This document shows positions 1-64,000 of a stretch of DNA of 64,000 nucleotides, in pieces; within the stretch, counting starts at the first letter, position 1, and each line of letters opens with the position of its first letter. Position numbers and translations under genes: made by a program. Source of the stretch: a bacterium (GTDB lineage: Bacteria > UBA8248). The DNA lies in the NCBI GenBank assembly GCA_965203325.1, contig OZ241875.1, positions 2,720,001-2,784,000 of the forward strand, written 5' to 3'. The notes below the pieces were generated by a model. That model was not told the DNA's origin. It was given only the letters and a program-made list of their open reading frames with translations, and did not search any database.

Positions 1-659
1 TCCTGAAGGAAAGAATGGCCGCCCGCCTCGTTTCCATCGAATACGACGGGCGTTTCCAGGGAGAAGACGTTCAGCCCGCTTTCCCAGTACGCGTGCAGCG
101 TATGGTCGGTGCGATGGATTATTCTTGGGAAACGCTCCAGGAGGCGGCGCGCCCCTTTTTTCGAAACGACGTAACTCTGCGTCCCCCAATCCGAAAACTT
201 CGTGATGCCCAACTGGATGTCTGCATCGATTCTCTTGAGCGGAGTAAAGGGTTTGTCCGAATCGTTCCGATGCAGAAAAACGAAGTCGAATTCCCATCCC
301 GAGGCGTAGAGCCGCGCAAGCGCATCGAGCGCGCCGCCGATTTCGGGAGCGAGCGTCACGTCGTCCTCGAAGACGGCGACCAGTTCATCCTCGCCCGCCG
401 CGACGCCTTCAAGCGCCTTTCTGTGGCTTAGGTGACAGGCGATCATGCCGTCCGAAAGCGGGCGGCGGCCCTCCATGTCACGGGATATCCTGTCCACGAG
501 GGCCCAGTTTTTTTGGTTCAAATCGCGCCAGTCAATAGCGTCTAAAATCTCGAATTCGACCCCCAAAGCGTCGAACTGTTTGCGCATCGCCAGACGACGT
601 TCTTCAGCGCGGGGCAGGTTGATGACGATGGACTTCATCTCGCGAGGCGAGCGACCCAC
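1..659 (-). CDS. Glycosyltransferase family 25 (LOS/LPS biosynthesis type), 3'-truncated by window edge
   Basis: Not in the ORF track; translated by hand: MKSIVINLPRAEERR...FEILDAID...MIACHLSH...VAVFEDDV...TQSYVVSKKGARRLL, the GT25 signature motifs. GTG start at 659 follows AAGGAG; alternative ATG at 638. Confidence 0.85.
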   Translation of the reverse strand, partial: MGRSPREMKSIVINLPRAEERRLAMRKQFDALGVEFEILDAIDWRDLNQKNWALVDRISRDMEGRRPLSDGMIACHLSHRKALEGVAAGEDELVAVFEDDVTLAPEIGGALDALARLYASGWEFDFVFLHRNDSDKPFTPLKRIDADIQLGITKFSDWGTQSYVVSKKGARRLLERFPRIIHRTDHTLHAYWESGLNVFSLETPVVFDGNEAGGHSFLQ

Positions 660-725
660 AGTTTTACTCCTTCGACCTCGATTATGGTTTTCTGTCAGCC
701 AAGTCCATTCTATTTCTGCGGTCGG

Positions 726-754
726 ATAGTAGCATTTTCTTGTTTATGGGGTAA
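726..754 (-). promoter_or_regulatory. Putative sigma70-type promoter with extended -10 for the GT25 gene
   Basis: Minus strand TTACCC-17 nt-TACTAT with TG just upstream of the -10. The same arrangement recurs at 2637-2665. Confidence 0.5.
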
Positions 755-1057
755 CGAGGGGAACGGGAATCATCGGGTAGAGTGTATGTTTGCGTTCGTG
801 TTTGGTTTACTGCACAAACGAATTTGTAGATGGCGGTCCCTCCTCGGGACCGCCCCACGTATACATTTGGCCCGTGGTTGGGAGGCGAAGAAAGCCGAGT
901 TGCATATATGCTAACCTTACAATATCCAAACGATGTAGGGATGCGGTTCGTCCGTGTTGTTATCTTTATTTGACTGGCGATGCGGCTAGGCTCCGAGAAG
1001 ATAAGACTTTCGAGTTTTTTCTTCTTACATGTAAAGAGATAAAGAGGTTTATATGCC

Positions 1058-1759
1058 ATGAAGATACGGCACATGATTAACAGACTTATCGCCGGAAGCG
1101 GTTATCAGATAACCAAGGAAACTTCGGGGTCTGGTTCTTATTATGATTACGCTCTCCATGTCTACAAGAATGAAAATGGGTCGTTCGATTATGCGCGTTA
1201 TCGGAAAATCCAGCAGGAGGGAAACTTGCGAAAGATTCAGCAGACGTGGGCTGCGGAGGAGAATATCCAGTTTCTCGCGGACTATATTCGATCCGAAATC
1301 GGTACGCCCACGTTCGGAATTTGCCACGGGACAAGGCGGGGAGAAGAACAAGCATGGTTTCGTAAATGCTTGAGTTGCGAGGTCATCGGAACGGAAATAT
1401 CCGATACTGCGAAGGATTTTCCCCATACTTTGCAATGGGATTTCCATGAAGAGAACCCTGAATGGTCGAACAGGGCCGATTTTGTCTATAGCAATTCATT
1501 GGATCATAGCTACGATCCAGAGATGTGTCTCAATACGTGGATCAACAGTTTGAAGATTGGCGGCCTCTGCATTCTGGAACATGATCACCACGAGCATAGC
1601 CCGAATAACCAGAACGAACTCGATCCCTTCGGTGTGGATATCGTTGTGATGGCCTACCTGATCGCGGTTTGGGGGAAAGACCGGTTTTTCCTGAAGGAGT
1701 TGATTGACGCACCGCTCGGCAATATGCGGCGGTTCTTAATTATGCAGCGACGCAAATAA
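1058..1759 (+). CDS. Putative class I SAM-dependent methyltransferase (glycan-associated)
   Basis: 233-aa ORF with GICHGTRRG, VIGTEIS, WDFH, ADFVYSNSLDHSYDP and LKIGGLCILE, a Rossmann methyltransferase-like pattern; RBS AAGAGG. Confidence 0.65.
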   Translation: MKIRHMINRLIAGSGYQITKETSGSGSYYDYALHVYKNENGSFDYARYRKIQQEGNLRKIQQTWAAEENIQFLADYIRSEIGTPTFGICHGTRRGEEQAWFRKCLSCEVIGTEISDTAKDFPHTLQWDFHEENPEWSNRADFVYSNSLDHSYDPEMCLNTWINSLKIGGLCILEHDHHEHSPNNQNELDPFGVDIVVMAYLIAVWGKDRFFLKELIDAPLGNMRRFLIMQRRK

Positions 1760-1836
1760 CTTCCAGCGCTTTTCGTTGGCTGAAGTGGCATGCGATTGCC
1801 ATTCGATAGCGGGCGGTTACCCTCGGCGAAAAAGCA

Positions 1837-1860
1837 GGGTTGCATGTATGCAACCCCTAC
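1837..1860 (-). repeat. GTAG-type REP palindrome
   Basis: Reverse complement GTAGGGGTTGCATACATGCAACCC, between convergent genes; same family as 33047-33117 and 51152-51222. Confidence 0.75.
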
Positions 1861-1900
1861 AGATGCGTATTTCCTCCCATGCGCACCCTTCCCTATGCGC

Positions 1901-2596
1901 TCAATGCCATGACAGGTTGATGTAGGGTCGTTCGATGTTTTGAGATTTTTCGTCGAGGGCGTAGATACGCTGTTTATGAGCAGGGATACGCTTTTCGTGT
2001 GTTTCCACAAAGATATTCTCGATGCACGCCAGGATATCCGGTCGGTCGAACAAGGATTCGAGCAGGTCGACTTCGGCGCCTTCGATGTCGATCTTGAGCA
2101 CCCCGATCTCTTCGTCGAGATTCTCTAAATAGCGGATGAAGTCTATCTGCCTGACCTCAACGGTATTCTCCTGGGCGATATCCCGCTTGTCGGAGATGAC
2201 CGAACTCGATATTGAATACGAGGCGGGATCGTTCTCGAATTGATCATGCCGGTAGAGAGGTATCTTCTTCTCGCACACGCCTGCCGCCGCGTTCACAATT
2301 GTGACGTTGTCGAGATCCGCAACTCCCGCCCGAAGCTCCGCGCAGGCCCAAGGATCGGGTTCGAAGGCGATGACCCGTTTGGCCTTTAGCGCCATCTTTC
2401 TGGTGTAAATGCCGACGTTTGCTCCCAGGTCGATACACGTTTTGCCTTCGGAGCGGCGGAGCGCCTCCTCGAACACCGCCTTGGCATGCAGCCCTTGAAA
2501 TTTCCGCTGGTAATAGCGGCCCCAATCTCCCGGCAGCCTGCGAAGCAGGTTGTACCGGAAAAATTTATAGGTTTGATAGAAGCCCGATTTTTTCAT
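1901..2596 (-). CDS. FkbM family methyltransferase
   Basis: CIDLGANVG, VIAFEPDP, LKIDIEGAE and FVETH motifs; start MKKSG chosen after GGGGAG. Confidence 0.88.
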   Translation of the reverse strand: MKKSGFYQTYKFFRYNLLRRLPGDWGRYYQRKFQGLHAKAVFEEALRRSEGKTCIDLGANVGIYTRKMALKAKRVIAFEPDPWACAELRAGVADLDNVTIVNAAAGVCEKKIPLYRHDQFENDPASYSISSSVISDKRDIAQENTVEVRQIDFIRYLENLDEEIGVLKIDIEGAEVDLLESLFDRPDILACIENIFVETHEKRIPAHKQRIYALDEKSQNIERPYINLSWH

Positions 2597-2636
2597 TGCT
2601 CCCCCGCAGACCGGCTCCATTCCATCTCAGCCGGCG

Positions 2637-2665
2637 ATAGTAGCATTTCTTCGCCGATGGGGTAA
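2637..2665 (-). promoter_or_regulatory. Putative promoter for the FkbM gene (copy of the GT25 promoter motif)
   Basis: TTACCC-17 nt-TACTAT with TGn extension on the minus strand. Confidence 0.5.
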
Positions 2666-2740
2666 CGACTCTCGGGTTGCATCCTTTTCCCCCGACCGGG
2701 TTCGGCCCCCAACTCCCTTGAAAGCGAAATCCCATAACGT

Positions 2741-2884
2741 CAACCCCCCCTACCCCCCTTTGTCAGGGGTCAAACGCGAGTGAGGAACGAGCGTTTGCAT
2801 GAGCCATTGGTGAAAAACATCAGTTCGCAATTCCTCGCTCCTCGCTTGGAATTGACCCCTGACAAGGGAGGGTAGGGGGGGTTG
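2741..2884. repeat. Inverted pair of the CCCCCCTACCCCCCTTGTCAGGGG palindromic repeat family
   Basis: Arms 2741-2773 and 2852-2884 are near-complementary; the motif recurs at about 42223, 42535, 49617, 51474 and 51522. Confidence 0.8.
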
Positions 2885-3165
2885 CTTTCGACGAGAGAGA
2901 GCGGGGGTTCGCGCGAAAGCGGCCTTCCCGCTAAAGGCAATATCCCCCAGACGAGAACTTTCTCAACACCCCCCAGCCGGATGCGAGCCCGCATTTCCCC
3001 GCATTCGGCGTTACCGGGTTTTCGTCGGGATGGGCGAGAATCACGCGCGCGAACGGGAGGAATTCCGATGGACCAGGGAGGAGGAAAGCGAATGGACCCG
3101 GCAATCCATATTCCACCGGCGGCGGATGCTGCGCTTTCCGCGCGATCGGAATTACTGAAAAATAA

Positions 3166-3293
3166 GATAAATATCGATAAATTCACGGGGTTTTTCGATA
3201 AATTTCTGGAAATTATTGACTATGCAAGTGGTTGTAATCAAAAGAGTTACCATATAAACTTGAGCGTTCCACACTCAGATATGGCGCAAAAAA
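3166..3293. repeat. AT-rich dispersed repeat, copy 1 (unknown function)
   Basis: 3176-3292 aligns without gaps to 51805-51921; 13 differences in 117 nt by manual alignment. Confidence 0.85.
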
Positions 3294-3533
3294 ATTTCAA
3301 GTCTCCGCATCTGCCCGCATTTGCGATGAATCGAGCGCGGTTTCGCGCATTTCCCCGCAAGTTCTCCATCCCCCGCATCCCCTGCCCGGCCCGAGGCCGC
3401 GTGCCGAAAAACCGGGATGGATTCTCGCGCCGAAATGAGGGATAATAGAGGCACCCAACGTCAGGAACGATAATGTCGCCTCCCGGCTCCATGAGGCGAG
3501 AGGCATGTCTATTCCAACCCAGGAGGTCAGCAG

Positions 3534-4508
3534 ATGAAAACGTATCGCATCCTGTGTATCGCTCTGATAGCCGTGTTCGCAGCCGCGTTGCCGCTGCAAT
3601 CCGCTTCGGCGGCCTATCCCGACAAGCCGATTCAGTTCATCATTCCCTTCGGCGCCGGCGGAGGCGCCGACATCGAGGGCAGGCTGCTCGCCAAGGGCAT
3701 GGCGAAAGAGCTCGGCGTTCCCGTGGTGGCCATCAACAAGCCGGGCGCGGGCGGCGCCGTCACCTACACGTTCGTCAAGAACTCCAAGCCCGACGGCTAT
3801 ACGGTGGCATGGAACTCCACCTCCGTCCTCACCTCTACGAACATCGGCAACGTGCCCTGGGACTACACGGCGCTCGACCACATCGGGCGGGTGCACTTCC
3901 AGCCTTTGACGGTGGCGGTGAACTACAAGTCGAAGTGGAAGACGGTCAAGGATTTCGTGGCCGACTGCAAGAAAAAGCCGAACACGCTCAAAATCGGCCA
4001 TGCGGGCACCGGCAGCACCACGCACTTGACGGCGGTCATCTTCACGAACATGACGGGCTGTAAGGCCATCCTCGTTCCCCTGGGCGTGAAGCGGCGCAAC
4101 GCGGCGCTTCTGAGCGGCGAGGTCGACGCCATGGGCGCGCCTCTCACGGGAGCGATTCGCCTGGCGAAAGCAAAGAAGTTCCGCATCATCACCCACATCA
4201 CGGGCAAGCGGAACCCGGCGATCCCCGACGTGCCCACCATGAAGGAGATGGGCCACGACATCGATTTCGACCATTTCCGGGGCTTGAGCGTGCCGAAGGG
4301 AACGCCCGCCGCGGTGAAGGCGAAACTCGTGGACGCCATGACGAAGGCCGCCAACTCGGACGCCTTCAAGAAGCTGGCCAAGACGAAGGGCTTCACGATC
4401 GACCCGAGCGGGCCGGAAGAGTTCGGCAAAATGCTCGCCAAGCGCGACAAGATTGTCGCCGACATCATGAAGGCCACGGGCGTATACAAGTCCAAGACGA
4501 AGAAATAA
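3534..4508 (+). CDS. tctC: Tripartite tricarboxylate transporter substrate-binding protein (TctC/Bug family)
   Basis: Signal peptide; YPDKPIQFIIPFGAGGGAD, NKPGAGG, PDGYT, PDVPTMKEMG; RBS AGGAGG. Confidence 0.93.
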   Translation: MKTYRILCIALIAVFAAALPLQSASAAYPDKPIQFIIPFGAGGGADIEGRLLAKGMAKELGVPVVAINKPGAGGAVTYTFVKNSKPDGYTVAWNSTSVLTSTNIGNVPWDYTALDHIGRVHFQPLTVAVNYKSKWKTVKDFVADCKKKPNTLKIGHAGTGSTTHLTAVIFTNMTGCKAILVPLGVKRRNAALLSGEVDAMGAPLTGAIRLAKAKKFRIITHITGKRNPAIPDVPTMKEMGHDIDFDHFRGLSVPKGTPAAVKAKLVDAMTKAANSDAFKKLAKTKGFTIDPSGPEEFGKMLAKRDKIVADIMKATGVYKSKTKK

Positions 4509-4529
4509 TCGCGCCAGTCGCGTGACAGA

Positions 4530-4564
4530 CGGGGGCCGCCTCTTCCAAGGAGGGGGCGGCCTTC
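4530..4564 (+). other. GC-rich intercistronic hairpin after the binding-protein gene
   Basis: GGGGGCCGCCTCTTCC-AA-GGAGGGGGCGGCCTTC inverted repeat. Confidence 0.55.
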
Positions 4565-4602
4565 GTTTTCGAGTCGTTTTCTCTCCTTAGGGCAGATTCG
4601 GC

Positions 4603-5085
4603 ATGGGTTTGAGAAACATCGTCGGCGGGGTGGTCATCCTCGGCTTCACGCTCTACTACGGCGGCCTCGCCACCCTGCTGCCAAAACGCACCACGACGGA
4701 CGCGCCGGGACCCCATTTCTTCCCGTACCTGATCACCGTCTCGATAATCGCTCTCGCTGTGATGCTCCTCTTTCAGGGGGTCAGGGGGCTGAAAGACTCC
4801 AATGGACTCGCCGACCTGAGGCCCGAAAGACCCCCGGCGAACGAGAATTTCAGCATCGCCCGCGCAGCGGCCGGCCTGGTGCTCACGGGGCTTTATTTCT
4901 TCGCACTCTCGACCTTCGGGTTCTTCTGGTCCACGCCCGTTTTCTTCGCCGCGCTCATGTGGACCTCGGGCGAGCGCCGTCCGCATATTCTCCTCGCTCT
5001 GGCGATTATCGTTCCCATGTTCCTGTTCTTCCTGTTCCGCGACCTTTTTCAGCTTCCCCTGCCGAGGGGAAGTTTTCTGGGATGA
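4603..5085 (+). CDS. tctB: TTT small membrane subunit TctB
   Basis: Hydrophobic 160 aa; PGPHFFP motif and C-terminal LFQLPLPRG; lies between tctC and tctA. Confidence 0.88.
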   Translation: MGLRNIVGGVVILGFTLYYGGLATLLPKRTTTDAPGPHFFPYLITVSIIALAVMLLFQGVRGLKDSNGLADLRPERPPANENFSIARAAAGLVLTGLYFFALSTFGFFWSTPVFFAALMWTSGERRPHILLALAIIVPMFLFFLFRDLFQLPLPRGSFLG

Positions 5086-5091
5086 CGCAAG

Positions 5092-6600
5092 ATGAACGGT
5101 GATTTGCTTCAGGGGTTCTACCTCGCCCTCGCGCCGACGAGCATTCTGGCAACGGCCCTGGGCGCCCTGCACGGTCTTATCTGCGGGATGATGCCGGGCC
5201 TCACGACGAGTGCGGGCATCATCATCCTCTTTCCGGTCACCTTCATCCTGGAGCCCACGACCGCGGTTGCGCTGCTGCTGGGCGTTTTCGCGGGCGGAAT
5301 GACGGGGGGGAGCTTCGCCGCCATCCTCATCAACATCCCAGGTTCGCCGTCGGCTTCTGCCACCACGATGGACGGTTTCCCTCTCACCCAGAAGGGAGAG
5401 TCCGGGCGGGCGCTGGGCGTTTCCATCGTGTCGAGCTTCACCGGCGGCCTCTTCAGCTTCTTCTGCCTGATATTGATTGCTCCGCAACTCACGAAAGTGG
5501 CCCTTCAGTTCCGCGCGGCCGACCTGTTCGGGCTGGTCTTTTTCGGAATGTCCGTCATCTCCGCCTTCGCGGCGAAATCGCTCGTCAAGGGTCTGTTGTC
5601 CACTTTTCTGGGTCTCATGATCGTCACGGTCGGGATGGATCCGCTCGTGGGGACTGCGCGTTTCACCTTCGGCGATGCGAACATGCTCGCGGGAATCCAC
5701 TTCATCGCCGCCCTCGTGGGCCTGTTCGCCATTCCGGAAATCGTGGCGAACCTGGCGGAGGGGAACATCCGCTCGGTCGCCTCCAGGTTCGGCCGCGTGT
5801 TTCCCAGCTGGGAGGACATCAAGAAAATCCGGCTTCCGGTGGCCATCGGCTCCGTGGTGGGTACTTTCGTCGGCATTCTCCCCGGCGCGGGCGGCCCGAT
5901 AGCCGTTTTCGTGAGCTACGACTATGCCCAGAAAATCAGCAAGGAGCCAGAGCAATTCGGCAAGGGATGCGTGGAGGGAGTCGCCGCGCCCGAATCGGCG
6001 AACAGCTCCATCGCCGGCGGGGCGCTCATCCCGATGATGACGCTGGGCATTCCGGGCGACCCGATAACCGCCATCCTCATCGGCGCCCTGCTGGTCCACG
6101 GCATGGCGCCGGGGCCGCTTCTTTTCGTGGAACAGGGCCCCTTCGCGTTTTCCGTGCTTTTCTCGTATTTCATCGCGATTTGCAGCACGGCGACGGTCGC
6201 GTTCCTGGGCTTGAGGGTTATCGTTAAACTGCTGTCCATCCCCCGCTCGCTGCTGCTTCCGATCATCGTCGCCCTGTGCGTTTTGGGGACTTACGCGCTC
6301 AGGAATTCCTTCTTCGACGTCTACGTCATGTTCTTCTTCGGCCTCGTGGCGCTTTCCTTCAAGTGGCTCGACATCCCGGTCGTTCCCATGCTTCTCGCGC
6401 TCGTGCTGGGGCGGCAGCTCGAAGAGCACATGCGGGTCGCCCTCGCTGCATCGAAGGGCGACATCTCGATTTTCTTCACTTCTCCGTGGTGTCTGTTTTT
6501 CCTGTGCCTCTCGATGGTTTCTTTCGCCTGGCCGTTCTTCCTGGAGTGGAGAGTCAGGAAAAGAGCGCTCAAGAAAGCGTCCGCCACTTCTTCCGCATAG
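5092..6600 (+). CDS. tctA: TTT permease TctA
   Basis: GMMPGL, ILINIPGSP, APESAN and MMTLGIPGD motifs. Confidence 0.93.
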   Translation: MNGDLLQGFYLALAPTSILATALGALHGLICGMMPGLTTSAGIIILFPVTFILEPTTAVALLLGVFAGGMTGGSFAAILINIPGSPSASATTMDGFPLTQKGESGRALGVSIVSSFTGGLFSFFCLILIAPQLTKVALQFRAADLFGLVFFGMSVISAFAAKSLVKGLLSTFLGLMIVTVGMDPLVGTARFTFGDANMLAGIHFIAALVGLFAIPEIVANLAEGNIRSVASRFGRVFPSWEDIKKIRLPVAIGSVVGTFVGILPGAGGPIAVFVSYDYAQKISKEPEQFGKGCVEGVAAPESANSSIAGGALIPMMTLGIPGDPITAILIGALLVHGMAPGPLLFVEQGPFAFSVLFSYFIAICSTATVAFLGLRVIVKLLSIPRSLLLPIIVALCVLGTYALRNSFFDVYVMFFFGLVALSFKWLDIPVVPMLLALVLGRQLEEHMRVALAASKGDISIFFTSPWCLFFLCLSMVSFAWPFFLEWRVRKRALKKASATSSA

Positions 6601-6832
6601 TAAGTGTTTCTTTTGCGGTGTGACTGGAAATGAGGTTTTCGCAGCTTTTCCGTTGTATCCGTCTTATGAGAACCAAGAGCGAAAAACCTGGGTCTTGACC
6701 CTGAATCGAGGCTCATCTAACCTGCTTTTTACGGCGAAAATGAATTTACTATGGCGTCCGGTTTCCGGTCTTGAACGGATGTGATTCCGGCTGTTCGGCT
6801 TCGTATGTTTCCATCTTCAAGGAGGGTTTCTC

Positions 6833-8053
6833 ATGTCTGGATATAGTAAAAAGGCGCTCATCGCCATAGTGGCATCATTGGCGATAGTCGCATCCGGCGC
6901 AAGTGTTTCGTTTGCGGCGAAAACCATCAAGATAGGCGTTCTCTCTCCATTGACGGGACTTTATTCCATCGTGGGGAAAAGGACGAGCCAGGGCATCAAT
7001 ATGGCCGTCAAGGAAATCAATGGCGCAGGCGGTGTTCTGGGCCACAAGTTCGAGGCGCTGATCCGGGATTCCGAGACCAACCCGGCGAGTTCGGTGCGCA
7101 CGGCGAGGCGGCTGATCCTGCGCGATAAGGTCTTCGCCCTGCTCGGCCCGCTGCATGGCGGAGCGGCCATCGCCGTGTTGCAGGAATCGAAAAAGCTCAA
7201 GACGATGAACTTCCCCTGGGCGGCGACCGAGGAGATCAACACGAAATTCTGCAGCCGCTACACCTGGCGCGTGGGAAGCAGCGCGCAGCAGACTTCCCGC
7301 GCGGGCGCCGTCATCGCCCACCGGCTGGGCTTGAAGAAATGGGCGACGATATCTTCTGATTTTTCGTACGGCCGCTCCGTCGTCCGGCAGTTCTGGAACT
7401 ACCTCAAAGAACGCGACCCGAGCGCGAAACGCCCCTATGCGGCATGGCCGAAGCTGGGAGAGAACGATTATTCCGCCTACATCAACAAGATGCAGAAGGC
7501 GAAGCCCGACGCCATCTACGTTGGCCTGTTCGGCGCGGACCTCATCAAGTTCATGAAGCAGGCGCGTTCCTTCGGCATGTACGAGAAGGTGAAGATATTT
7601 ACCGATTTCGGCGGCAACCACGTGTTGCTCAAGGCGCTCGGCGATCAGGCGCCGTTCGGGCATTGGGCGAGTTCGCGATATCTGCACAACTATCCGGTTT
7701 CCGCGAACAACAAGCGTTTCGTGGACAACTTCCGCAAGGCGTACAACGTATATCCGGACATGATGGCCGGCGAGGCGTATTCGACCGTCCACGTGATTGC
7801 GGAATCCATCCGCCGCGCAGGCGCCGTGGACAAGGAGAAGGCGATTGACGCCATGGGGGGTGTCGCCTTCAACGCGCCCGAGGGATGGATCATCATGCGC
7901 CCCTCCGACCACCAGGGCTGGCAGTCCAGCTTCTGGGGCGTGATTTCAAAGAGCAAGAAATACCCTTTCCCGATTCTCTCGAATATCCAGGTGATCTCTC
8001 CCGTCGAGGGTTCTCACTCCGACGAGAACACGGGCCAGGGCTGCCGGAAATAA
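6833..8053 (+). CDS. Branched-chain amino acid-type (LIV family) ABC substrate-binding protein
   Basis: Signal peptide; KIGVLSPLTG, AVKEINGAGGVLG, DFSYG; heads an ABC operon. Confidence 0.9.
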   Translation: MSGYSKKALIAIVASLAIVASGASVSFAAKTIKIGVLSPLTGLYSIVGKRTSQGINMAVKEINGAGGVLGHKFEALIRDSETNPASSVRTARRLILRDKVFALLGPLHGGAAIAVLQESKKLKTMNFPWAATEEINTKFCSRYTWRVGSSAQQTSRAGAVIAHRLGLKKWATISSDFSYGRSVVRQFWNYLKERDPSAKRPYAAWPKLGENDYSAYINKMQKAKPDAIYVGLFGADLIKFMKQARSFGMYEKVKIFTDFGGNHVLLKALGDQAPFGHWASSRYLHNYPVSANNKRFVDNFRKAYNVYPDMMAGEAYSTVHVIAESIRRAGAVDKEKAIDAMGGVAFNAPEGWIIMRPSDHQGWQSSFWGVISKSKKYPFPILSNIQVISPVEGSHSDENTGQGCRK

Positions 8054-8072
8054 TCATTGCGCGTGAAGCCAT

Positions 8073-8100
8073 AGACGCCCCGGGAAATTTCCGGGGCGTC
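8073..8100 (+). other. Intercistronic hairpin
   Basis: GACGCCCCGG-GAAATTT-CCGGGGCGTC inverted repeat after the SBP gene. Confidence 0.55.
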
Positions 8101-8129
8101 GCTTCACCTTTTTCCGGAGGCCCGGACGC

Positions 8130-9011
8130 ATGGAATTGGACGTCAGTTTTTGGTTGACCCAGTTTCTGAACGGGTTGGCCAACGCGATGGTTCTCTTCCT
8201 GATCGCATCGGGCCTCACGATTCTCCTGGGCGTGTTGGGCGTCCTGAATCTGGCCCATGGCTCGTTCTACATGCTGGGCGCTTTTCTGATTTTTTCGAGT
8301 TCGATCATCAAGAACCCGAGCTGGTTCTGGGTGGGCCTGCTCATCGCACCCCTCGTGGTGGCGGGGTTCGGGACCATCATCGAAGCGTTCTGCCTGCGCC
8401 CCCTCTACGGCCGGGAAAGACTCTACACCCTGCTGCTGACCTATGGCTTCACGCTCATTCTCGACGACCTGGTTCTGCTGATCTGGGGCCGGGATTACAA
8501 GTCCGTACCCATCCCCGCGCTGTTCGAAGGGCGATTGACCATCGGGGATTTCAGCTATCCCGTGTATTTTCTCTTCATCATCGCGGTCGGCCCGCTGCTG
8601 GGCGTTTTCCTGTGGTTCATTCTGAACAAGACGAACTTCGGGAAACTCATCCGCGCCGCCGCCACGGACAGCGAGATGCTCGACGCCCTGGGGGTGAACG
8701 TGAACCGGGTATTCACCGGCGTATTCGCCCTGGGCGCCTGGCTCGCGAGCCTGGGCGGCATTCTGGCCGCACCGATGAGAAGCGTCGAACCCGGCATGGG
8801 GGTGGAGGTCATCATCGAATCGTTCATCGTCGTCATCATCGGCGGTATGGGGAGTTATCTCGGCGCGTTCGTGGGGGCGGTGCTCATCGGGATGCTCAAG
8901 GCGTTCGGCATCGAGATTCTCGAGAATTTCGCGATGATCTTCATTTACGCACTCGTATTGCCGATTTTGATCTTAAGACCCCGTGGCCTGTTCGGCGAAA
9001 CGACGATATAG
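8130..9011 (+). CDS. LIV-type ABC permease (LivH-like)
   Basis: SGLTILLGVLGVLNLAHG, FGKLIRA and LRPRGLFG motifs. Confidence 0.92.
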   Translation: MELDVSFWLTQFLNGLANAMVLFLIASGLTILLGVLGVLNLAHGSFYMLGAFLIFSSSIIKNPSWFWVGLLIAPLVVAGFGTIIEAFCLRPLYGRERLYTLLLTYGFTLILDDLVLLIWGRDYKSVPIPALFEGRLTIGDFSYPVYFLFIIAVGPLLGVFLWFILNKTNFGKLIRAAATDSEMLDALGVNVNRVFTGVFALGAWLASLGGILAAPMRSVEPGMGVEVIIESFIVVIIGGMGSYLGAFVGAVLIGMLKAFGIEILENFAMIFIYALVLPILILRPRGLFGETTI

Positions 9012-9027
9012 GGATATCAAAAGACGC

Positions 9028-10056
9028 ATGGAAGGTTCAGCGAGCGGAAAAAAATTCTTGAGCCGCCTGATGGGGCGCATTCCCAACCGCTTCGGCGTTA
9101 CGGCCCTGCTCGCCTTGGCCATTCTCGCGCCGACCCTCGTTCAAAACGATTATTACATACAGCTTTGCACGGAAATCCTGATCGCGAGCCTGCTCGCCAT
9201 CAGCCTGAATTTTCTCATCGGCTACACAGGCCTCGTCTCCCTGGGCCACGCGGTGTACTTAGGCGTGGGCGCCTACGCCTTCGCCCTGCTGACGAAGAAC
9301 GTCTATCCCTCCATGTGGGCCGGACTGATAGCGGCGGGTGCCTCCTGCGCGCTTTTGGCCTGGTTCATGGGCGTTTTCTGCGTGCGTCTGGCGGGGCTTT
9401 ATTTCGCCATGTTGACGCTCGCGTTCTCTCAAGTCGTCTACACCGTCGCCTACTACTGGCGCGACGTCACCGGCGGGGACGACGGGATGCTCGGCATCCC
9501 GAAGCCTGAGATAGGGATTCCGGGCGCCTTCAGCATTTCCCTGGAGTCGTTTACGAACTTTTATTATTTCGTGCTCATTATCGTGGCGGCTTTGATATTT
9601 CTCGCGTGGAAAATCGCCAACTCTCCTTTCGGCAGGGTGCTGCAGGCCATCCGGGAGAATCCCGAGCGCGTGGAGTTCATCGGCCTGCCCGTGCACAGGT
9701 ATAAATTGTACGCCTTCATCATCGCCGGGACCCTCGGCGGTTTCGCGGGAGGCCTTTATTCGACTTTTCAGGGCTACATTTCACCCGATCTGCTCTACTG
9801 GACCCAATCGGGCGAGATCGTTCTGATGACGATCCTGGGCGGCATGTATTCTTTCCTGGGGCCGGCCTTCGGCGCGGGGATGCTCTTGTTCATCCGGGAC
9901 ACGGTTTTGAATTTCATGGAGTACTGGCGAATCGTCGTCGGCGGCATTCTGGTGCTCCTGGTCCTGTTCCTCCCCGGCGGAATCCTGGGATTCTTCGAGG
10001 GGTGGATATCCAGATTATCGATTGGTGGAAACGATGGCGACGACGCCCGTTCTTGA
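9028..10056 (+). CDS. LIV-type ABC permease (LivM-like)
   Basis: GYTGLVSLGHA, YFAMLTLA, TGGDDG and SPFGRVLQAIRENP; start placed at ATG 9028 (uncertain). Confidence 0.9.
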   Translation: MEGSASGKKFLSRLMGRIPNRFGVTALLALAILAPTLVQNDYYIQLCTEILIASLLAISLNFLIGYTGLVSLGHAVYLGVGAYAFALLTKNVYPSMWAGLIAAGASCALLAWFMGVFCVRLAGLYFAMLTLAFSQVVYTVAYYWRDVTGGDDGMLGIPKPEIGIPGAFSISLESFTNFYYFVLIIVAALIFLAWKIANSPFGRVLQAIRENPERVEFIGLPVHRYKLYAFIIAGTLGGFAGGLYSTFQGYISPDLLYWTQSGEIVLMTILGGMYSFLGPAFGAGMLLFIRDTVLNFMEYWRIVVGGILVLLVLFLPGGILGFFEGWISRLSIGGNDGDDARS

Positions 10057-10786
10057 GACCCGGAGTCTCACCAAGTCGTTCGGTTCGCTTCTGGCGGTGA
10101 ACGAAGTGGACTTCCAGGTTCCGGAAGGTGAGTTGTGCGCCGTCATCGGGCCGAACGGGGCGGGGAAGACCACATTTTTCAACCTGATTTCGGGGAGGCT
10201 CGAGCCGACCTCGGGCGGCGTTTTCTTCGAGGGGGAGGACATTACCGGGTTTCCTCCGCACGCGGTGGTGAAAAAAGGGGTGGGCCGTTCTTTTCAGATC
10301 ACGAACATATTCCCCAGGCTCTCGGTTCTGGACAATGTCCGCATCGCCGTCTTGGCGAGACGGGGAAAAACGCTCGATATGTTCTCCCCCATCGAGAAGC
10401 ACACCGAAGAACAGGACGAGGCGCTTGAAATACTCGGCGAGGTGGAACTCGACCACAAGGCGCATCACCCGACCACCGAACTGGGCCACGGGGAGAGGAG
10501 AAACCTGGAACTCGGCATCACGCTGGCTTTGGAGCCCCGGTTGATCCTGCTCGATGAGCCGACGGCCGGCATGTCGATCGAGGAGACGTCGAGCACGATC
10601 AATCTCGTAAAAAAGATATCCCACGACAAGACGGTCGTCTTCACCGAGCACGACATGAGCGTGGTTTTCTCGATCGCCGACCGCATATCCGTCCTGCATC
10701 AGGGGAGCATCATCGCCGAGGGGACGCCGGATGAGATTCGAAACGACGACCTCGTTCGCCTCGCCTACCTGGGGGAAGAGGTTTGA
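10034..10786 (+). CDS. LIV-type ABC ATPase (LivG-like)
   Basis: Walker A GPNGAGKTT, LLDEPTAG, EHDM, C-terminal AYLG. Confidence 0.93.
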   Translation: MATTPVLETRSLTKSFGSLLAVNEVDFQVPEGELCAVIGPNGAGKTTFFNLISGRLEPTSGGVFFEGEDITGFPPHAVVKKGVGRSFQITNIFPRLSVLDNVRIAVLARRGKTLDMFSPIEKHTEEQDEALEILGEVELDHKAHHPTTELGHGERRNLELGITLALEPRLILLDEPTAGMSIEETSSTINLVKKISHDKTVVFTEHDMSVVFSIADRISVLHQGSIIAEGTPDEIRNDDLVRLAYLGEEV

Positions 10787-11484
10787 TTCTCAGCGTCGAG
10801 AAAATAAATACGTTCTACGGGGACAGCCACATTCTGTTCGACGTGGATTTGACCATCGCCGAAGGGGAGGTGGTGAGCCTCCTCGGCAGAAACGGGGCGG
10901 GAAAGACGACGACGCTCCGCTCCATCATGGGGTTGACGCCTCCCCGGGCGGGGAGCGTGTGCTGGCTGGGCGAGGAGGTGCAGCGCCTGAAGCCGCATGA
11001 GATCGCGAGAAAAGGGGTGGGTTTCGTACCCGAGGACAGGAGGATATTCTCCCGTCTGAGCGTGGAGGAGAATCTCGAAATCGGCGCTTTCAAGCTGGAA
11101 CGGGCAAGCGGCTGGACACTTGAGCGAATATATGGTCTTTTCCCCAAGCTTGAGCAATTGAAAACCCACAAGGGAAACGAACTCAGCGGCGGCGAGCAGC
11201 AGATGCTCGCCATCGCCCGCGCGCTGATGGGAGCACCCAGGCTCGTCTTGCTCGACGAACCCTCGGAAGGTCTCGCGCCGGCCATCGTGAAAGACGTGGG
11301 CGAAATGATCGGCACGCTCAAGGATGAGGGGCTCGCCGTTTTGCTGGTGGAGCAAAACACACGTTTCGCTTGCCGGCTCTCCGATCGCGTCTACATCATA
11401 GACAACGGCAGGGTCCGCTTCGGTGGCACGGTGGAGCAACTCGAAGCGGATGAGGAACTGAAATCGCGCTATCTGGCCGTTTGA
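10783..11484 (+). CDS. LIV-type ABC ATPase (LivF-like)
   Basis: GRNGAGKTT, LSGGEQQM, LLDEPSEGLAP, VEQN. Confidence 0.93.
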   Translation: MILSVEKINTFYGDSHILFDVDLTIAEGEVVSLLGRNGAGKTTTLRSIMGLTPPRAGSVCWLGEEVQRLKPHEIARKGVGFVPEDRRIFSRLSVEENLEIGAFKLERASGWTLERIYGLFPKLEQLKTHKGNELSGGEQQMLAIARALMGAPRLVLLDEPSEGLAPAIVKDVGEMIGTLKDEGLAVLLVEQNTRFACRLSDRVYIIDNGRVRFGGTVEQLEADEELKSRYLAV

Positions 11485-11523
11485 TTTTTATTTTTCCATC
11501 AATGGAAACGAGGAGGATTCTGT

Positions 11524-12531
11524 ATGAGCTCCCGTGTTGAATTCGGTTTGATCATGGCCCTGACCATCCGGGGGCTCGCCGTCGGAAACTTCGAGGACAT
11601 GAAATCGGTGGCCCGGGAAGCGGAGCGGCTGGATTTCGATTCGGTATGGCTTTGCGATCACTTCCTGACGCTCGACCCGAGTTCCTATGCGAAAGACGCA
11701 GGGTTCGAAGACGAGGGAGAGTCGGAAGGCGTCGGTTCGGGCTCCATCCCCCTGCTCGAAACCTGGACGGCCCTCAGCGCTCTCTCCCAGGTGACGAAAA
11801 AACTCCGCCTCGGGACCAGCGTTCTCAGCAACTCCTACCGCATCCCCTCGGTGCTCGCGAAGATGGGCGCGACGCTGGATCACATCAGCGGCGGGCGACT
11901 CGATTTGGGTCTCGGCGCGGGCTGGATGCAGGAGGAATACGAGGCCTACGGCATTCCCTTCCCGAGAGCTTCGGTCCGCATCGCCCAGATGGAAGAGGCT
12001 ATTCAACTGATCCGCAAGATCTGGACGGAGCCCAACCCCACGTTCGAGGGAGAGCACTACACGATAAAAGGCGCGGTGTGCGATCCCCCGCCGGTTCAGA
12101 AGCCCTCGCCCCCGATATGGATCGGCGGGGAGGGGAAGAAAGTCCTTCGCGCCGCGGCGAGGCATGCGGACGGCTTCAACGTGCGCTGGTGGCCGCCGGA
12201 GCGCTATCTCGAACGAAAAGACGAGATCGACGCGAACTGCGCGGAGGCGGGCCGCGACCCCGAAGCGTTCAGACGCTCCTTGATGTGTCTTCTCCTGCCG
12301 AGCTATGACCGCGCGCGGATCGAGGCGGAAAAGAAGCGATTTGCCGCCATTCCCCAAACGGGTATAATTTCGGGCGAACCCAAGGAATGCGTGGAACGGA
12401 TGATGGAATACGTCGACGCGGGCGTCAGGCATTTCCTCTATACGATACCCGACGTCGCCGAAATGGACATGCTTCGCCTCGCGGGAGAAGAGATTCTCCC
12501 CGAGGTCAGAAATCTGTCGAACGGGGGCTGA
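11524..12531 (+). CDS. LLM-class (luciferase-like) flavin/F420-dependent oxidoreductase
   Basis: FDSVWLCDHF, LAKMGATLDHISGGRLDLGLGAGW, PPIWIGG. Confidence 0.9.
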   Translation: MSSRVEFGLIMALTIRGLAVGNFEDMKSVAREAERLDFDSVWLCDHFLTLDPSSYAKDAGFEDEGESEGVGSGSIPLLETWTALSALSQVTKKLRLGTSVLSNSYRIPSVLAKMGATLDHISGGRLDLGLGAGWMQEEYEAYGIPFPRASVRIAQMEEAIQLIRKIWTEPNPTFEGEHYTIKGAVCDPPPVQKPSPPIWIGGEGKKVLRAAARHADGFNVRWWPPERYLERKDEIDANCAEAGRDPEAFRRSLMCLLLPSYDRARIEAEKKRFAAIPQTGIISGEPKECVERMMEYVDAGVRHFLYTIPDVAEMDMLRLAGEEILPEVRNLSNGG

Positions 12532-12560
12532 GGCCCTCCTATGAGCAGGGAGATTTTCCA

Positions 12561-13250
12561 ATGAACGAACACCAGGACATGGCCGATTACCTGAAACCCA
12601 CCGAATTCATCGATTCGGACAATCCCGACATCGTATCGAAGGCGGAGGAACTCACCGAAGGCTGCGCGGACGAGAAGGAAAAGCTCGGCAATATCTATTA
12701 TTTCGTCCGCGATTTTCCCTACGACATTCTCGATTCGTTCCGCTACCTCGCCGAGGGGAAGCGCCAGGCGAGCGACGTTTTGAACAACGGCAAGGCGTTC
12801 TGCATGGGCAAGGCCAGCATGTTCGCCGCCCTTTGCCGGGCTTCGGGCATTCCCTCGCGCATCGGCTTCCAGCAGCTTCATTGCCCCGATAAACCTTTCA
12901 TGAACGAGGAGGTCGCCAAGATCTGGGGCGACCGCAAGCTGCCTTGGCACTCGCTCGGAGAGGCGTATCTCGACGGCAAGTGGCTCAAGCTAGACGCCAC
13001 GATCGACAAGGAATTCGCCGCGAGGAAAGGGCGGGTATATTCCCAGGAGTTCGACGGCGTAAGCGACATTCCCTCCGTGGAAGGCCCCCTCATCAAGGAC
13101 CTGCCGAGCCACACGGACTACCCGAAAGACGTGGCCGACTGGTATGAGCAGGTGGCCAAGGACGTCGTCGCATCTGTGGAGGAAGACGTCGTTCACAAAG
13201 ATGTTTTGAGCGATGAGGAATGGTCCGGCCCCGAGGCGGGGAAGCTATAG
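12561..13250 (+). CDS. Transglutaminase-like family protein
   Basis: YLKPTEFIDSD, IYYFVRD, FCMGKA...ALCRASGIPSR, then WH..GEAYLDGKWLKLDAT (Cys-His-Asp triad); RBS GGGAG. Confidence 0.85.
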   Translation: MNEHQDMADYLKPTEFIDSDNPDIVSKAEELTEGCADEKEKLGNIYYFVRDFPYDILDSFRYLAEGKRQASDVLNNGKAFCMGKASMFAALCRASGIPSRIGFQQLHCPDKPFMNEEVAKIWGDRKLPWHSLGEAYLDGKWLKLDATIDKEFAARKGRVYSQEFDGVSDIPSVEGPLIKDLPSHTDYPKDVADWYEQVAKDVVASVEEDVVHKDVLSDEEWSGPEAGKL

Positions 13251-13312
13251 CGCCGGGCAGCCTCTGAATGGGCGTCCGGCCGATTCATTCGTTTAACGAA
13301 AGGAGTTTTTAG

Positions 13313-14821
13313 ATGTCGGGTAGTTTGGTGAAGGTGGCCGAGTTTCCGCTCACCCAGGAAGTGGAGCAGCAATTCATCGACGGGAACTGGGTCAAAGGCG
13401 AGCGCGGCGAGCCGATAGACGTGCTCAATCCCTCGAACAACGAGACGATATTCCAGTTGTTCCCGGCCTCGGACGCGCAGGTCGATGAGGCCGTCGCCTC
13501 CTGCTGGCGGGCTTTTCACGACCCGTCCTGGAAGAAGATGCCCGCGCTCGAACGCGGAAAATTGATTACGAAACTCGCTGCGTTGATGCGCGAGCACGCG
13601 GAAACCCTCGCGAGATTAGAGGCCATCAACACGGGCATCCCCATCAAGGAGAGCCGTCTGGAATCTGCCTCCTCCGCGCGCCATTTCGAGTATTTCGCCG
13701 GATGGGCCGGCAAGGTGGAAGGCAGCGCGCTGCCCCTCATGAATGATCGGCTGATGTATTCCACGAGAGAGCCTTTGGGGGTCGTGGCCATCATCGTTCC
13801 CTGGAACACCCCGCTCAAGCTCATGTCGCGGGGTCTGGCCGCCGCGTTGGCCTGCGGCAACACGGTGGTCGTCAAGCCCTCCGCCGTCGCCCTGGCCTCG
13901 GTACTCTATTTCGGAAAGCTGGTCGAGGAGGCCGGGTTCCCGCCGGGGGTGATCAACATCGTCGCGGGTTCGGGACGCTCGACGGGCGCCAAGATCGTGG
14001 GTCATCCCGATATCCGAAAAATCGTCTTCACCGGTGGCACCGAGGGCGGCCTGGAAGTCCTGGGGCTCGCCGCCACGAACGTGACGCCCGTGCTGGCGGA
14101 GCTTGGCGGCAAGGGCCCCATCATCGTCTGCGAGGACGCCGACTTAGACGAGGCGGCCGATGGCGTGATGAGCCAGGTGTTCGCCCGCCAGGGCGAGGTC
14201 TGTTTCGCAGGCACCCGCCTGTTCCTCCCGCCTTCCATCCACGATGCGTTCGTGGAGAAGATTAAAGAGCGCGTCGAGGCCATACGCGTCGGCGACGCCA
14301 TGGATGAAGATACCGATATGGGGCCGCTCATCTCTCCCGATCATCTCGCCGACGTCGTCGGCTACGTCGAATCGGCGGTGGGAGACGGGGCCAGCGTCGC
14401 CTGCGGAGGCGACCGCGCGAAGCCTGAAGGGCAGCCCGCCGGCAATTTCATGCAGCCCACGGTGCTCACGGGCGTGAACCAGGGAATGGAGGCGGCGTGT
14501 GAGGAGATTTTCGGCCCTGTTCTCACGGTTCATGAGTATGATTCTCTCGACGATGCCGTCAGGGACGCCAACGCCACGGACTTCGGGCTGGCGAGCTACG
14601 TCTGGACGAGCGACCTGCGCCGGGCGCATCGCCTCGCTCAGGAGCTTGATTGCGGAAACGTGTTCATCAACACCTACCGCTACGGCTCGGAGATTCCTTT
14701 CGGCGGTGTGAAGAAAAGCGGCATCGGCAGGGAGCATGGCGAGGAGGCGCTGCGCGAATATACCCAGGTGAAAAGCGTCTGCATCGGTCTATCGAGATGG
14801 CATTCCTGGAATCGTGATTAG
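13313..14821 (+). CDS. NAD(P)-dependent aldehyde dehydrogenase
   Basis: IVPWN, FTGG, ELGGK, GEVCFAG (catalytic Cys), EEIFGP, PFGGVKKSGIGRE. Confidence 0.95.
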   Translation: MSGSLVKVAEFPLTQEVEQQFIDGNWVKGERGEPIDVLNPSNNETIFQLFPASDAQVDEAVASCWRAFHDPSWKKMPALERGKLITKLAALMREHAETLARLEAINTGIPIKESRLESASSARHFEYFAGWAGKVEGSALPLMNDRLMYSTREPLGVVAIIVPWNTPLKLMSRGLAAALACGNTVVVKPSAVALASVLYFGKLVEEAGFPPGVINIVAGSGRSTGAKIVGHPDIRKIVFTGGTEGGLEVLGLAATNVTPVLAELGGKGPIIVCEDADLDEAADGVMSQVFARQGEVCFAGTRLFLPPSIHDAFVEKIKERVEAIRVGDAMDEDTDMGPLISPDHLADVVGYVESAVGDGASVACGGDRAKPEGQPAGNFMQPTVLTGVNQGMEAACEEIFGPVLTVHEYDSLDDAVRDANATDFGLASYVWTSDLRRAHRLAQELDCGNVFINTYRYGSEIPFGGVKKSGIGREHGEEALREYTQVKSVCIGLSRWHSWNRD

Positions 14822-14886
14822 GACGATCCCGTGAATTTCATGAAACCTTTCAACGCACTTTAAGCGAATCTTAGGGAGGAATCACC

Positions 14887-15846
14887 ATGAAGAAGTTGTT
14901 GCTGGTTTTCGCACTCGCCTTCGTCGTCGCGGCGGTGTCGGCTGCGCCGGCCTCGGCGGCCTACCCGACGAAGCCCGTCGAGATGACCATTACCTTCAAG
15001 GCCGGCGGCGCTGCGGACATCTCCGGCCGCACCGTGGCGAAAGCGGCCGAGAAAGTGTTCGGGCAGCCCATCGTCGCCGTGAACCGTCCGGGAGCGGGCG
15101 GCACCATCGGCTTCGCCTACGTCAAGACCGCGCCTGCCGACGGGTACAAGATCGGCTGGCTTTCGGCCTCGATCCTGACCGGCACGAACATGGGGCGCCT
15201 GCCCTATGACTACCGCGCCTGGGATTACGTTTCCCGCCTGGTGTTCGAGGGGACGGCCATCGTCGTCCGGGGCGATTCCCCGTATAAATCGCTTCCCGAT
15301 CTCGTGAAGGCGGCCAAATCGAAGACGCTCAAGATCGGTAGCGCCGGTTCGGGCAGCTTCACGCGGCTCACGGCTTCGGCGCTCTCCCAAAAGGCGGGCT
15401 TCAAGTTCCGTCACGTCCCCCTGGGCAAGCGCCGCGTACCCAGCCTGCTGGGCGGCGAGGTCGACGCGATTTCCGTCCATCCGCCCGAGGTTCTGGCCCT
15501 TCACAAGGCGGGCAAGGTCCGCATGCTGGCCGTCTCTTTCCCGAAGCGCCATCCGGCCTACCCCAAGGTTCCCCTGTTCAGCGAGCACGGGTGGGACGTC
15601 GGCTTCTATCAGTTCCGGGGGCTGCACGTTCCCAAGGGAACGCCCAAAGAAGCGGTTCAAGCGCTCCACAAGGCCTTCTCAGCGGCTGCGAAGGACCCGA
15701 AAGTTCTGGCCACCGCCGAGAAGCGAGGTTTCCTGGTCTCCTACATGGGTCCGGACAAGTTCCCGGCCTTCGTGGCTGAGCAGAACGCTCTGATCAAGAA
15801 AATCGTCGTATCTTTGGGTCTGGATAAGAAGAAAAAGAAGAAATAG
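14887..15846 (+). CDS. tctC: TTT substrate-binding protein TctC
   Basis: Signal peptide; YPTKPV, AGGAAD, NRPGAGG, PADGY. Confidence 0.92.
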   Translation: MKKLLLVFALAFVVAAVSAAPASAAYPTKPVEMTITFKAGGAADISGRTVAKAAEKVFGQPIVAVNRPGAGGTIGFAYVKTAPADGYKIGWLSASILTGTNMGRLPYDYRAWDYVSRLVFEGTAIVVRGDSPYKSLPDLVKAAKSKTLKIGSAGSGSFTRLTASALSQKAGFKFRHVPLGKRRVPSLLGGEVDAISVHPPEVLALHKAGKVRMLAVSFPKRHPAYPKVPLFSEHGWDVGFYQFRGLHVPKGTPKEAVQALHKAFSAAAKDPKVLATAEKRGFLVSYMGPDKFPAFVAEQNALIKKIVVSLGLDKKKKKK

Positions 15847-15894
15847 ACTTCTGAATCGTGTCGAGGACGTGAAGCCACAAGGGATCGGGTTTTC

Positions 15895-16380
15895 ATGACG
15901 GAGGAGAGTAAAAAAATCCAAAGCAACCTCGGACGCCTCGTCGTTCCGATCCTTCTGGTGGTTTTTTGCATCTGGTATGGTTCGATCATTCTGGAGTTGC
16001 CCCAGGGGCCTGGAGAAGAAGGTCCCCTGGGGCCTTCTTTTGTCCCCTGGGTGTGGGCTGCGCTGCTGGTCGTCCTCACGCTGGTCGATATCGGGACGGA
16101 TTACCTCGGTAAAACGCAAGACAAAGCGCGCGTCGCCATTGAGCGCAAAGGCGTTTTCGACGCCTTGATCCTGTGCCTTTTGCTGGTCGGTTTCGCGGTA
16201 TTGATGCAGTATATCGGCTTTTCCGCCTCGGTCGTCGCGTTTCTCGCCGTATCCATCTGGTGGAGCGGGATCCGTTCCTGGAAAATCATCATCCCCTACG
16301 TCGTCATCTTCGCCTTTGTGGTGAACTACGTCTTTCACCATATACTCAAGGTGCCCCTGCCCCAGGACTGGCTCTTCTAA
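15895..16380 (+). CDS. tctB: TTT subunit TctB
   Basis: Hydrophobic; LGPSFVP motif and C-terminal LKVPLP. Confidence 0.85.
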   Translation: MTEESKKIQSNLGRLVVPILLVVFCIWYGSIILELPQGPGEEGPLGPSFVPWVWAALLVVLTLVDIGTDYLGKTQDKARVAIERKGVFDALILCLLLVGFAVLMQYIGFSASVVAFLAVSIWWSGIRSWKIIIPYVVIFAFVVNYVFHHILKVPLPQDWLF

Positions 16381-16382
16381 AG

Positions 16383-17873
16383 ATGAATCTCCTGGTGGAC
16401 GGCCTCGTCCAGGCCCTGGCGTGGAAGCCTCTTCTGTTCGCCGTTCTGGGCAGCTTTATGGGAATAGTCTTCGCGGCCATTCCGGGCTTGACAGTGAGCA
16501 TGGGCATCATTCTCCTGCTGCCGTTTACCTTCCACATGGCGAGCGTCACGTCGATGAGCCTTCTGGTAGGCGTTTTCGTCGGCGGGATGACGGGGGGCAG
16601 CATCTCGTCCATTCTCCTCAACATTCCCGGCAACCCCGCCGCCATCGTCACGAGTCTGGACGGGCACCCACTCGCCCGGAAGGGCCGGGCGGGCGTCGCG
16701 CTGGGCGTGGCTTTTTTTTCGAGTTTCCTGGGCGGGCTGTTCAGCCTTATCTGCCTGATCACCATCGCCCCCCAGCTGGCGGAATTCGCCCTGAATTTCG
16801 GCGCGCCCGAACTGGCGGCGCTGGTCCTGCTGGGGCTTTGTCTCATCTGCGGGTTCGCGCAAACCTCGATGAGCAAGGCGCTTATCTCGGGCGTGCTGGG
16901 CCTGAGCTTCTCCACCGTCGGCATGGACCCCATCGACTCCATACCGCGCTTCACGTTTTCCGTGGTGCAGATTCAGCAGGGCGTTTCTTTTCTCCCGGTG
17001 ATGATAGGGCTTTTCGCGGTGCCGGAAATTATCTCGGGCATGCGCGGCTCCGCCGTTTCCCTGCCGGATTTCTCCACGCGCCTGCGCGACCTGCTTCCCT
17101 CGCCGAAAACCTTGCTTGGCCTTTGGAAGACGCTCGCGCAATCCTCCCTCATCGGAACCACCATCGGGCTGCTGCCGGGCACGGGAAGCGCCGTCGCCGC
17201 CGTGCTGAGCTACAACACGGCGCAGCGCCGCTCGCCGGAACCCGAATCGTTCGGGAAGGGAAAGCTCGAAGGCGTGTCCGCGCCCGAGGCCGCCAACAGC
17301 GCCATGACCGGGGGCGCGATGATCCCGATGCTCACGCTGGGCATCCCGGGCGACCCCGTCACCGCCGTCATGCTCGGCGCGCTCACCATCCAGGGGCTCG
17401 CGCCGGGTCCTCTCCTGTTCGAGAGCCACGGCGGTTTCGTGTTCTCGATATTCGGGTCATTTTTCATCGCACTTTTTCTGACCATCGTCATCGCGCTTCT
17501 GGGCATCCGCCTGTTCGTCCAGGTGCTGCGCGTGCCGCCCGGGCTGCTCTTCCCGAGCATCGCGGTGTTCTGCGTCATCGGCGCGTTCGCGCTTCAGAAC
17601 AGCTTTTTCGACGTTTTCCTGATGATCGGCTTCGGATTGTTAGGCTATTTCATGCAGAAGTTCGACTATCCGATCATGCCCCTGCTCCTGGCGATCATCC
17701 TGGGGCCGGTGTTCGAGAAAAACGCGAGAATGTCACTCATCCTCTCGGATGGCGACCCCGGCATTTTCTTCCGCAAGCCGATCAGCCTGGTGTTCCTGGC
17801 CCTGGCTTTGCTCTATCTCATCAGCGTTTTTCTGAAGAGGACTTCCCTGTTGAAAAAGCAGGGTTCCGCCTGA
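16383..17873 (+). CDS. tctA: TTT permease TctA
   Basis: AIPGL, ILLNIPGNP, APEAAN, MLTLGIPGD; start at ATG 16383. Confidence 0.92.
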   Translation: MNLLVDGLVQALAWKPLLFAVLGSFMGIVFAAIPGLTVSMGIILLLPFTFHMASVTSMSLLVGVFVGGMTGGSISSILLNIPGNPAAIVTSLDGHPLARKGRAGVALGVAFFSSFLGGLFSLICLITIAPQLAEFALNFGAPELAALVLLGLCLICGFAQTSMSKALISGVLGLSFSTVGMDPIDSIPRFTFSVVQIQQGVSFLPVMIGLFAVPEIISGMRGSAVSLPDFSTRLRDLLPSPKTLLGLWKTLAQSSLIGTTIGLLPGTGSAVAAVLSYNTAQRRSPEPESFGKGKLEGVSAPEAANSAMTGGAMIPMLTLGIPGDPVTAVMLGALTIQGLAPGPLLFESHGGFVFSIFGSFFIALFLTIVIALLGIRLFVQVLRVPPGLLFPSIAVFCVIGAFALQNSFFDVFLMIGFGLLGYFMQKFDYPIMPLLLAIILGPVFEKNARMSLILSDGDPGIFFRKPISLVFLALALLYLISVFLKRTSLLKKQGSA

Positions 17874-17914
17874 TCTGCTATTTCATTTTGTCGTAAAGAG
17901 GGAGGCATCGAACC

Positions 17915-19051
17915 ATGAAGCGAAGCACGGAGAGAATACTCACGACCCACACGGGGAGCCTGCCGCGTCCCCAGGAGGTGGTCGATTTACTGCTGGCCCA
18001 GGAGGAGGGCGCAGCGGACTCAGGAGAACTCGATGCCGCCGTGTCGCGCGCGATAGAAGACGTCGTGGAGAAACAGGCGGCGGCAGGAGTCGACGTGATC
18101 AACGACGGCGAGCAGGGCCGGCCCGATTACACCTCCCACGTCAAGCACAGGCTGACGGGTTACGAGGGTCCGAGTTCGCCCCCGCTCGGCACGGGTGAAG
18201 AGCGCTTTCCCGAACTCGCCGAGATACTCTCCCAATTCGCCTCACCCCTCCAGAACCGTCCGGCCTGCTCCGGCCCCGTGGCGTGGAAGGACTGGCCCGC
18301 CGCCCAGGTGGACATCGAGCGCGCGAAGAGCGTCCTGGGCCGCGCCGACGTGGAAGAGGCGTTCATGACCTCTCCCTCGCCGGGTCAGATTTCGCGCTAT
18401 CTCAGGAACCTCTACTACCCGAGCGAGGAGGAGTACATATTCGCGCTCGCGGAAGTGATGCGCCGCGAGTACGAGGCGATTGTGGATGCGGGCCTGCTCC
18501 TGCAACTCGACTGCCCCGACCTGGCGCTCAGCCGCCACACCGTGTTTCGCAATTTGAGCCTCGAGGATTTCCGCAAGGAAATCGAAATGCACGTCGAAGC
18601 CCTGAACCACGCCGTGCGGAACATCGCGCCCGATCGCATGCGTATGCACATCTGCTGGGGCAGCACGCTGGGGCCGCACCATGAGGACGTTCCGCTCAAG
18701 GACATCATCGACATCGTGCTCAAGGGCGCGCCCTGCGCCGTTTCGTTCCCCGGCGCGAACCCCCGACACGGCCATGAGTGGAAGGTATGGCGCGAAGTCG
18801 ATTTGCCCGAGGGCAAGAGCATCATCCCCGGCGTGATCGATTCGACGTCCAATTTCGTGGAGCATCCCGAATTGGTGGCCGAGCGCATCGTGAACTACGC
18901 CGAGGCGGTGGGGCGCGAGAACGTGATCGCCGGCGTCGATTGCGGCTTCGGCACCTTCGCCGGCCGCGTCCAGGTGGATCGGCGTATCGTTTGGATGAAG
19001 ATGGCCGCCCTCGCCGAGGGCGCAGCCCTGGCGTCCGAGCAACTCTGGTAG
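17915..19051 (+). CDS. Cobalamin-independent methionine synthase II-like (single-barrel MetE/EaCoMT family) protein
   Basis: TTHTGSLPRP, DGEQ, LQLDCPDL, HICWG, PGVID, DCGFGT. Confidence 0.88.
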   Translation: MKRSTERILTTHTGSLPRPQEVVDLLLAQEEGAADSGELDAAVSRAIEDVVEKQAAAGVDVINDGEQGRPDYTSHVKHRLTGYEGPSSPPLGTGEERFPELAEILSQFASPLQNRPACSGPVAWKDWPAAQVDIERAKSVLGRADVEEAFMTSPSPGQISRYLRNLYYPSEEEYIFALAEVMRREYEAIVDAGLLLQLDCPDLALSRHTVFRNLSLEDFRKEIEMHVEALNHAVRNIAPDRMRMHICWGSTLGPHHEDVPLKDIIDIVLKGAPCAVSFPGANPRHGHEWKVWREVDLPEGKSIIPGVIDSTSNFVEHPELVAERIVNYAEAVGRENVIAGVDCGFGTFAGRVQVDRRIVWMKMAALAEGAALASEQLW

Positions 19052-19308
19052 GGCGGCAAAACGACTCGGTAGCTCCCGAGCGGCGTTTCATGACCGGGGA
19101 CGATCATTCACCCTCTTGATTCACGTCCACATGGAAAGTCCGTCTTCGTTGCCGGACTGATGGAAAACGCCATCTTTCTCAAAAATAAGACGGCTCTATA
19201 GATTACCCCCTCCAGTGAGACCACCCTCGCTGCGCAGAAAATTCTCGCTGCCCAAACGATGTTTGTTGCCAAAAACGTGAATTTTTTCAAAAAAATGCGC
19301 ATTTTTCG

Positions 19309-19338
19309 TTGACAAAATCAAAAAACGGCCTATATATA
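19309..19338 (+). promoter_or_regulatory. Sigma70-type promoter of hsp20
   Basis: Perfect TTGACA at 19309-19314, with TATATA 16-18 nt downstream in an AT-rich tract. Confidence 0.7.
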
Positions 19339-19354
19339 AAGTGTATTAAATAAT

Positions 19355-19383
19355 ATTATATGAGTGTTAATAACTCATATAAT
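19355..19383. promoter_or_regulatory. HAIR-like (HspR-type) operator
   Basis: Perfect inverted repeat ATTATATGAGT-N7-ACTCATATAAT; its core TGAGT-N7-ACTCA matches HAIR (CTTGAGT-N7-ACTCAAG). Lies between the promoter and hsp20. Confidence 0.72.
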
Positions 19384-19461
19384 TGGAATTTTCAGCCGCT
19401 AAACATGAATAATGGGGAAAGCAAGTCCCCGAAATCACTTTCACCACAAGGAGGATTCAAA

Positions 19462-19878
19462 ATGCCCAATCTGATGAGACCCGGTTCGGTTCACGACGTA
19501 TTCAACCGCTTGCTGGAAGATTCCTTCGTCAAGCCTCTTGCCACCGGTGGCGAGGAAGGAATTCTGCCCGTCGACATCGCGCAAACCGATACAGACGTCG
19601 TGGTGCGCGCATCGCTTCCGGGATACAAAAAAGAGGACATCGACCTTCGGATCGAGAAGGGCGTACTCTCCATCAAGGCGACGAAGCAATCGGACCAAGA
19701 AGTCGAAGACGAGAAGTTCTATCGTCGCGAGCGTTTCATGGGTTCGGTGAGCCGGCGCATCGTGTTGCCCGGCATGGTGCGGAACGACGCGTCGAGCGCG
19801 GAACTCGTCGACGGCGTCCTCACGCTTCGCGTGCCCATCGCCGAGGCGAACAAGCCGAAGCAGATCCTGATCCAGTAA
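19462..19878 (+). CDS. Hsp20/alpha-crystallin small heat-shock protein
   Basis: PVDI, ASLPGYKKEDI, RRERFMG, A.LVDGVLTLRVP and C-terminal I-L-I; RBS AGGAGG. Confidence 0.95.
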   Translation: MPNLMRPGSVHDVFNRLLEDSFVKPLATGGEEGILPVDIAQTDTDVVVRASLPGYKKEDIDLRIEKGVLSIKATKQSDQEVEDEKFYRRERFMGSVSRRIVLPGMVRNDASSAELVDGVLTLRVPIAEANKPKQILIQ

Positions 19879-19892
19879 GCGAACCATCGTGT

Positions 19893-19929
19893 CCGGCCCC
19901 CGGCGTTGCGTCGGGGGCCGGTTCGTTTG
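19893..19929 (+). terminator. Putative intrinsic terminator of hsp20
   Basis: CCGGCCCCCGGCG-TTG-CGTCGGGGGCCGG followed by TTCGTTT. Confidence 0.6.
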
Positions 19930-20047
19930 AACGCTCCCCGCTTCCCGTATTTCTACGAGCCAACCCTGGATTATCGTCAGGTATCATAAGAACGCCGGTT
20001 CGGCCCGAGTCGTTTCAGGTGAAAATCAGTTGTTTCCGATTCGATAC

Positions 20048-20319
20048 GGGGTTGTTGAAAAAGGCTTGTCCGGCTTTCGAGATTGTTCACTGTAGGGACA
20101 GGCCCCCGTGCCTGTCCCTCTGAATCGCAACCAAGGGGATGGACATATCCGATACGGGCGGCCACGGGGGGCCGCCCCTACGGGGGAATGCGGTTTTGTT
20201 AGTCATTCCGGCGACAGCCGGAATGGCTAAGGATAGCCACGCACGTCCGTAGGGACAGGTCGCGACCTGTCCCTACAAAACCTGCAATCCCCGTTCATCG
20301 GGACTTTTTCAACAGCTCC
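20048..20319. mobile_element. MITE-like element A carrying REP hairpins
   Basis: Ends GGGGTTGTTGAAAAAG and CTTTTTCAACAGCTCC; flanked by a 5-bp direct repeat GATAC (20043-47, 20320-24); contains GTAG-REPs and GTCATTCCGGCG...GCCGGAAT. Confidence 0.72.
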
Positions 20320-20369
20320 GATACCTCATGAGTGGTGCGGTTGATGCCACTTGCTCGATGGCGCCGGTC

Positions 20370-21758
20370 TTACGCCCCCGCCACGGTGAGGCGGATGAGT
20401 TTTTCCGCCTTTTCTTGCGTCTCCAGCATGCGGCAGGTTCCAATGATTTCCCTGTAGCGCGGCTCCGGTATCGGCAGCCCCGGGGCGATGCCACAGATGC
20501 GGTTCACGAGTTCGTCGAAGCTGAAGATGAACTCCCGCCCGGTGGCCTGTCTGGTGAAGACCCCTCTTTCTTTGGTGAAGATACTCACCCTGGGGGCGAA
20601 AAGCCCCATCTCGCGGGAGGGGATGATGCGGACGCGCTCCATCATCTCGAGCACCTCGGGCGGGTCGTTCTCGCCGGGCGGGTCGTTCAGGAGCGGATAG
20701 CCGCGCTTCACGACGCCGTAGGCCGCGTAGTAATGCGTGCCGCCCACGCGCGCCGCGCCGTCCTCGCGGCGGTTCGGGAAGGCGGGGCTCGGGTAGTGTG
20801 TCTCCAGCCAGTTCACTTCCGTCTCCACGCGCTCGACCTCCTCAATGCGGATGTCGTTCTCCTCGCAGAGGCTCGCCGTCACGTCGATGTGGGCCAGGTT
20901 GTAGCCCGAGGTGGAGTAGATGCGGAAAAGCGTTTCGAGGAACAGCCACTCCTCCCCCAGCCCTCTGGTGATGTTGCCCAGGCTCGTTCTCGTATCGCCC
21001 GTGAAGCTGTAGGTGAGGCGGCCCTCGTTGTTTCCCGTGTAGGCGTGGTAGAAACCCGCTTCGCCCTCCAGCACCGTTTCCCCGCCGGCGTGGCCCCGCT
21101 CGGCCAGCGCCGCCGCGAGGAGAGCGTTTCGGACCGCACCGCCTTCCCTGAGTGCCTGTCCGCCGCTGCGCGGGCCTTCGAGGTTTCCGCTCGCGAGGCT
21201 CGCGCAGAGCGCAACCGCGCTGTTCATCTGATCTTCGCTCAAGCCCATGATCTTCCCGGCGGCGACGGCGGCCCCGAAAATCCCGAAGACGGGACCCGCA
21301 TGAAAACCGCGCGACATCACCGTGGGGATGAAGTCCGACGCCAGACGCTCCATGACCTCGTAGCCCGCGGCGACGCCCGTCAGAAAATCCGCCCCTGAGG
21401 CGCTCCGCGACTCCGCAGCAGCGAGGGTAGCGGGGATGATGGAGGTTCCCGGGTGGGTGAGCATGCGGAAGGTATCCCACTTGCCGCCCGCCAGGGCCAT
21501 TTCTGCGTTCGCAAAGGCGGCGCCTCCCTTCGTCGCTTCGGTCCCGTTCACCATGATGGTCGCGCCGCGATGAACGCCTGTTTCTTCTTCTGTGATGAAC
21601 TCGACGGCCCTGCGCCCGTTTTCGGTTTGAGAACCCAGAAGAGCGGAGCCGATGGCTTGTAAGGTAACGCCCTTGGCGCGGTCGACGACTTCTCCCGGCA
21701 GATCCGCGAAACGAAGCTCCGCCGCCCACCTTGCGAGCCTGCGGCTTAAAGACGCCAT
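20370..21758 (-). CDS. MmgE/PrpD family protein
   Basis: LARWAAELRFADLP.EVV.RAK, AAFANA, DT...THPG, GYEV, GFH, LEGEAGFY. Confidence 0.88.
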   Translation of the reverse strand: MASLSRRLARWAAELRFADLPGEVVDRAKGVTLQAIGSALLGSQTENGRRAVEFITEEETGVHRGATIMVNGTEATKGGAAFANAEMALAGGKWDTFRMLTHPGTSIIPATLAAAESRSASGADFLTGVAAGYEVMERLASDFIPTVMSRGFHAGPVFGIFGAAVAAGKIMGLSEDQMNSAVALCASLASGNLEGPRSGGQALREGGAVRNALLAAALAERGHAGGETVLEGEAGFYHAYTGNNEGRLTYSFTGDTRTSLGNITRGLGEEWLFLETLFRIYSTSGYNLAHIDVTASLCEENDIRIEEVERVETEVNWLETHYPSPAFPNRREDGAARVGGTHYYAAYGVVKRGYPLLNDPPGENDPPEVLEMMERVRIIPSREMGLFAPRVSIFTKERGVFTRQATGREFIFSFDELVNRICGIAPGLPIPEPRYREIIGTCRMLETQEKAEKLIRLTVAGA

Positions 21759-22033
21759 ATTAGTGGCCTTCCCGAAGGCGCAGGATGCACCCCGCGGGTG
21801 AGTAATCGCCTAGCCTGCGAGTGTTTGCTGGGGGGAATTCTGGTCATGAAAACGGCAATCCTCGAAACATGGGTGAAACAAAACAGAAACGACAATTTAA
21901 CCGAACCGCAAGATTCCCGCAAAGAAACCTCTCTATATTTCCATTCTGTCATCGAAGATTTTCTGTGTTCGTTTTGTTTTCAGGCCGCACGAGGCGGCCG
22001 CTTTTACAGAGAAAAGAAGGGGAGACTGAAAGA

Positions 22034-23362
22034 ATGAAGAGTAAGAAGAAGTTGATCGGAGCAGAAAAGCTGTCCCGCAGGAGATTCCTGAAGAAAGCGG
22101 GGGCGATGGGGCTCGGTGCGGCGGCGATGAGCGCGCTTCCGTTCCCGAACGTGATTCGGGCGGCCGAGCCCATCAAGATAGGGGTTCTGCACTCTCTGAG
22201 CGGAACCATGGCGATCAGCGAGGTTTCGCTGCGCGACGTGGTGCTGATGGCCGTGGAGGAGATCAACTCGGCCGGCGGCGTGATGAAGCGCCCCATCAAG
22301 CCCGTGGTCGTCGACCCGGCTTCTGACTGGGATTTGTTCGCCGAGAAGGCGAAGCAGCTTCTCCTGAAGGACAAGGTGGACGTGACTTTCGGCTGCTGGA
22401 CTTCGGTGAGCCGCAAATCCGTTCTTCCCGTGTATGAGAAGAACAACGGCCTTCTCTTCTACCCGGTGCAGTACGAGGGCGAGGAGTGCTCGAAGAACGT
22501 CTTCTACACGGGCGCGACGCCGAACCAGCAGTTGATTCCGGCAGCCGATTACATGATGAGCGAGGACGGCGGCGGATTCAAGAAGTTCTACCTGCTCGGT
22601 ACCGATTACGTGTTCCCGCGCACGGCGAACAAGATACTCCGGGCCTTCCTGCTGGCGAAAGGCGTGCCGGCTGCGAACATCATGGAAGAGTACACGCCCT
22701 TCCACCACCAGGATTACCAGACCATCGTGGGCAAGGTGAAATCGTTCGCCTCGGGCGGCGACGCCGCCGTGCTCAGCACCATCAACGGCGACAGCAACGT
22801 GCCCTTCTACAAGGAGTTCGCGAACCAGGGTCTGCGCTCCGAAGACGTGCCCATCATGGCGTTCAGCGTGGCGGAGGACGAGTTGCGCGGCATGGACTCG
22901 AAATCGCTCGTCGGGCACCTGGCGGCCTGGAACTACTACCAGTCGATCGACACGCCGCAGAACAAGAAGTTCGTCAAGAACTTCAAGACCTACTGCAAGA
23001 AGATGGGCCTGCCGGGCGGTGCCAGCCGCGTGACGGACGACCCCATCGAGGCGGCCTACCTCGGCGTCTACATCTGGAAGCAGGCGGTCGAGAAAGCGGG
23101 CACCACGAAGGTGGACGACGTACGCAAGGCGGCTTACGGGATGGGCTTCGAGGCGCCGGGCGGATTCAAGAAGATCGACGAGAAGAACCACCATCTGCAC
23201 AAGCCCGTGCTCATCGGCGAAATCCTCAAGAACGGGCAATTCGAAATCGTCTCGCAGACGAAGGGCCTCGTGGCGCCCGAACCCTGGAGCAAGTACACGA
23301 GTCCGGACAAGAGCTGTGACTGGGTAAATCACCAGGGAACGTATAAGAAGTCTGCCACCTAG
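22034..23362 (+). CDS. urtA: Urea ABC transporter substrate-binding protein with a twin-arginine signal
   Basis: SRRRFLK Tat motif; IKIGVLHSLSGTMAISE, GCWTSVSRK, YPVQYEG, DYVFPRTAN. Confidence 0.95.
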   Translation: MKSKKKLIGAEKLSRRRFLKKAGAMGLGAAAMSALPFPNVIRAAEPIKIGVLHSLSGTMAISEVSLRDVVLMAVEEINSAGGVMKRPIKPVVVDPASDWDLFAEKAKQLLLKDKVDVTFGCWTSVSRKSVLPVYEKNNGLLFYPVQYEGEECSKNVFYTGATPNQQLIPAADYMMSEDGGGFKKFYLLGTDYVFPRTANKILRAFLLAKGVPAANIMEEYTPFHHQDYQTIVGKVKSFASGGDAAVLSTINGDSNVPFYKEFANQGLRSEDVPIMAFSVAEDELRGMDSKSLVGHLAAWNYYQSIDTPQNKKFVKNFKTYCKKMGLPGGASRVTDDPIEAAYLGVYIWKQAVEKAGTTKVDDVRKAAYGMGFEAPGGFKKIDEKNHHLHKPVLIGEILKNGQFEIVSQTKGLVAPEPWSKYTSPDKSCDWVNHQGTYKKSAT

Positions 23363-23474
23363 TTGCAAGAACCGCCCGGGGGGAGCCGGTTTCGGCTTCC
23401 CCATGGGCGGCCCAAAAGAAAAACATGTGAATCGCAAATACCGGCGATGTGCCAAATACGGCGAAGGAGGGGGT

Positions 23475-25205
23475 ATGCAGCAAGCCGGCGTTAGGGCGAT
23501 TCCGCGTGGAGCGTCGGCGAGGTCATTCATATCTCGCGTCCTTATTCTGGTATTCGCGCTCGGCTTTGGCTTGGCCGCAAGGGGAGAAGCGCGAACCGAA
23601 ACGTTTTCACCGGCCATCCAGGCGGAGATCGCGCAGTTAGGATCGAAGAATCGAAAGAAAAGAAGACGCGCTGCCCTCGGTCTCGCGAAGCGCCTCGAGC
23701 CAAAGCTGCTACCCCTTCTTTTGGCGCTTCGCGAGGGCAGCCTTTTTCGCTGGAAGCCTGATTCGGGCGAGGCCCGGTTCGTCATCGGCGGAGACGCCGT
23801 GACGCGAGACGATAAGGAATACGTTCCCCTTTTCTCGATTCACGGGAAAAAACGGCTCACCTCCGCAGACGGGAAACCCCTTTTCGTTCTTGATGAACAA
23901 CTCGGTAAAATCCGCGCCGGCAGAAGAATCCGCCGCGCCATCAAGCCCTATCTGAACCAGCTCCAAAGCTCGGCGCAGCTCCACTCCGCCGACCCGAACG
24001 TGCGCCGCGCGGCAGCCACGCGGATGGCGCGGGTGGGGGATAAGAATCTCATCCCGCTGCTCGACAAGGTCCTCGAGAACGAGACCCACTGGCTGGGCCG
24101 CCATGCGCTCATCGAGGCGAAGGCGCTGATCCGGTTGAAATCGCCGAACCCCGAAGAGAGGCGCTCGGCCGCCGCCACCCTCGGCGAGATTCACGGGCTG
24201 AACGCCGTCTCGGTGCTCCAGCGCCTGGCGGACAAGGACGCGGACGCTTCCGTGCGCGCGGCGGCGAGCGAGGCCATCGGGGAGATCGAGGGCTACCAGA
24301 GTTGGACCGCGACGATCGACACCCTGTTCCGGGGCATGAGCCTGGGCTCCATCCTGTTGCTGATGGCGCTGGGGCTGGCCATCGTCTTCGGCCTGATGGG
24401 CGTCATCAACATGGCGCACGGGGAGTTGATGATGCTCGGCGCCTACGCCACCTTCATCATCCAGGGCGTTTTCATCTCGTATTTGCCGCAGAATTACTTT
24501 GGCTGGTATTTCTTGCTGGCGCTTCCCGTCGCGTTCCTGGCCTCGGCCCTGATGGGCTGGCTCATGGAGATTTCCATCATCCGCCATCTGTACGGCCGGC
24601 CGCTGGAGACGCTGCTGACCACCTGGGGGATCAGCCTGATCCTCCGGCAAGCCGTCCGGCAGGTGTTCGGCGCGCAGAACGTGGACGTGAAATCTCCCGA
24701 GTGGCTGAGCGGGGGGTATCACCTGATGGTCGGCGTCCAGTTCCCCTACAACCGCATGTTCATCATCGCGCTGGCCGTCTTCTGCGTGGCGGGCACGTAT
24801 TTGTTCCTCTTCCGCACGCGGGCGGGCCTGCGGATTCGCGCCGTGACCCAGAACCGGGGCATGAGCACCTGCCTGGGCGTTCCCTCCCGCCGCGTGGACG
24901 CGGGCACGTTCGCCTTCGGCGCGGGGCTGGCCGGCATGGCGGGCGCGGCCTTGAGCCAGGTCGGGAACGTGGGGCCTGATTTGGGGCAGAACTACATTGT
25001 GGATTCGTTCATGGTGGTGGTGACGGGCGGCGTGGGCAAGATTCTCGGAACCATCGTGGCGGGCTTCGGCATCGGCGGCATGAACAAGATGCTCGAGCCG
25101 GCGATGGGCGCGGTGTTCGGCAAGGTGGTGATTCTGGTTCTGGTGATCCTCTTCCTGCAGAGAAGGCCGGAGGGGCTGTTCGCCGTCCGCACGAGAGGGG
25201 CTTGA
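23475..25205 (+). CDS. urtB: Urea ABC permease with N-terminal HEAT-repeat domain
   Basis: GLMGVINMAHGE, LYGRPLETLL.TWG, GNVGPDLGQ.YIVDSF; start after GGAGG. Confidence 0.92.
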   Translation: MQQAGVRAIPRGASARSFISRVLILVFALGFGLAARGEARTETFSPAIQAEIAQLGSKNRKKRRRAALGLAKRLEPKLLPLLLALREGSLFRWKPDSGEARFVIGGDAVTRDDKEYVPLFSIHGKKRLTSADGKPLFVLDEQLGKIRAGRRIRRAIKPYLNQLQSSAQLHSADPNVRRAAATRMARVGDKNLIPLLDKVLENETHWLGRHALIEAKALIRLKSPNPEERRSAAATLGEIHGLNAVSVLQRLADKDADASVRAAASEAIGEIEGYQSWTATIDTLFRGMSLGSILLLMALGLAIVFGLMGVINMAHGELMMLGAYATFIIQGVFISYLPQNYFGWYFLLALPVAFLASALMGWLMEISIIRHLYGRPLETLLTTWGISLILRQAVRQVFGAQNVDVKSPEWLSGGYHLMVGVQFPYNRMFIIALAVFCVAGTYLFLFRTRAGLRIRAVTQNRGMSTCLGVPSRRVDAGTFAFGAGLAGMAGAALSQVGNVGPDLGQNYIVDSFMVVVTGGVGKILGTIVAGFGIGGMNKMLEPAMGAVFGKVVILVLVILFLQRRPEGLFAVRTRGA

Positions 25206-25211
25206 TACGCG

Positions 25212-26378
25212 ATGCCGGGTGAAACTCTGGTGGACAGGATGGAGAAGAAAGTCGGCGGCGTCGTTCTCGTGATCGCGGCGTTCTGGTTCATCGTCGCCAT
25301 GCCTTCGCTGAACGCCTTCGGGACGCCGGGTTCGTTTTTCCATGTTTCTGATTTCACGCTCAACCTGTTCGGAAAATTCCTGGCCTACGCCATCCTGGCG
25401 CTGGGCCTCGATTTGATATGGGGCTACACCGGCATCCTGAGCATGGGCCACGGCGTGTTCTTCGGTCTGGGCGCCTATTGCATGGGCATGTACCTCACGC
25501 TCGAGATCGGCGGCGAGGGGGTCTACCAGAGCAAGCTGCCCGACTTCATGGTCTGGAACCGCGTGAAGGAGCTGCCCCTTTTCTGGAAGCCGTTCCACTC
25601 GTTCTTCTTCACGACGCTCGCGGTGGCGGTGGTGCCCGGTATGCTGGCGGCCGTCTTCGGCTTCCTCGCCTTCAGAACAAGGGTGCGCGGCGTGTACTTC
25701 GCCATCATCACGCAGGCGCTGGCGCTCTCCGCCTGGCTCGTCTTCAACAGAAACGAGGTGAACCTGGGCGGCACGAACGGCCTCACCAACTTCAAGAAAA
25801 TCCTCGGCTTCACGCTCACCGAAGCGTCCACGCAGCGGGGGCTTTACGTCGCAACCGCGCTCGCGCTTTGCGGCGCGTACCTGCTCTGCCGCTGGATAGT
25901 GAAATCACGCGCCGGGAAGATTCTCCTGGCGATCCGGGACGCGGAGAACCGCGTGCTCTATTCCGGCTACACGCCCGCGAACTACAAGGTGTTCGTCTTC
26001 TCCGTCTCCGCCATGCTGGCGGGGGTCGCGGGCGCGCTGTACGTGCCCCAGGTGGGCATCATCACGCCCGGGCGGATCGGCGTGCTGCCCTCCATCGAGA
26101 TGGTCATCTGGGTGGCGGTCGGCGGGCGGGGGTCGCTCATCGGCGCCGTGGTCGGCGCTGTCGGGGTGAACTGGGCGCGGAGCTACCTCACGTCGAGTTA
26201 TCCGGATTACTGGCTATATTTCCTGGGCGGCATATTCGTCCTGGTGGTCCAGTTCTTCCCGGACGGCATCCTCGGCGTGGTGCGCGATGCGCCCCGGAAG
26301 CTGGAAAAATGGGTCCGCCGCACGACTCGCCCGGCGGCCGGGGATGAGAGCCTTGCGCCTGTGCGCAGTGAAGGCTAG
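25212..26378 (+). CDS. urtC: Urea ABC permease
   Basis: GLDLIWGY.GILS.GHG, LPDFMVW, GVYFAIITQA, GGTNGLT, YVPQVGII. Confidence 0.95.
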   Translation: MPGETLVDRMEKKVGGVVLVIAAFWFIVAMPSLNAFGTPGSFFHVSDFTLNLFGKFLAYAILALGLDLIWGYTGILSMGHGVFFGLGAYCMGMYLTLEIGGEGVYQSKLPDFMVWNRVKELPLFWKPFHSFFFTTLAVAVVPGMLAAVFGFLAFRTRVRGVYFAIITQALALSAWLVFNRNEVNLGGTNGLTNFKKILGFTLTEASTQRGLYVATALALCGAYLLCRWIVKSRAGKILLAIRDAENRVLYSGYTPANYKVFVFSVSAMLAGVAGALYVPQVGIITPGRIGVLPSIEMVIWVAVGGRGSLIGAVVGAVGVNWARSYLTSSYPDYWLYFLGGIFVLVVQFFPDGILGVVRDAPRKLEKWVRRTTRPAAGDESLAPVRSEG

Positions 26379-26388
26379 GGGGAAACGC

Positions 26389-27156
26389 ATGGCGCTGACA
26401 TCGAAAAGCATACTCTACATGGAAGACGTGTTCGTCGTCTTCGACGGCTTCAAGGCGCTGAACGCGCTCAACTTCAGCATGGACAGGGGGGAGCTTCGCT
26501 GCGTCATCGGCCCGAACGGCGCGGGGAAAACGACGCTTCTCGACGTCGTGACCGGCAAGGTGAAGCCCGACTCGGGGCGGGTGGTCTTCAAGGAGAAGAC
26601 CAACCTCGCGCGCATGCGCCAGGAGGAGATATCGAACGCTGGGATCGGCAGAAAATTCCAGACGCCGACGATTTACGAGAACCTGACGGTGCGCGATAAT
26701 CTCGAACTCTCCGTGAAGCAGGACAAGAAGGTGACATCGCTTCTATTCGGCGGGGCCTCGCCCGAGGCGCAAGAGCGCGTCGAGGAGACGCTCGACGTCA
26801 TCGGCCTCGCGTCCAAGAGCGGCTGGCGGGCCGGCCTGCTCGCCCACGGCGAGAAGCAGTGGCTCGAGATCGGCATGGTGGTGGTGCAGGACCCCGACCT
26901 GCTCCTCGTCGATGAGCCTGTGGCGGGCATGACGGAGGGGGAGACGGAGAAGACGGCGGCGCTTCTGAGGCGCATCGCCGAGCATCGCTCGGTCCTCGTC
27001 ATCGAGCACGACATGAAGTTCGTGCGCGAGATCGCCGAGCGCGTCACCGTGCTGCACGAGGGCGCGGTGATATGCGAGGGCTCCATCGACCACGTGCACA
27101 AGGACGAGCGGGTGGTCGAACTCTATCTGGGCAGGGGAAGCGAGGAACATGCTTAG
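26389..27156 (+). CDS. urtD: Urea ABC ATPase
   Basis: FDGFKAL, GPNGAGKTT, GRKFQTP, HGEKQWLEIGM. Confidence 0.95.
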   Translation: MALTSKSILYMEDVFVVFDGFKALNALNFSMDRGELRCVIGPNGAGKTTLLDVVTGKVKPDSGRVVFKEKTNLARMRQEEISNAGIGRKFQTPTIYENLTVRDNLELSVKQDKKVTSLLFGGASPEAQERVEETLDVIGLASKSGWRAGLLAHGEKQWLEIGMVVVQDPDLLLVDEPVAGMTEGETEKTAALLRRIAEHRSVLVIEHDMKFVREIAERVTVLHEGAVICEGSIDHVHKDERVVELYLGRGSEEHA

Positions 27157-27844
27157 GGTGGACGGGCTGCACGCCTACTACGGGGAGAGCCACATTCTGC
27201 GCGGCCTCGACCTCGATGTGGGCCCCGGCGAAATCGCGGGCATCATCGGCAGAAACGGCATGGGCAAGACCACGTTCCTGAAATCCATCGTCGGTCTGCT
27301 CAGGCCCAAGCTCGGAAAAATCGAGTTCCTGGAGCGCGACATCACCGCGTCGAGGCCCGAGGCGCGCGCGAGGCTCGGCGTCGCCTACGTCCCCCAGGGA
27401 CGGGAGATATTCCCGCAGCTCAGCGTGCACGAGAATCTCCTGCTGGGGCTGGAAGCCCACCCCGAACGCCCCAGGTATTATGACGAGAGTGTTTTCGAGC
27501 TTTTTCCCGTCTTGAAGGAGATGCTCGGAAGAAAGGGAGGCGTGCTTAGCGGCGGCCAGCAGCAGCAACTCGCCATCGCCCGCGCCCTGGTGAGCGAACC
27601 CAGGCTCTTGCTGCTCGACGAGCCGACCGAGGGCATTCAGCCCTCCATTATCATGGACATCGAGAGCGTTCTGTGGAAGATCAAGGAACGCGGCGACGTG
27701 GGCATCATCTTGGTGGAGCAGTACCTGGAGTTCGCCTGGCGGCTTTCGGATCGATACTACGTGATGGAAAAAGGGGAATTCACGGCCACGGGAGAGGCGG
27801 AGGGCGAGTGCGACGCAGCGCTGCTCGACCGCCTGACCGCGTAG
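27149..27844 (+). CDS. urtE: Urea ABC ATPase
   Basis: [44 protein letters not shown]. Confidence 0.95.
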
Positions 27845-27878
27845 CCGCTCGCAGGAATTTTCTGACAGGAGGCAGGCA

Positions 27879-28184
27879 ATGCATCTGACCCCGAGGGAGC
27901 AGGAGAAGCTCCTCGTTTTCGTTGCGGCGGAGTTGGCGCAGAAGCGCCGCGCGCGGGGCCTCAAGCTCAATTACCCCGAAGCCGTCAGCATCATCACGGC
28001 CGAGGTGCTCGAAGGCGCGCGCGACGGCAAGTCCGTCGCCGAGCTGATGCGCTACGGCGCGACGATTCTCACGCGAGACGACGTCATGGAGGGCGTGCCC
28101 GAGATGATTCACGAGGTGCAGGTCGAGGGCACCTTCCCCGACGGCACCAAGCTCGTGACGGTGCACGACCCGATACGCGGCTGA
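27879..28184 (+). CDS. ureA: Urease subunit gamma
   Basis: [34 protein letters not shown]. Confidence 0.98.
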
Positions 28185-28194
28185 AGGAGAGGGC

Positions 28195-28566
28195 ATGATA
28201 CCTGGCGAATACATTCTGGCGGACGGCGAGATCGTCCTGAACGAAGGGCGCGAGACCGCCACGCTCCTCGTGGCGAACCGGGGCGACAGGCCCATCCAGG
28301 TGGGTTCGCACTTTCATTTTTTTGAAGTGAACCGCCTGCTCGATTTCGACAGGAAGGCGGCCTTCGGGATGCGGCTGGACATACCGGCGGGAACGGCCGT
28401 GCGCTTCGAGCCCGGCGACGAAAAAGAAGTGACGCTCGTCGCCTTCGCGGGCGCGCGCACCGCCATGGGGCTGAACGCGCTGACCGAAGGCGCGCTCGAT
28501 TCCGCCGCCGTGCGCGAGGGCGCGATGGAGAAAGCCCGAGCCGAGGGATACGGGGGGACGGACTGA
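28195..28566 (+). CDS. ureB: Urease subunit beta
   Basis: [37 protein letters not shown]. Confidence 0.98.
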
Positions 28567-30278
28567 TGGCATTTCGAATGGACAGGCGCGCCTACGCCGA
28601 TATGTTCGGCCCCACGGTGGGGGACAAGGTGCGCCTCGCGGACACCGGGCTTTTCATCGAGGTCGAAGAAGACCGCACCGTCTACGGCGATGAGTCGAAA
28701 TTCGGCGGCGGCAAGGTCATCAGGGACGGCATGGGGCAATCCCCCACCGAGACGCGCGAGGCCGACGCGCTCGACCTGCTCATCACGAACGCGCTGATCC
28801 TCGACTACTGGGGCGTGGTGAAGGCGGACGTAGGGATCAAGGACGGGAAGATCGCCGGGATCGGCAAGTCGGGCAACCCCCACCTGATGCAGGGGGTGGA
28901 CATGACTATCGGCGCCGCCACGGAAGTCCTGGCGGGCGAGGGGATGATACTCACCGCGGGCGGCATCGACACCCACATCCACTTCATCTGTCCCCAGCAG
29001 ATAGACGAGGCGCTCTCCTCGGGCGTCACCACCATGTTCGGCGGGGGAACCGGCCCTGCGACGGGCACGAACGCCACCACATGCACCCCGGGGGCGTGGA
29101 ACATCGCCCGGATGCTCCAGGCGGCGGAGGCCTACCCCATGAACCTGGGCTTCCTGGGCAAGGGGAACGCCTCGCGCGCAGAGCCCTTGGTCGAGCAGAT
29201 CCGCGCGGGCGCGGTGGGCCTGAAACTCCATGAGGACTGGGGAACCACGCCCGCAGCGATCGATTGCTGCCTCGGCGTGGCGGAAGACATGGACGTGCAG
29301 GTGTGCATCCACACCGATACGCTCAACGAGTCGGGCTTCGTCGAGACCTCCATCGCCGCGTTCAAGGGCCGGACCATCCACACCTATCACACCGAAGGGG
29401 CGGGCGGCGGCCATGCGCCCGACATCATCCGCGTGTGCGGGGAGGCGGGTGTGCTGCCCTCCTCGACGAACCCCACGCGGCCCTTCACGGTGAACACGGT
29501 GGACGAGCATCTCGACATGCTCATGGTGTGCCACCATCTCGACAGCAAGATTCCAGAGGACGTGGCCTTCGCCGAATCGAGAATCCGGGCGGAGACCATC
29601 GCGGCCGAGGACATTCTCCACGACATGGGCGCTTTCAGCATGATGGGCTCGGACTCCCAGGCCATGGGCCGCGTGGGCGAGGTGGTCATCCGCACCTGGC
29701 AGACGGCGGACAAGATGAAGCGCCAGCGCGGCGCGCTGGCCGAGGAAAGCGGCGCGAACGACAACTTCCGCGCCAAGCGCTACGTGGCGAAATACACCAT
29801 CAACCCCGCGGTCGCGCACGGGATTTCCGATTACGTCGGCTCTATCGAAGTCGGCAAGATGGCCGACCTGGTGCTCTGGAAGCCCGCCTTTTTCGGCGTG
29901 AAGCCCGAAGTCGTCGTGAAGGGCGGCTTCATCGCCCATGCGGCGATGGGCGATCCCAACGCCTCCATCCCCACTCCACAGCCCGTTCTGGGCCGGCCCA
30001 TGTTCGGTTCGATGGGACGCGCGGTCGGCCCGACCTCTTACACTTTTGTCTCTCAGGCGGCGGCGGAAGATCGACTGGGCGAAGCGCTGGGTCTCACCAA
30101 GATCGTAGCGCCCGTCTCGAACTGCCGCGCGATCGGGAAAAAAGACATGCGGCTGAACGACGCCCTGCCTGACATCGAGGTCGATCCCGAAACCTACGTG
30201 GTGAGGGCGGACGGGGAGACGCTCACGTGTGAACCCGCCGAGGTGCTCCCCATGGCGCAGCGGTATTTTCTGTTCTAG
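28566..30278 (+). CDS. ureC: Urease subunit alpha (Ni active site intact)
   Basis: [52 protein letters not shown]. Confidence 0.99.
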
Positions 30279-30287
30279 GAGGCGGCG

Positions 30288-30731
30288 GTGATCCTCGTCG
30301 AAGAAATTCGGGGCAGGCTCTCCTCCGATGAGAGCAGGCGCGTCGAGCGCGTGGCCCTGGGCTGGGAGGACAGGCTCAGGAGCCGCCAGCGCGTGCGCAC
30401 AGATTCGGGCACCGAAATCGGCGTGAAACTGCCGACCGGACAGCCTCTGAAGGAGGGCGACGTTCTCTTCGAGGATGAAGAGCGTGTGGTGGTCGTCGCC
30501 GCGATCCCCGAAGACGTGCTCGTCCTCTACGCGGATTCACCTTTCGAGATGGGCCGGCTTTGCTATCAGGTGGGAAACCGCCACGCGCCGATCTGCGTTC
30601 AGGACGGCCGCGTCCTCACGCCCTACGACTCCGTGCTGGAGGCGTATTTCGTCAAGATGGGCGTCAGGTGCGAGAAGGCGAAAGAACCCTTCACGCACGA
30701 TTTCGGCGCCTTTCACTCACACCACCACTAG
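30288..30731 (+). CDS. ureE: Urease accessory protein UreE
   Basis: LKEGD, YQVGNRH, His-rich tail HSHHH; operon position. Confidence 0.92.
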   Translation: MILVEEIRGRLSSDESRRVERVALGWEDRLRSRQRVRTDSGTEIGVKLPTGQPLKEGDVLFEDEERVVVVAAIPEDVLVLYADSPFEMGRLCYQVGNRHAPICVQDGRVLTPYDSVLEAYFVKMGVRCEKAKEPFTHDFGAFHSHHH

Positions 30732-30734
30732 AAG

Positions 30735-31415
30735 ATGAGCGCCTACCGGCTCCTGCAGATTTCGGATTCCGCGTTTCCGCGCGGCGCCTTCGCCCATTCC
30801 TACGGGCTGGAGACCTACGTGGCGGAAGGGGCCATCGCCTCAGCGGCGGAGCTCGAAGAATTCATCGCCTCCGTCCTGCGCCACGGCGTGGCGACGCTCG
30901 ACGGCGTTTATCTGCGCGAAGCGTTTCTGGCGAAAGGGGAGGACGACCTGCCGAAAGTCCTTGCGCTCGACGCCGCCTACGACGCCGCGCGGCCCGTGAA
31001 ACCCTTGCGCGATGCGAGCCGGAGCGTGGGTCGCCAGTTCCTGCGCACGGCGCGGGGTTTCATAAGGGATACTTTGCTGGACGAGTTGGAAGAGGAGGCA
31101 AGGGTGGATCGGACTTCCGGTCACTATCCGATAGCCCTTGGCTGCGTCGCCGAGGCCTTGGGCCTGGCTTGTGAAGAGGCCCTCGAATCGCTTTGCTACG
31201 GCGTCGTCTCCGGCCTGGTCTCCGCCGCGGTGCGGCTGGTCCCGCTCGGACAAACCGAGGGCCAGCGCGTCATCTCGAATCTGGAAGGCGCGGTTCACGA
31301 GGCGGTCGAGACGGCTACTGCGCTTTCTTTGGAAGACGCGCACTCCTGGGGTCCGGGGCACGAGATAAGGGCCATGACGCACCGGAGGCTTCACACGCGA
31401 TTGTTCGTTTCTTGA
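30735..31415 (+). CDS. ureF: Urease accessory protein UreF
   Basis: [28 protein letters not shown] end. Confidence 0.95.
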
Positions 31416-31426
31416 CGAGGAGGACG

Positions 31427-32044
31427 ATGATGGATAAGGCGCCCGTAAAGATAGGCGTGGGCGGGCCGGTTGGCTCCGGCAAGACGGCCCTGGTGGACAG
31501 GCTTTGCAAGCGGATGCGCGATACATACGCCATCGCCGTCGTGACGAACGACATCTACACGAAAGAGGACGCGGAGTTCCTGACGCGGAGCGGCGCGCTC
31601 GCGCCCGAGCGGATATCGGGCGTGGAGACGGGCGGGTGTCCCCATACGGCGATCCGCGAGGACATATCCCTGAACCGAGAAGCCATGGAGATTCTCGCGC
31701 GCGATTTCGATCCGCTGGACATCATTTTCGTGGAAAGCGGGGGCGACAACCTCGCCGCCACCTTCAGTCCCGAACTCGTGGACGCGTCGATCTACGTCAT
31801 CGACGTGTCTGCGGGGGACAAGATTCCCCGGAAGGGCGGTCCCGGCATCACGCGCTCCGAACTCCTGCTGATCAACAAGATAGACCTGGCCCCGCTCGTG
31901 GGCGCGAGCCTCGAAGTCATGGACCGCGACGCGCGCAAGATGCGCGGCGAGCGCCCGTTTCTGTTCACGAACCTCAAAGCCGAGCAGGGCCTGGACGAGG
32001 TGATCGGCTGGATCGAGCGCGAACTCCTCTTCGTGGGGGCCTGA
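31427..32044 (+). CDS. ureG: Urease accessory GTPase UreG
   Basis: [26 protein letters not shown]. Confidence 0.98.
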
Positions 32045-32901
32045 TGCCGCTCGCAAGCGCCACCGCGCCCTCCCGGGTGGGACGCCACGGCGTCGCGCTC
32101 GCGCGTTTCGCACGCGCGAATGGGCGGACGTATCTCGCGGATTCATTCTTCCGCGTGCCGCTTCAAGTGATGCGCCCCCTCTACCCCGAGGGGGAGGCGC
32201 CTGCCCACATGACGCTCATCAACCCCACGGGTGGGCACGTGGGCGGCGATCTGCTCGAACTCGAAATCGCGCTCGATGAGGGGGCGCGCGTCTTGTGGAC
32301 GACGCAGGGAGCGACCAAGGTCTACAAGAGTCTGGGCGAGCCGGTGGTATCGACGACCAGGATCGAGATGGGCGCAGCGAGCGGCCTGGAACTCCTGCCC
32401 GACCCCGTCATCCCCTATGCCGATTCCATCTACATCCAGGAGACGCGAATCTCCATGGCCGAGGGCGCGAAACTCCTCTACGGGGAATCGATCTATCATG
32501 GCCGGGTCGCTTCGGGCGAGCATTTTGATTATTCAACTCTGGGGTTGAAACTGCATATCGACTACGGGGGCGCGCCCCTCTTGCGCGACGTGATGGAGGT
32601 GCGGCCGGAAGATTCGAATCCCGAGCGCCTGGGTCTGTTCGAGCCGTATCCTTATCTCGGTTCTTTTTACGTCGCCGGCGGCGCGGATGAAGAACTGAAC
32701 CTCATCGCCGAGCGGGTCGATTCCCTGCTGGCGGGAGCTTCCGGTCTGGCGGGCGGCTGCTCAAGGCTCAACGGCCCCGGCGCGCTCGTCCGCTGGCTGG
32801 CGGATTCGCCCGAAGTCTTGAGGAAGACCCACTTCGAAATCTGGAACGTCGCCAGATGCGCGCTTTTCGGCCGGGAGGCGACGCCGCTCAGGAAGTTCTA
32901 G
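32044..32901 (+). CDS. ureD: Urease accessory protein UreD/UreH
   Basis: TGGHVGGD, TTQGATKVY, PDPVIPY, GR...GE.F, LRKF end; start overlaps the ureG stop. Confidence 0.92.
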   Translation: MPLASATAPSRVGRHGVALARFARANGRTYLADSFFRVPLQVMRPLYPEGEAPAHMTLINPTGGHVGGDLLELEIALDEGARVLWTTQGATKVYKSLGEPVVSTTRIEMGAASGLELLPDPVIPYADSIYIQETRISMAEGAKLLYGESIYHGRVASGEHFDYSTLGLKLHIDYGGAPLLRDVMEVRPEDSNPERLGLFEPYPYLGSFYVAGGADEELNLIAERVDSLLAGASGLAGGCSRLNGPGALVRWLADSPEVLRKTHFEIWNVARCALFGREATPLRKF

Positions 32902-32977
32902 GGGCGCGCCTGGATGTGTGCGTTCTCGACGAAGCGGATTCGTGAAATCTCCTGGCGAGTCAAAACGCGATGGTTCT

Positions 32978-33117
32978 GTAGGGGTCAGACATATATGTCT
33001 GACTGTGTGTCCTCCCCCGGCACGTCGTTTTGATTGTGAGCCGTATGTAGGGGCCGCATACATGCGGCCCATGATCGGACGGCGAAAAATCTTGGGTCGC
33101 ATATATGCGACCCCTAC
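32978..33117. repeat. Cluster of GTAG-type REP palindromes (REPIN-like pair)
   Basis: GTAGGGGTCAGACATATATGTCTGAC; GTAGGGGCCGCATACATGCGGCCC ... GGGTCGCATATATGCGACCCCTAC. Confidence 0.82.
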
Positions 33118-33137
33118 AGACCAAACCCGGCCGAGAA

Positions 33138-33395
33138 GGGGTTGTTAAAAAAGTTCCGTGGAGCGATTTTGGGAATTCAGGTAACCGACGAGAGAGAAGA
33201 AATCAACTCCCCCCTTGAGGGGGAGTCGAAGAGGCCGAGTGGTTTGTGCGAAGGCCGATTCGGTGGGGGGAGCTTTTTCTGTGGCATGTCCCCCCACCGA
33301 TTCGCTTGCGGGCTTGCGCCCTTAGCTCATCGACTCCCCCTCAAGGGGGGAGTGAAATTCAACACGCCTCCTCAGTGGACTTTTTCAACAGCCCC
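33138..33395. mobile_element. MITE-like element B carrying a CCCCCCTTGAGGGGGAG palindromic repeat
   Basis: Ends GGGGTTGTTAAAAAAG and CTTTTTCAACAGCCCC; internal inverted repeat at about 33204-33353; no clear TSD. Confidence 0.65.
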
Positions 33396-33413
33396 CTAAA
33401 GTCCGGCGCGCTG

Positions 33414-34436
33414 CTACTCCGCCGTGCGCTGGAAATGGGGGAGGACTTCTTCACCTAACAGGCGGATCGCGTTCATGATCTTGGCGTGATCAAGCCCCGG
33501 GAACTGCATGCGGAAGTGCATCGAGGTCGTTCCGAGTTCATCCCGGTATCGTTCGATCTGGCGGATGCAGTCATCCGGCGAGCCCAGGATGAAGCGCTGC
33601 CTAAGATTTTCCGTGGCCTCGGCGCCCCGCTCCACCGGCCGGCCCTCGTCGTCCACGAGATGCCCCCAATCGAGATACTCCTGGTAGTTGTAGAGGATGG
33701 GTTCGCGCGCCTCCTCCCAGGCTTGCTCGCTCTCTTCGGCCACGTAGGCTTCTCGCCTTAAGGGAAACTCCACGCCGGACGCGTCCTTGCCCGCCTCGGC
33801 CAGGGCGTCGAGATAGACCTGTTTCCGCTCCTTGAGCAGCTTGAGCGGCGTGACCGGATCGGCGAGCCATGCGTCTCCCATGCGCGCGGCGCGGCGGACG
33901 GCGGCGGGCAGCTTGGCCCCCACCCAGATGGGCGGGCAGGGCTTCTGTTCCGGGCGGGGCATGAGGGTGACGTCCTCCATCGGGAAGCAGGGGCCCGGGT
34001 GCGTCACGCCCCGCTCCGTCAATAACCGGCGAAGGAGCCCTAAAGCTTCTTCGAAGCGCGCGGCGCGGTCCTCGAAAGGAACATTGAACGCCGCGAATTC
34101 CTCCCGCCTGTAGCCAAGTCCCACCCCCAGCACGAAACGGCCCCGGGACATGATGTCCAGCACCGCGGCGTCCTCGGCCACCGACAGCGGGTGATAGAAG
34201 GGCAGGAGGAGGACGCAGGTGCCGACGCGCATCTTCTCCGTGCGGGTGGCGATGCCGGCGGCGGTCACCATGTTGGAGGGGAAATAGCCGTTGTCCTCCA
34301 CCATGTGGTGCTCGCTCGTCGTCACCATGTCGAAGCCGTACTGCTCCGCCAGTTCGATCTGCTCCAGCGAATTGTGATAGGCGTCCACCCAGTGCCCGGT
34401 GCGGGACTGGTAGCTGTAGTGCAACGCGAACTTCAT
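33414..34436 (-). CDS. LLM-class flavin-dependent oxidoreductase
   Basis: AEQYGFD...SEHH, HPLSVAEDAAVLD.MSRGRFVLGVGLGYR, PPIWVG. Confidence 0.9.
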   Translation of the reverse strand: MKFALHYSYQSRTGHWVDAYHNSLEQIELAEQYGFDMVTTSEHHMVEDNGYFPSNMVTAAGIATRTEKMRVGTCVLLLPFYHPLSVAEDAAVLDIMSRGRFVLGVGLGYRREEFAAFNVPFEDRAARFEEALGLLRRLLTERGVTHPGPCFPMEDVTLMPRPEQKPCPPIWVGAKLPAAVRRAARMGDAWLADPVTPLKLLKERKQVYLDALAEAGKDASGVEFPLRREAYVAEESEQAWEEAREPILYNYQEYLDWGHLVDDEGRPVERGAEATENLRQRFILGSPDDCIRQIERYRDELGTTSMHFRMQFPGLDHAKIMNAIRLLGEEVLPHFQRTAE

Positions 34437-34613
34437 GTTTCGTCCTCCAGAACGCATGCGGTTTCATCGAAAATGGCCGCGTTCCCGCCAGGTGACGCGA
34501 AGCCCGGGGGCGGCGATTTCAAAGGCGAACTTCGCTCCGCGCCCCCGGCCCGCCTCAGGCGCCGGGGCCGGCCGGGGGCCGTTATTCGGCCTCGCGCAAC
34601 TGCCGCGAGGCGG

Positions 34614-35576
34614 TTATTTCTTCTTCACGAGCTTGTCCACGAGCGCCTTCATGTTCTTGTTTTCCTCCACCATGAAGGATTCGAAGTCCTTTCCGCTCAT
34701 GTAGATCACCCGCTCGCCCATGCGCTTCACCATGGACTGGAAGGATTTGTCCTTCACCCCCTTGTCGAAGGCCGCCCGGAGCTGGGCCAGGATGTCCGCG
34801 GGCGTCTTCCTGGACGCGAAGACCGTCCGGAACATGGCGAACTGCACGTCGAAGCCCTGCTCCTTCATGGTGGGCAGGTCGGGAAGCTGGGGCAGCCGGT
34901 CCGGCGCCGTGATGGCGAGAACGCGGACATTTCCCTTGGAGAGTTGCGGCATTACCGTGGAGGCGAAGGCGGGGGCGATATCGATGTGCCCGCCGAGGAA
35001 GGCCTTCCAGGTGGGGCCGCCGCCCTGGAACGGGACGAACTTCAGCTTGATGCCCGCCTTGAGCGAGAGAAGCTCCATGGGAATCTGGTCCACCCCCAGG
35101 CCGGGGACGCCCCCGAAGGAGATCTTGCCCGGCCTGCGCTTGGCGTCCTCGATCAGATCGCGCAGGTTCTTCCAGGGGGCGTCTTTCTTCACGGTGATGA
35201 GAAGCGGGCTGTAGTTGATCCGCCCCACCGGCACGAAGGACGCCGAGGTATAGGGAAGGCTCTCGATGAGAGGCTTCACCAGGATGCTCTGCTGGTCGCC
35301 CAGGATCAGGGTGTGGCCGTCCGCCCGGGCGCGGGCCACGAAGCTCGCTCCGATGGAGCCGCCGCCGCCCGCCCGGATGACCGCGAGCATGGGCTGGCCC
35401 AGATAGGGTTCCATGACGCTCGCGAAGGCGCGCGCGTGCGCGTCGTGCGAGCCGCCCGGCGAATAGGGAATGACCAGCCGGACGGGCTTGTTCGGGAACT
35501 TCGCTGCCTCCGCCTGGGTCGGCGCCAGCCACAGCGCCATGGCCGCGATGAGCAAAACTGCCGAGAGTCGTTTCAT
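34614..35576 (-). CDS. tctC: TTT substrate-binding protein TctC
   Basis: Signal peptide; FPNKPV, PYSPGGSHD, ADGHT, VPFQGGG, PDLPTMKEQG. Confidence 0.92.
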   Translation of the reverse strand: MKRLSAVLLIAAMALWLAPTQAEAAKFPNKPVRLVIPYSPGGSHDAHARAFASVMEPYLGQPMLAVIRAGGGGSIGASFVARARADGHTLILGDQQSILVKPLIESLPYTSASFVPVGRINYSPLLITVKKDAPWKNLRDLIEDAKRRPGKISFGGVPGLGVDQIPMELLSLKAGIKLKFVPFQGGGPTWKAFLGGHIDIAPAFASTVMPQLSKGNVRVLAITAPDRLPQLPDLPTMKEQGFDVQFAMFRTVFASRKTPADILAQLRAAFDKGVKDKSFQSMVKRMGERVIYMSGKDFESFMVEENKNMKALVDKLVKKK

Positions 35577-35645
35577 GGTGAGTCCCTCCTATGGGTTATG
35601 GTTGCCTTCTCTGAAATCGTGCGCCCAGATTCAGTGAAACCCTCC

Positions 35646-37151
35646 TCATTCATCGCTGCCCAGCGGGGTTCGGCGGCGGGCGCCCCAGACGACGAACCCC
35701 GCGGCCAGCAAGAGGAAAACGAGCGAAATAGGCCGGCGGACGAACAGGGAGAGGTCGCCGTCTCCCAGAATGAGCGATTGTCCGAGAGAGGACTCGAACG
35801 CCTGCCCCAGAATGAAGGTGATGATGAGGGGCGCGACCGGGAAATCGAATTTTCTGAGAAAATAGCCCACCGCACCGAATACCAGCATCACCTTCACGTC
35901 GAAGAAGCTGTTGTTCAGCGCGTATGTCCCCACCACGCAGAACGCCGCCACCACGGGGAAGACCGCCCGTTTCGGGAACCGCGCGATCATGGCCACGTAA
36001 CGCAGGCTGAAGTGCCCGAGGACGAGCATGAGGGCGTTGCAAAGCAGCATGGCGATCAGGATGCTGTAGACGATTGCGCCGTGCTCCTCGAAGAGGCGCG
36101 GCCCCGGCCGGAGCCCCTGCACCATGAAGGCGGCGAAGAGCACCGCGGTCACGATGTCGCCCGGAATGCCGAAGCTGAGCAGGGGGATGAGGCTCGAACC
36201 GTTCACCGCGTTGTTGCCGGTCTCGGCGGCGGCCACGCCCTCCAGCGATCCCTTCCCGAACCGTTCGGGCTCCTTCGACCTCCGGTGGGCCAGGCCGTAG
36301 GAGACGAACGCGGACACCACCTGGCCCAGGCCCGGTATCGCGCCGATGATCGTGCCGACCACCGCCGAGCGCGAGATCGTCCGGCCGCAGCTCTTGAACT
36401 CCTCCAGGGTCAGGGGTTCGTTGCCCTCGGCATGCCATGCGGTCACGCGCTTCTCGTCCTCGGCTTTGCGCTCCTCCCGGGTCCTCTCTCCGTAGAGGAA
36501 TATCTCGGAGAGCGCGAAGATTCCGATCAGCATCGCGATGAACGAGATTCCCCCGGTCAGGTCCACCGAGCCGAAGGTGAAGCGCCGCACCCCGATCAGG
36601 GGGTCGAGGCCGACCGAGCTCAGGAACAGCCCGAGGGCGGCGGCCATCAGCCCCCGGATCACCGAGCGGCCCGTGACGCAGCTGATGATGGCGAAGCTGA
36701 ACACGAAGATGGCGAAATATTCAGGCGGCCCCACCAGGAGGGCGACCGCCGCGATGGCGCCCGCGATGAAGATGGTGACGATATCGCTGAAGGTGTCCCC
36801 GATGACAGAGGAATAGAGCGCCATCTCGAGGGCCTTCCTCGCCTTGCCCTGCTGGGCGAGGGGGTAGCCGTCCAGGACGGTGGCCGCGGCCGCGCCCGTC
36901 CCCGGCGTGTTGATGAGAATCGCGGGTATCGATCCGCCGAATATCGCTCCCTTGGTGATGGCCAGGAGGAAGGGAATCCCCAGAACGGGTTCGACGAAGA
37001 ACGAGATCGGCAGCAGAACCGCCACCGCCATGGCGGCCGTGAGGCCGGGGAGGCCGCCCACCACGATCCCCAGCAGCATCCCGATCACCAGGACGGCCAG
37101 CACGTCGAAGCGCAGGCTCAGGAGCAGACCTTCTCCCAGCTGGGCCCACAC
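35646..37151 (-). CDS. tctA: TTT permease TctA
   Basis: GGLPGL, ILINTPGT, AAETGNNA, LSFGIPGD. Confidence 0.92.
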   Translation of the reverse strand: MWAQLGEGLLLSLRFDVLAVLVIGMLLGIVVGGLPGLTAAMAVAVLLPISFFVEPVLGIPFLLAITKGAIFGGSIPAILINTPGTGAAAATVLDGYPLAQQGKARKALEMALYSSVIGDTFSDIVTIFIAGAIAAVALLVGPPEYFAIFVFSFAIISCVTGRSVIRGLMAAALGLFLSSVGLDPLIGVRRFTFGSVDLTGGISFIAMLIGIFALSEIFLYGERTREERKAEDEKRVTAWHAEGNEPLTLEEFKSCGRTISRSAVVGTIIGAIPGLGQVVSAFVSYGLAHRRSKEPERFGKGSLEGVAAAETGNNAVNGSSLIPLLSFGIPGDIVTAVLFAAFMVQGLRPGPRLFEEHGAIVYSILIAMLLCNALMLVLGHFSLRYVAMIARFPKRAVFPVVAAFCVVGTYALNNSFFDVKVMLVFGAVGYFLRKFDFPVAPLIITFILGQAFESSLGQSLILGDGDLSLFVRRPISLVFLLLAAGFVVWGARRRTPLGSDE

Positions 37152-37152
37152 C

Positions 37153-37635
37153 CTAGAATACCCCGCCGAAAAGCCTGCCTTCCGGCAGTACGACGCCCAG
37201 AAAATGTCCGAAGAAGACCCAGATGAAGAGCGGGGTGAGCAGAACGATCAGCGCGAGGGTCCGCCATTCGCGCATCCCGAGTTGACAGGCGAACAGGGCG
37301 ACCGCGACCGGGGTGGCGGGAAGCATCCCGAACCACTCGACGAGGAAGATGTAGAGGACGAAGGTGGCGAACGGCGCCAGGGCGCGGGCCCGAAGCGGCC
37401 CGCCGGGAGGAGGCTCGCGCCCGGCGGAGGGTGCGAACCAGGCTCGCGCGGTCATCAGGGCGGCCATGAGCGCCAGCAGGGAGAGGGCCAGAGCGGGGAA
37501 GGCGCCGGGCGGAAACGGGATGGTCCGCTCCCCCAGCTTCCGGAGCAGCACCTGGCTGGGTATCAGCGCAAGCCCTGTCAGGCTGAAGGCGAGAACGAAA
37601 AGCCCGACCCACGTTTCCCAGTGAAATCGCTTCAT
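37153..37635 (-). CDS. tctB: TTT subunit TctB
   Basis: Hydrophobic; PGAFP motif and LGVVLPEG end; upstream of tctA. Confidence 0.85.
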   Translation of the reverse strand: MKRFHWETWVGLFVLAFSLTGLALIPSQVLLRKLGERTIPFPPGAFPALALSLLALMAALMTARAWFAPSAGREPPPGGPLRARALAPFATFVLYIFLVEWFGMLPATPVAVALFACQLGMREWRTLALIVLLTPLFIWVFFGHFLGVVLPEGRLFGGVF

Positions 37636-38012
37636 GGTGCTCTGCCTCCAGCCGGGCGCTCATGACTGCAAGGCCGGCTCTCCGAGCAAAGCGCAGCGAT
37701 GATCGACCTGACGCTCCTCCGCGGAAAACGGCCCGGCGAAGGATCACGCTTCCGGCGGCCTTTTTGGGGGCCGAGGGAGCCGTCATTTCGATTTCTGCTA
37801 TGCGCACAGACTACGGGAGCGCGTCTTTCGGGTCAAACGGAATTGTTTCCCGACCCGCTCCGCGGCCGCTTTTTCACCGGGTGAGCATGGGGAAATCTCC
37901 TGTATGTTTTCCCTTTGCGATTTCGCCTCGGTTGCCACCTGAAAACCCCTTGTGTAGTGTTGATCGAACCGAAAAGACAGATTCTCTAAATTCCTGCACG
38001 AGGGAGGGTGCC

Positions 38013-39401
38013 ATGGCTACAAAGACCAAGGTAGATGTCCTGATCGAGAACGGAACCGTCGTCACCGTGGACCCTGAGCGGCGGGTCATCCGAAACGGCG
38101 CGGTCGCCATAACGAGGAACCGGATCAAGGACGTCGGGAAGGCTTCGGCGCTCCGGAAAAAATACGAGGCCAAGCGGACCTACGACGCCACCATGAAGCT
38201 CGTCACCCCCGGCCTCATCAACGCGCACATCCATTTCTACCACCACATGCACCGGGGTCTCTCGCCCGAGACCCTGGCGGGGATGATGTGGTCCGACTTC
38301 GTTCACCGCAAGGTCGCCACCATCGTGAGTGCGGAGGACGAGATATGGGGCGGACTCGGGATTCTGGTCGAAACCCTGAAGACCGGCGTTACGACCTTCC
38401 TCGAGGCGGGCTCCTACAACATCGGCCCCGTCATCGAGGGCGTCTCCCGCATCGGAATGCGGGGTCTGATGGGCCGCAGGTCCTTCGATATGGTGAGCCA
38501 GGGCCACGACATGCTGGTCGATAGCACCCGGAAGTGCCTGAACGAAAACGAGAAGTTCATGAAGGACTATCGGGGCGGGGTGGGGCTCGTGAAACCCTGC
38601 GTCGTCGTCGTGGGGATGGGGCGCTGTTCGGACAGGCTCTACGTCAAGTCCAAGGAGATGGCGGATGAGTACAAGACCATCCTCCACATGCACCAGGCCA
38701 ACATGATCGAGAACGTCCAGGAGAGCCTGAGCTTGAACGGCGCCCGCCCCATCGAGCACCTCTACAATATCGGCGCCCTCGGAAAGAACGTGGCCCTCAC
38801 TCACATGATCCACGTGAGCACGAAGGAGATCGGGCTTCTCGCCGAGACGCGGGCGAACGTCCTGCATTGCCCGAGCACCGCCATGAAGATCAGCTACGGC
38901 CTCTCCGCCTTCGGGAAGTTCCCGGAGATGATGGAGGCGGGCGTCAACGTCGCCATCGGGACAGACGCGTCCGACTGCTCGAACTTCAACGACATGGTGC
39001 GACTCATGTTCCTGGCGGCGGCGACGCCCAAGGACTACCGCTACGACCCGGCTGCGGGGAGCGCCGAGAAGGCCATCGAGATGGCGACCATCAACGGCGC
39101 AAAGGCGATGAACATGGAGCGGGAGATCGGCTCCCTGGAACCCGGCAAGAAGGCCGACGTCGCCATCTTCGACATGAATCGGCCGGACTGGGTTCCCCTC
39201 TACAACGAACTCCAGAATTTCGTCTATTCGGCCCAGGGCAACAGCTGCGAGAGCGTCATGATCGACGGGAAGTTCGTGATGGAAAACCGCGAGGTCAAGA
39301 CGATAGACGAGATGGAGATCGTGGCGCAGGTCGGGCGCCTGGCGAAAGGGGTCATGAAGCGGAGCAAGGTGCCGCTCTACAGCCCGTGGAAGTTCATCTA
39401 G
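38013..39401 (+). CDS. Metal-dependent amidohydrolase (AtzA/TrzN/SsnA deaminase-like family)
   Basis: PGLINAHIH, GVTT, HMH, THMIH, HCP, GTD, ATINGAKA, GSLEPGKKAD; RBS GGGAGG. Confidence 0.88.
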   Translation: MATKTKVDVLIENGTVVTVDPERRVIRNGAVAITRNRIKDVGKASALRKKYEAKRTYDATMKLVTPGLINAHIHFYHHMHRGLSPETLAGMMWSDFVHRKVATIVSAEDEIWGGLGILVETLKTGVTTFLEAGSYNIGPVIEGVSRIGMRGLMGRRSFDMVSQGHDMLVDSTRKCLNENEKFMKDYRGGVGLVKPCVVVVGMGRCSDRLYVKSKEMADEYKTILHMHQANMIENVQESLSLNGARPIEHLYNIGALGKNVALTHMIHVSTKEIGLLAETRANVLHCPSTAMKISYGLSAFGKFPEMMEAGVNVAIGTDASDCSNFNDMVRLMFLAAATPKDYRYDPAAGSAEKAIEMATINGAKAMNMEREIGSLEPGKKADVAIFDMNRPDWVPLYNELQNFVYSAQGNSCESVMIDGKFVMENREVKTIDEMEIVAQVGRLAKGVMKRSKVPLYSPWKFI

Positions 39402-39428
39402 GCCCGGCTACCCGGACGAGGAACCCTC

Positions 39429-40562
39429 ATGACGCGCATCGCCACCACCCACGTCGGGTCGCTTCCCAGAAGCAAGCGGGCGCTGGATTTTCTCTTCGCC
39501 CGCGACCGCGAGGAGCCCTACGACGCGGAAGAGTTCGCCGCCTGCATGGCGGAAGAATGCGCGGAGACGGTCCGCAAACAGGTCGAAGCCGGGGTCGACA
39601 TCGTCTCGGACGGCGAGACGTCCAAGATTTCCTACACCACCTACGTCAAGAACCGCTACACCGGCTTCTCGGGCAACAGCGCGCGAGCCGTACCGGGGGA
39701 CCTCAAGCTCTTCCCGCGCTATCTCGAACGCCTCGCGAGCCAGGGCGGGACGCCCAAGCTCGTCCGCCCGCAATGCACCGGGCCGGTCGCGCCCAAGGAC
39801 GACTTGGAGCTTCGGGCCGACATCGCCAACATGAAGAACGCGATGGCGGCGCACGGTGCGGAGCGCGGATTCCTGAACGCGGCGTCGCCCGGTGTGGTCG
39901 CGCTGTTCATGCCGAACGCCTACTACCCCTCCCGCGAGGCCTACATGGAGGCCCTCGCCGACGCGATGAAGGCGGAATACGACGCGATACTCGCGGCGGG
40001 CTTCGACCTCCAGCTCGACTGTCCGGACTTGGGCCTTGCGCGCCACGTGCTGTATGAGGATCGCACAGACGCCGAGTTCGGCGAGATCGCGAAGGCCAAT
40101 GTCGAGGTACTGAACCACGCCCTGCGAGACGCCGACCCGGCGCGCGTGCGGGTCCACATCTGCTGGGGCAATTACGAGGGGCCGCACGTGTGCGACGTGG
40201 GGCTGGACCACGTGTTCTCCGCCCTGATGTCGGCCCGCGCGCGCTACGTCCTGTTCGAGAACGCCAACCCGAGGCATGAGCACGAGTGGACCGTATTCCG
40301 CGACCGGCTGGCCGAGATACCCGAGGAGACGATACTCGTGCCGGGCGTCATCGACACGACGAGCAACTTCGTGGAGCATCCGGAACTCATCGCGCAGCGG
40401 ATCGGGCGCTTCGTGGATATCTTTGGTCCGGAGCGGGTGATCGCCGGAACGGACTGCGGGTTCGGGACGTTCGCCGGTTTCGGTTCGGTCGATCCCGACA
40501 TCGTCTACGTCAAGCTCGCGGCCCTGGCCGAGGGCGCCGCCATCGCGTCCGGGAGAATCTGA
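39429..40562 (+). CDS. Cobalamin-independent methionine synthase II-like protein (second paralogue)
   Basis: TTHVGSLPR, SDGE, LQLDCPDL, HICWGNYEGPH, FENANPRHEHEW, TDCGFGT. Confidence 0.9.
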   Translation: MTRIATTHVGSLPRSKRALDFLFARDREEPYDAEEFAACMAEECAETVRKQVEAGVDIVSDGETSKISYTTYVKNRYTGFSGNSARAVPGDLKLFPRYLERLASQGGTPKLVRPQCTGPVAPKDDLELRADIANMKNAMAAHGAERGFLNAASPGVVALFMPNAYYPSREAYMEALADAMKAEYDAILAAGFDLQLDCPDLGLARHVLYEDRTDAEFGEIAKANVEVLNHALRDADPARVRVHICWGNYEGPHVCDVGLDHVFSALMSARARYVLFENANPRHEHEWTVFRDRLAEIPEETILVPGVIDTTSNFVEHPELIAQRIGRFVDIFGPERVIAGTDCGFGTFAGFGSVDPDIVYVKLAALAEGAAIASGRI

Positions 40563-40630
40563 GGCGCGCCGGTTCCCTCGCGCCCGGCCGGGTGACGCCA
40601 AGCCGGGGGCGGCGATTTCGTAGGCGAGCT

Positions 40631-42025
40631 TTACTCCGAACTTTTGGACGCGGCGCGCGGGACGAACCGGCCGTAGCCCGGCTCCTGCACGAGCTCCCCG
40701 TCCCGGAGGAGCGGCTTGCCGCGCAGGAGGCTGTGCTCCAGTTTCCCTTTGAGCTCCCATCCCTCGAATAGCGAGTAGTCGGAATTCGTGTGCTGGCCCG
40801 ACGCCGTCACGGTTGAGCGCCCTTCGGGGTCGATCACGACGAGGTCGGCGTCCGAGCCGACGAGGAGCGCGCCTTTCTGCGGGTAGCAGCCCAGGGTGCG
40901 CGCGGGGTTCTCGCTCGTGATCTGCACGAGGCGCTCGGCGGAAATCCGCCCGCGGGCGACTCCCTCGCTGTAGAGAACGGGCAGGAGCGTCTCGATGCCG
41001 GGCGCGCCGAAGGGCGACTGGGTGAAGGGCGGGTCGTTCTTCTGCGCCTGCGTGTAGGGGGCGTGATCGCTCCCGATGAGGCTGATCCATCCCTCCTCGA
41101 TGCCCTTCCACAGCGCGGCGATGTCCGCCTCCGCCCGCAGCGGAGGCGCCACCTTGGCCGGTGCGCCCATCTCCCGGATGGCATCCCCCGTCAAGGTCAG
41201 GTACTGCGGGCAGGTTTCCACGACGATGTCCTTTCCGGCCGTCAGCCCGCGCCGCGCCTCATCCAGGGCCAGTTCCGCCGTCAAGTGAACGATGTAAAGC
41301 GGGCAGCCCGCGAGATCGGCCAGGCGGATCGATTTCGCGACCGACTCGGCTTCCAGCTCCGGCGGGCGCGAGTATTCCTGAAAGTCGGCGCCGTCCATTC
41401 CGGCGTCGAAGGCCTTGTTCTCCAGGTAGTCGATGACGGGGCCGTTTTCGGCGTGGACGAGCACGGTGCCCCCGTGACGCCCAACGATATCGAGCGCCGC
41501 GTAGAAGTATTCGTCCGGGATGCAGCGCCCGCGGCCCCGCTTCTTGTAGCCCATCATGACCTTGAACGTCGTGACGCCGCCCTCGATGGCCCTGGGTATC
41601 TCGGCGAGGTAGTCGAAGTCCTCGAATATCCAGGCGTGCAGCGAGAAATCGACCACGCTCCCCGCCTCGCCCTCCTCGCGGATGCGGTCCAGCGTGGTGA
41701 GCATGGTCTCGTTCTCCTCGCCGGTGGCGAAGACGATCATGGTGGTGACGCCCCCGTGGGCGGCGCTTCGGGCCACGTCGGCTAAGGAATCGATGTGGTT
41801 CGAGTACGCCCTGCAGTGGACGTGGGGGTCGATGACGCCGGGCATGACGAGCTTGCCCGTCACGTCCAGCACCTCTTCGGCTGCCGGCATATTTTCCGGC
41901 GCGCCGATACAGGCGACCTTCCCGTCCCGGACGCCGAGAGCGGCCTCCTGGCGGCCCTGGCCGGATACGAGCGTGCCGCCCCTCACGAGCAGGTCGAGCG
42001 GTTTCTGGTGGGTACTGTCTGACAT
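40631..42025 (-). CDS. Cyclic amidohydrolase (dihydropyrimidinase/hydantoinase/allantoinase family)
   Basis: PGVIDPHVH, GGVTT, FKVMM, VHAEN, IVHLT, ETCPQYL, GSDHAP, GSDADLV. Confidence 0.9.
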   Translation of the reverse strand: MSDSTHQKPLDLLVRGGTLVSGQGRQEAALGVRDGKVACIGAPENMPAAEEVLDVTGKLVMPGVIDPHVHCRAYSNHIDSLADVARSAAHGGVTTMIVFATGEENETMLTTLDRIREEGEAGSVVDFSLHAWIFEDFDYLAEIPRAIEGGVTTFKVMMGYKKRGRGRCIPDEYFYAALDIVGRHGGTVLVHAENGPVIDYLENKAFDAGMDGADFQEYSRPPELEAESVAKSIRLADLAGCPLYIVHLTAELALDEARRGLTAGKDIVVETCPQYLTLTGDAIREMGAPAKVAPPLRAEADIAALWKGIEEGWISLIGSDHAPYTQAQKNDPPFTQSPFGAPGIETLLPVLYSEGVARGRISAERLVQITSENPARTLGCYPQKGALLVGSDADLVVIDPEGRSTVTASGQHTNSDYSLFEGWELKGKLEHSLLRGKPLLRDGELVQEPGYGRFVPRAASKSSE

Positions 42026-42219
42026 GGAAAACCTCCCTTGCGGACGGCCGCCGGCGCCGGAACAGGCCCTTCACGCCCGCCCCTCTTATGGCGAAATGAC
42101 CCGTCGACGAAGCGGCAATCGAATTGTAATGCTTTCGCTGATGAAGGAGGAGCATACCATAAAATCCGCCCGGGTCGCCTGTGAATGGGGGATCGCAGCG
42201 GCGGGTCGTATAGAGGATA

Positions 42220-42667
42220 AAGGCAACCCCCCCTACCCCCCCTTGTCAGGGGGGTCTTTTTTTATTCCCCCCTGTCGGGGGGACCTTCTTCTACCGAGAA
42301 GAATTTTACATTCACTCCCCCCTTGAGGGTCGGTCTTTCCCCTCGGGAAGACCGACGGCAAGACGAGGGCGAAGCCCGAAGTCGCGCCGGTGGGGGGAGC
42401 TTTTATTTGTGGCATGTCCCCCCACCGAATCGGCCTTCGCACAAACCGCTCGGCCTCTTCGTCTGGCTTTCCCCTCGGGAAGCCAGACCCTCAAGGGGGG
42501 AGTTGATCCTTTTTTGCGGGGGTTGCCTTTTCATACCCCCCTGTCAAGGGGGGGTAGGGGGGGTTGGTTTTGTAGTGACAGCCCCTCCTCGGGGCTGTCC
42601 CACAAGTCGCGACCTGTCCCTACGGCTATCCCGGACGCGCCGCCCCAACACCCCTGCCTGCCCCTAC
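42220..42667. repeat. Composite palindromic repeat array
   Basis: CCCCCCTACCCCCCTTGTCAGGGG arms enclose a CCCCCCTTGAGGG element (about 42314-42503), followed by CAGCCCCTCCTCGGGGCTG and GTAG-REP remnants. Confidence 0.8.
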
Positions 42668-44976
42668 AGGGGCCCAAAATCGGGCGGGGGGATCCGGCGT
42701 TTCGAGGCCGCCTCATACGTCGAGGCGATACGCAGCAGGACGTCCTCCCGGCCGGGTTCGGCGCGGAAGACGAGGGAAAACGGCAGGCCCGGCTCCGGGA
42801 TGCTGGTGGCCTGATCGTTGTGGGCGGAGACGAACCGCGTCCCGTCCTCGCTCAGCTCGAATACCGGGTCGTAGGTCGTGCGCACGTAGCCCGCGGGCAC
42901 GAGCATTTCGGTGAGCCCTGCGTTCGGTCCGCTTTGCGATTCGGGCCTTGAGTTCAGCAGGAGGCCGGGCTGGACAGCTCCCCCGATGATGGCGGGCGGG
43001 AACGGCGTGTGCAGCCTTACCAGGGCGTCGAGGTTGTTCTCCAGGATCACCATCATGTCCACGCGGCGCAAAAGCTCGCGCAGCATGATGCGCTCGTTCA
43101 CCCCCTGCCTGTCCCCGTGCGGATTGCGCGGGTCCGTGACTTCCTCCCAGTTCTTGAAGGCGGCGCGGTGGTCGTCGCCCCAGAACTTCGAGCGCGCGTT
43201 CAGCTCGGGAAAGCCCGTGATGGTCTCGGTGAAGCCGCGCGCCTCCCAGTCCTCCGCCCGGCGCGAGAGGTACTGGTGGATGTGGTAGCGGAACGTCATG
43301 GCGAGTTCCTGCTGCTGCACGGTGGCGAGGTCCAGGTTTATCGGCTGCTCGATTCGGCCCTCGCCCATGGCGAGCATGTAGTCGATGGGCTGCATGGTTC
43401 CGGAGCCTAAGACGACGCCCGGCGCGAACTCGGTGGGGACGATGGCCTCGGCGAACTCTTTGAAGAGCGGCCCGCCCTCGGGCGTGAGCCGGAACATGAT
43501 GTCCGGCATGAAGACGGGGATGAGCCTCGCGAGCGCGCGGCGGAAATCCGTCTTCATCGTCTCGACTTCGGGGTCGCCCGCCCAGAGCGGATCGGTCGAT
43601 TCCAGGAGCTTCGCGCCGAGCTTTTGCCCCAGGACTTCCTTTATCTCCCGGCCCGCCGCGTTCACGATGGGCTCTTCCGATTTCGAACCCCTCGGATAGA
43701 CCATCGACTCGCGGATGACGCCGATACGCACGCCTTCCAGCGCGCCCGCCTCGCCGTTCCTGCTCACGTGCGAAGCGTAAGGCGTATCCAGGACGGAGGA
43801 GCGCGGCACCGTCGTGAACGGGTCGCGCGGGTCGTAGTAGCCGTTCACCGGGTCCTTGAGGGCGTCGAGCACCCTGGCGCAATCGGCGAGTGATTTCGTG
43901 ATGATGCCGCTCCTGTCGCAATAGATGTCCGCCCCGATGGCGCCGCCGTCGAAGCCGAGCATCGCCTTGTGCGGCAGGATGAGCGCGACGGCGTTGTGGT
44001 TCGACGGCCCCCGGCAGGAGGCCCGCGTCTCCTCGCCCAGGCTCGCCATCACCATGTTGGTGCTCACCGAGAGGGCGGAGCCCGAACTCGACCCCAGGGA
44101 GGCCGCCCGCGTGGTGTCGTAGGGGTTCGAGGGGTTCCCGCCCCACGTGCTGCGCTGGTAGCCCAGGACGGAGGGCAGCACCTTCTCGGGTTCATGCCGC
44201 CCGCCCGGGTCGCCCGCGCGCCCGTTGTATTCGGTGCTCACGGCCTTGGCGAAGATGACGGCGCCCTTGTTCCTGAGCTGCTCGACGAGGATGTGGTCGC
44301 GCGCGGGGAAATCGATGTCATAGGCCGCGTCGCCACCGCCGGTGGAGCGCATGTCCTTCGTGTCGAAGGGGTCCTTGAAGGAGAAGGTGACGCCGTACAT
44401 CGGCATTTTCTCGAGGTCGGGGTCGGCGCCGTACTCGGCGTCCAGTTCCGCCGCGCGCTCGAGCGCGTCGGGGTAGTGGCGGAAGACCTCGCACATGGGC
44501 GGCGCGCCGGGCGGCAGGGGGCCTTCCGCGGGATGCCGGTCGTATTCGCCCTTGCACGTCACGGAGCGCTCGCCGCGGATGTTCAGGGTGGCGAGGGCGT
44601 TCACCTGACCCGCGTTCGGGACCCCGACGATCATGCCGTATTGCTGCTGGACGTCTGGATCGGACGCCGTATCCTCCATGCGGCCGAACTCGAGCGGCTT
44701 TCCAACGTATTTATCCAGATCGGGCAGGTGGTCGGCCGCCTTCACGGTCTCGGTCGGGAAGCGCAGCGGGGAGCCGCCGCGCACGACGCCCCTGGCTTCG
44801 GGGACCGGCGCGCCGTCTTCGGTGACGAGCATGCTGGCGACGCCGTTGTACGCGCGGACGCGCTCCAGATACCCCTCGACGACTTCGACGCACGTCGTGC
44901 GGCCGGCGCGAATCGCCGCGTGCAGATCCTCGATGGACGCTTCTTCGAGTAGAAACGCCCCGCTCTTATCCTCCAT
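42664..44976 (-). CDS. Amidase signature family enzyme (large, 770 aa)
   Basis: FSFKDPFDT (Lys), GSSSGS, GEETRASCRGP (Ser nucleophile position), EDVLLRIA..YE.ASKRR.PP; start MEDKSG. Confidence 0.85.
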   Translation of the reverse strand: MEDKSGAFLLEEASIEDLHAAIRAGRTTCVEVVEGYLERVRAYNGVASMLVTEDGAPVPEARGVVRGGSPLRFPTETVKAADHLPDLDKYVGKPLEFGRMEDTASDPDVQQQYGMIVGVPNAGQVNALATLNIRGERSVTCKGEYDRHPAEGPLPPGAPPMCEVFRHYPDALERAAELDAEYGADPDLEKMPMYGVTFSFKDPFDTKDMRSTGGGDAAYDIDFPARDHILVEQLRNKGAVIFAKAVSTEYNGRAGDPGGRHEPEKVLPSVLGYQRSTWGGNPSNPYDTTRAASLGSSSGSALSVSTNMVMASLGEETRASCRGPSNHNAVALILPHKAMLGFDGGAIGADIYCDRSGIITKSLADCARVLDALKDPVNGYYDPRDPFTTVPRSSVLDTPYASHVSRNGEAGALEGVRIGVIRESMVYPRGSKSEEPIVNAAGREIKEVLGQKLGAKLLESTDPLWAGDPEVETMKTDFRRALARLIPVFMPDIMFRLTPEGGPLFKEFAEAIVPTEFAPGVVLGSGTMQPIDYMLAMGEGRIEQPINLDLATVQQQELAMTFRYHIHQYLSRRAEDWEARGFTETITGFPELNARSKFWGDDHRAAFKNWEEVTDPRNPHGDRQGVNERIMLRELLRRVDMMVILENNLDALVRLHTPFPPAIIGGAVQPGLLLNSRPESQSGPNAGLTEMLVPAGYVRTTYDPVFELSEDGTRFVSAHNDQATSIPEPGLPFSLVFRAEPGREDVLLRIASTYEAASKRRIPPPDFGPL

Positions 44977-45172
44977 GACGCATCCTTTCGTGTTATGCCG
45001 CGTTCCCCCCCCCTCGGCGGGGGGAGCGGTCTCCGGTCTCAAGCGATGCGGGAATACTATGGGCGGCGTCCGGTTTTGGCAACGGCGGGAGGAAAAGATA
45101 CCCGCCGAATCCGGGCGGGGAGGCGGATGCCTTGCCGAATGCGCAGAGGCCCCGGACAGGCACGGATGCCTT

Positions 45173-45490
45173 GGACAGGTCGCGACCTGTCCCTACGCCC
45201 CTTTGCCGTCCATGGTTCGCCTTTGGCCGTCATTCCGGCGAAAGCCGGAATCCATTTTCGCCTTTGCCTTTTCGCCTCCTCGTTCGGACGTCTTTACTCC
45301 CGAGTGGGGAGGATCGGAATCGAACATAAAAACGAAAGGCGAATCCTCTGCATTCCGTATCCGGACGCCACGCGACAACAAGGTCGTGGCCGCCCTGCCC
45401 GGTGAAAAGTCAAAATGGATTCCGGCTTTCGCCGGAATGACGAACGAAAATCTATCGGCAAACGAGAGATTGCCCTATAGGGGTCGCATA
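45173..45490. repeat. REP plus GTCATTCCGGCG-type inverted element
   Basis: GGACAGGTCGCGACCTGTCCCTAC at 45173-45196; GTCATTCCGGCGAAAGCCGGAATCCA at 45229 with its inverse ending at 45441; TAGGGGTCGCATA remnant. Confidence 0.8.
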
Positions 45491-45580
45491 CGGAGGATGG
45501 TTTCGAGGCACCGACAGGGAATTCCCGGAAAAAAAGCCGTTCTGGGGCATGGACCCGGCAAAACGTCGGCTTGCTGGGAT

Positions 45581-45630
45581 CCGATAATTGCTATTATCAG
45601 AAAGTACAACACCTCTCACGGCCATGTCAA
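45581..45630 (-). promoter_or_regulatory. Putative promoter with adjoining palindromic operator
   Basis: Minus strand TTGACA-18 nt-TACTTT, followed by CTGATAAT-AGCA-ATTATCGG; a 17/20 inverted copy lies at 45760-45779. Confidence 0.5.
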
Positions 45631-46001
45631 GCGCAATTCCGGCGTCTCCGGAAGGGTTTCGGAGGCCGTTTTGCGCCTTTTTTCGCTCATTTTTCGCTCA
45701 CTTTCGGCCCGAATGCGCCCCGAATCGGGTTTTTCGGCGGAAAACGGGGTTTCTGGTGTCCGGTAATAGCAATTAACGGCGGCCAGACCGGGAAAGATGG
45801 GCGCATACCGAAGGAATCTGCCTCTCGCGGAACTGCCGGCCCGGACCATGCGTGGGCCAAGCCTACCATATTTCGGGCTGCCGAAAATACGAATCATCAG
45901 TTTGTGAATGCCCGTATATCGAAAGTGAAAGGAGGTTAAACGGAGAAAGCCGGAAATTCACGGAAAATCCCTTTTTCTATGTATCCAGGAGGACTCACTA
46001 A

Positions 46002-49000
46002 ATGATGTTCAAAGACAAGCATATTCACAAGCTCTACGCTTTCGCGCTGGCGGCGGTCTTTGCGCTCGTGCTGGCGGGCTGTGGCGGGGGAGGCGGCGGC
46101 AGTGCGGCGGCACCGCCCGACGAACCGCCCCCGATGCCGACCCCGGAGGAGAGGTGCACGGCGGATGGCGGCCGGTATAACGCGGACGGGTCATGCACCT
46201 CGGCCGCTGATCTTGAGGCTGAAAGGGTGGCGGCTGAAGCGGCTGCCCTCACAGCTGCGAAGAATGCTGCGGCAGCAGCTGCCATGGCTGCGAATACAGC
46301 GCTGGATGCAGCGAAAGCAACCCTTACAGGCATCGCGGATATTCAGGATTCAGATCCCTTGCACTACAGCTTGGCCGAAGGCGCGCTGGACGACGCCAGG
46401 AGAGCGAAACAGGCTGCGGATGCCGCGAACGCCAAAGCGCAAGCCGCAGACAATTCAGGCGATGCCGAGATGTATCAGGCTCAGGCCGAGGCCGAGCAGG
46501 CAAAAGCGGAAGCTGCGATGACATTGGCTGCAGGTTTCGCCCAAGAGGTGAAGGACGCCAAGGCGGAGGCCGACAGGCTTGTACAGGAAGAACTCGATCG
46601 CCAGGAGCAAGAACGCATCGCGCAGGAAAACGCCATGAAGATTTCCGATGCGCAGGAAGCGGCCAGGCTGGCGAGTGTAGCGGCGAGTGAGGCGGCGAGT
46701 GCGGCTGCGACTGCTCTCGAGACGCTGCAGGGCGATGCCGACGCCACGGCGCATCAGCTCGTAACCGCCACGACGGCGAAGATAGCGGCGGATGCCGCGG
46801 CGCAAGACGCAGCCGATGCCTATGCCGCGGCCATGGGTGCGGATACGGTGGAAGCGGCCGAGTCGGCCCGTGACGATGCGCAGATGGCGCAGATGGTGGC
46901 AGAGGCGCAGCAGGGCATCATCGACGGATTCAACATGGCCAATCAGGACGATCGTGATGACGACGAAGTTGAAAACCAGCGCATGGCCGATGTCGCTGCG
47001 GCAAGAAGTGCCGCGATGCAATCCTATATGGATGCCGACGCCGATGCGACGAAGGCCGATGAGGTCGCTACCGCTGCCGAGACGGCCGCTCCCGGTTCTC
47101 CGGGTGCGATGGCCGCGAGAGAGGCCGCCACGGCGGCTCGCAATGCCGCGGACGCCGCGAAAGCAGCGCATGACGCCATCATGGACGACATGACCAAGGA
47201 CCAGGCTGAAGCAGAGAGAGATAAAGCGGCGACTGCGGCGGGTAACGCCAATGACAGCTACATGACGGCCAAGAGAAATAATGACGCGGTTCAAACGGCG
47301 AAGCTCGCCGGCGAGGAACAACAGAGAGTTCGCGACATCGCGGATGCGAAAGACGCTGCGGAAGATGCCATGGATGCCGCCAAGACTGCTTCCGATGCGG
47401 CTGGTGATGCGGCCGATGACGCCGAGACCGCCATGGACAACGCCAAGGCGGCTCTCGACAGAGCCAGGGCGGCGCGTACGGACTCTACGACAGCAGAAGC
47501 AGAATACGAGAAAGCCAAGGACGCGGCGACGGCTGCCAGGAACGCTGCAGACGAGGCGGACACTGCGTACATGGCGGCTAAGGCGGCGCATGACGGCATT
47601 GACGACGATGGTGAAGCTTCAGACGCCGAGGATGCCCAGGAAACGGCTGAAACGAAGCAGCGTGAAGCCGAGACTGCGCAGGGCACTGCCGACACGCAGA
47701 AGACGGCTGCGGAAACGGCCGAGTATGCTGCTGAAACCGCGGCCGGCACGCACGTCTTGGGTCTGCTCAAGGGGGCGAACGCGGTCGGTGTGATGGACAA
47801 TCCGGCTACGGACGCCAACGAGCAGGCCGCTGCGGTGATGGCCGTCGCGACGGCGATCGGCAATGCGGCGGGAGCACCTAGCGGAACAACTCCCGAAGAC
47901 GCCGACAACAACAGCGCCACGACCGGCGCCACCGTCAGTGATTCCGGGGTGACGGCAACTTGGCCTGCGGACGGATTTAACCCAGACGGTTCGGTAAACA
48001 ACGACGCCGAGGACAATCCTATTCCCGGCATGTTGTCGATCACCGTTACCCGCACCAGTGGCTCTAACCTCGTGTTCAGGACGGAAGCGGCGGAAGAGGA
48101 TGATGCCACCACGACAGATGTCGATGAGACCGTCGTGACGGCGACCGATATCGGCGGGCTGGGCGACTTCATGCACGGCTACTCGATCTCGGATCGCGGA
48201 ACGCACGCGATCGTCTTCACTGACAAGCAGCAGGGTACGCCGGCTGTGGCAGAGGTGGTGGCGATAACGGCGCAGACTCTCGTCAACAACAGCGGCGGTA
48301 CCGTTACCGATTTGGGCACCCGGTCGGGAACCGGGTTCACTGGCGTCACGTACTACGCCAGTGGGGTTACGGTTGGTGACGACACCGACATGGCCCTGGC
48401 GTTCACGGGTACTCTGACCTGTCCTGCCAGCGCAACAACTGGGTGTACGGCCACGGAGAATGCCGACGGAACCATCACCATCGAGGGTTACACGTTCACC
48501 GGTAGTCGGGCAGCCAGGGCGGCTGTCACAGCAGTTTCTGCGGCCGAGAATAACGACTATCTGGCGTTCGGCGTCTGGCTCCAGGAAGACAGCGATGCGG
48601 GCACCGAAGGCAACCAGCCCGCATTCGCCGCCTTCTTTGGCGGTGGCAGCCCGACCGCGGCCGCTTCCTTCAATGTGGCAATTACAGGTACGGCGACGTA
48701 TGAAGGCTCCGCTACGGGCGTATACACCGAAGGAACCAAGGTGGATTACTTCGAGGGCGACGCCACCCTGACAGCCAACTTCGGCACGGCGCCTGAAGAT
48801 GGTTCTGCCGACACCGTGACTGGAACCATCACCGGTATGATCGACAACATCGTCGCGGGCGGCGTGTCCATGAGCGACGTCATCCATCTGAACGATGGGG
48901 CTGGGGGCAACAACATTTCCGCGGAGGGTGGCTTTAGCGGCGACGCTCGCATGGGAGAAAGGACAGTCGAAATTGTGGATAGTGTTGCAACAGTGACTTA

Positions 49001-49208
49001 CCCCTACAACGGCTTGTGGCGCGGGTCGTTCTACAATGGGAACACGGATGATACCGCCACGGCGGATGTCGATGAAAGCCTGGTGGCGCCGGGTTCCGTC
49101 GCCGGAAGCTTCGGCGTGACCGGCACCGACGACATGGGTACAGCGGATGACGACACTGACGACGTCACCCGGAGCTACGTGGGCGCGTTCGGCGCTCACA
49201 AGCAGTAA
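46002..49208 (+). CDS. Large surface lipoprotein with Ala-rich helical stalk and C-terminal transferrin-binding-protein-like beta-barrel
   Basis: Lipobox LAGC followed by poly-Gly; long Ala/Glu/Asp-rich stretch; C-terminus YLAFGVWL, GTATYEGSATGVY, W.GSFY, PGSVAGSFG, VGAFGA; RBS AGGAGG. Confidence 0.8.
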   Translation: MMFKDKHIHKLYAFALAAVFALVLAGCGGGGGGSAAAPPDEPPPMPTPEERCTADGGRYNADGSCTSAADLEAERVAAEAAALTAAKNAAAAAAMAANTALDAAKATLTGIADIQDSDPLHYSLAEGALDDARRAKQAADAANAKAQAADNSGDAEMYQAQAEAEQAKAEAAMTLAAGFAQEVKDAKAEADRLVQEELDRQEQERIAQENAMKISDAQEAARLASVAASEAASAAATALETLQGDADATAHQLVTATTAKIAADAAAQDAADAYAAAMGADTVEAAESARDDAQMAQMVAEAQQGIIDGFNMANQDDRDDDEVENQRMADVAAARSAAMQSYMDADADATKADEVATAAETAAPGSPGAMAAREAATAARNAADAAKAAHDAIMDDMTKDQAEAERDKAATAAGNANDSYMTAKRNNDAVQTAKLAGEEQQRVRDIADAKDAAEDAMDAAKTASDAAGDAADDAETAMDNAKAALDRARAARTDSTTAEAEYEKAKDAATAARNAADEADTAYMAAKAAHDGIDDDGEASDAEDAQETAETKQREAETAQGTADTQKTAAETAEYAAETAAGTHVLGLLKGANAVGVMDNPATDANEQAAAVMAVATAIGNAAGAPSGTTPEDADNNSATTGATVSDSGVTATWPADGFNPDGSVNNDAEDNPIPGMLSITVTRTSGSNLVFRTEAAEEDDATTTDVDETVVTATDIGGLGDFMHGYSISDRGTHAIVFTDKQQGTPAVAEVVAITAQTLVNNSGGTVTDLGTRSGTGFTGVTYYASGVTVGDDTDMALAFTGTLTCPASATTGCTATENADGTITIEGYTFTGSRAARAAVTAVSAAENNDYLAFGVWLQEDSDAGTEGNQPAFAAFFGGGSPTAAASFNVAITGTATYEGSATGVYTEGTKVDYFEGDATLTANFGTAPEDGSADTVTGTITGMIDNIVAGGVSMSDVIHLNDGAGGNNISAEGGFSGDARMGERTVEIVDSVATVTYPYNGLWRGSFYNGNTDDTATADVDESLVAPGSVAGSFGVTGTDDMGTADDDTDDVTRSYVGAFGAHKQ

Positions 49209-49705
49209 GAAAGAGCAGGACGCCTTTGGCTTCGGGGCTTCACGGCCCCGGGGCCGGGGCGATGAAGGAGAGCGAAAAGGGGGTTGCCCGTTGGTTGCTT
49301 CTCTCGTGATGAAGCAAATTGTACCGCTCCCAGCTGTGAGTTTGAGTCCTCGAGCCGGGAGGGGGAACAACGGGCGGCCCCCACTTCGCGTTTCATGAAC
49401 GTAGCCGACACCCCGACTCGGCCTGCACCTCGGGGATCGTGTCGCAGCAATTCCCATCTTCAGGGGTTTTTCAACCCCTTAAAGCAGCCCTTTGAGGGGT
49501 GTCGGCCCTTTCTCCTTGAGCGGACGGTTGACTTCAAAAGCCGCAATCGCTCCCTCTTCGGTCACGATTGCCCCCTTGACAGGGGATAAAGGACAGCCCC
49601 TCCTCGGGGCTGTCCTGCCCCCCCTACACCCCCCCTGTCAGGGGGGTAAAAAGCAACCCCCGCAAAAAAGGATCAACTCCCCCCTTGAGGGGGCTGTTGA
49701 AAAAG

Positions 49706-51092
49706 GAGTTACTGTCAAATGTTGTGTATGGCCGTCTTGAGTTCAGCGGCCTCCCTGCCGGTTTGTTTTTCGTTCATCCCATCGATGAACCTCACGTCGG
49801 TGATCACGTCGGCCAGCTGGCGCAAGCCGCCCAGCCGCCCCCATCGCTTCTCGGCGCTCATGGCGAGTTGGTGAATCAGGCTCAGCGCCGTCTTCTCGCT
49901 CAGGCAGTTCCTCGTCTTCGCCGTTCGCAGCCGGATCGTGGCGAAGGTCGACTCGATCGGGTTCGTCGTCCGAATGCTCCGCCAGTGCGCCGCCGGGAAG
50001 TCGTAGAAGGCGAACAACTCCTCGCGGTCCCTCGACAGGCACGCGGCGGCCTTGGGATACTTCGCCTCCCAGGTGGCGAGAAAGCGTTCGAACGCCTTCT
50101 CCGCATGCGCGCGGGTCTCCGCCCTCCACATCTCATACAGCATCGGCCTCGCTTCGACCTGAGCGCTCTTGGGCAGCTTGTCGAGAACGTTCGCCGTCTT
50201 GTGCACCCAGCAGCGCTGCGCCCGGGTCCCGGGGTACACCTCGGCCAGCGCCGACCACAACCCCAGCCCCCCGTCGCCCACGGCGAGCTTCGCCGCCTTC
50301 ACGCCCCGCTCCCGCAGGCGCAACAAAACCGCCTTCCAGCTCTCCTTCGATTCACGGAACCCCGCCTCCAGGGCCAGGAAGCGCTTGCGGCCTCGCGCGT
50401 CGCAGCCCACGACCACCAGAAGGCAGCGCCGCTCCCCGCTGCGAACGTTCACGTAGATGCCGTCCGCCCACAGATACGCGAACTCCTCCCCGTGCCACGC
50501 CCGCTCGCGCCACTGCGCGTACTCGCGCTCCCAGCCCTCCTTGAGCCGCGAGACGCTCGCCGGGGACAAGCCCCCCACCGACTCGCCGAACAGCGCCGTG
50601 AGCGCCTCGCCGAAGTCGTTCGTCGATACCCCCTTCAGGTACAGCCACGGTATCACCGCTTCCACGCGCCGCGTCTTGCGCAGATACGGCGGCAGCAACT
50701 CCGAGCGGAAACGCCGCCCCGACCCCGACCTGTCCCGCGTCCGGGGCACCTGGACACGCACCGGACCCACTCCCGTCAACACCTCCCGCGACGGCAGATA
50801 CCCGTTGCGAACCACCGCGCGGCGGCCCTGCGCGTCACGATCGCCCGCATATTCTTCGAGAAACGCCGCCAACTCCGCTTCCACCGCCTGGCGGATGATT
50901 CGTCGCGCGCCCGCGCGCAACAGTTCGCTCAACTCGTCCCGTAGGGCTGGATTCTTCATGGGAATCGTCGTATCTTCTCTCATGGTGGCGCATCTCCTTG
51001 TGCTGAATGACCGGGCTATTTGGCAAACCCTATTTCAGCAGGATGCGCCGCCTTCTTCAATTCAGCCCATACACAAGTTTTGAGCGTAACTC
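49706..51092 (-). mobile_element. IS256-family insertion sequence (1387 bp)
   Basis: Imperfect TIRs GAGTTACTGTCAAATGTTGTGTATGG and GAGTTACGCTCAAAACTTGTGTATGG; 9-bp TSD TTGAAAAAG at 49697-49705 and 51093-51101. Confidence 0.95.
49715..50983 (-). CDS. IS256 family (Mutator-like) transposase, intact
   Basis: RNGY, VPRTRDR, YLKGVST, LWADG, ESKESW, VGDG, QRCWVH, RTTNPIES. Confidence 0.95.
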   Translation of the reverse strand: MREDTTIPMKNPALRDELSELLRAGARRIIRQAVEAELAAFLEEYAGDRDAQGRRAVVRNGYLPSREVLTGVGPVRVQVPRTRDRSGSGRRFRSELLPPYLRKTRRVEAVIPWLYLKGVSTNDFGEALTALFGESVGGLSPASVSRLKEGWEREYAQWRERAWHGEEFAYLWADGIYVNVRSGERRCLLVVVGCDARGRKRFLALEAGFRESKESWKAVLLRLRERGVKAAKLAVGDGGLGLWSALAEVYPGTRAQRCWVHKTANVLDKLPKSAQVEARPMLYEMWRAETRAHAEKAFERFLATWEAKYPKAAACLSRDREELFAFYDFPAAHWRSIRTTNPIESTFATIRLRTAKTRNCLSEKTALSLIHQLAMSAEKRWGRLGGLRQLADVITDVRFIDGMNEKQTGREAAELKTAIHNI

Positions 51093-51794
51093 TTGAAAAA
51101 GTCCTGCAATGCCGGAATGATGGCAATGGGATTCCGCCTTGGCGAAGGGAGTGTAGGGGCCGCATATATGCGGCCCGTCGTTGGAAGGCAAAAAGGCCGG
51201 GTCGCATATATGCGACCCCTACACACAAGAGATCCGCCTGATGAAGGGTTTTTCAACAACCCCTTGATGCGGTGGGGGGTGAAATGCGTTTTATCGCCAT
51301 TCCGAATTACACCCCCCACCGAATCGCTTGCGGGCTTCGCCCTTAGCTCTTCGACTCCCCCTCAAGGGGGGAGTTGATTGCATATCTTGCGCGTGGAGGG
51401 ATGACCCTCAAGAGGGGAGTGTATCTTGCTTGTTCATCGAGGCTTTTTCATACCCCCCTTGACAGCGAACAAAGGCAACCCCCCAACCCCCCTTATCAGG
51501 GGGGCCTTTTTCTCTTTCATGCCCCCCTGTCAAGGGGGGGTAGGGGGGGTTGGTTTTCGAGTCAGGGAGAGCAGGCGGGTTGGTTTTCAAGCCGGGGGCG
51601 CATTTGCCCGCATTTGCCGTGCTCGGTGAAAACCGGCGCTGCGCTATCGTGCGCGCGACGCGGGGAAGGGGTTTTTCCCCGGCGGATTGAGGCGCAGGCG
51701 GAGGAGGCTTTCTCATGGGATGGGGTGATGGAGCGGGGAAGCGTAACGGGAATGGATTCAGGGACGGCATGAAAATAAAAATAATGATATTTTC

Positions 51795-51922
51795 GATAAA
51801 ATCAGATAAATTCAAGGGGTTTTTCGATAAATTCCTGAAAATTTCTGACTATTCAAATGATTGTAATAAAAGGAGTTACCATATAAACCTGAGCGTCCCG
51901 CACTCAGATATGGCGCAAAAAA
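51795..51922. repeat. AT-rich dispersed repeat, copy 2
   Basis: Colinear direct copy of 3166-3293 (offset 48,629 bp). Confidence 0.85.
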
Positions 51923-52111
51923 AAGTTTTTCGCCGCCCCCCGCATTTGCCCGCAACAGCCCGCATTTCCTCCCGCACCGCATCACGCCGGCAAAGCCTCA
52001 TTCATCAATCGGCTTTGACCCCCGCAATTGCGCGCATTCGCGCACTCGCCCGGGGCGTCCGCCCGGCCCGGCACAAGGCATTGATGATACGGGCGTTCGG
52101 GTAGCGAGCGG

Positions 52112-52498
52112 CTAGCCGGGGCGCAGGACGCTCCTGGCCTTCTCCCCTTCGGGCGTCACGGCGAGCACCTCGAGACTCGGCCGCGCGGGAGACCTCGTGA
52201 GCAGAAGCTCCACGGGCTCATCCAGCGCCATGATCTCGTGCACCTCGCCGGGGCGGAACTGCACCAGATCGCCGGGCGCGGCTTCCAGTATCTCCCCCTC
52301 CACGGCCAACCGCAGCCCGCCCTTCAAGAGATAGAGGAACTGCTCGTCATGGTGGTAATGAGGGTTGGAATGGCCCCCCGCCTCCATGCGGAAATAACCG
52401 ATGGTGGTATGGGCGCCGTCGACCCAGGCGGCGTCTGCGGTCACGTAGTCGGCGGCTTTCCCCTGGTTCTGCGCGGCGAGATTTCTGTAGATCGGCAT
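52112..52498 (-). CDS. Cupin-2 domain protein
   Basis: PHYHHDEQFLYLLKG and PGD...F.PGEVH metal-binding motifs; RBS AGGAG; divergent from the paralogue array. Confidence 0.85.
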   Translation of the reverse strand: MPIYRNLAAQNQGKAADYVTADAAWVDGAHTTIGYFRMEAGGHSNPHYHHDEQFLYLLKGGLRLAVEGEILEAAPGDLVQFRPGEVHEIMALDEPVELLLTRSPARPSLEVLAVTPEGEKARSVLRPG

Positions 52499-52649
52499 GG
52501 AATAAACTCCTGTAGTTGAGGCGTTTACGGAAGATGGAGCGTCAGACGCATTCTAACGACACCGACTCGCAATCTGTCCAGCGCCCATGTATATTTGAGC
52601 GGCATGAGGAGTGCATCCCTCACTTCACAAAGTAATTCGGAGGCATTTC

Positions 52650-53684
52650 GTGAGCACTTCTCCCGCGGATGAGTTCGAGTATTTCTTCGACAAGCCCTGG
52701 TCGGACGGTCTTCCGGTCATCCCCCCGACGGAGGAGCGCCTGGGCCTCATGCTGGCGGGCACGAGCCGCGACCCGGACGAAGTGCTGGGCGACGTGCCCC
52801 CGTTATTGGCGCAGGCGGACGTTCGGACCATCGCCGCTCATGCCGTCATGGCCGGGTGCAAGCCGGCGTATATGCCCGTCCTCATCGGCGCCGTGGAGGC
52901 GATTCTGGAGGAAAAGTTCAACGTGGGCGGCGTGCAGGCGACGCTCTCCTGCGCGGCCCCTCTTTTGATCGTGAACGGCCCATACGCGGGGGAAATCGGC
53001 CTGCACGGCGGGCTCGGCTGTTTCGGCCCCGGGAATCGCGCCAACGCGACGATCGGGCGCGCCATCAGGCTTTTGCTCCTGAACATCGGCGGCGGAATAC
53101 CGGGCATCACCTCGATGAGCACGTTCTCTCAGCCGGGCAGGTTCACGTACTGCATCGCAGAGAATGAAGCGGAAAGCCCCTGGGAGTCTTTCGCGCAGAC
53201 GCAGGGTTTCGATGCGGGGGAGGATGTCGTCACCGCCGTGCACGTGGAAGGCCCCGTCATGTCCTGGGACGACGTGAGCGACGACCCAGAGCGCATGTTG
53301 CCCTCCATTGCGGACACCATGTCGCATCTGGGTTCGTGGAACTGCTGGGCCAACACGGATCTCGTGGTGGCGATGAGCCCGCAGCAGGCCGCGATTTGCG
53401 CCAAAAAGGGGTATTCAAAGGCGGATGTTCATGGGCGCCTTTGCGAAATCGCGGGCCGCACGGTGGGCGAACTCAAGACGGGGGGTCATTACCGGGAGAA
53501 CCGCATCAGGGACTTCCCGTTCCCCGTCGATCTGGATGATGACGATGCGTTCGTTCCGACGATCAAAGAGGCCGGGAGGCTGCTCCTGATCGTGGCGGGC
53601 GGGGTTCCGGGGCCGATTACGGCCGTCATGCACGGCTGGAACGGCAGCAGCCGCTCCGTCTCCCGCGCATTTGAGTCGTCGTGA
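52650..53684 (+). CDS. Uncharacterised WSDGLP-motif protein, paralogue 1 (UGSC-partner type)
   Basis: DEFE.FF.K.WSDGLPV.PPT, AVMAGC.P, IVNGP, GC.GPG.RAN.TIGRA.RL, C..EN...SPW, LIVAGG; GTG start after GGAGG. Confidence 0.85.
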   Translation: MSTSPADEFEYFFDKPWSDGLPVIPPTEERLGLMLAGTSRDPDEVLGDVPPLLAQADVRTIAAHAVMAGCKPAYMPVLIGAVEAILEEKFNVGGVQATLSCAAPLLIVNGPYAGEIGLHGGLGCFGPGNRANATIGRAIRLLLLNIGGGIPGITSMSTFSQPGRFTYCIAENEAESPWESFAQTQGFDAGEDVVTAVHVEGPVMSWDDVSDDPERMLPSIADTMSHLGSWNCWANTDLVVAMSPQQAAICAKKGYSKADVHGRLCEIAGRTVGELKTGGHYRENRIRDFPFPVDLDDDDAFVPTIKEAGRLLLIVAGGVPGPITAVMHGWNGSSRSVSRAFESS

Positions 53685-53707
53685 TACCCATATATATCAA
53701 GGGGTGA

Positions 53708-54742
53708 ATGGTTTTGAACGATCCTCAAGATGAATTCGAGTTTTTCCTGGAAAAACCCTGGTCGGACGGCCTGCCCGTCGTCACCCCGACCGAAGAGCGC
53801 ATCGAGCGCATGCTCTCGGGCACGAAGAGAAGCCCTGCCGAGGTCATCGGTCAGGTTCCCCCCGCCATGGGGGAGGCCACGGTCCACAGCGTGGCGGTGC
53901 ATGCCGTGATGGCGGGCTGCAAACCCGAATACCTGCCGGTCGTTCTCGGCGCCGCCTCCCTCATGCTTCGCGATGAATTCAACATGAACGGCGTGCAGGG
54001 CACGATGCACGGCGTGGCGCCCCTGATGATCGTGAACGGCCCGTATTCCGGGGAAATCGGCATTCACGGGGGCAATGGCTGTTTCGGCCCCGGCTTCAGG
54101 GCCAACGCCTCCATCGGCCGCGCGATACGCCTGATTTTGATGAACCTGGGCGGGGGCATCCCGGGCGTTTCTTCCATGACGATTTTCGGCACGCCGCTGC
54201 GCTATACCGCGTGCGTCACGGAGAACCTCCAGTTTCACCCCTGGGAGACGCTTGCCGAATCGAGGGGATACGGGGCGGAGGAGAACGTGATCACCATGGC
54301 CATGGTGGAAAGCCCGCGCCTGACCTTCGATGACGTCAGCGAGGAGCCCGGGAGGCTGCTCCGGGGAATCGCCGATGCGATGACGGGTCTGGGCTCCTGG
54401 AACATGCACGCGCCCAGAACCGACATGGTCGTCGCCATGAATCCCCAGCATGCGAAGATTTGCTCCGGTGGCGGCCTCACGCGCGCGGACGTGCACCGGC
54501 GGCTGTGTGAGCTGGCCGGCCACAAGGTGAAGGACCTGAAACAAGGCGGAAACTGGCGGCGTGAGCGCGCGCTGGCGATGTATATCCACACGGACCCCGA
54601 TGATGATGAGTTTTTCGTTCCCGTCATCAAGGACCCCCGTGACCTCCATTTGATCGTAGCGGGCGGCTGGGGATCGGGCAGTGCGGTCTGTCACGGGTGG
54701 AGCGGCGGCAGCCGCGCCGTTCATGGCGTGTATGAAGTGTAA
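53708..54742 (+). CDS. WSDGLP-motif protein, paralogue 2
   Basis: Same motif set as paralogue 1 over the full length. Confidence 0.87.
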   Translation: MVLNDPQDEFEFFLEKPWSDGLPVVTPTEERIERMLSGTKRSPAEVIGQVPPAMGEATVHSVAVHAVMAGCKPEYLPVVLGAASLMLRDEFNMNGVQGTMHGVAPLMIVNGPYSGEIGIHGGNGCFGPGFRANASIGRAIRLILMNLGGGIPGVSSMTIFGTPLRYTACVTENLQFHPWETLAESRGYGAEENVITMAMVESPRLTFDDVSEEPGRLLRGIADAMTGLGSWNMHAPRTDMVVAMNPQHAKICSGGGLTRADVHRRLCELAGHKVKDLKQGGNWRRERALAMYIHTDPDDDEFFVPVIKDPRDLHLIVAGGWGSGSAVCHGWSGGSRAVHGVYEV

Positions 54743-54783
54743 TGCCGGATTTCCCGCATTCCGTCTGGTAAAGTCATTTTCCA

Positions 54784-55800
54784 ATGGATGAATTCGAGTT
54801 TTTCTTTCAAAAACCCTGGTCGGACGGCCTGCCGGTAATCCCACCTACCCAAGAGCGAATAACCGCCATGTTTTCGGGTAGCAGGCTTGAAACCTCGGAA
54901 ATTATCGGTTTGGTGCCGCCCCTCATGGGAGAGGCGAGCGCCGAGGCGGTTGCCGCGCACGCCGTGATGGCGGGGTGTGAGCCTTCGTATTTGCCCCTTG
55001 TTATTGCAGGGCTTAGAGCGCTCCTTGCGCCGAAACTCAACTTGAACGGCGTACAGGGCACCATGCACAGCGCGGCCCCCCTGATCATCGTGAACGGACC
55101 CTATGCGAAAAAAATCGGCCTGCACGGCGGCACAGGGTGCTTCGGGCCGGGTTTTCGGGCGAATGCGACGATTGGACGCGCCATCAGGTTAATACTCATG
55201 AACCTGGGCGGCGGTGTGCCGGTTTCCGCCTCGATGAGCACGTTCGGCTCGCCTGCCAGATATACGTTTTGCATCGCCGAGAACGAAGCGGAAAGCCCCT
55301 GGGAGCCGTTGTCCGTCACGAGGGGATTTCAGCAGGATGAAGATGTCGTTACCGCCGTGATGACGGAAGCGCCGCAAGGCTATATCGACGATTATTCAAA
55401 AGAGCCGGAATCTTTTTTCGTGGGTCTGGCGGATAAAATATCCACACTGGGTTCCCTGAATATATGGCTGAAAACCCAGGTGGTCGTTGCTTTGGGTCCG
55501 GATCATGCGCGCATGTGCGCGGACGCGGGTCTGGATAAAAAAGATGTTCATCGCCGAATCATGGAACTCGCGCGCAGACCCCTGGGAGAGCTGAAAAAAT
55601 CGGGCTATTGGCGTGAGGAGATGGCAGCCAAGTGGCCATTTGACGTGGATCTGCAGGATAATTCGTATCTGGTACCGGCGATCAAGGATGAAGACGATCT
55701 GATTCTTCTCGTCGCAGGGGGTACGCCCGGCCCGGTGACTGCCGTCATGCCCGGCTGGGTGGATGGCAGCGAGGCGGTCTCGACGGATTATCAACCATAA
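54784..55800 (+). CDS. WSDGLP-motif protein, paralogue 3
   Basis: Same motif set over the full length. Confidence 0.87.
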   Translation: MDEFEFFFQKPWSDGLPVIPPTQERITAMFSGSRLETSEIIGLVPPLMGEASAEAVAAHAVMAGCEPSYLPLVIAGLRALLAPKLNLNGVQGTMHSAAPLIIVNGPYAKKIGLHGGTGCFGPGFRANATIGRAIRLILMNLGGGVPVSASMSTFGSPARYTFCIAENEAESPWEPLSVTRGFQQDEDVVTAVMTEAPQGYIDDYSKEPESFFVGLADKISTLGSLNIWLKTQVVVALGPDHARMCADAGLDKKDVHRRIMELARRPLGELKKSGYWREEMAAKWPFDVDLQDNSYLVPAIKDEDDLILLVAGGTPGPVTAVMPGWVDGSEAVSTDYQP

Positions 55801-55835
55801 GTCTTTCTGTCAGCTTTGCTTGTGAGGATGAACGT

Positions 55836-56855
55836 ATGGATGAGTTTGAGTTTTTCTTTGATAAAGAATGGTCGGACGGCCTGCCTGTCGTGACGCCCAC
55901 GGAAGAGAGAATCGGTTTGATGCTCTCGGGAACGACGAGGGAGCCGGGCGAAGCGCTCGGCCACGTAGCTCCGGCAGGAGGTGAACTCAGCATTCAAAGC
56001 GTGGCGGCCCATGCCGTGATGGCGGGTTGCAAGCCCGAATACATGCCGGTGTTGATTGCCGGGTTGGAAGCGCTTCTCGATGAGCGTTTCAACGTGAACC
56101 TGATTCAGGCCACAACGAGCGCGGGCGCTCCTTTTTTGTTGGTCAATGGCCCCTACGCCAGTGAAATCGGGCTACACGGCGGTGTGGGCTGTATGGGACC
56201 CGGTTTTCGCGCGAATTTGACCATTGGCCGCGCCGTGAGGCTCATTATGATGAACGTGGGAGGAGGTATTCCCGGGGTCACCTGTCTCGGCGGTTTTGGC
56301 GGCCCCTGGCGAAACACGTATTGCATCATGGAGAACGAGGAGGAATCTCCCTGGGAGTCATATGCGGAGTCCAAAGGGTTTTCTAAAAGCGATAACGTGG
56401 TGACCATGATTCCTCTCGAAGGGCCCGTGCAGGTATGGGACGATGCGAGCCTGACGCCCGACCGGCTTCTCACGACGGTTGCCGATATGATGTCCGCCTT
56501 GGGTGGGCCCAATATGTATCGCCAAGCGGATATGGCGGTTGTCCTGGGTGCGCAGCATGCGCATCTTTGCGCTGACGCCGGAATGACTCGCAGTGATGTC
56601 CATCAAAGACTATTGGAAATGGGTGGGCGCACCATCGGGGATATCAAGCGCGGCGGCATATGGCGAGGCGAAAAAGGCGCGGATCGCTGGCCGTTTCCCG
56701 TGGATGTAAATGATGACGATTTTTTCGTGCCAGCGGTTGGCGATCCCGACGATCTTCATTTAATCGTCGCGGGAAGCAGGGGTTCGCCCTCCAGTATGGT
56801 CATGCACGGAATCACCGTGGCGTGTCGGGCCGTGAAAAAAAAATTCAACTTGTAA
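55836..56855 (+). CDS. WSDGLP-motif protein, paralogue 4
   Basis: Same motif set over the full length. Confidence 0.87.
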   Translation: MDEFEFFFDKEWSDGLPVVTPTEERIGLMLSGTTREPGEALGHVAPAGGELSIQSVAAHAVMAGCKPEYMPVLIAGLEALLDERFNVNLIQATTSAGAPFLLVNGPYASEIGLHGGVGCMGPGFRANLTIGRAVRLIMMNVGGGIPGVTCLGGFGGPWRNTYCIMENEEESPWESYAESKGFSKSDNVVTMIPLEGPVQVWDDASLTPDRLLTTVADMMSALGGPNMYRQADMAVVLGAQHAHLCADAGMTRSDVHQRLLEMGGRTIGDIKRGGIWRGEKGADRWPFPVDVNDDDFFVPAVGDPDDLHLIVAGSRGSPSSMVMHGITVACRAVKKKFNL

Positions 56856-56964
56856 ATTTGTGTAGATATGCGGGCTGTAATGCCAGGATGGCGTGGCCGA
56901 AATAGCTGTGCTCCTTGCTAAATAAATCTTTGTGAAGCCAGAAATGTTTTGGTGTTTTCTATAG

Positions 56965-56996
56965 AAAAAGCCCCGGCAAAATGCCGGGGCTTTTTT
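56965..56996. terminator. Bidirectional intrinsic terminator
   Basis: AAAAAGCCCCGGCA-AAA-TGCCGGGGCTTTTTT between convergent genes. Confidence 0.88.
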
Positions 56997-57013
56997 GTGT
57001 GATTGGTGTTTAG

Positions 57014-59275
57014 CTAATGGCCGTTGCTTTTTCCATTTTTCTTCATGACCGCCCAGCAGACGCGCTCGGGCGTGATGGGCAGGTCGTAGACTTCCGTGCC
57101 TATCGCATCGTTGATGGCGAGGGCAACGGCGGCCGGCGCATTGTTGCACGGCGGCTCGCCGACGCCGCGTGCGCCGTATGGGCCTGCGCCTTCTCCACAT
57201 TCGAGAACAACAGACTCAAACTCGCCGATATCCGATGAAGTGGGAATCAGATACTCATGAAAGCTCTGTGATCGGCAGTCCCCTTCCACCATGGTGATTT
57301 CTTCGTGGAGCGCATAGCCAATTCCCATTACCGCGCCGCCTTCGAATTGCCCTTCCACGCTTTGAGGGTTCAACGCTCGTCCGACGTCATGGGAAGCGAC
57401 GTGCTTCAAGAGATTCACTTCGCCGGTTTCGATGTCGACTTCCACTTCGCTTGCGTGAACGCCAAAGGTGTAGTCCGACCATCCGCCCATGCCGTTCATG
57501 TATCGCTCCGGATTTTCATATTCATGTCCGGGCATGTTGTAACCATGCGTGCAATGCAGTGCCTCACCCATTTTTTTGGCTTCGCCAGCCGCAGCACCGA
57601 TGCCAACTCTTCTCTCGGGAGCGGAGGCTACCCATGCCTCCCCGCTTCCTACGCGAATATCCTCTTCAGCAGCCTCGAGCAACGAAGCGGCGCCTTTGGT
57701 CACGGCTTTCCGAACCTCATCTGCGGCAAGTCGAACGGCGTGCCCCGCCATGAGTGTTTGACGGGAGCCTGCCGTGATTCCCGAGAGCGGTGTTGTGGCG
57801 GAATCTGATAGACGAGTGGATACCTGATCGAGCCTGAGCCCCAGGGTTTCAGCCGTGATGCTTTGAAGCGTAGCGCCCTGGCCGGCGCCTATGTCCGGCG
57901 CGCTCACGCGAACTACTGCGCTGCCGTCCGGCTCGAGGTGGACCGCCGCATTCGCGTCGTCATTCGGCCTTCCGTAGCCGGTGATGTTCGCCGCCGCCGC
58001 ACGCCCAATGCGTTTCCCTGGGCCTGGTTCTGTGGGTTCGCCCAAGGCCTGAAGCGCACTGTCGAGGCATCCTTCCAGATTCGGTTCGTATGGTATTTTC
58101 TGTCCGGTCGGCAGTTCCTGGTTTTTCTGGATGAAATTTTTGCGCCTGAATTCGTATTTATCCATCCCGATGGCGTCTGCAACCAGGTTCATTTGGGTCT
58201 CATATGCGAAGCAAACCTGGTTCGACCCCACACCACGCATCGCGTTGGTGATGGGATTGTTGGTGAGATAGCCGTGCGCGCGTATTTTAGCGTTGGGCAC
58301 ATCGTAGGGGCCTGCAGCGATGCACATGGCGCCCAGGAGGAATAGATTGGATTTGTACGGATAGGCTCCAGCGTCACCCACGATATCCGCTTCTACGGCA
58401 AGAATTTTCCCGTCCTTGGTCGCTCCTGTTTTGTACCTCATATAGAAAGGATGTTTTTTCGAGGTGTTTCGGATGCCGTGCTCGCGGCCCAACACCATTA
58501 TGGCCGGTCTTTGCGTATGCCAGGTGAGTAATGCCAGGTAAGGTTCCACGGTCAGCATGCCCTTGGCGCCGAATCCGCCGCCGACATATGTGCCGAGGTG
58601 GCGGACGCGGCTATGCGAGATTCCTAAAATCGCCGCAATGGCGCGATAGTATTCAATTAGCTGTGTGCCGACGCGGATGGTGATGACGCCGTCTTCCTCC
58701 ATCCATGAAGTACCGGAAGCGGGTTCCAGGAAGGCGTGTTCAGCGAGTTGCGTGGTATATGTTTTCTCAATCACCACGTCGGCTTCGTCAAACGCTCTTT
58801 TTATGTCTCCACGTGTAGCTTCAAAGTCACACGCTTGTCGCTTCTCGGCGTTAGTTTCATCGTGACGCGTTGTCCACACGCCCTCTTCCGACTCGATTTC
58901 CAATTCGATCGCAGCTATCGCGGCATCAAGCGCTTCTCTGTTTTCGGCACCTACGATGGCGAGGGCATCTCCAGTAAATTCGATCTTATCTTCCACCAGC
59001 ACCGGCTGATGGGGCAGGCCCGGCGTCCCGGAGCCGAATCGCGCGTTTGTGCCTGGAATGTCCTTTGCGGTCAGAATGGCGGCTACGCCTGGAATTTTTT
59101 CGGCTTTAGAAGTGTCGAGTTTTTTGAGGCGGCCTACGGGGACGGGCGTAAACAATACGCCGCACTGCAAAGCGCCTGCGGGGATCGCGTCTTCTCCGTA
59201 GGGCATAGAGCCATCTGCTTTCGGAATGGCGTCGTATCGAACATTCGACTTGCCGATGATATCGTAATCGGCCAT
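57014..59275 (-). CDS. Xanthine dehydrogenase/CO dehydrogenase family molybdopterin-binding subunit
   Basis: EHAFLEP, VGGGFGAK, GPY, AMRGVG, DIGAG, AGSRQT, DVGRALNP..VEGQ..G, GARGVGEP; start MADYD after AAGGAG. Confidence 0.92.
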   Translation of the reverse strand: MADYDIIGKSNVRYDAIPKADGSMPYGEDAIPAGALQCGVLFTPVPVGRLKKLDTSKAEKIPGVAAILTAKDIPGTNARFGSGTPGLPHQPVLVEDKIEFTGDALAIVGAENREALDAAIAAIELEIESEEGVWTTRHDETNAEKRQACDFEATRGDIKRAFDEADVVIEKTYTTQLAEHAFLEPASGTSWMEEDGVITIRVGTQLIEYYRAIAAILGISHSRVRHLGTYVGGGFGAKGMLTVEPYLALLTWHTQRPAIMVLGREHGIRNTSKKHPFYMRYKTGATKDGKILAVEADIVGDAGAYPYKSNLFLLGAMCIAAGPYDVPNAKIRAHGYLTNNPITNAMRGVGSNQVCFAYETQMNLVADAIGMDKYEFRRKNFIQKNQELPTGQKIPYEPNLEGCLDSALQALGEPTEPGPGKRIGRAAAANITGYGRPNDDANAAVHLEPDGSAVVRVSAPDIGAGQGATLQSITAETLGLRLDQVSTRLSDSATTPLSGITAGSRQTLMAGHAVRLAADEVRKAVTKGAASLLEAAEEDIRVGSGEAWVASAPERRVGIGAAAGEAKKMGEALHCTHGYNMPGHEYENPERYMNGMGGWSDYTFGVHASEVEVDIETGEVNLLKHVASHDVGRALNPQSVEGQFEGGAVMGIGYALHEEITMVEGDCRSQSFHEYLIPTSSDIGEFESVVLECGEGAGPYGARGVGEPPCNNAPAAVALAINDAIGTEVYDLPITPERVCWAVMKKNGKSNGH

Positions 59276-59469
59276 TTGTCTGCTCCTTAAGGTAAGAGGT
59301 TTTCCGTAAATTAGGCTTGATTTTGCCAAAATTCGGCGAATCTGAGAAGCGGAAAAAACATCATTCGCATTTTCATCGGGAAATCGAATGGGCTGATATC
59401 GTAGACAATGAATGAATTGCGGGATATGATTTAGTCTCGGTTGAGTTCACATATCATTTGGAGAAAACC

Positions 59470-60000
59470 ATGGCGAACGGAATGGGATTCATCGATCCGA
59501 CGGCGGGAGGATCGGCCGCGCGAATCGAGCTTGCGCAACGGCCCGGCGATCTTTCGGGAAAGGTGGTGGGGCTCCTCGATAACACCAAGGAACAAGCGGA
59601 TATCATTTTGGAAACCTTGGGCAATGCACTTCGTGAGCAATACGACGTGGCCAGAGTCATTTCGAGGCGAAAAGAGCATTACTCGAAGCCTGCTACGGAT
59701 GAAATGATCGAAGAAATGGCCCAGGAGGTGGATGTGGCGATAGCCGCATTGGGAGGCTGAGGCTCCTGCACGTTGTGCAGTGTGCACGACACGGTTGAAT
59801 TTGAAAAACGGGGCATTCCTTCAACGACCATTATTACTGAGGCCTTCAAGAACGCGGCGGACTTTCAATTCCGCGGCAAGGGCATGGAAGGGCACCCTTA
59901 TATTGAGTTGCCTCACCCGGTCAGCAATCTACAGCCTGATGAAATGAGAGACACGACGCTCAAGTTTGTTGAAGAAGTGGCCAGCCATCTGAAAAGCTGA
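59470..60000 (+). CDS. UGSC-family selenoprotein (Sec at TGA 59758-59760), 176 aa
   Basis: ORFs 59458-59760 and 59773-60000 share a frame; readthrough gives ALGG-U-GSCTLCSVHD..EFEKRGIP...LPHP. N-terminal GLLDNTK motif; hairpin 3' of the TGA. Confidence 0.9.
59761..59790 (+). promoter_or_regulatory. Putative bacterial SECIS element
   Basis: Stem GTTGTGCA/TGCACGAC (59772-79/59783-90, one G-U pair) with loop GTG starting 20 nt after the TGA. Confidence 0.75.
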
Positions 60001-60039
60001 TTCGAATTGAGTTGAAAAGATATTTCCCAGGAGGGGCAC

Positions 60040-60822
60040 GTGCGCGAATTTGAAACATTATCCTATACGGAAGAAGATGGATTGGCGGTAGTGAAGTTCA
60101 ACCGTCCGGAGAGTCTGAACGCAATCAGCTTCAAGATGGCGGAAGAATTCGTGGAATTAACGCGAACTTTGGCCGACGCGCAAAATGTTCGCGTTGTGAT
60201 ACTCACCGGCGAGGGACGTGGTTTCAGCACGGGCCGAGACCTGAAAGAAAGCACTACGCATACGAAGGAGATGGCCGATCAATATCAGCGCTATGTGATG
60301 TCGGCGACATCGTTATGGGAACGCTTGCCCATGCCCACCATCGCCGCCATCAACGGTCATACGTTCGGCTGGGGTGTGGAAATTACCCTGGTATGCGATA
60401 TCAGACTCGCCGCGGAAGAAGCCACTCTTTGTTTTCCGGAATGCAGTTTGGGTATTTTCCCCGGAGCTGGTGGCGTGGTCTGGCTTCAAAGGGTCATGCC
60501 GGCCGGTCAGGCGAAAGAGTTGGTTTTCACGAGCAAGCGAATCGATGGCAAGGAGGCCGAGCGCATCGGTTTGGTGAACAAAGCGCATCCGCTGGATGTG
60601 TTGATGGATGAAGCCACTTCCATCGCGGAGAGGATCAGAGACAATGGCCCATTGGGTGTTCGTGGCGCGAAAAAAGTGATTGATCAGACACTCGATATGC
60701 CGCTCAGTCAGGCTATCGAGTTTTCCAACGCCCACAGGTTGCCATTGAATCACACCAAGGATTTCGCCGAGGCGCTGCAAGCGTTCAAAGAGAAGAGGAA
60801 ACCTGTTTTTACCGGAGAATAA
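60040..60822 (+). CDS. Enoyl-CoA hydratase/isomerase family protein
   Basis: NRPESLNA, GFSTGRDL, AINGHTFGWGVE, CD.R, FPE..LGIFPGAGG; both Glu positions present; GTG start after GGAGG. Confidence 0.92.
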   Translation: MREFETLSYTEEDGLAVVKFNRPESLNAISFKMAEEFVELTRTLADAQNVRVVILTGEGRGFSTGRDLKESTTHTKEMADQYQRYVMSATSLWERLPMPTIAAINGHTFGWGVEITLVCDIRLAAEEATLCFPECSLGIFPGAGGVVWLQRVMPAGQAKELVFTSKRIDGKEAERIGLVNKAHPLDVLMDEATSIAERIRDNGPLGVRGAKKVIDQTLDMPLSQAIEFSNAHRLPLNHTKDFAEALQAFKEKRKPVFTGE

Positions 60823-60850
60823 AAAGACGCCTAATCTTACTTGTAGTATC

Positions 60851-60879
60851 AAGCCTGTCCCTTAGGGGACAGGCTTTTT
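60851..60879 (+). terminator. Putative intrinsic terminator
   Basis: AAGCCTGTCCC-TTAG-GGGACAGGCTT followed by TTT. Confidence 0.7.
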
Positions 60880-60896
60880 GTTCATTGTGACTAAAT

Positions 60897-61598
60897 ATGA
60901 ATAGTGACCTCCTTCACATGCATAGCGAATCTCATATCGCGATCATCACCGTGAATCGGCCGGAAGCGCGAAATGCGTTCAACACATCATTGATGGAAGC
61001 CATGTGTAGGGAGATGGATGAAATTCAAAAGATGTCAGATATTAGAGTGCTTATCGTTACGGGAGCGGGAAGTTCTTTTTCTGCAGGACGCGATCTTAAG
61101 GAAAGCGCCACCCATACGGAAGAACAGGCAAAGCGCTTCATGTTATTGGGCGAGAGATGGAGCACAGCCCTTCGTGAGCTGCCCATCCCGACCATAGCAG
61201 CGGTAAACGGACCCGCTTTCGGATGGGGGATGGTGTTGATGCTCTCATGTGATATTCGTGTTGTGGTGGACGACGCTGTTTTGGGATATCCGGAGACTGC
61301 GCTGGGAGTATTTCCTGGAGGAGACGCCACAGTTCGCCTGACGCGGCAGATTTTTGTTCCTTCTGCAAAAGACTTGGTGCTCACTGGCAGAAGATTTGAT
61401 GCACAAGAGGGCCATTGCTTAGGATTGGTGAATCGCGTCACATTGAAAAGAGACTTGATGGCACAAGTCCAAAAGCTGGCCGATGAAATAGCCCAACATC
61501 CGCTGGAAAGACTAAAGGCGATGAAATCAACTTTTTTGAAAGTTGAAGCGATGCCGCGCTTTGGGCATTTGTCGATAGCCGAGAAAATCGACCGATGA
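60897..61598 (+). CDS. Enoyl-CoA hydratase/isomerase family protein (second paralogue, shorter C-terminus)
   Basis: NRPEARNA, FSAGRDL, AVNGPAFGWG, SCDIR, YPETALGVFPG. Confidence 0.88.
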   Translation: MNSDLLHMHSESHIAIITVNRPEARNAFNTSLMEAMCREMDEIQKMSDIRVLIVTGAGSSFSAGRDLKESATHTEEQAKRFMLLGERWSTALRELPIPTIAAVNGPAFGWGMVLMLSCDIRVVVDDAVLGYPETALGVFPGGDATVRLTRQIFVPSAKDLVLTGRRFDAQEGHCLGLVNRVTLKRDLMAQVQKLADEIAQHPLERLKAMKSTFLKVEAMPRFGHLSIAEKIDR

Positions 61599-61978
61599 AA
61601 GTCAGGGAGTGTTTTTTGCAAGCGGTAGCGATTGTTGACTCATATGAAGACGCCAGAGATACCTGGGCGGCCATGAACAGGCTTAACGCGCCCTGGGCGG
61701 CGGTTTTTGATGGTACGCACCTGGTTGGCATAGTAAACAAACAAGACCTTGATGCGTTTGTTCGTGTGCCCGAAGTTTTTCAGAACGTTGGTGAGGTGGC
61801 CCAAACGGACATACCTGCCAGGCGAGGGATATCACTATCCCCGAACGCGGATTTGAACGAGGCTGTTCTTCAGCTTGAGATGGTTGGCGCGGATGCCGCT
61901 TTTGTCGAGGGCATTGGCAGGCCGCCTGGCGTCATGGAAATGGAAGCGGCCAATCGCGTATTGTCTTGTTCTTCATGA
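61595..61978 (+). CDS. Putative CBS-domain protein
   Basis: MKVRE, ...AM, VFDG.HLVGIV...DL, V.EV, L.EA...L pattern; ATGA overlap with the previous gene. Confidence 0.6.
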   Translation: MKVRECFLQAVAIVDSYEDARDTWAAMNRLNAPWAAVFDGTHLVGIVNKQDLDAFVRVPEVFQNVGEVAQTDIPARRGISLSPNADLNEAVLQLEMVGADAAFVEGIGRPPGVMEMEAANRVLSCSS

Positions 61979-62051
61979 TACGCTTTTGTTTTCCTTAAAG
62001 TGATCGATCATTTGCCTCACTTTCAAGGGGCAATTGACGGGAGGAACGTCC

Positions 62052-63248
62052 ATGGAATTCACGTTGAATGAAGAGCAAATACGGATTCAGCAGATAGCCA
62101 GAAAATTTTCCGATGAAGAATTGGCCCCGGTGGCTCCAGAGCGCGATCGTATTCAGAACTGGGAAGAGCGCATGCCGTGGGATCTCACGGAAAAAGCAAG
62201 CGCTTTGGGTTTAAGGCAGCTCCCTTATCCCAAAGAATACGGTGGTATGGGAGCTGATGTGCTTTCGTGCTGTCTGGCGGGGGAGGAGCTTGCAGCGGGA
62301 GATCTGGGTTTTGCGGTGAACTTGGATCAGACATGGAAACTGTCCCATATATTCGAAAAAGTAGAACCTGAAGTCAGAGATCCATGGATAAAACGCTTAT
62401 GTGAAGAACCAAGATTCCTGGCTGCGATTTCCATGACGGAAGAAGGAGCGGGAACCGACCATCAGGGATATTATGACGATCCCTCCATTGCGCTGTTTAC
62501 GCGCGCAGAGAAAGAAGGCGGCAAATGGATCCTCAACGGGAAAAAACGCTATGTCAGCAATGGCCCTGTTGCGTCGTTGTACGTTTTGGCGGCAAGAACC
62601 GATCTCAGCAAAAACTTGAGGGAAGGCTTAACGGGCTTTCTGGTTCCAAGAGAGACCCCCGGCATATCGATAGGCGAAGTGCATGAAAAAATTGGCCAGC
62701 GTCTTTCGATGAATTCTGAAATTTTCTATGAAGACGTCGAGATTCCCGAGAACCACATCATCCTGGGTGAGGGAAACATGTTCGAAATCAGGGGTAATCT
62801 TCTGGCGATGGGAAAACCGGAAGCAGCCGCAACGGCCCTGGGTGTCGGGCGCGCTGCATTCGAGAAATCACTTGTCTACAGCCGAGAACGCGTCCAGGGC
62901 GGCAAGCCCATTGGTCAACACCAGGCGATTGAAACCATGCTCGCCGATATGGCGATGAATCTTGACATTGCGCGCACGTACATTTGGCGCACCGCTTGGG
63001 CGGTGGATCATCAAAAACCTTATGATTTCACGCAAGGATGGAAATGCAAAGTTTTCGCATCTGAAGTCGCTTTTGATTGTGCGAGACTGGGCATGGAGGT
63101 ATTCGGCGGTGCGGGCATCATGCACGATGCTCCTATGGAGAAATACCTTCGCGATGCCAGTACGTTCTTGCACTCAGACGGCACGAATCAAATTCTGCGG
63201 TTAAGAACCGGGCAAGCTTATGTGAAAGGAGTGGCCACGGCGTTTTAG
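62052..63248 (+). CDS. Acyl-CoA dehydrogenase family protein
   Basis: YPKEYGGMG, MTEEGAGTD, WILNGKK.YVSNG, KIGQR, ERVQGGKPI, FGGAG, EKYLRDA. Confidence 0.93.
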   Translation: MEFTLNEEQIRIQQIARKFSDEELAPVAPERDRIQNWEERMPWDLTEKASALGLRQLPYPKEYGGMGADVLSCCLAGEELAAGDLGFAVNLDQTWKLSHIFEKVEPEVRDPWIKRLCEEPRFLAAISMTEEGAGTDHQGYYDDPSIALFTRAEKEGGKWILNGKKRYVSNGPVASLYVLAARTDLSKNLREGLTGFLVPRETPGISIGEVHEKIGQRLSMNSEIFYEDVEIPENHIILGEGNMFEIRGNLLAMGKPEAAATALGVGRAAFEKSLVYSRERVQGGKPIGQHQAIETMLADMAMNLDIARTYIWRTAWAVDHQKPYDFTQGWKCKVFASEVAFDCARLGMEVFGGAGIMHDAPMEKYLRDASTFLHSDGTNQILRLRTGQAYVKGVATAF

Positions 63249-63271
63249 TGGCATGAAAAGGAGAATTTCAG

Positions 63272-63823
63272 ATGGCGCGCCTGGCAGATAAGTGGCGACA
63301 GGTTGAATTGTTCCAGCAAGACGGGGAATCGCTGGAACATCATGTTGCCGAGTGGCTCCAGAAGGTGCGTGCGGAATTCTCCGTGTTTGTATCGGATGAA
63401 GGTATTGCGGAAATAAGAATGCTGAATGGCGTAGAAAAACCTCTCGTGGCAAATCATGCGAGGGAGCAATCAACACCGTTGAGTCGTCGAGCTTCAAAAG
63501 AGATAGAAGAATATCTAAGCGGCGCGCGAAAAAGCTTCAAACTGAAAACGGACCTCTCTGCACTCACGCCTTTTATGGAAAAAGTGCTGAGGAAGACGGA
63601 AGAAATTTCTTATGGTGAGACGCGCTCCTATGGCTGGGTCGCGAAGGAAATCGGAAACCCGAAAGGATCACGCGCCGTCGGCCAGGCGCTTCATAGAAAT
63701 CCCGTTCCGCTTATTATACCATGACATAGAGTCATCGCGGGCTCGGGCGAGCTCGGTGGATTCGCAAGCAGCGTATCTTTGAAGTTGGCGCTGTTGGTCC
63801 ATGAGATGAATCATAAAGATTAG
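63272..63823 (+). CDS. ogt: Methylated-DNA--protein-cysteine methyltransferase, predicted selenocysteine form (TGA 63722-63724)
   Basis: YG.TRSYG..A..IG.P...RAVG.A...NPVPLIIP-TGA-HRVIAGSGELGGF......K..LL.HE; the TGA occupies the Cys of the PCHRV motif and homology continues to TAG at 63823. Confidence 0.88.
63725..63759 (+). promoter_or_regulatory. Putative bacterial SECIS element
   Basis: Stem CGGGCTC/GAGCTCG (63738-44/63749-55, one G-U pair) with loop GGGC starting 21 nt after the TGA. Confidence 0.72.
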
Positions 63824-63871
63824 GGTATCTGGATTTCGCTTGGAGGCATCCAAATTCATGGGGGAGTAAAG

Positions 63872-64000
63872 ATGTCTAAGAAGATGAATGATTTCATCGA
63901 CCAGGTACGCGAAATTGTAAAAACAGGCGGTACCGAAGAAGAAGTAACGGTTCGCGTCGTGATGGCCCTTGAACCAATTTTGGATGAGCCGAACCTGTTG
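63872..64000 (+). CDS. 5' fragment of a gene, possibly cysteine-dioxygenase-like
   Basis: GGGGAG RBS then MSKKMNDFIDQVREIVKTGGTEEEVTVRVVMALEPILDEPNLL, open to the window edge. The family guess rests only on an N-terminal helical pattern. Confidence 0.45.
   Translation, partial: MSKKMNDFIDQVREIVKTGGTEEEVTVRVVMALEPILDEPNLL

Follow-up and report, generated by a model that had tools for sequence, protein, structure and literature searches.

The locus at 52,112 to 63,823 of the window (the whole 64,000-nt stretch of DNA that was analysed) is best read, by a modest margin of confidence, as one copy of a widespread two-part redox module with lineage-specific neighbours. In this module a UGSC-family selenoprotein is paired with a partner protein of the WSDGLP/MAGC family, and here a single UGSC would act in trans with four partner paralogues. 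The pairing itself is not new, as it was already noticed in 2008. The features of the locus are as follows:

52112..52498, minus strand: cupin-domain protein, 128 aa (Cupin_2, E 3.5e-14), divergent from the array
52611..53684, plus strand: partner paralogue 1, GTG start, alternative GTG at 52650
53708..54742, plus strand: partner paralogue 2, WSDGLP/MAGC family member
54784..55800, plus strand: partner paralogue 3, modelled (pLDDT 90.8, pTM 0.90)
55836..56855, plus strand: partner paralogue 4, WSDGLP/MAGC family member
57014..59329, minus strand: XDH-family molybdopterin-binding large subunit, 771 aa, convergent with the array and divergent from UGSC
59402..59430, plus strand: sigma-70-like promoter match upstream of UGSC, 10/12, consensus match only
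59470..60000, plus strand: UGSC-family selenoprotein, 176 aa, Sec codon TGA at 59758-59760, motif GGUGSC
59770..59790, plus strand: SECIS-like hairpin, 8-bp stem at 59772-59790, loop GUG, beginning 12 nt past the UGA
60040..60822, plus strand: enoyl-CoA hydratase/isomerase family protein (ECH_1, E 3.3e-60), 39 bp past UGSC
60851..60876, plus strand: terminator-like hairpin between the crotonase genes, 11-bp stem, T tail, pattern match only
60897..61598, plus strand: second, shorter crotonase, 233 aa (ECH_1, E 2.8e-43, profile 3-205 of 251)
61595..61978, plus strand: 127-aa protein, no family assigned, synteny conserved
62034..63248, plus strand: acyl-CoA dehydrogenase (ACAD) family protein, 404 aa, three ACAD domains, under all NCBIfam equivalog cut-offs
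63272..63823, plus strand: Ogt/MGMT-family selenoprotein, TGA at 63722-63724, IPUHRV

The UGSC gene, whose start was corrected to the ATG at 59470, encodes a protein scoring 150.5 bits against NF041046 (cut-off 125) and 175.3 bits against PF24696 (cut-off 25), and the TGA-interrupted UGSC protein pointed out in the earlier note is thus present. A TGA stands at the UGSC motif in all 23 orthologue rows, and the 21 nt of the SECIS-like hairpin were unchanged in 23/23 of these rows (17 distinct sequences), while flanking synonymous sites vary; the energy z-score of the 64-nt stretch holding the hairpin was 0.13, which is not significant. SelB is encoded in the host genome (392.8 bits, cut-off 242), and each of the eight UGSC genes of this genome has one in-frame TGA. 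Among 78 UGSC matches, the codon at the Sec position was TGA in 59 and TGC in 1, with the motif not located in the other 18. Sigma-70-like promoter matches and terminator-like hairpins occurred in the region about as often as expected (6 found against 6.4 expected, and 12 against 13.7, respectively).

Upstream lie the four adjacent full-length paralogues of about 340 aa that had been recognized from the sequence (52611-56855, plus strand). They are 338-357 aa long and share 51-56% identity among them (55-56% to paralogue 1), and the WSDGLP and MAGC motifs are invariant across all four. None matched any Pfam or NCBIfam model; when 41 partner proteins were searched against Pfam at E up to 5, only UGSC (two fused rows) and single chance-level matches were found. 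The partner family comprises 7,939 sequence clusters without a Pfam or NCBIfam model, and paralogue 3 is 93% identical to its top database protein. Zhang and Gladyshev noticed a UGSC/Unknown_1 fusion in 2008 (PMC2398784), and in the supplementary sequences of that study the fused Unknown_1 domain carries W[ST]DGLP and VMAGC motifs, the same as those of the four window paralogues. Fused relatives were recovered both with paralogue 3 and with profile A2, and by sequence the window paralogues belong to the Unknown_1 family. Unlike that reported fusion, the window has the two parts on separate genes, with four partner genes to a single UGSC gene, which is displaced by 2.6 kb.

To place this arrangement, 80 diverse partner loci were considered, of which 68 contain a UGSC gene. 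A same-strand UGSC lies within 300 bp of the partner in 64/80 and within 1 kb in 67/80, with the UGSC gene downstream in 38 loci and upstream in 30; the remaining 12 have no UGSC in the DNA covered, three of them ending at a contig edge. The association that the earlier note had described is therefore real and very strong, with the enrichment of UGSC genes near partner homologues that it had set as a test, and it is already in print as a fusion. The host genome holds 15 partner genes and eight UGSC genes; six of the latter adjoin a partner gene, one is fused to it in frame and the eighth is that of the window. No UGSC was found inside 8 kb of three of the 15 partner genes.

On the gene map of the window, the paralogues neither adjoin the UGSC gene nor are fused with it. 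Between the end of the nearest one and the UGSC start lie 2,614 bp, and the UGSC gene lies outside the paralogues' operon, separated by the convergent Mo gene on the opposite strand. The link is seen in descent instead. Where a partner shares 62-76% identity with a window paralogue, the accompanying UGSC is 59-74% identical to that of the window, compared with 29-44% in the remaining loci. A UGSC gene follows the orthologues of paralogue 2 (64-76% identical; L028, L030, L031 and L035) after 34-103 bp and those of paralogue 4 (65-67%; L034 and L038) after 68-131 bp; these UGSCs share 59-72% and 65% identity, respectively, with that of the window. In the tree, these loci split into a paralogue-2 clade (support 100) and a paralogue-4 clade (99). 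In these other bacteria, either orthologue is found as a single gene together with UGSC. Since orthologues of paralogues 2 and 4 adjoin orthologues of the window UGSC, the link in the window is one of descent, not position, and by these sequence comparisons one UGSC probably serves the whole array in this genome. The earlier proposal of one Sec subunit for several partners fits these matching subfamilies.

How the paralogues relate to each other was approached by structure prediction. The complex of paralogues 3 and 4 scored 0.93, against 0.00 for the best of three controls, with 320 contacts, agreement between runs in at least 98% of contacts and partner pLDDT of at least 90; the score mark used is met by 116/157 solved complexes and 2/215 mismatched pairs, and is roughly valid here, where our own alignments were used. 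The predicted interface comprises residues 13-19, 63-64, 116-129 and 150-162 of both chains, and the partner is accordingly predicted to dimerise via its signature motifs. Such a complex could mean that one hetero-oligomeric enzyme is assembled from all four paralogues, instead of each being an alternative specificity subunit, consistent with the presence of the four-gene array in 15/15 same-genus genomes and with six tandem partner-partner fusions among the 150 best representatives of the 7,939 clusters, one of which (P0122) retains both motif sets. However, because the chains are homologues, the prediction does not separate a heterodimer from a homodimer, and homodimer-forming homologous chains would give the same result. 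Moreover, paralogues 2 and 4 have single orthologues with UGSC elsewhere, and the related locus L027, whose three partner copies cluster with paralogue 1 (SH-aLRT 89), has three copies, not four. We thus consider a single hetero-oligomer rather unlikely, though a serious contender.

The same survey of the 150 best representatives bears on what the partner does with UGSC. Of the 71 other representatives of at least 400 aa, 49 bear a UGSC piece (whole in 21, the post-Sec half only in 24 and the pre-Sec half only in 4), three bear an AhpC-TSA/Redoxin module, one a thioredoxin-reductase (TrxR)-like module and one a ferredoxin-thioredoxin-reductase (FTR) catalytic chain, and 17 nothing. Seven more TrxR-like fusions were found among 32 long relatives, one examined having a CADCDG motif. 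All identifiable partner fusions are thus with thiol/selenol redox modules. As separate genes, TrxRs are rare beside the UGSC-partner pair (1/80 diverse loci within 2 kb). In 16 of the 30 full-length fused forms examined there is no Cys at the Sec position, so in these the UGSC-like domain cannot act as a redox centre and may instead have a structural or regulatory role.

These Cys-less forms suit a different reading, in which the partner is a self-sufficient non-redox enzyme of hydratase, isomerase, lyase or cyclic-amide hydrolase type and UGSC an accessory, namely an activator, a repair reductase for active-site cysteines, or a structural or regulatory subunit. The loci and host copies with no nearby UGSC (12/80 and 3/15) agree with this, as do the structural comparisons of the modelled partner, whose only whole-chain leads are non-redox. 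These are class I fumarate hydratase (Foldseek E 7.5e-4, TM 0.31/0.35; 7xky_A, Z 4.1, 175 aligned, rmsd 5.1) and Toblerone-fold cyclic amide hydrolases (Z 4.5-4.6, 156-165 aligned; 5hy4_D, Z 4.5 over 165); for the C-terminal domain, the likeness is to chorismate mutase/YjgF (Z 6.1, 82 aligned, rmsd 2.6). However, every match lies under Z 8, with sequence identity of 7-12%, the long alignments having rmsd 5.1-6.1, and these likenesses may merely reflect a common arrangement. As modelled, the partner fold has no clear known relative and gives no functional anchor. The match to a standalone enzyme that the earlier note had named as grounds for refutation did not appear, the best hit being the Z 6.1 one over a single sub-domain. 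In addition, the fusions other than to UGSC are all thiol-redox where identifiable, and the retention of Sec (59 TGA against 1 TGC) would be costly for a mere accessory. A non-redox partner is therefore held to be unlikely.

The UGSC side was examined in a model of the natural UGSC-partner fusion of the host genome (pTM 0.90, pLDDT 88.7). In this model, Sec lies just past strand 91-97, where helix 100-115 starts, and the structural matches of the UGSC domain are flavodoxin-like alpha/beta proteins (Z 9.4-11.8, with 459 chains at Z of at least 8); thioredoxin is absent among the 50 matches listed of these 459 chains. On the matches listed, the model lends no support to the thioredoxin-like fold guessed for UGSC in 2008 (PMC2398784).

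The other genes of the locus were then considered. The lone XDH-type Mo subunit, two crotonases, acyl-CoA dehydrogenase and divergent cupin described from the sequence are all present as placed. The Mo subunit has hammerhead (PF01315), MoCoBD_1 (PF02738) and MoCoBD_2 (PF20256) domains and is under all NCBIfam equivalog cut-offs (best pucD, 412.8 against 783.65 bits). No Fe-S subunit (Fer2_2) gene is found in the window, all four genomic Fer2_2 matches being elsewhere, and the host genome has 10 MoCoBD_1 genes. The 127-aa protein at 61595-61978 gave no NCBIfam match and none at 1e-5; the label CBS-like does not hold for it, the CBS match being sub-threshold (E 0.0064, 17.3 against 24 bits). The second TGA-interrupted gene proved to be an Ogt/MGMT gene, in which Sec replaces the active-site Cys of P-C-H-R-V; the part before the TGA scores 57.8 bits against TIGR00589 (cut-off 46.4), the TGA is kept in 18/18 related loci, and Ogt/MGMT is tabulated as a known selenoprotein family (PMC13188914, PMC9312934).

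Whether these genes belong to the module is evenly balanced in our judgement, the alternative being that the locus is not one system and that the Mo enzyme, cupin, CoA enzymes and MGMT are kept by shared descent and functionally unrelated to UGSC and its partner. The arrangement is restricted to this lineage, with the positions of both the cupin and the Mo gene kept in 15/15 same-genus loci, L026 and L027, and a Mo subunit lies within 8 kb in only 2/80 diverse loci. Across phyla, the 80 diverse loci are not enriched in crotonase or ACAD genes close to the pair, the density of these genes not rising toward it. In Betaproteobacteria, TctC genes instead come after the orthologous UGSC-partner pairs. 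GC3 is 0.80 in the paralogues versus 0.54-0.61 in the Mo, crotonase and ACAD genes, and a DNA-repair-type gene closes the same gene row. Against complete independence, UGSC and the first crotonase, 39 bp apart, keep their order in each of the 17 related loci (L011-L027), even where identity falls to 72% and 68%, and a CoA-transferase III, crotonase or ACAD gene directly flanks 4/8 host UGSC genes (65 such genes in 4.39 Mb). These data indicate that the Mo and CoA enzymes, which the earlier note had taken as parts of the system, are lineage-specific neighbours and not general parts of the module.

The CoA enzymes also enter a further possibility, that UGSC acts as in glycine or proline reductase, a GrdB/PrdB-type subunit cleaving a C-N or C-S bond of a partner-activated substrate, with products passing to the CoA enzymes. 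GrdB and PrdB, working with GrdE and PrdA, are UxxC selenoproteins with a substrate-specific larger partner, several paralogous sets per genome and a thiol-type electron supply. The present pair is alike in its UxxC selenoprotein (U-G-S-C), its bigger partner, its several paralogous sets per genome and, as proposed, its thiol-type electron supply. Residues 72-165 of UGSC match GrdB positions 325-415 (TIGR01917; E 4.5e-4, 19.2 bits), and, besides the genes flanking host UGSCs, CoA-transferase III genes lie within 2 kb in 8/80 diverse loci, with a mild rise toward the pair (3.2, 2.7, 2.1 and 1.2 genes per 100 kb). However, 19.2 bits compares with a cut-off of 602.2, and PF24696 was the sole Pfam match of 7/7 UGSC proteins at E up to 1, so UGSC was rejected as a GrdB/PrdB family member. 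A GrdE/PrdA-type proprotein was likewise rejected for the partner, the 41 sequences having no visible kinship to known proproteins, and Cys65, which lies between two helices in the paralogue 3 model, would not be at the expected self-cleavage site. No GrdA-, GrdC- or GrdD-like genes were found among the scanned ORFs of the locus. Hence the analogy drawn earlier stands for the motif and one weak match but not for the partner, and we regard this mechanism as improbable, the least likely of the readings considered.

Further parallels are offered by thioredoxin/thioredoxin-reductase-dependent reductases such as methionine sulfoxide, arsenate and PAPS reductases. In these, as proposed here, a cysteine enzyme is recharged by a small dithiol protein (here a selenothiol), and the partner is naturally fused to TrxR-like, Redoxin and FTR modules. 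Different from them, the UGSC carrier is flavodoxin-like by its model and nearly always has Sec, and the partner fold has no clear solved relative.

Returning to the two-part redox module, we propose that UGSC is a small flavodoxin-like alpha/beta protein with Sec-Gly-Ser-Cys placed where a strand ends and a helix begins, and that the partner, present here as four old tandem paralogues, is most likely the catalytic, substrate-binding subunit. The partner dimer would form two composite sites at the subunit interface from its signature motifs, in which the DGLP loop of one chain would face MAGC and GPGxRAN of the other, with the conserved residues Cys65, Cys119 and Cys163 beside them. We infer physical contact of UGSC with the paralogues and a redox role, in which its selenol/thiol pair may pass reducing equivalents to the partner, or attack or resolve an enzyme-bound intermediate, before being recharged by thioredoxin-type donors. 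The single UGSC of the matching subfamily would act in trans on the four paralogues, and possibly also on the three further unlinked copies of the genome; the four may differ in substrate or combine as heterodimers. More tentatively, and with less than even confidence, UGSC and the WSDGLP/MAGC partner may represent a superfamily of enzymes, so far undescribed, that depend on selenium, are linked to thioredoxin, and combine a new catalytic fold with composite active sites at the dimer interface. This would be a modular set in which one UGSC type serves up to seven partner paralogues of differing specificity (15 partners, eight UGSC genes), breaking down small organic acids or amines reductively for entry into CoA-dependent pathways.

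UGSC is an abundant selenoprotein that has been an orphan for 20 years, and the locus gives a testable handle on it. With its near-obligate partner, a family of 7,939 clusters that lacks a model, this orphan becomes a testable two-protein enzyme. To this the locus adds a natural case in which a single UGSC would have to serve several partners in trans, and a predicted dimer that would place the signature motifs in a shared site, while the CoA enzymes and the lone Mo subunit can steer substrate screens in this lineage.

The locus at 52112-63823 contains the elements listed in the earlier note, namely four paralogues, an XDH-type Mo subunit, a TGA-bearing UGSC gene, two crotonases, an acyl-CoA dehydrogenase (ACAD), a second TGA-bearing gene and a minus-strand cupin gene. 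Only the label "CBS-like" on the 127-codon gene was not confirmed, the CBS match (E 0.0064) being under the cut-off. The genes are arranged as follows.

First in the region 52112-63823, minus strand: cupin gene
After the cupin gene, plus strand: four tandem partner genes (paralogues 1-4) of 338-357 codons each
Between paralogue 4 and UGSC, minus strand: XDH-family molybdopterin subunit gene (Mo gene)
From 59470, plus strand: six-gene row comprising UGSC, a pair of crotonase-family genes, the 127-codon gene (no family assigned), ACAD and Ogt/MGMT

Paralogues 2-4 share 55-56% identity with paralogue 1, and the stretches WSDGLP, HAVMAGC, GxGCxGPGxRAN and C-x-x-EN are invariant in all four; Pfam and NCBIfam scans of the four returned no family match. 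A "UGSC/Unknown_1" fusion was reported by Zhang and Gladyshev 2008 (PMC2398784), and the Unknown_1 supplementary sequences available from that paper contain W[ST]DGLP and VMAGC, indicating that the partner family is the Unknown_1 domain. At 90% clustering the family accounts for 7,619 of 8,000 scored candidates, and at 50% clustering for 7,939 cluster representatives, 5,293 of them at E <=1e-10 and 2,478 at E <=1e-30. The UGSC gene starts with ATG at 59470 just after a GGAGA box, reads G-G-U-G-S-C over the TGA at 59758-59760, scores above the NF041046 cut-off (150.5 vs 125 bits) and also passes PF24696.

The window's own genome (4.39 Mb, one contig) encodes 15 partner genes and eight UGSC genes. 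Six of the eight UGSC genes have a partner gene at a distance of at most 300 bp and the eighth is that of the window; at locus L004, UGSC is fused in frame to the partner domain and carries a UGGC motif. Around three of the 15 partner genes (L008-L010), no UGSC gene was found up to a distance of 8 kb. We then scored UGSC adjacency with a family profile across species-representative genomes, analysing the best 80 of 615 relatives, which span many bacterial phyla and include two archaea. A UGSC gene was found in 68 of these 80 loci, on the same strand within 300 bp in 64 and within 1 kb in 67, in either order; three of the 12 loci lacking UGSC end at a contig edge. The association of WSDGLP/MAGC proteins with UGSC, named in the earlier note, is right and partly in print as the fusion (PMC2398784); the own-genome, 80-locus and fusion counts confirm it.

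In the window itself, UGSC and the paralogues do not form one operon: paralogue 4 ends at 56855 and UGSC begins only after the opposite-strand Mo gene and a promoter-like site. Comparison of subfamilies nevertheless links them. In seven loci (L027, L028, L030, L031, L034, L035 and L038), a partner 62-76% identical to a window paralogue is accompanied by a UGSC 59-74% identical to the window's, at a distance of 34-131 bp, or of 3,899 bp in L027, which is arranged as in the window. The UGSC of all remaining loci shows 29-44% identity to the window's, and the other seven UGSC genes of the genome 31-37%; in this comparison, one L055 UGSC was matched to the wrong neighbouring partner gene. A tree of 18 of the 80 loci (the ten closest to the window and eight hand-picked, with row ownL007 disregarded for its wrong reading frame) placed orthologues of paralogue 2 (64-76% identity) and of paralogue 4 (65-67% identity) in clades with support of 100 and 99, respectively, indicating that two array members have single-copy orthologues directly paired with the window's UGSC type. 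This pairing offers the best available support for the proposal that one Sec subunit may serve several partners. Since the paralogues are at most 56% identical mutually, yet up to 76% identical to betaproteobacterial orthologues, the array is, judged by sequence comparison, old. The array and all other genes of the locus are kept in 15 of 15 same-genus genomes, and the locus is largely retained in L027 and in L026, which belongs to a second genus.

Several further features of the region were recorded. An IS256/Mutator-family transposase gene (49715-50983, minus strand; E 3e-72) lies 1.1 kb upstream of the cupin gene, and transposase or integrase genes also adjoin the own-genome partner genes of L003 and L008. 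A 1,068-codon ORF at 46002-49208 (plus strand) has no Pfam match, and long ORFs on the opposite strand overlap it. Across 52000-64000, GC content drops from 0.63 to 0.50, and paralogues 1 and 2 have a GC3 of 0.80-0.81, compared with 0.54-0.61 for the Mo, ACAD and crotonase genes; in the relatives L015 and L016, GC3 is 0.92-0.94 in the Mo gene and paralogue 4 alike. It is possible that the right half of the locus was recombined or replaced in the window genome. In three same-genus genomes, an additional 2.4-3.7 kb of ORFs with lower GC3 separates paralogue 4 from the Mo gene, at these positions:

L015, 11700-13899: extra ORFs
L016, 6262-8895: extra ORFs
L023, 6601-9620: extra ORFs

The genome encodes SelB (392.8 bits, cut-off 242), and each of its eight UGSC matches contains a single in-frame TGA. 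Fold prediction placed a candidate hairpin in UGSC, with an 8-bp stem and a GUG loop, 12 bases past the UGA. While the folding energy of the 64-nt stretch with this hairpin is ordinary (z 0.13), its 21 bases are invariant in 23 of 23 orthologous UGSC genes (17 distinct sequences, including five betaproteobacterial ones), and synonymous sites on either side vary in the alignment printout of these orthologues. Among 78 UGSC matches in the diverse loci, the Sec codon is TGA in 59 and TGC in one, the motif being unlocated by pattern in 18. The variants U-G-S-S, without the resolving Cys, and U-G-G-C occur in L003 (8117-8719) of the own genome and in four matches of the 80 loci; they bear on the need for the second Cys of UxxC. 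The second TGA-bearing gene, Ogt/MGMT (63272-63823), has its TGA at 63722-63724 within I-P-U-H-R-V, where Sec replaces the alkyl-acceptor cysteine, and retains it in 18 of 18 related loci. This selenoprotein family is already tabulated in PMC13188914 and PMC9312934; the position of its gene at the end of the UGSC row is constant.

Fusions were surveyed among the best 150 of the 7,939 cluster representatives. Six are partner-partner tandems; another 71 reach a length of at least 400 residues, and 49 of these 71 contain a UGSC piece: the whole domain in 21, the post-Sec half alone at the N-terminus in 24 and the pre-Sec half alone at the C-terminus in four. Such halves are expected where gene prediction breaks off or resumes at the in-frame TGA of a fused selenoprotein. 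The remaining long proteins comprise three fusions to AhpC-TSA/Redoxin, one to a thioredoxin-reductase (TrxR)-like domain, one to a ferredoxin-thioredoxin reductase catalytic chain and 17 with an extra part without recognisable domain. A separate search for long relatives (n=32) gave seven more TrxR-like fusions, nine with UGSC, one weak aminotransferase match and 15 without domain; one TrxR fusion read end to end contains CADCDG. Sixteen of 30 fused forms read have no Cys at the Sec position. A search for longer UGSC relatives yielded one protein among 1,298 candidates, weak evidence in either direction. In the representative P0205, the partner domain is fused to FeThRed_B (E 2.2e-21), the beta chain of ferredoxin-thioredoxin reductase that bears its catalytic function, which hints at ferredoxin as an electron source for some family members.

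Sequence searches of solved structures found no relative of the partner (best E 0.061) or of UGSC (best E 0.056), and the ESM Atlas clusters were unannotated except for the one at rank 30 (score 0.89), 16% of whose members carry PF24696. Paralogue 3 was modelled confidently (pLDDT 90.8, pTM 0.90). Its single Foldseek match at E <=1e-3 was the class I fumarate hydratase alpha subunit 7xky_A (E 7.5e-4, TM 0.31/0.35), and a fold search of all representatives gave a best Z of 5.9 over 78 residues, with none reaching 8. On re-alignment, residues 196-325 matched chorismate mutase (Z 6.1, 82 residues, rmsd 2.6), and Toblerone-fold cyclic amide hydrolases gave Z 4.5-4.6 over 156-165 residues. Thus no known standalone enzyme was matched in the structural similarity search, which only barely covered the N-terminal half (1-195). 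Pyruvoyl self-cleavage at Gly64-Cys65 of the partner was considered and set aside as unsupported. The natural own-genome UGSC-partner fusion was modelled as one body (pLDDT 88.7, pTM 0.90); its UGSC domain is predicted to be a generic flavodoxin-like alpha/beta sandwich (Z <=11.8, 459 chains at Z >=8; Foldseek matches to flavodoxin, WrbA, receiver and TIR domains), with Sec directly after a strand, at a helix start.

The complex prediction for paralogues 3 and 4 scored 0.93 vs 0.00 for the best of three controls, with 320 contacts, at least 98% contact agreement between runs and partner pLDDT of at least 90; of 157 solved complexes, 116 reach the mark for this score, and of 215 mismatched pairs, 2 do so, counts that hold roughly here because our own alignments were used. 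The predicted interface is two-fold symmetric and includes signature segments 13-19, 63-64, 116-129 and 150-162, the closest pairs being the DGLP loop of one chain with A63/G64 and R125/A128/T129/R132 of the other. Together with the natural tandem fusions, this prediction suggests that the partner works as a dimer with composite sites, a homodimer and a heterodimer not being distinguished by it.

Neighbours of the own-genome UGSC/partner pairs vary, including a peptide ABC transporter, two luciferase-like oxidoreductases, an FAD oxidoreductase together with a sugar-type ABC transporter, a TRAP transporter, EamA and TetR. Four of the eight UGSC genes directly adjoin a gene for a crotonase, an ACAD or a CoA-transferase III, and a fifth has a crotonase gene at 2.7 kb; with 65 such genes in 4.39 Mb, this is by rough reckoning far above chance. 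Across the 80 loci, crotonase and ACAD enrichment near the pair was rejected, the densities staying level across distance bins at 0.9-1.5 and 0-0.9 genes per 100 kb, respectively, and CoA-transferase III showed a mild rise towards the pair (within 2 kb in eight loci). Recurrent neighbours were luciferase-like genes (11 loci), TctC receptors (13 loci, exclusively betaproteobacterial), PrpD (four loci) and flavin reductases (four loci); a TrxR gene neighbours the pair in one locus, the TrxR link being seen as fusions. A Mo subunit lies within 8 kb in two of the 80 loci. The Mo enzyme, crotonase and ACAD, proposed earlier as parts of the system, are on these counts lineage-specific additions. The window genome has ten XDH-type Mo large-subunit genes vs four Fer2_2 Fe-S small-subunit genes, and most of these large subunits, the window's included, have no adjoining electron-transfer subunit. 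Only the pair of UGSC and the first crotonase, with 39 bp between them, is constant in 17 of 17 related loci; a strong terminator-like hairpin (pattern match) follows the pair.

Earlier publications already describe the UGSC family, the MGMT selenoprotein and the fusion of UGSC to Unknown_1. Within a limited search of the open-access literature, which leaves absence from print unproven, we found no function assigned to UGSC and no description of the near-obligate adjacency, the redox-module fusions or the dimer. This analysis adds a predicted dimer, a count of fusion partners by type, the match of subfamilies by which the displaced UGSC is linked to two of the paralogues, and a negative outcome for Mo, crotonase and ACAD genes as parts of the module in general. 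The suggested parallel with glycine and proline reductases stays an analogy, neither the selenoprotein family nor the partner proving to be a member. The most economical model is that UGSC and partner constitute a thiol/selenol-driven enzyme, in which the partner would be the dimeric, cysteine-bearing catalytic component and UGSC a small Sec carrier serving it, recharged from thioredoxin-type donors. Two observations count against a strictly redox role of UGSC: some fused forms have no Cys where Sec would stand, and some partner genes lack a UGSC. As a reasonable first guess from the neighbouring genes, the thiol/selenol-driven enzyme may act on organic acids or their CoA esters.
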